Assembly (NCBI RefSeq): GCF_039654945.1
Contig: NW_027361832.1
Location: forward strand, 10,602,001-10,666,000
Direction of reading: 5' to 3'
Length of the DNA: 64,000 nucleotides
Origin: Dendrobates tinctorius
Lineage: Eukaryota
Shown: positions 1-64,000 of the stretch, in pieces
How positions within the stretch are numbered: position 1 is the stretch's first letter
How the letters are laid out: every line of letters starts with the position of its first letter
Made by a program: the position numbers and the translations under genes
Notes under the pieces: generated by a model
What the model was told of the DNA's origin: nothing
Seen by the model: the letters and a program-made list of their open reading frames with translations, nothing else
Databases searched by the model: none

Positions 1-1221
1 TATTAAACACCTGCAAAAGCACAAAATTGCTAAAAAAAAACAAAAACTATAATGAACATAGGCAAAACACATGCACAGCAATGCTTATGAGCCTCTTCTA
101 AGTGTTCTGGGCTTTGAAAGTTGTAAAGTTATGAGGCAGGGGGTTAAGGAAAGGAAAAAAAAAAAGAAAAATGAAAAGTGACCTCACCAAGCTTCATTCA
201 TCTTTATATATGTACGGCTGCAAAAAAAAAAAAAAAAAAGGCAATTCAGGAAAAACACCACAGGTGTCTAAAAAGGCGTGGTGTGCACATACCCATGAAA
301 TGAAGCAGTTTGTAAGAACTTACATGCTAAACTGTGCAGTGTGTAGCCAGAAGCAGGGATTTTCACTCAGATTTTTTTTTTTTTTGCGCTGTGCATAGCA
401 AGAAGCTTGTCAAGGGTCTGGCTGGCAGAAGTATTCTGCATATCATAATACCATGCCGCCTTCATAGAGAACAGCTAATGGAGCTGACGTTTCCTGTAAG
501 TGACATGCCGTTTGACTGTTGGCATCGGAGGTTATGGGCATCTTAGGGGGCGGTGTTTTTTTTTTTTTTTTACTACATAAATGCACACATTTTGAAGTTT
601 TGCAATTGCAATCGTTCTATACTGCTTTCACAGGCTGCTTCGCTGCACAATGCTGACTGCAGAATGAGGTAATAGAATCGGAGAGCGCATTCTGATGAGA
701 GTGTACAATACTTATCTGTCCTTCTGAGCTTCTCCTGGCCCCAGCAAAGTTCAGCTAAAGTTAGATGTGTTATGTGGTCATGAAAACAGAGGAGTTTAAA
801 AAAAAAATAATAAAAGGATGGGGATGAGGGGGCCATGCACACCAGGACGGCGGATGAGGGTTGGCCATGAGAATAGGTTTTCTCAGTTTTTCGAGGCAAA
901 ATTAGGTGCCTTGGCCTATACTCGGGTATACCGTACTCATTCTGCAGCCATTAATGTGCAGGGAAATAGAATATGTGAATGCCAAACTGTGCAGAATTTT
1001 AAGTGAAACGATTTTAAGACATTTTAACCCAAAACACATGCATTCCAGGGAAAAGAAATGGTCCTGGTAAAGTCCGTATTGTTTGTTGGGGTAGATTTCA
1101 GAGCAAAATCTCTTAGAATATATACATATTAAATTTCATAGTTCATCACCAAAAGAGGGCTTTTTTCCTCAGTTGGGTGTATGTATTGGTATACAACTAA
1201 GTGCACTCTTATTCAACGGGC

Positions 1222-1978
1222 CACCATGTTTTATTAAAAAATTGTATTTGATATTGTCTTTACAATGGTGGAAAATGGGTGATGTAGACTACTGTATGGC
1301 TGTACAGAAATCAAAAAAGCACCACAAAGAACCAAGTAATAAAAATATGAACCTTTATTAGAAACATCAACATAAAAGCATATAACTTGAAGTAAATAAA
1401 TAGGATTATGACAGCGATGAGCCAAAACTGAAGCCAGGAAGGCTGCATACCCCGGAAGAAGGCACAGCGCCAAAACGTGCATAGGGGTGGGTGGCAACAC
1501 AGATGCACAGGTAACCTTCTAGGCATTTAACCACTTTCTTACACTATTTGCTCAGCACAATTCGTCCAGATTAGGTATACAGCCTTCATGGCTTCAGTAT
1601 GTTTCTTTGTATAACCCTTGCTTTTTGATTCACTATATATCTGGCTCACATTTCAGGGTATATATGGACTGCACTACTGCACTTTGAGCAAATCAGTTTC
1701 TTATACTATACTTATGTGCCTGCTGGTTTACCAGATTTTTTTTTTTTTTTTTACTGTGGTCCCACCCTTTTGGCTCACCATTGTCATATCCCTATTTACT
1801 TCAAGTTATATGCTTTTATAGTGATGTTTCTAATAAAGGTTCATATTTTTATTACTTGGTTCTTTGTTTTTTTGTGATTTCTGTACAACCATACAGTAGC
1901 ACAGTAGTCTACATCGCCCATTTTCCACCATTGTAAAGACAGTATCAGATACAATTTTCTTTTTAATAAAACATGGTG
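1222..1978. mobile_element. Foldback Penelope-like remnant: inverted ~205-bp AT-rich arms with a degenerate hammerhead-like motif
   Basis: 1222-1427 is the imperfect reverse complement of 1768-1978. Internal 1450-1487 reads cccc-GGAAGA-a-ggc-acagc-gcc-AAAA-cgtgc-ATA-gggg, like a decayed minimal hammerhead. Confidence 0.5.
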
Positions 1979-2331
1979 CTTTTTTATGATTTCTATTATC
2001 CATGCACTGAACTCTTTACCTAGTCTTACACCCTTTCACACTGATCGGTCATTTCGGCTTCTAATTAAGGGTGTTGGCCTGACTGTAGGTTTTGTATGGT
2101 TGTACAGTAGGTCACAGTCTTCCATTGGAGGTATACGTCAGGCAATACTTCTAACATAGCTAAAATCCATCCACAACAGGAGACTTACTCTAAGGTAGGG
2201 GGATTTTATGAATTATTACATATAAAAATAACCACCACACTTCATCGTCCTACGCATCATGACTTGAAGTCGTATCTTCCTGGATGAAGGTTATCATGGT
2301 CTAGATGTATAAGCTTTTTGCTCAAAATGCA

Positions 2332-4044
2332 CTAGGCACTTTGTGCATTATCTGCCTGGACAGTAAGATCATCTGGTGCATCATCTGTCTGGACATCAGG
2401 AACATCGCCTGCCTGGACAGCAGGATCATCTGCCTGAACAGCAGGTTCATCAAGTTCATCATCTGCCTGGACTGCAGGATCATCATCTGCATCATCTGCC
2501 TGGACAGCAGGATCATCGGGTGCATCATCTGCCTTGACAGCAGGATCATCGGGTGCATCATCTGCATCATCTTCCTTGACAGCAGGATCATCGGGTGCAT
2601 CATCTGTGTGGACAGCAAGATCATCATCATCATCATCGCCTTGGAGATGAAATTCATCAATTACATCAACTGCTTGGACAGGAGATTCATCGAGTGCATC
2701 ATCCGCCTGACTGACACATTCATTAGTGTTGTCCGTTTGGTGGAAAGTTGAATCTTCATCTGCGATGTTATCGTTCTGGTCATCTTGGTGAGGTGTATTA
2801 GTATCCTGTTCGTCATCCTCATCAAGCAAGTCATCTTCCTGCGTAACACAATCATTTGGATCGTCAGGGATCACGGCTGCAGAATTTACATACAAGAAAC
2901 TTTCCAGCTTCTCCTCAGGAATTCGTCTCAGTTTGATTTCCCGGTTTCGAAACTTTTTCCGATGCAACTTTTCAGCTAGTTTCAAGTCTTCGTCAGATGA
3001 GAAGCTAACCAACGCTTCCCCTAGGCCAACTCCACGTTTGTCACATAGCAGTGAAATGTCTTCTTCATTGAGAGACAAGCCAGCGAAGAACTTCTGAATG
3101 TCACTTTTCTTCACAGCTGGAAGAAAGTTTCGAACAAGAACGCATTTGCCCCTTGAACGATGATGCGAGAATAATACTCTCCTGCCTGATATCAGATTTG
3201 TCATGTTTGACTTAGTAATAGGATTGATGAACAGAAGACGTCCATTAAACTTTACTTTGTCAAGTTGAAGAACTCTCTTGAAGTCCGCCTCCGTTTGTAA
3301 TGCAACCAAACATTCTCTTGTTCGCATGCCCTTCTTGTCATGCAGAAACAGAATGTGTTTCTCACTCACAAGGTTGAAAAACCAATTCCTCAAAGCTTTT
3401 TTCTTAGTGGTACAGTCCAGGTTGGTCACATGCACATGATAGTCACCATTGTATAAAAGATCATAGGACAGATCTTGTGAAGAGCTTGTATGCCTTTGGG
3501 GAGACCCAGATCTCACATGAGGAGATCGAGAACGAAATCGTGGCGATCTAGAATGACTTTGAGAAGACCGAGAATGCCATGGTGGCGATCTTGTATACCT
3601 TTGCTGAGGCGGCGGATATCTTTGCGGAGATCTAAAATGCCAGTGTGGTGACCTAGATCTCTGAAACGATGAATCAGAAAACCTTTCAGGAGACCTTGAA
3701 CGGTGACCTCCCACTTCATGCCCTGGTGTAAAAGAATGACGTGATAAAGAATCTCTGCCCTTATGGACTCCATTTCTAGACATGTCAAAGTTTTTTAAGG
3801 AGTGAGCCATTTCTGATATAGAGCTGCGATGAGCATAAATAATGGACCCCCTTAGGGAGCGGCCAGATAATCGAACAGCATGTTGTGCATCTACACGAGA
3901 GGTGAAGCTAACATAAGCCACACCAGAATGACCACCAATGATCGTAATTCCTCCTTGGGGAATATCCAATCCTATAAAGTGTGATCGAAGGTCTTGTAGG
4001 TTAACAGCAGATGAAACACCTTCTAAACGGACAATTTGTGACAT
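2332..4044 (-). CDS. rbm12b: RBM12B-like RNA-binding protein, paralogue A (570 aa): RRM1, RSP heptad array, two further RRMs, acidic repeat tail
   Basis: Intact ORF. N-terminus IVRLEG..DLRSHFIGLDIPQGGITIIGG..GVAYVSF matches RBM12/12B RRM1. VRNF..VKKSDIQKFFAG..EDISLLCDKRGVGLGEALVSF matches RBM12B RRM4. Splice acceptor (ccccccag|GTAAAAATG) lies 6 nt before the ATG. Neighbours CIBAR1 as in mammals. Confidence 0.85.
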   Translation of the reverse strand: MSQIVRLEGVSSAVNLQDLRSHFIGLDIPQGGITIIGGHSGVAYVSFTSRVDAQHAVRLSGRSLRGSIIYAHRSSISEMAHSLKNFDMSRNGVHKGRDSLSRHSFTPGHEVGGHRSRSPERFSDSSFQRSRSPHWHFRSPQRYPPPQQRYTRSPPWHSRSSQSHSRSPRFRSRSPHVRSGSPQRHTSSSQDLSYDLLYNGDYHVHVTNLDCTTKKKALRNWFFNLVSEKHILFLHDKKGMRTRECLVALQTEADFKRVLQLDKVKFNGRLLFINPITKSNMTNLISGRRVLFSHHRSRGKCVLVRNFLPAVKKSDIQKFFAGLSLNEEDISLLCDKRGVGLGEALVSFSSDEDLKLAEKLHRKKFRNREIKLRRIPEEKLESFLYVNSAAVIPDDPNDCVTQEDDLLDEDDEQDTNTPHQDDQNDNIADEDSTFHQTDNTNECVSQADDALDESPVQAVDVIDEFHLQGDDDDDDLAVHTDDAPDDPAVKEDDADDAPDDPAVKADDAPDDPAVQADDADDDPAVQADDELDEPAVQADDPAVQAGDVPDVQTDDAPDDLTVQADNAQSA

Positions 4045-4843
4045 TTTTACCTGGGGGGACAGAATTAAAAAAAAAAAAAAACGACTTTAGATTTTTTTTA
4101 ATCATCTCAGCTTAGAAGAACATACTAATAAATGAATGTAAAAACATGTTTTTCATTAATGAAAACGTGAACCACAGAGATGGAAGTACAAACAGCATAT
4201 CTATTTTTTACTTCATGTCCATGTTAGTTTGGACCTTAAAGGATTATTCCATGCTCTGGCCACAAAGCACGAGACTTCAGAAACTCCAGAGAGAAACAGC
4301 AAAAGGCAGCCCTTGCCTGTCCCTAGAGCCCTGCAGGCTGGCGCATATACAGTTATTACTGTCTCAGCAACGACTCACTAAAATCACGATCCCAAGATGA
4401 TTTTTTTGACGCTTCCTATTTTCATTGCTCCGGAGACATTGGAGTCTTAGGCTATGTTCACAGTAGGCATTAATTTTACATTTTACAGTACCAGCAAAGT
4501 ATGAGATTTCAGAAACCTGATGCACTTGTTTCTTTTGTGACTTTGCTTGTCATTAAGGCTATGTGCCCACGTTGCAGAAATGCTGCGGAATTGTCCGCAG
4601 CATTTCCGCAACTCCCCGCCGCGAGTAAAACGCATGCGGAGCTTGCATGCGTTTTCCCCGCAAAACACAAGCATTTTTAGCCTGCAGAATGCTAGCGCAT
4701 ATCCAAGCGATTTGAAGCAGCTTGGAAAAGTGATTGACAGGTTGGTCACACTTGTACGCTTGACAAGTGTGTCCAACTTTTTACTACTGATTTGTGCCTG
4801 GGCTGTATTGAATTATCAGCTATTCACTTCTATCTATATAGAC

Positions 4844-5850
4844 CAGGGGTCCCCAACCGCCGGTCCGCAGCCCACCACCGGGCCGCTGCAGTGCCCTTGC
4901 CGGTCCGCGGACACAAGGGGAGCCAGGGGCGGTCAGTGGCGTAGCGGGGGCTGCGCGCAGCAGTTCTTAGCGGCGGCCAGGGAGCGATCCAAGCAGCTCC
5001 GCTGCCTGCAAGAGGGAATAGCAGGAGCGGAGCTGCAAGGACCCGTCCACTGCGTCCAGCTTCCTGCCCGCCGCCCGCGCTTCCTGTCTGACTGACACAG
5101 AGAGGAGCGCGGCCGCTGCTGTGTCAGAGCGAGGAAGCGCGGGCGGCGGACAGGTGAGAGGAGAGAGGTGGTGTGTGTGTGTGTGTGTGTGTATGTATGT
5201 CTGTCTGTGTGTGTACATATATATATGTGTGTGTGTGTGTGTGTGGTCTGTGTTTGTGTAGCCTGGCCCTGGAGGAGATGGGGACATGAGGAGAAGGCCA
5301 TGAGGGGAGTGATGGAGAGACGGCAGTGATGGGGTGAAGGCAATGATGGGGAGAGGGGAGTGATGGGGTGAAGGCAATGATGGGGAGACGGGAGTGATGG
5401 GGTGAAGGCAATGATGGGGAGACGGGAGTGATGGGGAGAAGGCAATGATGGGGAGACGGGAGTGATGGGGAGAAGGCAATGATGGGGAGACGGGAGTGAT
5501 GGGGAGAAGGCAATGATGGGGAGACGGGAGTGATGGGGAGACAGCAGTGATGGGGAGAGGGGAGTGATGGGGAGAAGGCAATGATGGGGAGAAGGGAGTG
5601 ATGGGGTGAAGGCAATGATGGGGAGAAGGGGGTGATGGAGCACTCATTCAAAACCTATGGTGAGTTGAGTCACATTATAAATGTTATTTAATTATAAGTA
5701 TGCACTGCTACACTACAACCGTGTCCATAGCCCCGCCCCTTATGACCAAAGCCCCGCCCCTGTCACACCTCCATCCCCGCCCTGCCGGGCCATGGAAGAA
5801 TGGTCTTGCTTGAAACCGGTCCCTGGTGCAAAAAAGGTTGGGGACCACTG
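4844..5850. mobile_element. Non-autonomous hAT (Charlie-like) element containing a TG microsatellite and a 33-bp G-rich minisatellite
   Basis: TIRs CAGGGGTCCCCAACC / GGTTGGGGACCACTG. Perfect 8-bp TSD ATATAGAC at 4836-4843 and 5851-5858. Confidence 0.85.
5300..5640. repeat. ~33-bp purine-rich minisatellite (ggagtgatggggagaaggcaatgatggggagac)
   Basis: About 10 tandem units, directly visible. Confidence 0.9.
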
Positions 5851-6789
5851 ATATAGACTGTATATATGTTTTCATGAATATTTGAGGCCATGGATCCATT
5901 ATATGTCCATTTTGCAAGCCGGCGAGAAAATCTCACCATATGGATGTCACACGGATGGTTAGATGCGAGAAAATCATATCCTCGCATTGCGCAAGGATGA
6001 CACACGGATCACTGTTCAGGGAACATTTCTGCGATTCTCGTCTGTAGAAAACGGACCGTATTTTTATACGTTGTGTGTAACTCCAGCCTTGCACAAAGCA
6101 CCATCACTCCACAAGGCACACACTGTGATCCGGCAGGTTACACATGCAGTCAGATGACACTGGAACTGGTGACCAGCAGGTAGAATACTGCACTCTGAGA
6201 AAAACCTTTGTTATTGCTAACAAAGGGGAAAATAACCACAGTGCTCTATAAACACTTAATGGACAAAACTTGCAATTCTCCATCACATTTTCTGCACTTT
6301 ATAAACAAATGGTGCAAAGACGTCAGCATCCATACAAAGGAGATTCACATAACTATATCAAAGACCACCTTCCACATCTGTCCACACCGCTGCTCAGACG
6401 CTGAATGCATCCAGTACAGTCGTCCCTATCTGGGCAACTATCGGACGTGCAGAATGATGAGGACAACTGGGTAGCTATGATCAGATCACACGACAGAAAA
6501 AGAAGGTAGTTACAGGTTCTCCTTCAAAAGGTGCATCTGCTGATTATGGCCCCACTAGACACCCCTATAAGTGAGCTGTCGGCTTTTTCTGACAAACCCA
6601 CCAAACAACTGTCACCCAGGAGTGAGAAATAAGATGTGGACTGTAGGCAGCTGGTGCCCTGCACACCAAATCCCAGATATGTCCGGCTACTGATGGCCCT
6701 AGAGAATGGCTGATGACACGTACAGTTTTTTTGTTTTTTTAAATTGGTCTGAAAGGAACGGGAAGGAAAGAAAAATTATATATACATAC

Positions 6790-7234
6790 ACACCTGCATC
6801 TCACAAAATTAGAATATCATCAAAAAGTTAATTTATTTCAGTTTTTCAATACAAAAAGTTTATCTCATACATTATATAGAGTCATTACACACAGAGTGAT
6901 GTATTTCACGTGTTTATTTCTGCTAATGCCGCATTAATGCAGTAATTGATGCAAAAGGAGCCCCGACCAAGTATTGAGTGCATTTACTGAACATACATTT
7001 CAGTAGGTCAACATTTCAGATTTTAAAATCATTTTTCAAGCTGGTGTTATAAAGTATTCTAATTTACTGAGATAATGACTTTTGGGTTTTCATTGGCTGT
7101 AAGCCATAATCATCAACATTAACAGAAATAAACACTTGAAATAGATCACTCTGTGTGTAATCACTCTATATAATATATGAGATTCACTTTTTGTATTGAA
7201 GAACTGAAATTAATTAACTTTGATGATATTCTAA
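6790..7234. mobile_element. Internally deleted Tc1-derived element, right end running into the gap
   Basis: Inverted arms (ttagaatatcatcaaaaagttaatt / aattaactttgatgatattctaa). Internal Tc1 transposase 3' end (gcagtaattgatgcaaaaggagccccgaccaagtattga). Confidence 0.65.
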
Positions 7235-7395
7235 NNNNNNNNNNNNNNNNNNNNNNNNNNNNNNNNNNNNNNNNNNNNNNNNNNNNNNNNNNNNNNNNNN
7301 NNNNNNNNNNNNNNNNNNNNNNNNNNNNNNNNNNNNNNNNNNNNNNNNNNNNNNNNNNNNNNNNNNNNNNNNNNNNNNNNNNNNNNNNNNNNNNN
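7235..7395. other. Assembly gap (161 N)
   Basis: Run of n. Confidence 0.99.
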
Positions 7396-7640
7396 ATAGT
7401 TTTCTGCTGTTAAACCACTTTGGTATTTTGAACTTTTTTTTTCTGCTTCAGGTTTTGAAAACTCCTAGTGGGAAAAAATAAAGTCCATACAACGGCTATG
7501 AAGCGATTTCTGATTGAAAGAACTCGGACTAGTCACTGTCCAATCAAAAGGCTTGGAGAAAATTACTGGATACAGCTGAAAAGAGAGTATGGAAATATAC
7601 AGAGAAGGGACAGCACATCGTGCAGGGTGAGACAGGTAGT

Positions 7641-9140
7641 AGCCCCCCCCCCCCATCATACAGCTCCCATCATACGGCTGCACAGCCCCCCCCCCCCCAT
7701 CATCATAAAGCTCCACCGCCCCCTCCCTCTCTTCAGAGCTCCAGGCCCCCCCCCCCAGTCATACGGCTCCACCGCCCCCTTCCCCTCAACATACGGCTCC
7801 ACCGCCCCCTCCCTCTCTTCAGAGCTCCAGCCCCCCCCCCCCAATGATACGGCTCCACCGCCCCCCTCCCCCAATGATACGGCTCCACCGCCCCCCTCCC
7901 TCTTCAGAGCTCCACAGCCCCCCCAATGATACGGCTCCACCGCCCCCTCCCTCTCTTCAGAGCTCCAGGCCCCCCCAACATACGGCTCCACCGCCCCCCT
8001 CCCCCAATGATACGGCTCCACCGCCCCCCTCCCTCTTCAGAGCTCCACAGCCCCCCCCCCAATGATACGGCTCCACCGCCCCCTCCCTCTTCAGAGCTCC
8101 ACAGCGCCCCCCCAACATACGGCTCCACCGCCCCCCTCCCCCAATGATACAGCTCCACCGCCCCCCTCCCTCTTCAGAGCTCCACAGCCCCCCCCCCCAA
8201 TGATACGGCTCCACCGCCCCCCTCCCTCTTCAGAGCTCCACAGCCCCCCCCCAATGATACGGCTCCACCGCCCCCCTCCCTCTTCAGAGCTCCACAGCCC
8301 CCCCCCCCAATGATACGGCTCCACCGCCCCCCTCCCTCTTCAGAGCTCCACAGCCCCCCCCCAATGATACGGCTCCACCGCCCCCTCCCTCTTCAGAGCT
8401 CCACCGCCCCCCCCCAATGATACGGCTCCACCGCCCCCTCCCTCTTCAGAGCTCCACCGCCCCCCCCTCTTCAGAGCTCCAGCCCCCCCCCCCCCCAGTC
8501 ATGCGGCTCCACCTCCCCCTCCTCTCTTCAGAGCTCCAGCCCCCCCCCCCCCCAGTCATACGGCTCCACCGCCCCCCTCCCTCTCTTCAGAGCTCCACAG
8601 CCCCCCCAATGATACGGCTCCACCGCCCCCCCCTCTCTTCAGAGCTCCAGGCCCCCCCCCCTCAGTCATACGGCTCCACCGCCCCCCTCCCTCTTCAGAG
8701 CTCCACAGCCCCCCCCCCCAATGATACGGCTCCACCGCCCCCCCCTCTCTTCAGAGCTCCAGGCCCCCCCCCCCCAGTCATACGGCTCCACCGCCCCCCT
8801 CCCTCTCTTCAGAGCTCCACAGCCCCCCCCCCCCAATGATACGGCTCCACCGCCCCCCCCTCTTCAGAGCTCCAGGCCCCCCCCCAGTCATACGGCTCCA
8901 CCGCCCCCCCCCTCTTCAGAGCTCCAGGCCCCCCCAGTCATACGGCTCCACCGCCCCCCTCCCTCTCTTCAGAGCTCCACAGCCCCCCCCCCCAATGATA
9001 CGGCTCCACCGCCCCCCCCTCTTCAGAGCTCCAGCCCCCCCCCCAGTCATACGGCTCCACCGCCCCCCCCCTCTTCAGAGCTCCAGGCCCCCCCAGTCAT
9101 ACGGCTCCACCGCCCCCCCCCTCTCTTCAGAGCTCCAGGC
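7641..9140. repeat. C-rich minisatellite with ~60-bp unit (tgatacggctccaccgcccccctccctcttcagagctccacagccccccccaa)
   Basis: More than 20 tandem variant units. It generates the spurious Pro- and Gly-rich ORFs in the track. Confidence 0.95.
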
Positions 9141-9169
9141 CTCCCCTCCTTGATGCCCATGTGCTCGGT

Positions 9170-9620
9170 GTCGTCTCCGTGCACTGGCCATATCACGCGT
9201 GCACAGAGGGCGCGGGGCCTGGAGCAGCTGCTCCCTGGACTCCGAGTAACACAATCGTCGTCAGCCATCCGGCCGCCACGGTGTAATGGCGGCAGCCAGC
9301 CGGAAGCGCCGCGCCAAATCCTTCCAGACAGAAGCGCCGTGATCTCGGCGACCGTGCGCCGTCATTACAGGCAACTACAACCCAAGGATCGTCTACACAA
9401 CGTTCTCGCTTTCCGGCACCTACCGTACGCAGAGCGCGGTCGCCAGTTACCAGTCCTCGCCAGCGGCCTTACCTGTCGTGACGTCACTTCCCGCTTCAGG
9501 ACGGAAGTACTCTGACGCCTAATTTAGTCGCCAAATCGTTTAAAGGAGAAGTGACCTTAATCTGATTGGCGGGCGCGGCTGCCATAGACCGCACAATAGC
9601 GTGCTCTATACTGGAGCATG
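9170..9620 (-). promoter_or_regulatory. CpG-island promoter and probable non-coding exon 1 of RBM12B-like A
   Basis: CpG-rich. CRE TGACGTCA at 9479-9486, ETS-type GGAAGT motifs on both strands, CCAAT box (ctgattggc ~9562). Minus-strand donor CAG|GTAAGG at 9473/9472. Confidence 0.6.
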
Positions 9621-11631
9621 GCGGGGCCAGGAGAGCAGAGACCCTCCAGCTAGTGCAGACCCCAGCCCTCTCTCCTCCCAGGGCTGCCGGGGTAGGGACC
9701 AGGACGTTATTGGAAGGAGTGTGCCCCGTCAGAACAATCTAGTGGGATAAGTGTGAGATTACTGGGGGTCCGGTTGTCAGGCGGTCGCTTAGATGCAGTC
9801 TACTAAGTCGGAGTGTCTACCTCCAGCAGGCGTATACACCCGAAACCCATGCCCATCAAAGCTCGGGCACTCTGCCAGCATCATTACAGTCTATGACCCC
9901 ATCAGCGCACACGTCCGAATCCTATTTTGCTGGGGGGGGGGTTCAGACATGAGCCTCAATGGGGCCAATGAACCGGTGCCAAACCGCAGTGTGAACGCCG
10001 CCTTAGAAGGCGCAGCAGTGCACACGGTCAGCCGCCATGCCAGTCACTATGGGACCGCTGAGCGCTTGGCTGTCTCTGGTAGCAACACAGCACTGAGAAT
10101 GGAGCACAGTTGACGCATACGCACTGCAGCACCTTCTAACAGGGAGAAAAGTGCCCCATTGTAGTGATTAGGGAAGGGCATCAGGTTTAATGGACAGACC
10201 CCCACCAGTCTTTACGGTATCAGTATCACCTACAACTATATCCCTTTAAGAAGCATGCAGGAATGAGATTAAGGACTCAGCCCAGAAGACTTGCTTGGTT
10301 TCTGTAAGTGTCACTGTTTCCAAGGGGCGTTGCCATATAAAGTTTATTGGCATGTTATAACAATTCACATAACAGATCCAAATGCCGCACGCACTAATTA
10401 ACAGGGTATTATTGCTTCAATCGTTTCAGCACAAGAGTGAGCAGGGCTGGTGATAAAGTGTCCACAGATACCGTCTGGCACGCATGTCTAGTACAGGTGT
10501 GCGATATCGGCCAGTAGATATCTACAGACAAAACATCAATGGGCCTGCACAAATCCCAATACTATAATGTGCTGAGCCACCCTAACCCTTTAAGGATGAG
10601 GTTCTCGATTATTGCAAAATTAGCATTTAATCTCAGTAGTTAAACCCATTACTAATAGGATTATTCTCAACCACAACATCAAGAGTCAGTATTGGGCCAT
10701 CTTTTTAAGCATTAGTAATGACCTTTTAGTGGGCATACATGCAAAATTACAACCAAACCTGTGGACACGCTTGATGCTGTTCTTGGAAGAAAGAAATGTT
10801 TTCTAGTCCAGGACAACACTTGTAGTTTTAGAGGGCTAGTCATTGCCTTTTGAACTATAATAATATCCCAGTGATGTCACCTTGTCCATGGTTGGCCTTT
10901 AGAAGGTAGAGGATTAAAAAAATATTAGAAGTAGCAACTCTCTCTCGAACTCATCATCCATGGTCTGCGCGCACGCATGTGTGTATATGATGTCTCTATC
11001 TCAACACTGGAATGGCGCTTTAAATGTAAGCCCCCTGCCCATGGTCATATACCCACCCTCGGCATCTTTCTGCACGGCTCCGGTCCTATCTTGTGGCACT
11101 AGCTTCTGGAAGTAAGAAGCTAGGTAACAAGCTCTTAATGCAAGTCTATGAAAGCCAGAACGAGGCTCAGACTTGTAAAGTGACCTCTGCGCCACTTCAT
11201 GAAACATTGGAGCAGCACACAGGTTACTTTTCAGACCGACTAGAGCAGCAGTGAAAGCATTGGAAGGCCAGTATCAAGACAGGATTTACATTTAAAGCAC
11301 CAAGCACCACTCCATCAGTGCAATAAAAAAAAAACCAAAAAAAAAAACTGGCGTGTAGAAAAATCAAAATGCTGGTAAAGTAGTAATTCACAGACAATTG
11401 CAGTTTTAATAAAATACAAGTTTATTGAAAATACAGTAGACATGGCTCAATCTGAGATGCCCAAAGCCTTCCCCCTAGTGTTATTATGCGGCATAAGAGC
11501 AGAATGATCCGTCATTGACTGACCCAGCTTCCTGAATTACAGCATCTTCTAGGCCAGCTTCAACCATTTGACATTCAAGGTTCGAGTTTGGACTAACTGT
11601 GGCTCTCTTAAGTCGAACTCAACGGACACTT

Positions 11632-12028
11632 AGGGTGGGTTCACATTGCGTTAGTGCCCTGCGTTTAACGCATCCGTTACACAGCGGCACTAACGCTATG
11701 TAACGGTCGCATTAACGCACCCATTGGCCGCAATGTTAGTAATGCATCCTAACACGTGCCTAATTCAGCATGCGTTAGCGATGATGCGTTACTTGTGACG
11801 CACCCGAGAACGTGGTCTAGAGCGTTTTTGGGTATGTCTGGTCTAACGCACAGCGAACGGACACATTCGCTGTGCACAGACCTGTATGGCTAACGCATGG
11901 TAGCAAAATGCTACCATGCGTTAGCAGTAGGTGCACAAAAGATGTAAAAAAAAAAATGACATCTGCGTTAGCGCATCCGTTTAACGCATCCGTTAAATGG
12001 ATGCCCCTAATGCAATGTGAACCTAGCC
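11632..12028. mobile_element. PIF/Harbinger-like MITE
   Basis: Terminal inverted repeats gggtgggttcacattgc / gcaatgtgaacctagcc, with T(T/A)A-type flanks. Confidence 0.65.
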
Positions 12029-12865
12029 TATACGACTAGGAGGCTGTTGAGTTCAGGTAGGGGGATCTATGACTAGTCGAGACACTGCGGTCCATAAATG
12101 TCAAACCTATGAAACAAACCTCACTGTCAGCAGACTGTGTCAGCGACTTTTCGAACATATTTGCCTATAGTCCTCAGGGGACAGTTTTGTTGCTCTGTAT
12201 TCTGATAGAAGGCAAAAAGTAGTTAAAAACACAGGTACATACGTTCTTCGCTTACGTTTCAAACATTGCATTTTAAAGCTGCAAACAGCCCTTGAAGGAT
12301 GCATATCAACCTTGACGTCTCAAAATTGCTCAACCTAATGTGCACTTTATATACCCATACACATTAGCTGGTAACATGTTGAACTTCGAGATTTTGTAAA
12401 GACTGGCCTACCCTCGACTGTGCACGGGGAACCTCCCAACCATACCCTGGAGATACACACAAGACAAAAGAAGGGTCAGGCATGTTGTGTGATTCATCTT
12501 GACCGTTCCAAAAGGTAGGTTACATTAAAACGTTAACAATATATACATGCTCTGTGGAATAACAAAGTAGCCCCTGCCCTTCTATACAGTACACTACTGT
12601 TACCGCAACATTTCATATGGACATAATATACCAGATAGCTGCGATATAAATACTGACTGAATTCCAAGCAAAAAAATATACAAGTTGGCACCTTGTTGGT
12701 TTATTGACTGATTTAAGTTATTACTGGAGATCAAGAAGGAACTCCACTAGTTTTAAAGCAGATACATGTCGGTTATCTAAAATGTCAACTTAAAAGGACC
12801 CCATATACAGACTATAATGTTGGCCGATGTCGTCGGCCGGCTGAGACTGTCCAATTTCAGACCGC

Positions 12866-13091
12866 TAGGGTTGATCGAATAGCTTTGGATAAGTGCTTAT
12901 CAAGTCTGTGTGACAGTCAAAACACATGCAAGGAGAGCCTGTTTGTTGTGACTGTCACACAGCCGTGACACATGCAGCTGCGGCTCCAAACAGCTGATTA
13001 TCAGGAGCGATCCATGTTACCGAGGCAGCTATTCGGTAAGTGCTATAGTTATTCGGATAACCTCTTATCCAAAGCTATTCGATCATCCCTA
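12866..13091. mobile_element. Palindromic MITE of the tagtgatgagcg...cgctcatcacta-like family
   Basis: tagggttgatcgaatagctttggataag ... cttatccaaagctattcgatcatcccta. Related copies at ~24690-24900, 43860-44115 and 54899-55093. Confidence 0.6.
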
Positions 13092-13709
13092 TAGACCGCC
13101 GATTGCATTGTTCTCTTGGAAGTAAGCCGCTGGGTAAGGTCGTCTGCTTTCTCATCAGAACACCAGAGAGCTCAGCGAAGCACTCTTGTGTACATGGGAG
13201 ATGGGTATGGGCCAAATGATCAATCGGCAGTTATCTAATGCATAATGGGGATTTTAATCCCATTTCCAGCCATTAAAATAATACATTTTCAAGTCTTGAT
13301 GAGCAGCATTTATTCCCATTTCAAAATTATCTTTAAATTTAAAAAAAAACAACAAACTTTTATTTCTTGCAATCAGATATACAAATTATACATAAAGTAA
13401 CACAATATGGTAGCAATAAAGTAATTTTGTTTGATGCAAATATTTGTTAGAATTAGGCTGTGGCATCCAATCAAAACCTTACTGAAATGTCAAGCCCATA
13501 TATCTGCACAAGGCCAGAGGTGTTCGATTTACGAGCTGTAATACAATTCTTTGGATCCTGACCGTACAAGACACGGTTTTGATTATATAATGGATTCTAG
13601 GTAACTGACAAGTGCTTAGTTGTGTTATTCTCTATCAAAACAAAATTAGAATCTGCCAGCAATAGCGGCAAGTCCCATACAGATATAGTCTTTGTACAAC
13701 TGAATGTCC

Positions 13710-15032
13710 TCAGTCCAAGTGAGCACTTATTAGGGAGTCACTGCCAGCATCACATGTCACCTCTGACGATTCGTCCGCCTCACTGACACTTATATCAGCT
13801 TCACACGTAGACAACTTTTGATTAGCTGTAGAATGGTCCACGATAAAGTAGACGCCAAAAGCCTTCAGCTGCTTCTTCGAGACGCATCTCAGCAGGATCT
13901 CCGTGTCCTGGAACCTATTGTGGTTTAGTTTCTCGGCTTCGGATGCTTCCTCTTTCTTTGAGAATTTGACAATAGCTTCCCCAAGGCAGTCCCCATTGTC
14001 ATCATATAACAGACAAATGTCCTGTTCAGTCAGAGAAAAGCCAGAAAAAAAGTTGAGAATGTCATATTTATTCACGCAAGCGGCAAAGTTTCTTAAATAT
14101 AAGAATTTAACACCAGACTTCTTTTTAATGTCCTCTGAACCTGGATCCCCCAAGACGACGTTTTTCTTGCTCTCGATTAAGTCCATCATGTTGGCTTTAG
14201 AGACGGGCAGCACTCGCAGACGACGACCCCGGAAAACCGCTTTGTCCAACTCGAGAGCTCGTACGTAATCATTTTCGGTTACGAACATCACAAAACATTC
14301 CCGCTGTCTGTTGCCATTTTTGTCATACACAAATGTGATCTGAGAGTCCTCGACAAGGTTGTGCAGAAACTTCCTTATGAGGGATTTGTCAGCATGGAGG
14401 CTTACATTTACCAGATGTGCATAAAACTCGTGAATGTACAACAAATGGTGGTCATACTTTGGTAACCACTTGCAAGTTGAATTTTTCAGATTTTTCCTCG
14501 ACGAATCACATTTTGCAGAGTGGGAGAGCCAATCCATTTCACTTGATGGCCACATGGACAATACAGAAAATGTATTTTGACTCTTACAACAATTTTTATT
14601 TTCAGACGCCTGAAATGCTAACAAGGCCTTTTCGGCGTCGTCACCTTTTCCAAATTTAACACAGGCTATGCCGCTCCTAACTTTATACCTTGTCATGAAA
14701 ATTACATTTTCCACGTACAATTCTGTAAAAAAGCTTTTCACATGAGAAAGTTTGGCATTTAAGGGTGTAAACATAATACGCAAATAGCTGCAGGTCTGCG
14801 GAGAACTACACCAAGCCGAAATATTTATAGGACTGTTCATTAGGAATTTTCCCGACCTGTTTAGAGCTAAACATGAGGAAATTCTTTCCTCAAAAGTAAC
14901 GTAAGCCTCTCCATACACCCCACCAATAATAGTAACACCTCCATCCCGAATCTTTAATCCAGTAAAGAAACGTCGAATGTGAATAGCGTCTGCGATCGGC
15001 GGGAGACCTTCTAGCCGCACCGTCAGTGACAT
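13710..15032 (-). CDS. rbm12b: RBM12B-like RNA-binding protein, paralogue B (440 aa): four RRMs and a short acidic tail
   Basis: Intact ORF. VRLEGLPPIADAIHIRRFFTGLKIRDGGVTIIGGVYGEAYVTF is RBM12B RRM1-like. LYLRNF..DICLLYDDNGDCLGEAIVKF..AEKLNHNRFQDTEILLR is RRM4-like. Acceptor caacag| at 15057/15056. Confidence 0.88.
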   Translation of the reverse strand: MSLTVRLEGLPPIADAIHIRRFFTGLKIRDGGVTIIGGVYGEAYVTFEERISSCLALNRSGKFLMNSPINISAWCSSPQTCSYLRIMFTPLNAKLSHVKSFFTELYVENVIFMTRYKVRSGIACVKFGKGDDAEKALLAFQASENKNCCKSQNTFSVLSMWPSSEMDWLSHSAKCDSSRKNLKNSTCKWLPKYDHHLLYIHEFYAHLVNVSLHADKSLIRKFLHNLVEDSQITFVYDKNGNRQRECFVMFVTENDYVRALELDKAVFRGRRLRVLPVSKANMMDLIESKKNVVLGDPGSEDIKKKSGVKFLYLRNFAACVNKYDILNFFSGFSLTEQDICLLYDDNGDCLGEAIVKFSKKEEASEAEKLNHNRFQDTEILLRCVSKKQLKAFGVYFIVDHSTANQKLSTCEADISVSEADESSEVTCDAGSDSLISAHLD

Positions 15033-16314
15033 TCTTACTCAATATACTTTTTTTTCCTGTTGATATATAAAAGAGGCACACATGTTTAGTTATACACAGC
15101 AGGGATTCTCCAAAATTAAACATCCCCCCACCCAGTACTTTTTGTGCATATGCAGAGGGATTAACCCATAAATCACCACGTCCATCGTGGCTGTAATATG
15201 GTGACTGTCATGCCAGAGACAAATCCACACTACAAACTCCACTACATTAGGCGGTAGAGCAAACAGTGTTACATGGGCTCTGCATCTAACCCTAGCAAAA
15301 TAAAACTAATATTAAACATTCTGTATAGAAACAGAATGATGAAGCTCCCAACTGGCACCCTGTGAGCCCGCTCCATACACCCACTTCCGACTTGTGCCAT
15401 ACATGTATGGCGCCTGTCATGGAGGGTTTAAGACTTCTTTTTCTCTGTCATACAAGTAGCATGCCCATCCACTTAGTATACATGTAGATAAAATACACCT
15501 AGCGCTTTTTGCAGATTTCAGGCGGTTAGAACTGCGGACAGATTTGCTTTTAACGGTTCCTTCTGGTGTTTTCATCTGCTGCCAGATTACACCAGACAGT
15601 GGTAGAGGAAAGCTGGTAGAACAGGCAGTAGTAATCCAGAGTTTTGTAGAGGTTATAATGGGAAAAATTCATCATCAGGGTCGTCTTATAAAAATGTTTC
15701 TTTATTAGAGAAAGTAAAAAGTCACATTTTCCATCACCAGAGACAACAAGCTAATGCATTTCAGGCACACTCTTCAGAGTTGCAATGTCTAAAGACAGAC
15801 TGAAACATGTTTGCTTGTTATTTGTTGGTGATGGAAGTTGTGACTTTTTACCATTTCCAATAAACATATGTTTTTACAAAAAGACCATAATGATGAATTT
15901 TTCCATGATACGTGTATTTCACCATGTCTCTGCACATCCGTTCTCCTAGTGGATGAGCTGACAATTTCCAACAGGTTTGTTGGGAAGAATTCTGAATAAA
16001 TTGTGTTTTAGTCATTTCAGTTTAGGAGTCCGTTTAGAATTTAGATATTTAGAAATTGTATTGTGGCTGTCTAACAGCTGTTAAATCGCAAACATATTAG
16101 TCGAGCACGCCTGAGATACTCAGATAACACGACATCCGAGCACGCTCCCTCATCACTAGTAGCCATCTTTGCACAGCTGTCCTACAATGAAAACTGACAG
16201 TCTCTGAACACAACTGCTCCTCGATTCCAAATCATAGAACTTGGAATTAAGTTATACTGAATGTTTTCCCACACAATTAGTCAGCTATCAATCTGCTGAG
16301 ATCCTTCTGATCTA

Positions 16315-17947
16315 CAGTTAGGTCCATAAATATTTGGACAGAGACAACATTTTTCTAATTTTGGTTCTAGACATTACCACAAAGAATTTTAAACAAAACA
16401 ATTCAGATGCAGATGAAGTTCAGACTTTCAGCTTTCATTTGAGGGTATCCACATTAAAATTGGATGAAGGGTTTAGGAGTTTCAGCTCCTTAACATGTGC
16501 CACCCTGTTTTTAAAGGGACCAAAAGTAATTGGACAATTGACTCCAAGGCCATTTCATGGACAGGTGTGGGCAGTCCCTTCGTTATGCCATTCTCAATTA
16601 AGCAGATAAAAGGCCTGGAGTTGATTTGAGGTGTGGTGCTTGCATTTGGAAGGTTTTTTGCTGTGAAGGAAACATTCGGTCAAAGGAGCTCTCCATACAG
16701 GTGAAAGCAGCTATCCTTAAGCTGCAAACACAGAAAAACCCATCCGAGAAATTGCTACAACATTAGGAGTGGCAAAATCTACAGTTTGGTACATCCTGAG
16801 AAAGAAAGCAAGCACTGGTGAACTCATCAATGCAAAAAGACCTGGGCGCCCACGGAAGACAGCAGTGGTGGATGATCGCAGAATAATCTCCATGGTGAAG
16901 AGAAACCCCTTCACAACAGCCAACCAAGTGAACAACCCTCTCCAGGAGGTAGGCGTATCAATATCCAAATCTACCATAAAGAGAAGACTGCATGAAAGTA
17001 AATACAGAAGGTTCACTGCACGGTGCAAGCCACTCATAAGCATCAAGAATCCAAAGGCTAGACTGGACTTTGCTGAAAAACATGTAAAAAAAAGCCAGCA
17101 CAGTCTGGAAGAACATTCTTTGGACAGATGAAGCCAAGATCTACCTCTACCGGAATGATGGAAAGAGAAAAGTATGGTGAAGGCATGGTACAGCTCATGA
17201 TCCAAAGCATACCACATCATCTGTAAAACACGGCGGAGGCAGTGTTATGGCTTGGGCATGCATGGCTGCCAGTGGCACTGGGTCACTAGTGTTTATTGAT
17301 GATGTGACACAGGACAGAAGCAGCCAAATGAATTCTGAGGTATTCAGAGCCATACTGTGTGCTCAGATCCAGCCAAACTGATTGGTTGTCGCTTTATACC
17401 ACAGATGGACAATGACCCAAAACAAAGCCAAAGCAACCCTTGAGTTTATTAAAGCAAGGAAGTGGAATATTCTTGAATGGCCAAGTCAGTCACCTGATCT
17501 CAACCCAATTGAGCATGCATTTCACTTGTTAAAGACTAAACTTCAGACAGAAAGGCCCACAAACAAACAGCAACTGAAAACCACCGCAGTGAAGGCCTGG
17601 CAGAGCATCAAAAAGGAGGAAACAGCGTCTGGTGATGTCCATGAGTTCAAGACTTCAGGCAGTCATTGCCGACAAAGAGTTTTCAACCAAGCACTGGAAA
17701 TGAACATTTTATTTACAATTATTTAATCTGTCCAATTACTTTTGGTCCCTTTAAAAACAGGGTGGCACATGTTAAAAGAGCTGAAACTCCTAAACCCTTC
17801 AATTTTAATGTGGATACCCTCAAATGAAAGCTGAAAGTCTGAACTTCAACTGCATCTGAATTGTTTTGTTTAAAATTCATTGTGGTAATGTCTAGAACCA
17901 AAATTAGAAAAATGTTGTCTCTGTCCAAATATATATGGAGCTATCTG
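16315..17947 (+). mobile_element. Full-length Tc1 DNA transposon with a frameshifted transposase
   Basis: TA flanks, ~230-bp TIRs (cagttaggtccataaatatttggacagagac...). Motifs RPGRPRKT, WTDE, MDNDPK and [12 protein letters not shown] are spread over several frames. Confidence 0.93.
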
Positions 17948-17999
17948 TATAACATGCTGTCTAAAGCAAAGACTACATGAATGACAGGTTCCTATGGTC

Positions 18000-18350
18000 A
18001 TATTTCTGTCCAGCCGCTACGCCGATTCTTCACCAGTTATTGCTTTGGTTACCCAACTGCTAAAGAAAACATCAATCTCATCACAGTCATCCAAAAAGAC
18101 GCTTCATATCTCTGCCCCACTTACATCCTATCTCATCTCTGTCTACCACCCTACCTGTCGTTCTTTGTTCTGCTAATGATCTACAGTTAGCATCCTTCAT
18201 AACCTGAAGCTCCCACTCCCATCGCCAAGACTTTTCTTAAGCTGCGCCAGTTCTATGGAATGCACGACCCCAGAAAATCTTGATTCCCAGTATCTACAGT
18301 TTTAAGGGTGCCCCCAAAAAATTCACTTAAGACTGGCTCATCACATCAAC
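18000..18350 (+). mobile_element. Degenerate L2/CR1-group LINE 3' fragment
   Basis: Resembles L2 ORF2 C-terminus (P.Y...L...Y.P.RSL.SA.D ... DFS.AAP.LWN), with many disruptions. Confidence 0.4.
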
Positions 18351-19913
18351 TCAATCTGTTTGTCTTCCAACATTTTCCTTAGAATCTAACCCTTTCCATC
18401 ATCTGTTCCCTCACCCTCCATTCACTCAGTAGCACATAAGCTCATCTTGTAGAAATTGGAGAATCATTGCTCCGTAACGTCTGATTTAGAATACTGAATT
18501 AAACCTTTGGCACAAAGTGCAATCTTGCTGAAAGTAATATGTATTTATTGAAGTAATAAACCTGAGACATGGTTCAAAACCACCATTTTGGCCCACTTAG
18601 CCTTTATCAAGGTTATCTGTCTGAGATGATTGATTGTAGCAAAGGTCTGAATAGTGGAGAGTCCAAGTGCTGGGGAGTAGCGTGAGGCATAATAACAGGA
18701 AATCTCTGAGTTCTCTTTAAAACAGGGTTACCGAGATCACCAACAAATTAGGCTATAGGCAGTACATGGCTTACAATAACTTAAAAAAACATTACCTGAT
18801 AAATCCACTTCTGCTCCCGATGGCCTGTTTAATTCTACACAGCGATCACATGTAAGTCTTAAAAGAAAACGCTTATCTCACGGCAAAAGGTTGTTTGGGA
18901 ATGTGGTTACGGCACAAAACGGGTAACAAAGGAATTACGGAAACAAAGTAGGGATCAGATCGCAAACCAACTTTGTCTTTGGTTAATGACATTCTCCTCT
19001 TGGGGTGGCCTTACAGGCTTTATCCACTATATGAGGAGGATTGGCAAACATTTCTGAAATCATACGGTGCTTGAATATTTGAAAAAGCAAAAATATTGCC
19101 ATTTGAAGTTTTGCCAAGTTTCATTATCACCATTTACCCACACAGTTGCTGCATTCAGGCCCTATACATCACCGAGACCAATGACTGGCAGCAGCGGTCA
19201 CTTGGGTAGATGGCATAAGACATGTGGGGAGCACCAAAAAGTAGATTTATCAGGCACAATTTATTTGTATTTTATACTGTTATATACTGCCTTTAGAGTA
19301 ATTTTTTACAATCCTGAAATACGCCTTTTAAGCCTCATTTCGACATCCGTGCATCACAGTCAGAGATTGTGGACCGGCCCTGGGACTTCAGACTCTAAGT
19401 CAACAGCCTCATATATGTTATGATGCCAAGTTCGGGTCAGGAGACCCTCAGTCAGTCCATATTGAGACCATGTTTCACGGACATCTAAATGAGGATTAAG
19501 GGTGAATTTCCACACAGCAGATTTTGCTTCAGAAATTTCTGCCACGGAAAATCAGTTCCAATTCATCTGAATGGGATTGTTTCAGAAGAATGGAACAGTT
19601 GCAGAATTTTCTGCAACAAAATAATCCATATGTGAATTCACCTTAAAGGGGGTTTTTATGCAATGAAAATTATTCTTAAAACAAATCCCCTGACTCATAG
19701 CCTATAATTCATATTTCACCACTCAGTCCCCTACTGGTCTCTTCTTCTTGGCCCAGTCTTCCACACACTAGACATGGCAGGACAGGCTGGCCCAACTAAA
19801 CACTTGCTGAAGTGATGACGATTTCCATTTTGTAGAGAACAGGACCAGAAAGCATAGACCAACCATTTAGACAGCCTCAAATGGTATGAACACACTGCGT
19901 GGGAAAAGCTCTA

Positions 19914-20108
19914 AGGCCACATGCACACATTCAGTATTTGGTGAGTTTTTTACCCCAGTATTTGTAAGTCAAAACCAGGAGTGGGTGAAAAATGCAGAAG
20001 TGGTGACATGTTTCCATTATGCTTTTCCTCTGACGGTTCCACTCCTGGTTTTGCCTTACAAATACTGGGGTAAAAAACTCACCAAATACTCAATGTGTGC
20101 ACCTGGCC
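19914..20108. mobile_element. Harbinger-like MITE
   Basis: Palindromic: ggccacatgcacacattcagtatttggtgag / ctcaccaaatactcaatgtgtgcacctggcc. Confidence 0.65.
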
Positions 20109-20896
20109 TAACACAGTAATATAAAGCATTAACCTAGTAGTATGGGAAAATGGCTTTTCACTTGATCAAGCTTTTCTAAGTCTTTCAAACCCTCCAGAAT
20201 TCCAGAGACAATAAGGGCTAGATTCAACAAGATCGGCGTTGTTCACACTGATCTTGATGAAGCGATCTGCTGGAGTTAGACCCTGCTGATTCGCAAAGAG
20301 ATGCACGCTAGTCAGGTGCTGGAGGGAGATTTCTGTTATGGGGAAAGGAACAGCTCGTCATGCCTAAGACAAGCTGAGGCATCACTCCCACATCCCACCC
20401 TAGCTCTGCCCATTTTGGCGAACTTGGAAAAACAGTCGTCAAGACGCCAAAAATCGCAAAATTTGGTCGTAACTCCTAAACGGCATCTACATTTTTCCAG
20501 AATTCTGGAGTGAAAGCTCTTCTGAATCGGGCCCCAAGTGTTTAACAGATGTAATGTACGCTCAGGAGAATGACCAAAGAATGTTAAAATAAAAACACTT
20601 CATGTTAACTAAATACCAGACAAAAGGAGCGGCTGTTGAAGCTTGAACTTCTTGAAAAACTGATGCCGGAAAAAGTGGTGTGCTTATCGCTGCTGTTATG
20701 GGGTTAACGTATGATTGGAGCTAGCTATAATAGCTGCAGTTAACCCAATTGCCACTATCAATCAATGACTGCAGTATTTAAGCTGCAGATCCAGCCTGGG
20801 TGTCCAATCTTGGCTCCCTTGGTCATTCCCCCCCCTGCTTGAAGGCATCTGTCACTGCCATATTGTTACTCCTGTGAAGCATAGCCTGTAGTTTAA

Positions 20897-21149
20897 GGGT
20901 GTGTGCACACACTGCGGATTCTGTTGCGGATTTTGCAAAATCCGCAGATTAACCTGCAGTTTTGCCCTGCGGTTTGACACCTCTACAATGGAGCAGGTGT
21001 GAAACCGCTGCGGATTCCGCACAAAGAAGTGACATGCTGCGGTTTTGAAACCGCAGAAAATCCGCACCATGTGCACTGCGGTTTTTTGTTTTCCATAGAA
21101 TATAAAAGGTACTGTGCACCGCAGCACAATCCGCAGTGTGCACACACCC
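20897..21149. mobile_element. Harbinger-like MITE
   Basis: TIR gggtgtgtgcacacactgcggatt / aatccgcagtgtgcacacaccc, with TAA/TTA flanks. Confidence 0.75.
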
Positions 21150-22221
21150 TTAGTCCACTATGGGACTAAAAATCTCAAAAAAAAAAAAGTGAAAAGCAAA
21201 AAAAAAAAAAAAAAGAAAAGAAACAATTGTATTTTTTTTTTTTTAGCAAATAAAATCAATCGCCTTCTCCCTAGTTAATGGGGTTGTTCACCAGTTAATT
21301 TCTGACAAGCTGCCCAGCTTGCTTAATCTTCGCGGTGTGTAACATACACATCCTTAGGATTTGGCTCCACTCCTCGGTCTCAGGAGTCCTCATGGGACAC
21401 CATTTACGCTTTTTGCATACTTGTGGTCATGTGCAAACTAGATTTTCTGCCTCTTGCCTCAATGTTCTGTTGAGACACGCGGCCGAGTTGTTACGTGACC
21501 TCAAGTATGAAAATAGCATAAATGTCATTGGGTGACGACCACTGCAACCGCAGACAAATCCTAAGGGAAAGTAACGTACACACAGGCTATGTGCACACAT
21601 GGGGGTGTTTTTTTTGTCACCTGAAAGAAATCGGGTCAATTGTGCAAATGACACTCTGATCATACTGTGCTCAGATTCTCCCTAATGAGAAGATGGAGAA
21701 AAAAGAAATGTCTTCATACTCTCAGTGCACAGATGGGACCGCACGCAGATGTCATCCGACTGCAGTCCGATGTCTTCCAGGCATCCATAAACTTGCATGG
21801 CCCAGTGCGATTTGAATATCAGATCAAACACAGGCATGCAATGATTTTTTTTTTTCTCTCCTTGGGCAGTCTCTGTCCGAGAAAAAAATAAATAAATCAC
21901 GACACCATGGAATAACATTGGTCTGGGCGAGTTCTCTTTTACCGACATATGACATACTGGTACGTCGTATGCCTGCTCGCAAGCCAAGCCCACGTTTCAT
22001 GGCACATGAGGGCTGATTTAACCAGCGATCATGTGCCTCTAACATCCACAGGGTAAGCAAATAAGTGGTTAGTCTATTAATTTCCACTGTCTATCTCTGA
22101 CACCTGCTGGCAGGGGGGGCGCATCATTCCTCCCGCCCAATGGCGCACCCGTGATGTGATTGCAAGGTGCAGATGGATTGTCATAACGAGAGATGGGCAA
22201 ATATCTTCGGCTCCTTCCTTA

Positions 22222-22645
22222 GGCTAGTTTCACATTTGTGCTTTTGAGCACGGCCGCCACTAAGCCCCGCCCCATGCCGCGCCTCCACCGGTAGCTCCGC
22301 CTACCGGCGCATGACGCTGCATGCGTCCCCTATCTTTATCACTGGGGGCGCAGGCCGTGCGCAGTATGCGTTTGGCGGCGCATGCGTCCTTTTCACGGTG
22401 CGCCGAGCGCAACCAAACTGCAGCAGGTTGCGTTTGGCACTGGTCGGCGCACCGTGAAAAGGACGCATGCGCCGCCAAACGCATACTGCGCATGACCTGC
22501 GCCCCCAGTGATAAAGATAGGGGACGCATGCAGCGTCATGCGCCGGTAGGCAGAGCTACCAGCGGAGGCGCAGCAGGGGTCGGGGCTTAGCGGCGGCCGT
22601 GCGCAGGCCGTCGCTGCGCTCAAAATCGCAAATGTGAAACTAGCC
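22222..22645. mobile_element. Near-perfectly palindromic Harbinger-like MITE nested in another MITE (~22190-22800)
   Basis: TIR ggctagtttcacatttg / caaatgtgaaactagcc with TTA TSD. The + and - strand ORFs here translate almost identically. Confidence 0.8.
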
Positions 22646-24129
22646 TTATTCGGCTATAGCGCTTACCGAATAAGCTGCTGCGGGTACCCGGATCGCTCCT
22701 GATCAGCGCCGCAGCTGCATGACAGTTACAACACTTGCATGGAGAGCCCAACAAACTGGCTCTGAATAAGGAGGGAGCTGAAGATATTCGCTCATCTACT
22801 CATAACAGCCGGGGGTCTGCTGAACACCCCCCCACTCCTGTCATCACAATCCTCCTTTGAAAGCCAACCTGAGACCGGCGTTCAAAGGGGATTGTGATTT
22901 TTTATATATAGCGGTGCTGATGCACAGCTACGTACAGCACAAGTGATCAGACGATCGCAGCTTCCAGTCCCCCAATGGCCATATTAAATATACAGTAAAA
23001 ATATATTTTTTTAAATCCTGAAAAAAAAAAAAAAAGTTCAAATCACCCCCCCTTTGCCACGTTAAAAATAAAATAAATTTGGTATCCCTGCGTTCGTAAA
23101 AGTCTGATCAAAATATAAAATAATTTGTTTGGTAAATAATGAAATAAGAAAAATTTTAAATTCCAGAATTACTTTTTTGGGGGGCTGCCGCAGCACTGCA
23201 GTAAGATGCGATCAACACATTGTATGCACCCCAAAATTGTATCAGTAAAAACAAAAAATTGTCGCCCAGTCCCAGATCCCAAAAATTGAAAGTTAGGCTA
23301 TGTGCACACGTACGCAGAACATTTCTGCATGAAAACCCGACTCCTTCCCAGAAAATGCGCGTTTTTTATGCGTTTTTTTCCCACGCGTCCCCAGAAACAG
23401 AAAATAGCAAGAAATGCGGAATTTTCCGCGAAATTAATGAGCACGCTGCGCTTTTTTCCACGATGCAGTTTTCCCGCGGGAAAAAAACCAACGCATTAAT
23501 ATGCACAGAAAGTCCGGAATTCATTAAAATGAATGGGATGCTTCTTTTAAGCGTTTTTTTAAGCATTTTATTTGGTAAAAAAGCGGAAAAAACCCTGCAA
23601 CGTGTGAACACAGCCTTACGGTCTTTGGAAAAATGGCATTTTCCCCCCCCTCCAGTTAAAAATAATAATAAAAACACTTTACATGTTTGCTATCTGCATT
23701 CTCGTTCTGGCCTGGAGAATCATCAGGTCAGTTTTCCCGTATAGTGAACATGGCAAATAGGGAAAAAAAAAAAAAAAAATCTGTGAAATTGCACAATAAA
23801 AGCATTTTTTTTATTGCTGCATCTGTGAAGGTTTCATCTATCAGGATCTAAACTACTCTGACCCATACAGTAAACGTCGTACGGCAAAATAGAAAAAAAT
23901 AAAAATTAGAATAAAAATCGTTTTTTGTTGGCCGAAATCGCTCAGATAAAAAAAAAAAAATAAAAAGTGATCAAAACATCTAGCTTTAAAAGCGGCAGCT
24001 CAGCGTGCAAGAAACGTACGTCTCATCTCATACAGCTACAGAGGATGGAAAAAAAAGTGTTATGGGAACGGAAAACCACAAGAAAGAGCACAACAAAAAG
24101 TTGTTTCGTCATTGAGGGGTTAAATTAGC

Positions 24130-24560
24130 CGTGTGGAAAGGCGATACGTCCGACCCTGGCTCTCAAACACACACGGAGCCCTCTCCCCCCACCACAATGG
24201 CCTTCACCTGCCCCCACACGCCCATCCCCCCTTCCGGAATGCCATAGGAGTGGGCCACACAGTAACGTTCTGCCTCAGTTTCCGCCATGTAGTAAGGATA
24301 TAACAGCCCCGTTTGTCTCCCGCACATTACCGAAGCGGACACCGAGCAGTGCTCGACCGACTCAGACCTGCGTGCGCTCAACAATGACGTAAGGAGAACG
24401 CGCATGCGCAGCACATTTTGTGTGGAGGTGGCGGCGAGGACCTCCGCGCATGCGCGGTGATTTCAGTAGTCTATTGTTGGCAAGCGGTGTCCTGACGATG
24501 TCAGGGTGGGGGGATGAGCGCGGCCATGTGTGTGTGTGTGTGCTGGAGATACTGAGCTGC
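24130..24560 (-). promoter_or_regulatory. CpG-island promoter, probably of RBM12B-like B (non-coding exon 1)
   Basis: Two NRF1 palindromes GCGCATGCGC (~24400, ~24446), YY1-like CCGCCAT (~24282). Candidate minus-strand donors TCG|GTAATG (24331/24330) and CAG|GTGAAG (~24207). Confidence 0.5.
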
Positions 24561-25411
24561 AGCACGGCTCCACCTTATCTGTCAGAGGCAGAAGCTTCAT
24601 TTCCTATAATGATGGCTCCTGTATGTGCAGCATGTGTCACCGCAGCCGTATACCTACCCTCAGGGGCAGTGCGCTGCTCGGCTGAGGTGTTGCGTGCTAA
24701 CCGAGCGTCTTGGTCGTGCTCGGATAGCATGTCTCACGGCTGTTAGACAGCCGCCACAGTACAGGGGTTGTTAGGTAATCCCTGTATGTGTTGCGTCTAT
24801 CACAGCCACGAGACATGCAGCGGCGCAGACTCGAACGTGCTATCCGAGCACGCCCAGGACGCTCCGCACCTGACACCTCCGCTCGCTCGCTCATCACTTG
24901 TCAGGAATCAAACTATTTTTATTTTTGCTTTTTTTCTTTTACTGCAGTGTACACCGCGGCTCGCCCGACCCGAGCGTGACATCTGCATAGAAGTATACAG
25001 GTCTGGAGAGTCGCCGGCCAGTCCGCGCCCTGCGGTTCCAGCTATACTTCTGACTTGCTGCGCCCTTAGAGACATAAAGAAAAAAAACAATTTTTCCGTC
25101 ACCGTAGATGAATTGTTTGCGGGACGAGTCATAGTTTTGAATGACATCTTTCATGTCACCATATCATGTACTGAAACAAATTCCAAGTGTAACAGAATGG
25201 AAAACACAATTGAACCATTGTTTTTTTTCCCAACATTTATTATGTGGTAAAAATGACCTGGCAACGTGATTTTTCAAATTGCTACGATCGCAGTGATACT
25301 AAACTTGTATAGACTTTTTTTTTTTCATTATCTCAGACTAAGTTCCGTAATGTGTTTTTGGGATAGCAAAATAGTCCCAAAAGACAATAATAGCCACCTT
25401 AGATCAATACT

Positions 25412-26183
25412 ATATAACAACTTCTGCCACAAATTGCAGACAAAAAGGCACTAGGCAAATGAATAAATCCATAAAATCAATCATTTATTTATATAATTTC
25501 ATAAAATATGTAACAAGGAAATCTCTAGATGCAGCTTCTGCGACCCGTGCACCTGGCTACCCCGACAGCGCCGTTTCGCCGTGCTGGCTTCCTCAACAGC
25601 CCCCTCAACGCCCCCTGTTGAGGAAGCCAGCACGGCGAAACGGCGCTGTCGGGGTAGCCGGGTGCACGGGTCACAGAAGCTGCATCTATGTAAGTTGCAA
25701 TTAACTTTTAGCACTATGTACTTTACATGATCCAATTAAGGATTAGCTTCCTCTGCTGCTAGCCACTATGGCATGTATATTATGCACGGAGCAAAGTGAA
25801 ACTTTTTTTTTACTGAGGAGCTATTCTCTTGTTGAGGATATGGCGGTGGGGTTTTTTTTCCCCTCTTTTTTTCTAGATATCTGCAATTAGATTTCAAGGA
25901 GTGCGGATGTTTTGATCATGTGGCATATAATATTTAATTATTATTTTTTATTGCCTTTATACTGAATATATTTGTGATCATACCGCTATGTACATAAAAT
26001 TGCAGTGTCTTTTTTGATGTAGCAAATGTTCTGTGTGCACCAAAATCTTTGTATCTGGCATTTTGGAGAGATTTCCTTGTTACATATTTTATGAAATTAT
26101 ATAAATAAATGATTGATTTTATGGATTTATTCATTTGCCTAGTGCCTTTTTGCCTCCACAAATTTGTGGCAGAAGTTGTTATA
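25412..26183. mobile_element. Penelope-like remnant with inverted partial duplication and two hammerhead-like motifs
   Basis: 25412-25525 is the reverse complement of ~26066-26183, and 25526-25600 of ~25614-25690. Core TTGAGGA-a-gcc-agcac-ggc-GAAAC-ggcgct-GTC-gggg. Confidence 0.6.
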
Positions 26184-26239
26184 TAATGTGTTTAAGGGAG
26201 TAGAGAAAACTGGAAAAGCAGAGCGCAATAGGGTCTTAA

Positions 26240-26967
26240 GGCCCCATCACACACAGCGATATCGCTGTGTGTGGCATGCATCAGCGACCGCCCCCCCCGT
26301 CGGGTATCGCTGATCGTATAGGAATGTCCTGGGCCATTTTTTGATCGTTGGTCTCCCGCTGGCCAGCACGCACCCCTGCGTGTGGCAGTGGGAGACAAAT
26401 GATCAGCAACGCTGGGAGCTGGTATCCAACGTAAACAGCGGGTAACTAAGAACCGCGCAGCTCTTAGTTACCCGCTGTTTACCTTGGATACCAGCTTGCT
26501 CGCTGGTCCTGATCGCTGGTGGATCTGTCTATGTGACAGCTCACCAGCGATCAGCTAACTATGTCCCAGCGATGGGACATTGAAGCGTGTAACGGGGCCC
26601 TTAGGGTACCGTTACACTTAGCGATGCACGAGCGATCCCGACAACAATATGGATCGCTGGTGCATCGCTAAGTGGTCGCTAGTGAGCTGCCAAACAGACA
26701 GATCTCACCAGCGACATCGCAGGGGTCGGGGGTCGTTACCTGTCAGACGCGGCGATTCTGACGTCCTCCCGCCCGCGTCCACGCGTCGCTCGTCGGCGCC
26801 ACAGTAAGCCAAGCAGGAAGCGCCCGACGAGAAATGATCCAGGACGTTCTCGCGTGACCAGCGATGAGCAGCGGGGGAGCCAGTCATGTAGCGATATCGC
26901 TGCTACGTCACAAAATCGGTGACGTTACAGCGATATTGCTAGCGATATCGCTATGTGTAACGGGGGC
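26240..26967. mobile_element. Two abutting Harbinger-like MITEs (joined at ~26600)
   Basis: ggccccatcacacac...gtgtaacggggccc TTA gggtaccgttacac...gtgtaacgggggc, with TAA/TTA flanks. Confidence 0.6.
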
Positions 26968-27746
26968 TTAAGGCAATAAAAAATGAGGTGTAATTATCAC
27001 ACGGCTGCTGCAAGGACACTGGCCTTGAATGGACCAAATTACATGAAGACAATGTGACGGAGGTGCCAATGATAAAGCCACAGTATATCCAATGGGATAT
27101 GTTGAATTATTTAATAAGTTTACAGAATCAATGCATTTTAAGGCCACGCAGGACCTCTTCATCAGGACAGAAACCTGCTTATTGTAAGCAGCTTCTTTAC
27201 TGCCAAGTAGGCAGGTTTTGCCTGCGGGGAAAAAAATGCAATGTGTGAACTAAGCCCTACTGCCAAGAGGGAAGGTTTGGGCTTCACAAAAAAAAACAAA
27301 ACTCTGTAAAAGTTCAACATAGCCAAATGTTCATCAAGGTAATGTAGCATAGAAAACAAAATGTGCCACCATTTTCAAAGACACATGTTTATTGCATTTT
27401 TCAGGAAAAGTGCTTCTACCAAAAGACAGAATTTTTTTCCACCCTTGTGATGTTTATCATATGTGACAGGACTATATTTCCATAAATTAATTTGCAATAG
27501 TAAATTATATATATATATTTTTTAATTGGAAAAAGTCTTGATGCAAATTTTTATTTCTTTTCCATTTTTTTTTTTTAAATCCAGTAATTAAGACAAATGA
27601 CAGTCTCCTACTAAGCCCAGGCTGTGGATTATCTTCACAGAAGTAATAAGATGGCAACTATAGGGTTCCAGGCTACCATGGCATGGCAAGTTGCACGGGG
27701 TGGTCCAAATTAAATGCTGCAGTCATTGATCGACAGCACTATTTAG

Positions 27747-29885
27747 GCCATTATCTTTCACAACTGGTGCAGAATCCAACCAGAGGAGCAACACTTTTAG
27801 GCTGTGTGCCCACGTTGCGTTTTTTTAAGCGTTTCCGCAGCGTTTGTGCCGGCTCAGACGCTGCAGAAACGCTTAAAAGAAGCTTCACATTAAATTGCAT
27901 GCGTTTTTGGCTTTTTGTGCCAATGCATGCGTTTTTATACGCTCAGGAATCGCTTAGCGGCTAAAAATGCAGCATGCTCATTAACTTCCTCATCGCTGAG
28001 CGTTTTTAGCCTTTTCCAATGTTACCAGAAAACGTGCGGAAAAAAAGTGTCAAAAACGCGCATCTTTTGTGCAAAAAACGCGCAGAAATAAAACACGTGT
28101 TTTCTGGGAAGGGGATCAGTTTCCTGAGCATTTAAAAACGCTAACGTGGGCACATAACCTTAGACCTAATACTAATAGACCTGACAGAATAACAAATCTG
28201 CAGGTCCGTCGGGCATCTAGGAAATAGCGGCCACAGTATTGTACAGTTTCCCTTGTCTTTCGCTAGGGGGGCTTGTCAGGGAGTCACAAAAACACTTTAC
28301 TTTAGGAAGGCAAAGTTTGACCAGCTTAGAGATGCCCTTAATCTGGTTGACTGGAACAATGTCCTCAGAAATAAGAATAAATAAATGGATTATAAATGGG
28401 AAATGTTTAAGAACATCCTTAATAGGCACTGTAAGTGGTTTATACCTTGTGGGAATAAAAGGACAAGAAATAGGAAAAACCCAATGTGCTTAAACAAAGA
28501 AGTAAGATGGGCAATTAACAGTAAAAAGAAAGCATTTAAACTATTAAAGCAGGATGGCACCGCTGAAGCTCTAAAAAAATAAAAAAAATTATAGGGAGAA
28601 AAATTTTATCTAAAAAACTAAAGTTGCCAAAATAGAAACACAGAAGCACATTGCTAAGGAGAGTAAGACTAATCCCAAATTGTTCTTCAACTATATCAAT
28701 AGTACTAGAATCATAAGTGAAAGTGTAGGCCCCTTAAAAAATTGTGAGGAAAGTATGGTTGTAGATAACAAGGAAAAAGCTAATATATTAAACACCTTCT
28801 CCACGGTATTCACAGTGGAAAATGAAATTCTAGGTGAAATGCCGAGAGACAAAGAAAACCCTATATTAAAGGTCACCAATCTAACCCAAGAAGAGGTGCA
28901 AAACCGGCTAAATAAGATTAAAATAGATAAATCTCCGGGTCCGGATGGCATACACCCACGAGTACTAAGAGAACTAAGTAATGTAATAGATTAGACAAGC
29001 CATTATTTCTTATATTTAGGGACTCTATAGCAACGGGGTCTGTTCCACAGGACTGGCGCATAGCAAATGTGATACCAATATTCAAAAAGGGCTCTAAAAG
29101 TGAACCTGGAAATTATAGGCCAGTAAGTCTAACCTCTATTGTTGGTAAAATATTTAAAGGGTTTCTGAGGGATTCTATTCTGGATTATCTCAATGAGAAT
29201 AACTGTTTATCTCCATATCAGCATGGGATTATGAGGAATCGCTCCTGTTAAACCAATCTAATGAGTTTTTATGAAGAGGTAAGCTATAGACTGGACCAAG
29301 GTGAGTCATTGGATGTGGTATATCTTGATTTTTTTCCAAAGCGTTTGATACCGTGCCAAACAAGAGGTTGGTACACAAAATGAGAATGCTGGGTCTGGGG
29401 GAAAATGTGTGTAAATGGGTAAGTAACTGGCTTAGTGATAGAAAGCAGAGGGTGGTTATAAATGATATATTCTCTAACTGGGTCGCTGTGACCAGTGGGG
29501 TACCGCAGGAGTCGGTGTTGGGACCCTTTCTCTTCAACATATTTATTAATGATCTGGTAGAAGGTTTACACAGTAAAATATCAATATTTGAATATTATAC
29601 AAAACTATGTAAAGCAGTCAATACAAGAGAAGATAGTATTCTGCTACAGATGGATCTGGATAAGTTGGAAACTTGGGTCAAAAGGTGGCAGATGCAGTTT
29701 AGCAATGATAAATGCAAGGTTATACCCATGGGAAGAAGTAATCAGTATCATCATTACACACTGAACGGGAAACCACTGGGTAAATCTGACATGGAGAAGG
29801 ACTTGGGGATCCTAGTTAATGATAAACTTACCTGGAGCAGCCAGTGCCAGGCAGCGGCTGCCAAGGCAAACAGGATCATGGGGTG
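27747..29885 (+). mobile_element. CR1 LINE, 5' part: truncated endonuclease plus RT, disabled by stops and frameshifts
   Basis: YLSQLVQNPTRG, KSPGPDGIHPRVLREL, PIFKKG..PGNYRPVSLTS, SGVPQESVLGP.LFNIFINDL, EKDLGI, AAAKANRIMGC. Confidence 0.93.
27800..28159. mobile_element. Harbinger-like MITE inserted in the CR1 endonuclease region
   Basis: TIR ggctgtgtgcccacgtt / aacgtgggcacataacc with TTA TSD. It splits CR1 GATLL|DLIL. Confidence 0.8.
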
Positions 29886-30749
29886 TGTTATGAATGAGTC
29901 ACCGAGGAGGAGAAAACAAAAAGCAAGCTAAGCCCAGAAAACCGGAGAGTTTTGTAACTAGCGGATTGCAGACCCCTGATCCTATCCACAACAACTAGCA
30001 GTAGCCGTGGACCATGCCTACGGTGGTCCTAGACACCTCGTCACGGCCGGAGAACTAAATAAGCCTAAAGAAAGAAAAGGAAAATCTAAACTGCCCCAGA
30101 GCAGACTCCAAAGCAATAGACAGCCCCCAACATGTATTGTCGGTGAAACAAGATGAAAACACAAACACAGATAGAAAGATAGGCTGAGCAAACGATGGGG
30201 CCCTCGCTAACTAGAAAGGACAGGAAAGAAAAGCTGTTGTCTGCAATCACGCAAAAAACCCTGCCAAAAAAAATGTCCAACACGTCTGATAGAAAAATCA
30301 AATCACTATATCAGCACTCAGGTATATTCTGTAGACAGAGCAAAAGAGATCAACTGATCAGAGACAAAATGGGGATTCAGCCCAGTCCCAGCCAGGGCTG
30401 GCTGAACACAAAAACTAAGTAAACCAGACAAAAACTCATATGAACAATAGCAGAGAAAACTTAGCTTTCGGAAGGCAGGAACCAAACTGAAAACCAGGAG
30501 CCACAGTCAGGAAAAATCACCAGCAAGAAACTAGGGAGTCGGCTGCCTTAAATCCAATCAGAAACTCCTGATGTCCAATCGCAGTCCTCTTCCTCAGGTG
30601 GCCGGTCTCTGCCATTTAGATCAGCTTCATTACCTCCCTTCACTAACAGAGGGAGTTCAGATAGAGAACTCACTACTCCTCTGTCAGCACAGCCAGCTCC
30701 ATAACCCTCACCAGAAGCCAGAGGCAAACCCGAAAATGAGCTCACAACA
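29886..30749 (-). repeat. 3' LTR of the Gypsy element (864 bp)
   Basis: From 30053 onward it aligns with 39013-39691. Ends TGTTATG / CACAACA. Confidence 0.9.
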
Positions 30750-31741
30750 GTACCCCCCCTTGAGGAGGGGTCACCGAACCCTCATCCACGCCACTGGGCC
30801 GATCAGGATGGGCCCAATGAAAAGCACGAACCAATCTATCGGCATGAATATCAGAGGCAGAGACCCAAGAATTGTCCTCCTGGCCATAACCCTTCCACTT
30901 GACCAAATACTGGAGTCTCCGTCTAGCCAGACGAGAATCCAGTATTTCCAGGTCACCACCTGACAGCACATTGGAGGACGTCCTTCTCATCCGTAGTGGG
31001 ACAGGAAACCACGAGAGTTTAAAAGGATCCTCCCCTTCCCATCCCTCAGTGTTTTTCCTGTCCCACTGCGGATGGGAACGACGAGAGAGGATCCGGGCCG
31101 TTCCATGCAGATGGTCAGGATCGGGGGGGCTCAGCCTCACCCTTCCTACCTGATAAGATCTGCGGCTGAAACCTGATGTAGGGTCCCTCAGCTTCTCCGG
31201 TGTAGCGCTGCTCACGGACGCGGGGTCGCTTCCCCCTGACATGGGCTCTCGACCCTGGACGCCACCACTGCAGACCGCCACTGGGGTTCCAGAGCCCGCA
31301 AGCGGTCCATCTACAGCAGACTACCGCCGGGTGACGCCGTTGTGTCCGGAGGGCGGGAGCGTGCTGTAGCAGGCGCGCGTCAGCCGCCCGCCCCACCGGA
31401 GGACAGGCCAGAGCGCCAGAGGCCGGGGGCACATCATTTCCGGCGCGCGAGTCATGGGCGCGTCACTTCCGGTGCGCGCGTCACGGACGCGTCACTGCCG
31501 ACCAGACGCAGTACTTCCGGCCGCGCCGCTGTCAGGACACCTCAGGCAGTGACCGCCCGGTACTGAGCACACCGCGGCGGCATCGTCCCATCAGGAGAAG
31601 GGCAGGCGTCCGGAGATTGGAGCGGCAGCGACAATAGAGGCGGTATGCAGCTCTGCTCCACAGGGCAGGTGGCAGGGGGAGCCCGTCACCACTCACATGT
31701 ATGTGTCTCCTCAGCAGTCAGCGACTTCCATCACCACCAGC

Positions 31742-33143
31742 ATGGAGGACCAGGCAAAGACGGAAGCAGGAGCAGAGTGCCAGGGTCACGTGAGTAACCT
31801 CTGAAGAGGTCACTGGAGGGCCCCGTAAGAATAAACCCCATAGAACCCGTATTTTATATGTTCTAGGGGGGAACCTCTACCTCTGAGAAAAAGGAGCCTA
31901 AACGGAAGGATAAGAAGTGTCCGGTCTGCTCTAAAAAGCTAAAGGACACGTGGCAGAAGACCCTTTGTGACGCATGTACAAAGCGTATAATGGGGGAAGA
32001 GCAGGCTACGTTTATGTCTAATATGAGAGCAATAATTAGGGAGGAAGTGCAGGCCTCGGTATCCGGCCTAGCCACCTCCCTGGCCCCGCAGGCGAACCCT
32101 CAGCCATCCAGGAAGACAGAGGGAGTCTGATACGTCATCGGAAGGCATTCTGTCCGACTCTGACGCAGAGGAAGAGGAGACTAGAGAACACCCAGAAAGG
32201 GGGAGAAAATACTTGTTTTCGTCTGGGGATACAGACGAACTATTGGGAGCGGTGCGGCAGACTATGCAGATTGAGGAACCCCCTCCTTCCCTCTCAATAC
32301 AGGACGAAATGTTTGGGGGATTACGCTCCCAGACTTCGATGGTCTTCCCAGTAAACACCCACATACGGGCAATTATACTGGAGGAGTGGGAGGAGGCAGA
32401 GAAGAGATTAACTATTCCCAGGGACTTTAGGTCGCGTCTACCATTCGACCCTGAGGAGGTTAAAGTCTGGGAAGAGATCCCTAAAATTGATATTCCAGTA
32501 GCTAAAGTATCAAAGAAAACGGCAATTCCGTTTGAGGTTTCCTCAAGTTTGAAGGAACCCCTAGATCGGAAGGCAGACGGGCTCTTAAAAAGGGCCTGGG
32601 AAAACTCAGCAGCGGTCATAGAGACAAATATAGCCGCGACATCGGTAGCACGCTCCATGCATCTGTGGATAGATGACCTAGAGGAGCATCTGTCAGACAG
32701 AACCCCGAGGGAAACAATCCTAAAATCACTCCCCTTGCTTAAGTTGGCTACGGGATTCTTGGCCGACGCCTCAGCAGAATCAGTTAGGTTCTCGGCCAGA
32801 AGCCAGTCCCTGTCCAACACAGCCAGAAGAGCTATCTGGTTGAAGAATTGGACAGGCGACATGCAGTCAAAAAATAAACTCTGCTCAATTCCTTTCTCGG
32901 GGGGCAGGGTCTTCGGGCCCGTGCTCGACGACATTTTAGAGAAAGCGTCGGATGAAAAAAAGGGTTTCCCTGAGGAGAAACGTTAAAGATACCAGCCCTT
33001 TCGTAGGCCCCGTTACAACCAGAGAGCGGACTACAGGGGGAAAGGTAAAACGGGTAGATGGAGCTACCCCAAAGGAGGCGAAGGTAGAAATAGAAATAGA
33101 GATAACATCTTTTCCGGCCCAGGGTCCAGCTCCCAGAGGAAAT
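31742..33143 (+). pseudogene. DIRS ORF1 (gag-like) with N-terminal CxxC-x14-CxxC, a frameshift near 32115 and a premature stop at 32984
   Basis: KKCPVCSKKLKDTWQKTLCDAC lies upstream of track ORF 32213-32986 (WEEIPKIDIPVA..RRAIWLKNW..PFSGGRVFG). Confidence 0.75.
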
Positions 33144-35013
33144 GACGCCACCAGAGTAGGGGGGCGATTACGCAAGTTCCCGGGAGAGTGGCAAAAGGTC
33201 ACCTCCAGCCCCTGGGTATTACAAGTCATCTCAAAGGGGTACAAAATAGAATTCAGCTCCCTACCCCCGAACAGGTTTCTGGTGACCAGTTCATGCCTCA
33301 GTGCAGCTTCCCCAATGTGGTTGGACATCCAAGATCTCCTAGACATGGAAGCAATTACTCCGGTCCCCGCCCAGGAGGAAGGCAGAGGACACTACTCGAG
33401 TCTCTTTGCAATAAAAAAACCCTCGGGGGAAACCCGAACAATAATAAACCTAAAACCTGAACAAATGGGTGTCTTACAGGCGCTTCAAAATGGAATCGAT
33501 AAGATCCACGATTCCCCTTCTGGGAAGGGATGTGGTAATGTGCACTTTGGATCTAAAAAACGCATATTATCATGTCCCTATCCACCCGGATCACCAGAGA
33601 TACACCTCAGGTTTGCGGTTGAAAAAGATGGCACAATATACCACTATCAGTTTCGTTGCCTGCCCTTCGGCCTAGCATCGGCCCCGAGGGTCTTTACAAA
33701 AGTAATAATAGAGGTGGTGGCCTACCTAAGGGCCCGAAATATCACGGTGGTCCCATACTTAGACGACTTCCTATTTATAGCCGATTCAGCAGCCCAGCTC
33801 AGGATCGACTGTCAATCCTCAATCTCCACGCTGCAGAGTTTAGGATGGATAATAAATTGGGCAAAATCAGATCTCATACCCAAACCCAGAGTAAAATTCC
33901 TGGGGGTCATGTTAGACTCAGAAAAAAGGATGTCGTATCTACCAGCCGAGAAACAGACTTCAATGCCGAAGAAAATTCGTCAGTTCTCGAGAAATCAGGT
34001 ATCGGTCAGAGATGCAATGAGGATCCTGGGGCTGATGACTTCTTGCATTTCCTGTGTCAGATGGAGTCAGTTCCACTCCTGCGACCTCCAACACGCAATT
34101 CTAACATCCTGGGACAGAAGGCAGACTTCTCTGGACAGCAAGATACGGTTAACCCTCCGAGCCAGAAGATCGCTTCTATGGTGGACCATTCCGAGAAACC
34201 TAAAAAGGGGTGTCTCATGGGTTCAGTCCCCAGAGGTTGTAGTGACGACGGACGCAAGTCTATTCGGCTGGGGCGGACACGTCGCAGGAAAGTATTACCA
34301 GGGGCAATGGAGTCCAGAGGACAGCAGAAGATCCTCCAACGTCAGAGAACTACATGCGGTCTGGAAGGTGCTGCTCGTCGCCAGGCCCCACGTGAGAAAC
34401 AAACACGTCAAAGTCCTGTCAGACAACACCACAACAGTAGCCTTTCTCCACCATCAAGGCGGACCAAGACATCCCACGCTTCAGGCCTTAGCAGATCAGA
34501 TTTTCGGATGGGCAGAGAGGGAAGTCCTCTCAATCTCGGCCGTACATCTGGAGGGCTCTCGGAACCAGATCGCAGACTTCCTCAGCAGGAGAAGGGTAAC
34601 AGCAACGGACTGGGAGCTCAACGACGATGTGTTCAGCAGCCTGTGCGATCGTTGGGGACAACCAGCGGTAGACCTGTTCGCGGACAAAGAACGCAAAGCT
34701 TACGACCTTCTACTCCCTGAACCCCCTGGGAAATCCGGCAGGAATAGATGCCCTATCACAGTCTTGGAGCAGGGGTCTGTTGTATGCCTTCCCGCCCCTA
34801 GCCCTCATTCCACAGGTCCTCAGAAAAATCTGCGAGGACAGAGCCAGCGTTCCCTACTGGCCAAGAAGAAGCTGGTTTCCCCTACTCAGGAAGCTAGCGG
34901 GCGAGGAACCCTTTTTTCTACCAAGAAGGAAAGACCTCCTCCATCAGGGTCCGGTTCTGCATCAAAAACCGGAAGCTTTCCAGTTGTCAGCCTGGATCCT
35001 GAGCGGCAGGTCC
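33142..35013 (+). pseudogene. DIRS RT / RNase H / adenine-methyltransferase-like pol, frameshifted
   Basis: VGGRL..F...W, LDLKNAYYHVPI (other frame), LPFGLASAPRVFTK, PYLDDFL, RNase H and YAFPP motifs. Confidence 0.85.
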
Positions 35014-36018
35014 TAAGGGCAAGAGGTCTATCGGACAAAGTTTCTCTACAAGCAAGTAGAAAACCTGTGACCGCGGCAATATATAATAAAATCTGGAAAA
35101 AATTCTGCAGCTTTTGTGGGGAGGAGACAGTCGGCACTGACCAGCCTGACATCCCGAAAATACTCGACTTCTTACAGGAAGGGTTCAGGAAAGACCTTAG
35201 ACCCAGTACTCAGAGTACAAATATCAGCCTTGAGTGTATTCTATGACACAGCCCTATCATCACACCCATGGGTAGCCTGGTTCTCGAGAGCGGTGCAAAG
35301 GCTTAAACCCCTAATTAGGAACAGCATACCACCTTAGGACCTTAACCTAGTCCTCAATACGCTTTGCAAACGGCCATATCAGATAGGGACAGAGATAAAT
35401 ATTCATAATCTCTCTCTTAAAACAGCCTTCTTAGTGGCAGTCACCTCAGCCAAGAGGTTAGGAGAACTGCAGGCCTTATCAACCCAGGATCCCTACTTAC
35501 AGGTGTTCAGTGACCGGTTAGTGTTAAGACTCGACCCGGCCTTCCTACCCAAAGTCGTCTCAAACTCCAACATGAATCAGGAAGTAGTACTTCCTTCCTT
35601 TTTCCAGTCTCCCAAAAATAGCAGGGAAAAAAGCTACCATAGCTTGGACGTAAAGGAAACTGTGCTCAGGTACCTGGATGCAACCAGACCCTGGAGACAG
35701 GATAGTAATCTTTTTGTCCAGTTTAGAGGTCCTAATAAAGGGAAAAAAGCATCAAAATTGACAATAGCAAGGTGGATTAGGTCCACTATTAGCATAGCCT
35801 ACAAATCAGGGTCAAAATCCCCCGGGGAACCTTAGAGCCCACTCAACCAGGGCCATGGCCGCCTCATGGGCAGAAAGGGGGGGCCCCTCGGCGGAGCAGA
35901 TTTGCAGGGCAGCATCTTGGTCTAGTCTTAATACTTTCTCCAAACACTATAAACTAGACATAGCATCCACACAGCTGGCATTTGGGAGAAAGGTACTCCA
36001 TGCAGTAGTCCCGCCCTA
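35010..36018 (+). pseudogene. DIRS tyrosine recombinase, disrupted
   Basis: IYNKIWKKF, AVTSAKRLGELQAL, FLPKV, TIARWI, AHSTRA and TFSKHY across frames. Confidence 0.85.
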
Positions 36019-36379
36019 GGACCAATATTCTTTGGTACTACTCCAATGTGCTGTCAGGTGGTGACCTGTAAAACGGTAATTAGACCTACCGGTAATTGTG
36101 TTTCCAGGAATCCATCCTGACAGCACTGTTAGATCCCTCCCGATAATACTTTTCATACAACTGTGATGTAACATGTGTATGGAGAAAGTTGGATTAAATA
36201 AAATCTGTTTGCATCCATCCAGAGGTGTTACTTTGTGAAATCACTGAGGGATGGGAAGGGGAGGATCCTTTTAAACTCTCGTGGTTTCCTGTCCCACTAC
36301 GGATGAGAAGGACGTCCTCCAATGTGCTGTCAGGATGGATTCCTGGAAACACAATTACCGGTAGGTCTAATTACCGTTT

Positions 36380-38990
36380 TTCGCTACCTCATATTCCACA
36401 TTACCTTCAACCAATACAGGGTCAGGAAGTACAACCATAGGAACTACTGGCTCATCATATCTCTTCAACAGCGACTTATGAAACACGTTATGGATCTTAA
36501 ACATAACAGGAAGAGACAATCGAAAAGAAACCGGATTAAGAATCTCCAAAATCTTGTAAGGTCCAATAAATCTTGGCTTGAACTTTGGAGAAGCCACCTT
36601 CATAGAGATATTCTTTGATGACAACAAAACCATATCCCCCACTTTAAACCGGGGACCATTGGTCCTATGCCGGTTAGAAAACCACTGGGCCTTTTCCTGG
36701 GAGAGAGACAACTTATCCACTACTTGGTCCCAAATCTGCTGCATTCTCTCAACCACAGTGTCAACACCTGGGCAGGCTGAAGATTCCATTTGCCCTGAAG
36801 AAAATCGAGAATGAAACCCAAAGTTACAGAAAAAGGGCGACATCAAGGTGGCAGAACTAGCTCTATTATTTAAAGAGAATTCGGCCAAGGGCAAAAATGA
36901 AACCCAATCATCCTGATCAGCAGATATAAAACATCTCAAATAGGACTCCAAAGTCTGGTGTTCTCTCCGTCTGCCCATTGGTCTGAGGGTGAAACGCAGA
37001 GGAGAAGGACAACTGAATTCCCAGCTTTGAACAAAAGGCTTTCCAGAATCTGGAAACAAACTGAACTCCTCTGTCCGATACAATGTTCTCAGGAATCCCA
37101 TGCAACCGAACCACCTGTTGTAAAAACAGGGGTACCAATTCTGAGGAAGATGGCAACTTTGGGAGTTGGTACAAGATGGACCATCTTAGAGAATCTATCA
37201 CAAATCACCCAGATAAGTCATTCTCTGAGAGACAGGAAGATCAGAAATAAAATCCATTGAAATATGGGTCCATGGCTTCTTAGGCACCGGCAAGGGCATC
37301 AACAACCCACTAGAGCAAGAACAGGGTTTAGACCGGGAACAAGTCCCACAGGACTGCACAAAATTCCTGACATCACGAGATAAAAAGGCCACCAAAAAGA
37401 CCGACTCACCAAATCTCTGGTACCAAAAATACCTGGATGACCAGCCAATGCGGAGCAATGAACTTCAGACATCACTCTCTTCCTCCACTGGTCAGGAACA
37501 TACAATTTTCCCATAGGACAACGCTCAGATTTGTCCTCCTGGAATTCTTCCAGAGCACGTCTCAAATCTGGCGAGAAGGCAGAAAGAACTACCCCCTCAC
37601 CTAGGATGGTAGTAGGCTTGGTCACAATAGGAGAATCAGCAAAGAAACTCCTAGAAACGGCGACTGCCTTAAAATTCTTAATGCCTGGAAGAAAGGAGAC
37701 CACAAAATCAAAACGCGTAAAAAACAAGGCCCACCTAGCCTGTCTAGGATTCAAGCGTTTGGCCGACTCAAGGTAAATCAAATTCTTGTGGTCAGTGAGG
37801 ACCACAACTTGATGTCTAGCTCCCTCCAACCAATGTCTCCACTCCTCAAATGCCCATTTCATGGCTAACAATTCCCGATTCCCCACATCATAGTTGCCTT
37901 CAGATGGGGAGAAATTTTGGGAAAAGAAGGCACAGGGATTCATTTTAGACGTCATCGGATCTTTTTGGGACAAAACAGCTCCTGCACCAATCTCTGAAGC
38001 GTCTACCTCCACCTGAAAAGGAAGTGAGACATCAGGTTACCGCAAAACCGGAGCAGAAGTGAACCTCCGCTTCAGCTCCTGAAAGGCCGAAACAGCCTCA
38101 GAAGACCAATTCAGCACATCAGCACCCTTCTTAGTTAAATCAGTCAGTGGTTTAGCAATACCAGAAAAATTAGCTATAAATTTACGATAAAAATTAGCAA
38201 AACCCAAAAACTTCTGGAGAGCCTTCAAAGAAGTGGGCTGAACCCAATCATAAATGGCCTGTACCTTGGCCGGGTCCATTTCAATAATTGACGGAGACAA
38301 AATAAATCCCAAAAATGAAATCCTCTGTACACCAAAAAGGCACTTCGATCCCTTAACATACAAGGAATTCTCCCTCAAAATCCGGAACACAGTCCGAACA
38401 TGTTCCACATGAGAATCCCAATCCCTGGAAAAGATCAAAATTTCATCCAGATAGATGATCAAAAACTTATCCACAAAGTCCGGGAAAATATCATTCATGA
38501 AGGATTGGAAGACAGAAGGGGCATTAGTGAGCCCAAAAGGCATCACCAGGTACTCAAAATGTCCCTCCGGAGTATTAAACACCGTCTTCCATTTATCCCC
38601 ATGCTTGATGCGAATAAGGTTATACGCGCCCCTGAGGTCAAGCTTAGTAAACCAGCAAGCACCTTTAACTCTGAAGAATAAATCAGAAATCAGGGGTAAC
38701 GGATACTGAAATTTAACCGTAATTTTGTTGAGGGAACGATAGTCAATACAAGGCCTTAATGAACCATCTTTCTTGGACACGAAAAAAACCCCAGCACCTA
38801 AGGGCGAAGAGGATGGTCTAATATGACCCTTCTCCAACGACTCCTTAATATGAGATCGCATAGCCTCGTGTTCGGGTACAGATAAATTGAAAAGTCGACC
38901 CTTGGGAAATTTACACCCAGGTCTCAACTCAATTGCACAGTCATAACTCCTATGAGGAGGCAAAGACACAGTCTTGCTCTCACTAAATGT
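36380..38990 (-). pseudogene. Gypsy pol (RT, RNase H, integrase), frameshifted, with catalytic YLDD mutated to YLDE
   Basis: Track ORFs 38037-38969 (CIDYRSLN, LDLRGAY, MPFGL), 37299-38012 (VDAS.IGAGAVL, RELLA, TDHKNL) and 36367-37458 ([22 protein letters not shown]). Confidence 0.92.
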
Positions 38991-39012
38991 ATCATAAATG
39001 ATCAGAGTAACT

Positions 39013-39691
39013 AACTAAATAAGCCTAAAGAAAGAAAGGGAAAATCTAAACTGCCCAAGAGCAGACCCCAAAGCAATAGACAGCCCCCAACATGTATTGT
39101 CGGTGAAACAAGATGAAAACACACACACAGATAGAAAGATAGGCTGAGCAAACGATGGGGCCCTTGCTAACTAGAAAGGACAGGAAAGAAAAGCTGCTGT
39201 CTGCAATCACGCAAAAAACCCTGCCAAAAAAAATGTCCAACACGTCTGATAGAAAAAGGCCCTGAAGTCGCTAGACTTCAAATTGCTATATCAGCACTCA
39301 GGTATATTCTGAAGACAGAGCAAAAGAGATCAACTGATCAGAGACAAAAAGGGGATTCAGCCCAGTCCCAGCCAGGGCTGGCTGTACACAAAAACTAAGT
39401 AAACCAGACAAAAACTCATATGAACAATAGCAGAGAAAACTTAGCTTTAGGAAGGCAGGAACCAAACTGAAAACCAGGAGCCACAGTCAGGAAAAATCAC
39501 CAGCAAGAAACTAGGGAGTTGGCTGCCTTAAATCCAATCAGAAAAAACAAAGATGAAAGCGCACATAGATCAGCTTCATTACCTCCCTTCACCAACAGAG
39601 GGAGTTCAGATAGAGAACTCACTACTCCTCTGTCAGCACAGCCAGCTCCATGACCCTCGCCAGAAGCAAACCCGAAAATGAGCTCACAACA
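39013..39691 (-). repeat. 5' LTR of the Gypsy element, truncated at its inner end
   Basis: Matches 30053-30749 with a few indels. Lacks ~170 bp plus the PBS. Confidence 0.88.
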
Positions 39692-40320
39692 GGGGTGCAT
39701 TAAAAGAGGTCTGGATACACATGATGAGAGCATTATACTGCCTCTGTACAAATCTCTGGTTAGACCGTACATGGAGTACTGTGTACAGTTTTGGGCACCG
39801 GTGCTCAGGAAGGATATAATGGAACTAGAGCAGGTACAAAGGAGGGCAACAAAATTAATAAAGGATGGGGCAACTACAATACCCAGAGATATTAGCAAAA
39901 TTAGGATTATTTAGTCTAGAAAAAAAGATGACTGAGGGGCGATCTAATAACCATGTATAAGTATAAAAGGGGAAAATACAAATATCGCTCCGAGGATCTG
40001 TTTATACCAAGGAAGGTGACGGTCACAAGGGGGCATTCTCTGCGTCTGGAGGAGAGAAGGTTTTTCCACCAACATAGAAGAGGATTCTTTACTGATAGGG
40101 CAGTGAGAATATGGAATTCCTTGCCTGAGGAGGTGGTGATTGCAAACTCAGTGGAGGGGTTTAAGGGAGGCCTGGATGTCTTCCTGGAGTTTACAATATT
40201 GTATCTTACAGTGATTAGGTTCTTTAGAAGAACATAGAGCTGTGGATTTATTCTGATGGAATATAGGCTTAACTGGATGGGCAAATATCTTTTTTCGGCC
40301 TTGCTAACTATGTTACTATG
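39692..40320 (+). mobile_element. CR1 LINE 3' part: ORF2 C-terminus and 3' UTR
   Basis: GCIKRG..LPLYKSLVRPYMEYCVQFWAP..LEQVQRRATK and TRGHSLRL..FFTDRAVRIWNSLPEEVV, ending ctatgttactatg. Continues 29885 seamlessly. Confidence 0.93.
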
Positions 40321-40807
40321 ATCCCAAGCACACCGCCAGGGCAACGAAGGAGTGGCTTTGTAAGAAGCATATGAAGGTCTAGCCAGACCCAGATCTCAAC
40401 CCCATAGAAAACCTTTGGAGGGATTTGAAAGTCTGTGTTGCCCAGCGACAGGCCCAAAACATCACTGCTCTAGAGGAGATCTGCATGGAGAAATGGGCCA
40501 ACATACCACCAACAGTGTGTGCCAACCTTGTGAAGACTTACAGAAAACATTTGACCTCTGTCATTGCAAACAAAGGATATATAACAAAATATTGAGATGA
40601 ACGTTTGTTAATGACCAAATACTTATTTTCCACCATAATTTGCAAAATAAACCTTGCCAAATCAGACAAGGTGATTCTCTGGATGTTTTCTCATTTTGAC
40701 TCTCATAGATGTGGTCTACCTATGACGTCAATTACAGGCCTCTCTCATCTTTTTAAGTGGGAGAACTTGCACAATTGGTGGCCGACTAAATATTTTTTTC
40801 TCCACTG
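40321..40807 (+). mobile_element. Tc1 3' fragment: transposase end plus right TIR
   Basis: DPKHTA..KEWL and [10 protein letters not shown] motifs. Ends ...ctccactg|TA. Confidence 0.75.
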
Positions 40808-40829
40808 TATACCGCTATTCTCAGATACT

Positions 40830-42180
40830 GCTGGTCTCTGATTGATGGGGACATGGTAGTATGCGTCCTTCAAATCTAAGACACTCATAGCAGCCTGGGA
40901 ACAAGATATTTATTGCCAATTTTATTGGCTCCATCTTGAACTGTCTGTAGACCTTCAGAAACTTGTTGAGACTTTGCAAGTTGATAATAGTCCTGAAGGA
41001 CTGGCCATGTTTCCTTATCAGAAACCGGGGGAATAATATCCCTTCCCCTGCTGCTGAACTGGCCTAACACTTCGGCTTCTAGGGCCTGTTGCTCTTTCAG
41101 AACCCTGGGGGATGAGATTTTGAAGCTGTGCCTGGGAGTGGACCTGAACTCCAGTTTTAGTCCTGTTTTTATTATATTCAGGATCCAGGTATTGGCCGAG
41201 ATTTCTTCCCAGGCAGGTTGGAAGTGGGACAACCTTCCTCCTACCTGGGGAAACCTGTCACTTAGAAGGTTTTCAGCTCTCTGCCGAGGGCCCCCCAAAC
41301 ATGAAACCTGTTTCTTGATTTCTTCTTCCAATTGCCTTGTTGCCTAAGGGGTTTGTTCCTGTTATACTTCCTCCTACAAAAGGAACTCTTGTATTAAGGA
41401 AGAGACACATTAGCTTTCCCAATCTTATTCGCCGATTTATTTAGAATATCATCCAGAACCTGGCTGAAAAGATATTTCCCTTCACATGGGACTAAACATA
41501 GTCTGGCCTAGGACTGAGCATCCCCTGGCCAGCTTTTCAGCCACAGAGCCCTGCAGGCCGCATTTGATAGATTTGCTGACCTAGCTGCCTACCTGATGGA
41601 ATCTCCCATGACATCAGCCAGGAAGGTAGCTGCTCCTTGCATCAGTGTAAGGTCTGCCAAGATCTTCTCCCAAGGGGTGTTGTTCTTAAGTTGGTCCTCA
41701 AGCTGCTGTAGCCACACCATCATAGGCGTGGCAGTGCAGGTTGCCACTATTGTCGGTTTTAACAACCCTGCTGATGACTCCCATGTGTTTCAGAAAAACC
41801 TCTGCCTTCTTGTCCATGAGGTCCTTAAGAGTCCCTAGGTCTTCAAAGGGCAATGTAGATTTATTTACTAACTTTGCTACCGCCACATCAATTTTAGGAG
41901 TTTTCTCCCATATACTCTTTCAGGTTCCCACAAGGACAGGAAACCAAACTGATGCGAAGGAGAGGTACTGCCTTTTTATTCAGTAGGTTTCCTGTCCTTG
42001 ATGGGCAGATACCCTCTCTCAGGTGGTGCCGTCATCGGAGAAGGGGAAAATCTGAACTTTTTTTTCCACGGTGACGGGTACAAGCCTTTAGGGGTTATGC
42101 AGCAGTGATAGGAAGACACTGGCTCTATAACACAGCCAGCGCCTGAGCCTACTCCATTAAACCAAACTTGCACCATGATG
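40830..42180 (-). mobile_element. Second, degenerate DIRS fragment: gag C-terminus and RT N-terminus
   Basis: VAKLVNKSTLPFEDLGTLKDLMDKKAE and VGGRLSHFQPAWEEISANTWILNIIKTGLKLEF are homologous to the ORFs of the 30945-36379 element. Confidence 0.75.
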
Positions 42181-43296
42181 GATATGTATTCGTCATAGAA
42201 TATGAAGATGCTAAAATCTGCAACTTGTCAATTTATGTTGCGGATTTCACAATTTATGGCGTATTTAATTTCCCAAGGCATGGCTTTTAAGTTCTCTCAC
42301 TCTAACATGCCAGGCTTGTCACTCTCCACAAGGAGAAATGTTACCCCCTTAAAGCTCAAAGGACAAAAACAAATGTCTGCAGATCTCTAAACAGCAATAA
42401 ATAATGCACAGTAACATTATAACCTTCTAATATAGAAACAGACATCTTCTGAGTGATTGTATAAAATATTTTAATTTTATTTTCCAATACATATTCACAA
42501 AAAATAAAAACAAACCACAGAACATACATTAAATCCATAGATATTACGGCTGGGCTCTGTGCGGCTCGCCAATATTAACACTTATAACAATACACCTTGG
42601 AAATAGAATTGAGGATTACAAAGCAAGGTGTTGTCTTATTATAGAGATATAAAAGCGTAGTAAGTGTGTACAGTAAATCTTACAAAACACTGTTCTGTTC
42701 AATATGTCCTCATGGACTATACAAGTGCAATGGCTGGATGAAAGAGTCATTAGTGAGTGAAGGTTAAAGGACTGTAGGCATCCCACGTCTGAGATTATGG
42801 AGATTAGCGTTCAGTCCGCTCACAGCCACAATCCTCGGGTCAGTGGCCCTTCTTACCATGTAGAAAATGTGACCCAATACTGGCCCTACAGCCGGGAACA
42901 TTCACTAGTCATGACTTGGCTCTTGATAGAATTTTCTTTCTTACAGGAAACCGTTTCCAACGGAGGGATGACTGGATTCTCTGTCACTTCCTCAGCATAT
43001 CCTCAGCATAAGTAGATCACTAAATGTTAATTCCGGATGTGCCGACATGTAATTGTTAAAGGTTTTTTCCATGGTCTTATGTCTAGGATACGTATACCTT
43101 TATGATCGGTGGTTGGCCGACATCCAGTAGAATGCACAATTTAATTCCATTTACTAAAATAGGCTCTGTACTTTTTGCCAGTGCAAAAAGTTACAATATT
43201 GTGCAGAAAACAGTCAGACCGGCTACATAGATGAGCGAGCGTTAGCAGAATCGGCAGTGCCTGCTAACGGTTTCTGATGCCTCTTAAGATTGTAAA

Positions 43297-43335
<39 letters not shown>

Positions 43336-46153
43336 AACAAGTCCCTTTGCATTGGTCCGGAGCCCTTAAAAAGGGACCTGGCAGCAAAAAAAAAAAAAAA
43401 ATTTATTTATGGTATTCATTTTTATTCCCTGATATGTTCTCATCTGTGGGGGGGGTGACAGGTTCCCTTTAAAAGAATTTACCACTCTATGTGGATCTCA
43501 TCTCAGAATTTTTCCTTTTGGCAACAATTAGAAATTCATAATGAGAATACTCAGTTGCACAGTCTGTTCCTACTTACACGGTGACACTTACTGAACGGTT
43601 GAGGTAATAGATTTAAGGCACAAGAGGACACCTGACTAAGCAGATAAGTCATACCGAGGTTTGATGGAGGTCACCGATTTATCATATGGTGGAATTCTTT
43701 TTTTAGTTAGGCCTGTGACTAGCAGCTACCTTGATAAATCAGTGCACAGTCCTATGCAAATAATGGGTTAAAGGTTTTTTTTTTAGGCTGGGGCTACATG
43801 GCGACTGCGACACGTCATGTGGCCAAACTTTGCTCCGCAATATAAGTCGCATTGTGATTAGTGATGATTGCAAGTGCTCGTTACTCCAGTTTGCCTAGGG
43901 TGCTTGGGTGTGCACCGATCATCATGGGTGCTCGAGTACCCGTGGTTGCATGTTTCACGACACGTAGCCACAAAACATGCAGGGGTTGCCTGACATACAC
44001 TGGCAATCTCCACATGTTGTGTCCAACCTACAGCCGTAGGGACTCAAACATGTCACTCGAGCACCCGTGATGCTCGGTGCAAACCTGAGTAACGAGCACT
44101 GGCGCTCATCACTAGTTTTAATCCCAAAAGTGCTCCAAATGCAGCCAGCAAGTCGCTGTAAATACAACAGGCTTATCGCAGTCCCCACGGGGGTCGCAAT
44201 GTGACCCCTTCACTTGAGTAGCTATGAAGCAGTGACACGCAGAAAACGTTGCCTGTGTGATGGGATGCGGCTAAAGTCGCCGTGCAGCCCCTGCCTTATG
44301 CAGATAATTATAGAGAACTTCTAGTCTGAAGCAATCCAGCTTAAATCAATAGTCAAACGTTCAGACGTCCGTGGGTCATGCATGTGGTCTGTATGGGGCT
44401 AGATCATGTACCCATTATAGTCTATGGGGCTGTTCACATGTCCGTGTTTTACAGACCAAACAGCTCACAAAAAGTAACGGAGACACGTCTGCTCCGTCTG
44501 TTTTATCCGAATATTGGTTCAAAAATTACCCATACAAGTCAGAGTCTGTGAAAATCACAGACTGCACACGGATGACATCCACATACTGACTGTGATTAGT
44601 AAAGGAAAAGCTTTGTATTCCCCCCCCTCGCCATCAGTGAATACTAACCAAACACTGATGAAACTCATTGCTAAAAAACTGATGACCATGTTTTTAAGTA
44701 CGAGAAAAATCACAAAGGGCTGATTGAGGCCTCACTTGGTGGAAACTGATGGAGATGAAAAACCCCTTGAAGCATCTTTGTAATATATTTTGGACCACAT
44801 TTTTAAAGATCTCGGCTGGTTCTGAGTGCATCGAAACGCGGTTATAGCTCACAAACGTGGGAGCAAGTCCAGCAGCTGTGTGACCAGGACTGGGTTAGTA
44901 GTGGTTGTCCATCTCTTAGGATATGGTCACATCATGTGGAGGCACCTATTTAACATATATTCTGAGACCTACGCATCAAATAGAAGCCATTAAATGGCGC
45001 TAATAAACATAGGATCCAACTGTAAAAAAAGTTATACATATAGCATAATATTCAATAGAACAGACCAAAAAAAATAAAGTCTGTTGCGTGATGCTTGACC
45101 ATGCCCTCTCCAACTAACCCTTGTCCACTTTTTTAGGAAAGAGCTGAAGGCAGAAGGAAAAATATTTGCAACATTTGTACTCCAGAAAAGCACAGGCATT
45201 AAAGGGGTTATCTGGGACTATTTAATCTTAATTCTTATGGGAATAAGAACTAACAGGCAAATAGTTGCTAATTGGCTGCCTGTTCTGCACAGAGATGATC
45301 ACTGCCGACTCACAGACCACTCCTGCCAGCGATACTGCTGCTTGTCACCTAGACAGAGACGTTGCTTCTCTTCTGCTCTGTTGATGGGACGTGACGGCCA
45401 GTGTCATGCTGACTGACAGCAGACTCCCCGCTGCTTAAATGAGGGATGCCGGCAGTCAATTAGCATGACGTCAGCAGTCATGTCCTGTCGACAGCAGTCC
45501 AGAAGAGCTGCCCTGTTATCGTGAGGCAGCAGAATTGCTGGCAAAAGAGATTTGTGATTGCTCCGAGCTGGCACCAGGCAGCACAGTCAGGTAGTTAGCA
45601 ATTACCTGCCTGTCAGTTCTTTAATAAATTCGCCAGCAAGCAGAGATCTTCAAAACTGTTCGGGATTAAATCACAAAGTACATTAGAAAGTTGCATGCAT
45701 ACTGGACATTCGAGATAAGAAAATAGATTAGCAGGACCCTGGACCAGCGGTCATATTGATAGTGCTGTACCAGAGCATTGTGTCCGGCCTCCTACCTGCC
45801 CGAATCCCTTGCACCTCTTCTGAAAAGTAGGCCTGGTGTGACATCATGTATGAAAGCTGTACAAAGTTTGTGTAAAAAAATTAATAAAAAAATATATATA
45901 TTTTATTACACAAATCTCGCACAGCTTTTTTAGATAAGGGAACCACACATTTAAATATAAGGCAGTATTTGACAAATCCCCTGAGCATCCAATCACAATT
46001 CCATAAGTAAAACGCCCAGAAGACATCAGTGCCGACGATGGAATTTATCCAAAAATCAAATCACATCTCGATAGGTTGCTCTTCTATCTATAGATGATGC
46101 CGTACTCTGGAAAGGCTCGTGTTCCCCAAGAGATCAATGCAGAATGTGAGAAG

Positions 46154-62691
<16,538 letters not shown>

Positions 62692-63150
62692 GATGACGAT
62701 GATGCAGGCGCGTCCTCCAGGATGGCAGCTCTAGCTCCGCCTTTACTCCTCTCGGTCACCAGGGGGCGCCGTCGTCATGGTTTCTGCTTGACGCTTCCAG
62801 AGGTACACGATCACGTGACGGAGACGCAGTCCGCGCGCTGTCGCTGGCTGAGGGGCGTGGCGAGCGCTGAGTGACGTGCGCAGCTGCCTGTCCTTATCGC
62901 TGAGATGCCAACAGGGGGCGCTCCCGGCAGGCCGTGCACTGCACAGTACTCGGGGCTGCGGCCCCTTCTTGTGAGGCTGCGCTCAGTGCGCTGACAACCT
63001 GCAGATTATGGCGCTGCAGATGTGGCCGGGTTGTCAGTGCTGTGATCCCCAGGGAGGCGCCGCACAGCTACAACCGACACAACTCCCCACAGCTCCTGTT
63101 ATAGCAACGGCCGCAGGAGTCTGCACGCGTGACCGCAGCCGCCCAACGAC
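62692..63150 (-). promoter_or_regulatory. CIBAR1 5' UTR and CpG-island promoter
   Basis: CpG-rich. E-box TCACGTGA (~62811), GC/KLF box GGGGCGTGG, TGACGT half-CRE and CTCF-like motifs. Confidence 0.65.
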
Positions 63151-63160
63151 TGATGCTGTG

Positions 63161-64000
63161 CCTGCACCTAGCACCCTGCATCCTGCACCCTGTATCCGGC
63201 ATCCTGCACCCGGTACCTAGCATCCTGCATCCTGCACCCGGCACCCTGCACCCGTCATCCTGCGCCCGGCACCTAGCATCCGGCACCTAGCACCCTGCAC
63301 CCGGCATCCTGCGCCCGGCACCCAGCATCCTGCACCCGGCACCTAGCATCCGGCACCTAGCACCCTGCACCTATCACCCTGCATCCTGCGCCCGGCACCT
63401 AGCATCCTGCATCCGGCACCTAGCATCCTGCACCCGGCACCTAGCATCCGGCATCCGGCACCCTGCACCCTTCATCCTGCGCCCGGCACCTAGCATCCTG
63501 CACCCGGCACCTAGCACCCTGCACCCGGCACCTAGCACCCTGCACCCGGCACCTAGCATCCTGCACCCGGCACCTAGCATCCTGCACCCGGCACCTAGCA
63601 TCCTGCACCCGGCACCTAGCATCCGGCATCCGGCACCTAGCATCCTGCACCCGGCACCTAGCACCCTGCACCTAGCACCCTGCACCCGGCATCCTGCGCC
63701 CGGCACCTAGCATCCTGCATCCGGCACCTAGCATCCTGCATCCGGCACCTAGCATCCTGCATCCGGCACCTAGCATCCTGCACCCGACACCCTGCATCCT
63801 GCACATAGCACCCTGCACCTAGCATCCTGCACCCTGTATCCGGCACCTAGCATCCTGCGCCCGGCACCTAGCACCCTGTATCCTGCACCCGGCATCCTGC
63901 GCCTGGCACCTAGCACCCTGCATCCTGCACCCGACACCTAGCACCCTGCATCCTGCACTCGGCACCCTGCATCCTGCACATAGCACCCTGCACCTAGCAT
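63161..64000. repeat. 7-bp-unit tandem repeat (cctgcac/ccggcac/ctagcat variants), running off the window
   Basis: Directly visible, with 21-bp higher-order periodicity. Confidence 0.95.

What the first reader, a model, noticed from the sequence alone, without database searches (positions are those of the whole stretch)
2332..15032. Tandem pair of highly diverged, intact RBM12B-like paralogues with different domain losses
Seen: two uninterrupted ORFs (570 and 440 aa), each with its own splice acceptor and a candidate CpG promoter, very divergent from each other. Recalled: canonical RBM12B is ~1000 aa with five RRM-like domains. Copy B keeps RRM1-4. Copy A keeps RRM1, 3 and 4 but has an RS array where RRM2 should be. 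Both lack the long low-complexity region and RRM5. Inference: a lineage-specific, fast-evolving RNA-binding gene cluster kept intact within TE-saturated DNA. This is the best candidate here for an undescribed system, for example germline or maternal RNA regulation.
Basis: partly seen in the sequence, partly recalled or inferred. Interest (0 to 1): 0.75.

Follow-up and report, generated by a model that had tools for sequence, protein, structure and literature searches.

The report
Two old frog RBM12B-derived genes
The window holds two intact, transcribed RNA-binding genes of the poison frog Dendrobates tinctorius that arose by ancient tandem duplication of RBM12B in frogs; they are conserved, already auto-annotated in other frogs but unstudied, and are not a lineage-specific novelty.

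Summary
Both ORFs are real: A (2332-4044, minus strand, 570 aa) and B (13710-15032, minus strand, 440 aa). The N gap (7235-7395) lies between them and touches neither. The genome is almost certainly Dendrobates tinctorius.

Each gene has a one-to-one orthologue across neobatrachian frogs. The B->A tandem order is kept in Ranitomeya, Phyllobates and Anomaloglossus. The ordinary RBM12B is a third gene 80-130 kb beyond A in those genomes, and CIBAR1 lies upstream.

Trees place A and B as sisters inside an anuran-only "12B-like" clade whose basal members still have five RRMs. A and B lost RRM5 and gained acidic tails with a conserved Cys-Val motif. The RS array of A is ancestral to A-type genes and sits after RRM2 in other frogs. 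Dendrobatoids deleted RRM2; the array did not replace it.

dN/dS is 0.4-0.6, significantly below 1, and no higher than in canonical RBM12B of the same species. Transcriptome-like contigs cover A's ORF. They also cover B from the predicted splice acceptor to about 300 nt past the stop. Tissue is unknown, so the germline idea is untested.

Verdict: functional, ordinary, unstudied paralogues. No paper in the library mentions them.

The parts
2332..4044 (-). Copy A: single coding exon, 570 aa plus stop (A-type RBM12B-like gene)
   Evidence: The ORF is intact. It is 82% identical to Ranitomeya variabilis LOC143782892 and has orthologues across Neobatrachia. Whole-gene omega is 0.48-0.62 with bootstrap upper bounds below 1. 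Eight transcriptome-like runs from two studies hold 0.97-0.98 of its sampled words.
4051..4085 (-). Predicted 3' splice site of copy A: T-rich tract, then AG at 4052-4051, 6 nt before the ATG
   Evidence: Read directly from the sequence. Conserved in Ranitomeya, Phyllobates and Anomaloglossus. Not confirmed by reads, because the single read-laying run was used on copy B.
3820..4044 (-). A RRM1 (residues 1-75)
   Evidence: AF2 model, pLDDT 80-92, beta-alpha-beta-beta-alpha-beta topology.
3463..3771 (-). A RS/RSP-rich disordered region (residues 92-194), at the place where dendrobatoids lost RRM2
   Evidence: It has 17 RS/SR dipeptides and 6 RSP in 103 aa, with pLDDT below 50. In other frogs the same array follows an RRM2. 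No RRM2 remnant lies near A.
3187..3447 (-). A RRM3 (residues 200-286)
   Evidence: AF2 model and a Pfam RRM_1 match. Omega is 0.63-0.83, so it is relaxed compared with B's RRM3.
2884..3150 (-). A RRM4 (residues 299-387), the most constrained domain
   Evidence: Best Pfam RRM_1 stretch is 302-371. AF2 model. Omega is 0.06-0.41.
2335..2856 (-). A acidic disordered tail (residues 397-570; 32% Asp) with motifs CVTQEDD (399-405, nt 2830-2850) and CVSQADD (443-449), and an 11-aa DDAPDDPAVQA-type repeat
   Evidence: C399-D405 are invariant in 17 A-type proteins. A 33-bp tandem repeat lies at 2425-2709. Composition and motif positions are. pLDDT is below 50.
13710..15032 (-). Copy B: single coding exon, 440 aa plus stop (B-type RBM12B-like gene)
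   Evidence: The ORF is intact. It is 87% identical to its Ranitomeya orthologues, and full-length orthologues occur in hyloid, ranoid and microhylid frogs. Omega is 0.39-0.44. A 1653-nt contig in run X1 covers exactly 13410-15057.
15057..15080 (-). 3' splice site of copy B: AG at 15058-15057, 25 nt before the ATG
   Evidence: Sequence. Conserved in four species. Contigs of four runs end at 15054-15057. X9 record 28 and X5 record 18 continue for 99 and 29 letters that do not match the window. There is no coverage at 15100-15299.
13345..13709 (-). Copy B 3' UTR, with AATAAA at 13364-13359
   Evidence: Contigs reach 13410-13461. The poly(A) signal is read from the sequence.
14808..15032 (-). B RRM1 (residues 1-75)
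   Evidence: AF2 model. phmmer match to hnRNP H qRRM1,2 with E 7.5e-7.
14517..14789 (-). B RRM2 (residues 82-172)
   Evidence: AF2 beta-alpha-beta-beta-alpha-beta topology. It aligns to RRM2 of canonical and A-type proteins. It has no significant PDB sequence match on its own.
14163..14429 (-). B RRM3 (residues 202-290)
   Evidence: AF2 model. VIA-align to ESRP1 qRRM2 gives Z 15.5, rmsd 2.1, 96 aligned. Omega is 0.16-0.20.
13857..14111 (-). B RRM4 (residues 308-392)
   Evidence: Pfam RRM_1 at 311-379. PDB RBM12 2cpy E 8.9e-9. Omega is 0.09-0.25.
13713..13856 (-). B short acidic tail (residues 393-440) with VSEADE (416-421; family consensus VCVSEADD)
   Evidence: Alignment A1. pLDDT is below 50.
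7235..7395 (.). Assembly gap (161 N), intergenic between B and A
   Evidence: It does not touch either ORF and makes the B-A spacing an estimate.
9001..10000 (.). CpG island upstream of A; candidate distal promoter or 5' exon region
   Evidence: GC 0.57-0.66 and CpG o/e 0.67-1.00. The 9108-9641 block is 85% identical to the region 2.9-3.4 kb upstream of A in R. variabilis. Function not shown.
4501..5500 (.). CpG-rich block 0.5-1.5 kb upstream of A's ATG; candidate proximal promoter, partly minisatellite
   Evidence: GC 0.54-0.60 and CpG o/e 0.62-0.82. A (GT)45 run and the start of a 34-bp minisatellite (5310-5638) lie inside it. Function not shown.
22001..25000 (.). CpG islands 7-10 kb upstream of B; candidate promoter region
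   Evidence: CpG o/e 0.84-1.10 at 22001-23000 and 0.87-0.95 at 24001-25000. Colinear with R. variabilis upstream of B. Function not shown.
50986..58638 (-). Context: exons of CIBAR1 (FAM92 family), same strand, upstream of B
   Evidence: Four ORF fragments match Pfam FAM92 in colinear order (profile positions 28-94, 95-116, 151-187, 198-225; E 2.6e-28 to 1e-4).

Best explanation
What they are. A and B are two functional members of an anuran-specific subfamily of RBM12B genes.

How they arose. RBM12B duplicated at the DNA level, in tandem, at its ancestral locus next to CIBAR1, early in frog evolution. One copy diverged into the "12B-like" lineage. On the stem leading to A+B this lineage lost the C-terminal RRM5 and kept or gained an acidic tail with a Cys-Val-Ser/Thr-x-x-Asp-Asp motif. 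It then duplicated again before crown Neobatrachia. The A-type expanded the short RS patch of RBM12B into a long RS/RSP array and grew a poly-Asp repeat tail. The B-type stayed a compact four-RRM protein. In the dendrobatoid stem, A lost RRM2 by an in-frame deletion.

Gene structure. Each gene has one coding exon, preceded by a 5'-UTR intron whose acceptor lies 6-25 nt before the ATG. The parent gene has the same structure.

Shown here. Intact ORFs in every species examined, conserved order and orientation, purifying selection strongest on RRM4 (and on RRM3 in B), transcription and splicing of B, presence of A's ORF in the same transcriptome-like runs, and quasi-RRM folds.

Inferred mechanism, moderate confidence. 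Both are hnRNP-like proteins that bind single-stranded RNA through quasi-RRMs of the hnRNP F/H, ESRP, GRSF1 and RBM12 class, probably at G-rich motifs. They would act in nuclear pre-mRNA processing as sub- or neo-functionalised relatives of RBM12B. A would work in an SR-like, phosphorylation-regulated way through its RS array. The conserved acidic tail motifs would be docking or CK2-type phospho-sites.

The confidence given applies to the identity and history. The molecular role alone would rate about 0.5.
For: - Orthology and age. A-type and B-type clades each have SH-aLRT 100 and each span Hyloidea and Ranoidea. A+B has 99, the 12B-like clade 100, and Anura 99, with salamanders, caecilians, amniotes and coelacanth outside. 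Basal D-type members keep RRM5.
- Synteny. The order is B->A head-to-tail, 17.6-24 kb apart, in R. variabilis, Phyllobates and Anomaloglossus, with canonical RBM12B 80-130 kb beyond A in convergent orientation. The window is colinear with R. variabilis. CIBAR1 lies upstream.
- Host and third gene. D. tinctorius RBM12B (P0066) is on a contig of the same length, 35,543,478 bp.
- Selection. Whole-gene omega is 0.48-0.62 for A and 0.39-0.42 for B, with bootstrap upper bounds of 0.52-0.84. RRM4 omega is 0.06-0.41.
- Expression. A's ORF is held at 0.97-0.98 in 8 runs from 2 studies, and at 0.55 in a close relative in 5 studies. Contig coverage of B is confined to the exon, ends at the acceptor, and in X9 and X5 continues with unlike letters.
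- Gene structure. It is shared with the parent and conserved in 4 species.
- Folds.. qRRM matches reach Z 15.5.
- Architecture and motifs..
- Family context. Human RBM12B is an hnRNP-like, RNA-independent partner of SAFB proteins (PMC10901741).
Against: - No RNA-binding, localisation or tissue data exist for these proteins, so the molecular role is inferred from fold and family only.
- The runs are labelled "RNA?" as a guess. RNA origin is inferred from exon-limited coverage and from contigs breaking at the acceptor.
- A's acceptor and all promoters are predictions.
- Omega of 0.4-0.6 is high for a housekeeping RNA-binding protein. Several domains approach 1 in some pairs (A RRM3; B RRM1 and RRM2), so parts of the proteins may be only weakly constrained.
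- D-type rows have long branches and are unresolved at the base of the clade, so the exact order of early events is uncertain.
- Absence of A/B types outside Neobatrachia rests on a word-limited search and is not established.
Confidence: 0.85

Rival explanations
1. One reading: a lineage-specific, fast-evolving RNA-binding gene cluster with a germline or maternal RNA-regulatory role, making it an undescribed system.
For: Omega of 0.4-0.6 is above what is typical for vertebrate genes (the typical level is from general knowledge). The stems of the A, B and 12B-like clades are long (0.32-0.6 changes per column), indicating early acceleration. The subfamily is restricted to frogs. No paper in the library mentions it.
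Against: The pair is not specific to this species or family: there are one-to-one orthologues across Neobatrachia. Its current rate equals that of canonical RBM12B. There is no tissue information at all. Transcripts appear in runs of seven studies in two species, and complete ORFs sit on many 1.4-2.9 kb Logan contigs from other frogs. That looks more like broad expression than expression confined to one organ, but this is not proof.
Confidence: 0.1
2. B and A are not independent genes. They would be alternative terminal coding exons of one transcription unit, or would share a promoter and non-coding 5' exons with the upstream gene CIBAR1, as RBM12 does with CPNE1.
For: CIBAR1, B and A all lie on the minus strand in that order. 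Each coding exon starts with an acceptor right before its ATG. No CpG island lies within 7 kb upstream of B. RBM12 shares its promoter and 5' exons with CPNE1 (PMC2568002).
Against: A conserved CpG island lies between B and A (9001-10000), and others lie between CIBAR1 and B (22-27 kb). These could serve as each gene's own promoter. The 5' exon joined to B was not identified, because the loose-end letters were not listed.
Confidence: 0.15
3. Retrocopies of RBM12B mRNA: intronless coding sequence inserted by reverse transcription.
For: The coding sequence is a single exon in both genes, and the surroundings are rich in retroelements.
Against: The parent gene also has a single coding exon. All three genes keep a 5'-UTR intron acceptor 6-25 nt before the ATG, and B's is used. 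They lie in tandem at the parental locus next to CIBAR1. Retroposition predicts none of this.
Confidence: 0.03
4. Decaying duplicates: unprocessed pseudogenes that happen to be open in this assembly.
For: Omega approaches or exceeds 1 in some domain and pair combinations (A RRM1 1.03 for Dtin-Rvar; B RRM1 1.39 for Rvar-Pter), though each rests on few substitutions.
Against: The ORFs are intact in all four dendrobatoid genomes and in 15 or more other frog species, a span that by general knowledge exceeds 100 million years. Whole-gene omega is significantly below 1. The tail motifs are invariant. Both are transcribed.
Confidence: 0.02

Closest known systems
Canonical RBM12B (frog form 620-690 aa, e.g. 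D. tinctorius P0066, E. coqui P0022; human RBM12B is an hnRNP-like partner of SAFB1/2/SLTM, PMC10901741)
   Same: Same gene lineage by phylogeny. Same locus next to CIBAR1. Same gene structure, with a 5'-UTR intron and one coding exon. Homologous RRM1-RRM4 of the quasi-RRM type, with VRLxGLP and GEAxV signatures. Similar omega in dendrobatoids.
   Different: Both A and B lack RRM5 and the RRM4-RRM5 linker. Both carry acidic tails with a CV(S/T)(E/Q)xDD motif that is absent from the canonical protein. A has a long RS/RSP array in place of a 7-residue RS patch and, in dendrobatoids, no RRM2. They are only about 27-36% identical to the canonical protein.
D-type 12B-like genes (Bufo gargarizans P0021, Leptobrachium P0023, Bombina P0025)
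   Same: Same 12B-like clade, SH-aLRT 100. P0021 has a VSEADD motif after RRM4, like B.
   Different: They retain RRM5, so they have five RRMs. In B. gargarizans this gene lies on a different contig (389.7 Mb) from canonical RBM12B (493.9 Mb). Their long branches leave their placement unresolved.
Quasi-RRM proteins hnRNP F/H, GRSF1, ESRP1 and Drosophila Glorund (bind G-tract or GGU-type motifs; established knowledge of these families)
   Same: Best structural matches for RRM1, RRM3 and RRM4: ESRP1 qRRM2 Z 15.5, Glorund qRRM1 15.1, hnRNP H/F 13.5-14.5, GRSF1 13.0. Sequence matches to hnRNP H. The GEA-x-V version of RNP1 lacks the canonical aromatic residues.
   Different: They are not orthologues. 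The residues that contact G-tracts were not checked here, and RNA specificity is untested.
SR and SR-like splicing factors (compared with copy A only)
   Same: RRM domains plus an Arg/Ser-rich disordered region with 17 RS/SR dipeptides and 6 RSP in 103 aa.
   Different: The RS region is internal, not C-terminal. It is dominated by RSP/SP units and is followed by two more RRMs and a poly-Asp tail. It does not meet the classical SR-protein definition, which is cited here from general knowledge.

Membership tests
RBM12B gene family | Falls inside the RBM12B clade in a protein tree that includes tetrapod and coelacanth RBM12B | tested here: met
   A and B nest within anuran RBM12B (Anura 99, 12B-like clade 100, A+B 99), with salamander, caecilian, amniote and Latimeria RBM12B outside. 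RBM12 itself was not included as an outgroup.
RBM12B gene family | Five RRM-type domains, including a C-terminal RRM5 | tested here: not met
   B has four RRM folds and A has three, and neither has RRM5. They are therefore derived paralogues and not RBM12B proper.
RBM12B gene family | Gene structure: a single coding exon preceded by a 5'-UTR intron | tested here: met
   Acceptors lie 6 nt (A), 25 nt (B) and 24 nt (canonical) before the ATG and are conserved in 4 species. B's acceptor is supported by contig ends and loose ends.
RBM12B gene family | Genomic position beside CIBAR1 (FAM92A) | tested here: met
   FAM92 exons lie at 50986-58638 on the same strand. Canonical RBM12B is 80-130 kb beyond A in three relatives. 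That CIBAR1 and RBM12B are adjacent in mammals is from memory and was not tested.
RBM12B gene family | RNA-independent association with SAFB-family proteins (human RBM12B) | not testable with these tools
   Known only for the human protein (PMC10901741).
Quasi-RRM (hnRNP F/H-type) domains | RRM fold closest to solved qRRMs, with a GEA-type RNP1 that lacks the canonical aromatics | tested here: met
   VIA-align top matches are ESRP1, Glorund, hnRNP H/F, GRSF1 and RBM12 at Z 12.5-15.5 for residues 2-81, 198-293 and 303-395 of B. GEA is conserved in alignments A1 and A3. B's RRM2 was barely tested by the fold search.
Quasi-RRM (hnRNP F/H-type) domains | G-tract binding through loops 1, 3 and 5 | not tested
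   No residue-level comparison or binding assay was done.
Classical SR proteins (copy A) | N-terminal RRM(s) plus a C-terminal RS domain of at least 50 aa with more than 40% RS content (definition from general knowledge) | tested here: not met
   The RS region is internal (92-194). It has 17 overlapping RS/SR dipeptides in 103 aa, and two RRMs and an acidic tail follow it. It is SR-like at most.

The most novel reading that the evidence does not exclude
Frogs evolved a private subfamily of RBM12B-derived quasi-RRM proteins (D, A and B types). After losing RRM5 these proteins acquired new effector modules: an RS array and a poly-Asp tail with invariant CVTQEDD and CVSQADD motifs in A, and a VCVSEADD tail in B. 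They would carry out a frog-specific RNA-processing task, for example germline or maternal mRNA control, or SAFB-like suppression of transposon-derived exons in very large, TE-rich genomes. The modular losses in different lineages (RRM2 in dendrobatoids, the RS array in Eleutherodactylus) would reflect ongoing functional retuning.
Probability: 0.1. Interest if true: 0.5.

Novelty: new member of a known kind. Interest (0 to 1): 0.25.

Why it matters
The result turns an apparent oddity into an ordinary but tidy gene-family history. RBM12B, itself poorly understood, has three to four long-lived paralogues in frogs, each with a different domain make-up.

That offers a natural domain-deletion series for working out what the individual quasi-RRMs, the RS patch and RRM5 of RBM12B do. 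The series is five RRMs, then four RRMs, then three RRMs plus an RS array.

It also flags a strictly conserved short acidic motif as a candidate interaction site.

It changes no major view. The genes are already auto-annotated in other frog genomes, and nothing here points to a new kind of system.

Tried and rejected
- Pfam alone under-calls the domains (2-3 RRM_1 stretches). B's RRM2 has no significant PDB sequence match, so its RRM status rests on the AF2 topology and on homology to RRM2 of other family members.
- Cross-species non-coding conservation did not locate the 5' exons. Beyond Ranitomeya only about 0.3-0.5 kb upstream of each ATG aligns, so no 5' exon could be called.
- Tissue of expression could not be obtained. 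Run identities are coded, and cluster members from Logan carry no accessions.
- Four literature searches found no paper on frog 12B-like genes.
- Reads were laid on copy B, so copy A's exon structure was not examined with contigs.
- Branch-site and site models were not run, because there are only four taxa with coding DNA and no PAML. Nei-Gojobori estimates with codon bootstrap were used instead.
- The large representative-protein search, complex prediction and the ESM Atlas search were not used, because no claim here rests on absence of relatives or on binding.
- Rejected readings: pseudogenes, retrocopies, and the idea that one copy is the ordinary RBM12B (see rival explanations).
- The gap at 7235-7395 was not filled or looked up.

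Full report
OBSERVATION. Copy A is 2332..4044 on the minus strand (570 aa), and copy B is 13710..15032 on the minus strand (440 aa). They are clear paralogues, 33% identical over about 400 aa with E 1e-52. tblastn finds no further copy in the 64-kb window. The only N run is 7235-7395. It lies in the stretch between the two ORFs, so neither frame depends on it, and it only makes the 9.7-kb spacing an estimate. I did not fill it or look it up.

HOST AND LOCUS. Copy A's nearest relatives are dendrobatid proteins: Ranitomeya variabilis 82%, R. imitator 79%, Phyllobates terribilis 73% and Anomaloglossus 66%. B shows the same pattern at 87, 87, 82 and 74%. The window's proteins sit on a contig of 35,543,478 bp. 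That is the same length as the contig carrying "RNA-binding protein 12B [Dendrobates tinctorius]" (P0066). The window is therefore D. tinctorius, and the ordinary RBM12B is a separate third gene.

In R. variabilis, Phyllobates and Anomaloglossus the order is B then A, head to tail, 17.6-24 kb apart. Canonical RBM12B lies 80-130 kb beyond A in convergent orientation. Intergenic blocks of the window map colinearly onto the R. variabilis loci. The local order is CIBAR1 > B > A > ... < RBM12B.

PHYLOGENY. A 53-row tree and a 67-row tree rooted on coelacanth agree. Anuran RBM12B is monophyletic (SH-aLRT 99). It splits into a canonical clade (99; Ascaphus to neobatrachians) and a "12B-like" clade (100). 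Within the latter, A-type (100) and B-type (100) are sisters (99). Each contains hyloid and ranoid species, A-type also myobatrachoids, and B-type also a microhylid.

Three long-branch genes sit unresolved at the base: Bombina P0025, Leptobrachium P0023 and Bufo gargarizans P0021. All three still have a C-terminal RRM5, and P0021 has a VSEADD motif after RRM4. So the first duplication predates the Bombina split, RRM5 was lost on the A+B stem, and the A/B duplication predates crown Neobatrachia. The pair is old and conserved, not lineage-specific. The word-limited search does not establish that A/B types are absent outside Neobatrachia.

ARCHITECTURE. Canonical frog RBM12B reads RRM1, linker, RRM2, short RS patch (RTRSRSP), RRM3, linker, RRM4, linker, RRM5.
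- The AF2 model of B (18-sequence alignment, mean pLDDT 69.6) shows four beta-alpha-beta-beta-alpha-beta domains at 1-75, 82-172, 202-290 and 308-392, followed by a disordered tail.
- The AF2 model of A (17 sequences) shows three domains at 1-75, 200-286 and 299-387, with 92-194 and 397-570 disordered.
- The A-type alignment is decisive for the RS question. Bufo, Leptodactylus, Rhinoderma, Engystomops, Mixophyes, Pseudophryne, Pyxicephalus and Nanorana all have an RRM2 followed by the RS array. The four dendrobatoids, and one unidentified transcript (P0007), lack about 95 residues of RRM2. Eleutherodactylus copies keep RRM2 but lack the RS array.
- No RRM2 remnant lies near copy A; A-type RRM2 queries hit only B's RRM2.
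- So the RS array is an ancestral A-type expansion of the parental RS patch, and dendrobatoids deleted RRM2.
- A's RS region has 17 RS/SR dipeptides and 6 RSP in 103 aa. Its tail is 32% Asp and contains an 11-aa repeat, encoded by a 33-bp tandem repeat at 2425-2709.
- In the disordered tail, CVTQEDD (399-405) is invariant across all 17 A-type proteins. A second motif, CVSQADD (443-449 in D. tinctorius), is nearly so: V444, Q446, D448 and D449 are invariant. B-type tails carry VCVSEADD (VSEADE in D. tinctorius). The canonical protein has no such motif.

FOLD CLASS. B matches RBM12 and hnRNP H/F chains by sequence. By structure its best matches are quasi-RRMs: ESRP1 qRRM2 (Z 15.5, rmsd 2.1, 96 aligned), Glorund qRRM1 and qRRM2, hnRNP H/F, GRSF1 and RBM12. 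B's RRM2 alone has no significant PDB sequence match, and the fold search barely tested it.

SELECTION. Coding DNA of A, B and canonical RBM12B was taken from D. tinctorius, R. variabilis, Phyllobates and Anomaloglossus.
- Pairwise Nei-Gojobori dN/dS is 0.48-0.68 for A, 0.39-0.44 for B and 0.48-0.62 for canonical.
- Codon-bootstrap upper bounds stay below 1: A 0.64-0.84, B 0.52-0.63, canonical 0.60-0.90.
- RRM4 is the most constrained domain in all three genes (0.06-0.41). B's RRM3 is also tightly constrained (0.16-0.20), while A's RRM3 is relaxed (0.63-0.83).
- Canonical RRM2 has omega 0.8-2.0. This fits RRM2 being dispensable enough to be lost from A.
"Fast-evolving" applies to the whole family, including the parent, and not specially to this pair.

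EXPRESSION AND GENE STRUCTURE. Each ATG is preceded by a strong acceptor. A has T16 followed by ccccccag|gtaaaaATG, and B has tatatatcaacag|, 25 nt before its ATG. Canonical RBM12B has ttttgttttcag|, 24 nt before its ATG. All three are conserved in the four species. One shared structure, at one locus, argues for DNA-level tandem duplication and against retroposition.

Copy A's ORF is held at 0.97-0.98 of sampled words by eight runs of organism A from two studies, and at about 0.55 by ten runs of a close relative from five studies. All these assemblies are small (34-124 Mb of contigs). Four of these runs were laid on 12300-18290.
- X1 has one 1653-nt contig matching exactly 13410-15057.
- X15, X5 and X9 cover parts of the same interval.
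- Contigs end at 15054-15057, that is, at the acceptor.
- X9 record 28 and X5 record 18 continue for 99 and 29 letters that do not match the window.
- There is no coverage at 15100-15299.

This is the pattern of spliced cDNA and not of genomic DNA, although the records do not state RNA. An AATAAA at 13364-13359 lies about 45 nt beyond the contig end. Tissue identities are not disclosed. Complete ORFs on many 1.4-2.9 kb Logan contigs in other frogs suggest routine transcription there too.

Promoters are unproven. CpG islands lie at 4501-5500, at 9001-10000 (the 9108-9641 block is conserved with R. variabilis) and at 22-25 kb. The 7766-9137 GC-rich block is a 56-bp C-rich minisatellite.

WHAT IS KNOWN. 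No paper in the library mentions frog RBM12B-like genes. Human RBM12B is described as an hnRNP-like protein that binds SAFB1/2/SLTM independently of RNA (PMC10901741). RBM12 shares a promoter and 5' non-coding exons with its upstream neighbour CPNE1 (PMC2568002). That precedent keeps open a compound transcription unit of CIBAR1, B and A, which I could not test.

VERDICT. These are functional, conserved, auto-annotated but unstudied RBM12B-derived paralogues with derived domain architectures. They are most likely hnRNP-like quasi-RRM RNA-binding proteins in nuclear RNA processing, with A acting in an SR-like way. The germline or maternal idea is untested. Novelty is modest: they are new members of a known kind.

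Noticed in passing
window 50986-58638 (-): Exons of CIBAR1 (Pfam FAM92, profile positions 28-225 in colinear order) lie upstream of copy B on the same strand, so the RBM12B-like pair sits at the family's usual locus.
   Followed up: partly
window 7766-9137; 5310-5638; 5171-5259: A C-rich 56-bp minisatellite (about 25 copies, GC about 0.70) accounts for the long proline-rich ORFs at 7468-9515. A 34-bp minisatellite (9.7 copies, 94% matches) and a (GT)45 run account for the overlapping ORFs at 4933-5651. None of these are genes.
   Followed up: partly
window 16300-18100: A high-copy repeat absent from the orthologous R. variabilis position. It has contig depths of hundreds to thousands in all four runs laid, so it is an abundantly represented, probably transcribed, transposable element in the intron or upstream region of copy B.
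   Followed up: no
window 13750-15250: CpG observed/expected is 0.75-0.94 across copy B's ORF despite only 39-45% GC, well above the 0.15-0.5 of surrounding DNA. Copy A's ORF is also raised in part (0.5-0.85).
   Followed up: no
window 29353-38969: Retroelement ORFs: a LINE-type reverse-transcriptase fragment (29353-29931), a 764-aa pol-like ORF (32952-35246), and Ty3/gypsy-like RT, RNase H and integrase fragments on the minus strand (36367-38969). Judged from the translations only.
   Followed up: no
L007:10001-12079 (D. tinctorius canonical RBM12B, P0066) and L008: Canonical RBM12B of Dendrobates and Ranitomeya has an expanded decapeptide repeat (PQQRNPYDNR-like) between RRM3 and RRM4 that E. 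coqui and Xenopus lack. Its RRM2 shows omega 0.8-2.0 among dendrobatoids.
   Followed up: partly
proteins P0012, P0014, P0018 (Eleutherodactylus coqui): E. coqui has at least three A-type copies. P0012 and P0014 keep RRM2 but lack the RS array, which is the opposite loss to dendrobatoids. P0018 was not in that alignment.
   Followed up: no
proteins P0021, P0023, P0025: A third, five-RRM "D-type" 12B-like paralogue exists in Bufo gargarizans, Leptobrachium and Bombina. In B. gargarizans it is on a different chromosome-scale contig from canonical RBM12B. Whether D. tinctorius has one was not checked.
   Followed up: partly
window 63000-64000 (-): A GC-rich short-period tandem repeat gives runs of overlapping ORFs reading GAGCRMLGAGCR... 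This is repeat DNA and not a gene.
   Followed up: no
window 6795-7234 and 7396 onward: The sequence just before the assembly gap is a dispersed repeat. It matches several places, in both orientations, in the R. variabilis locus L001. That probably explains the assembly break.
   Followed up: no
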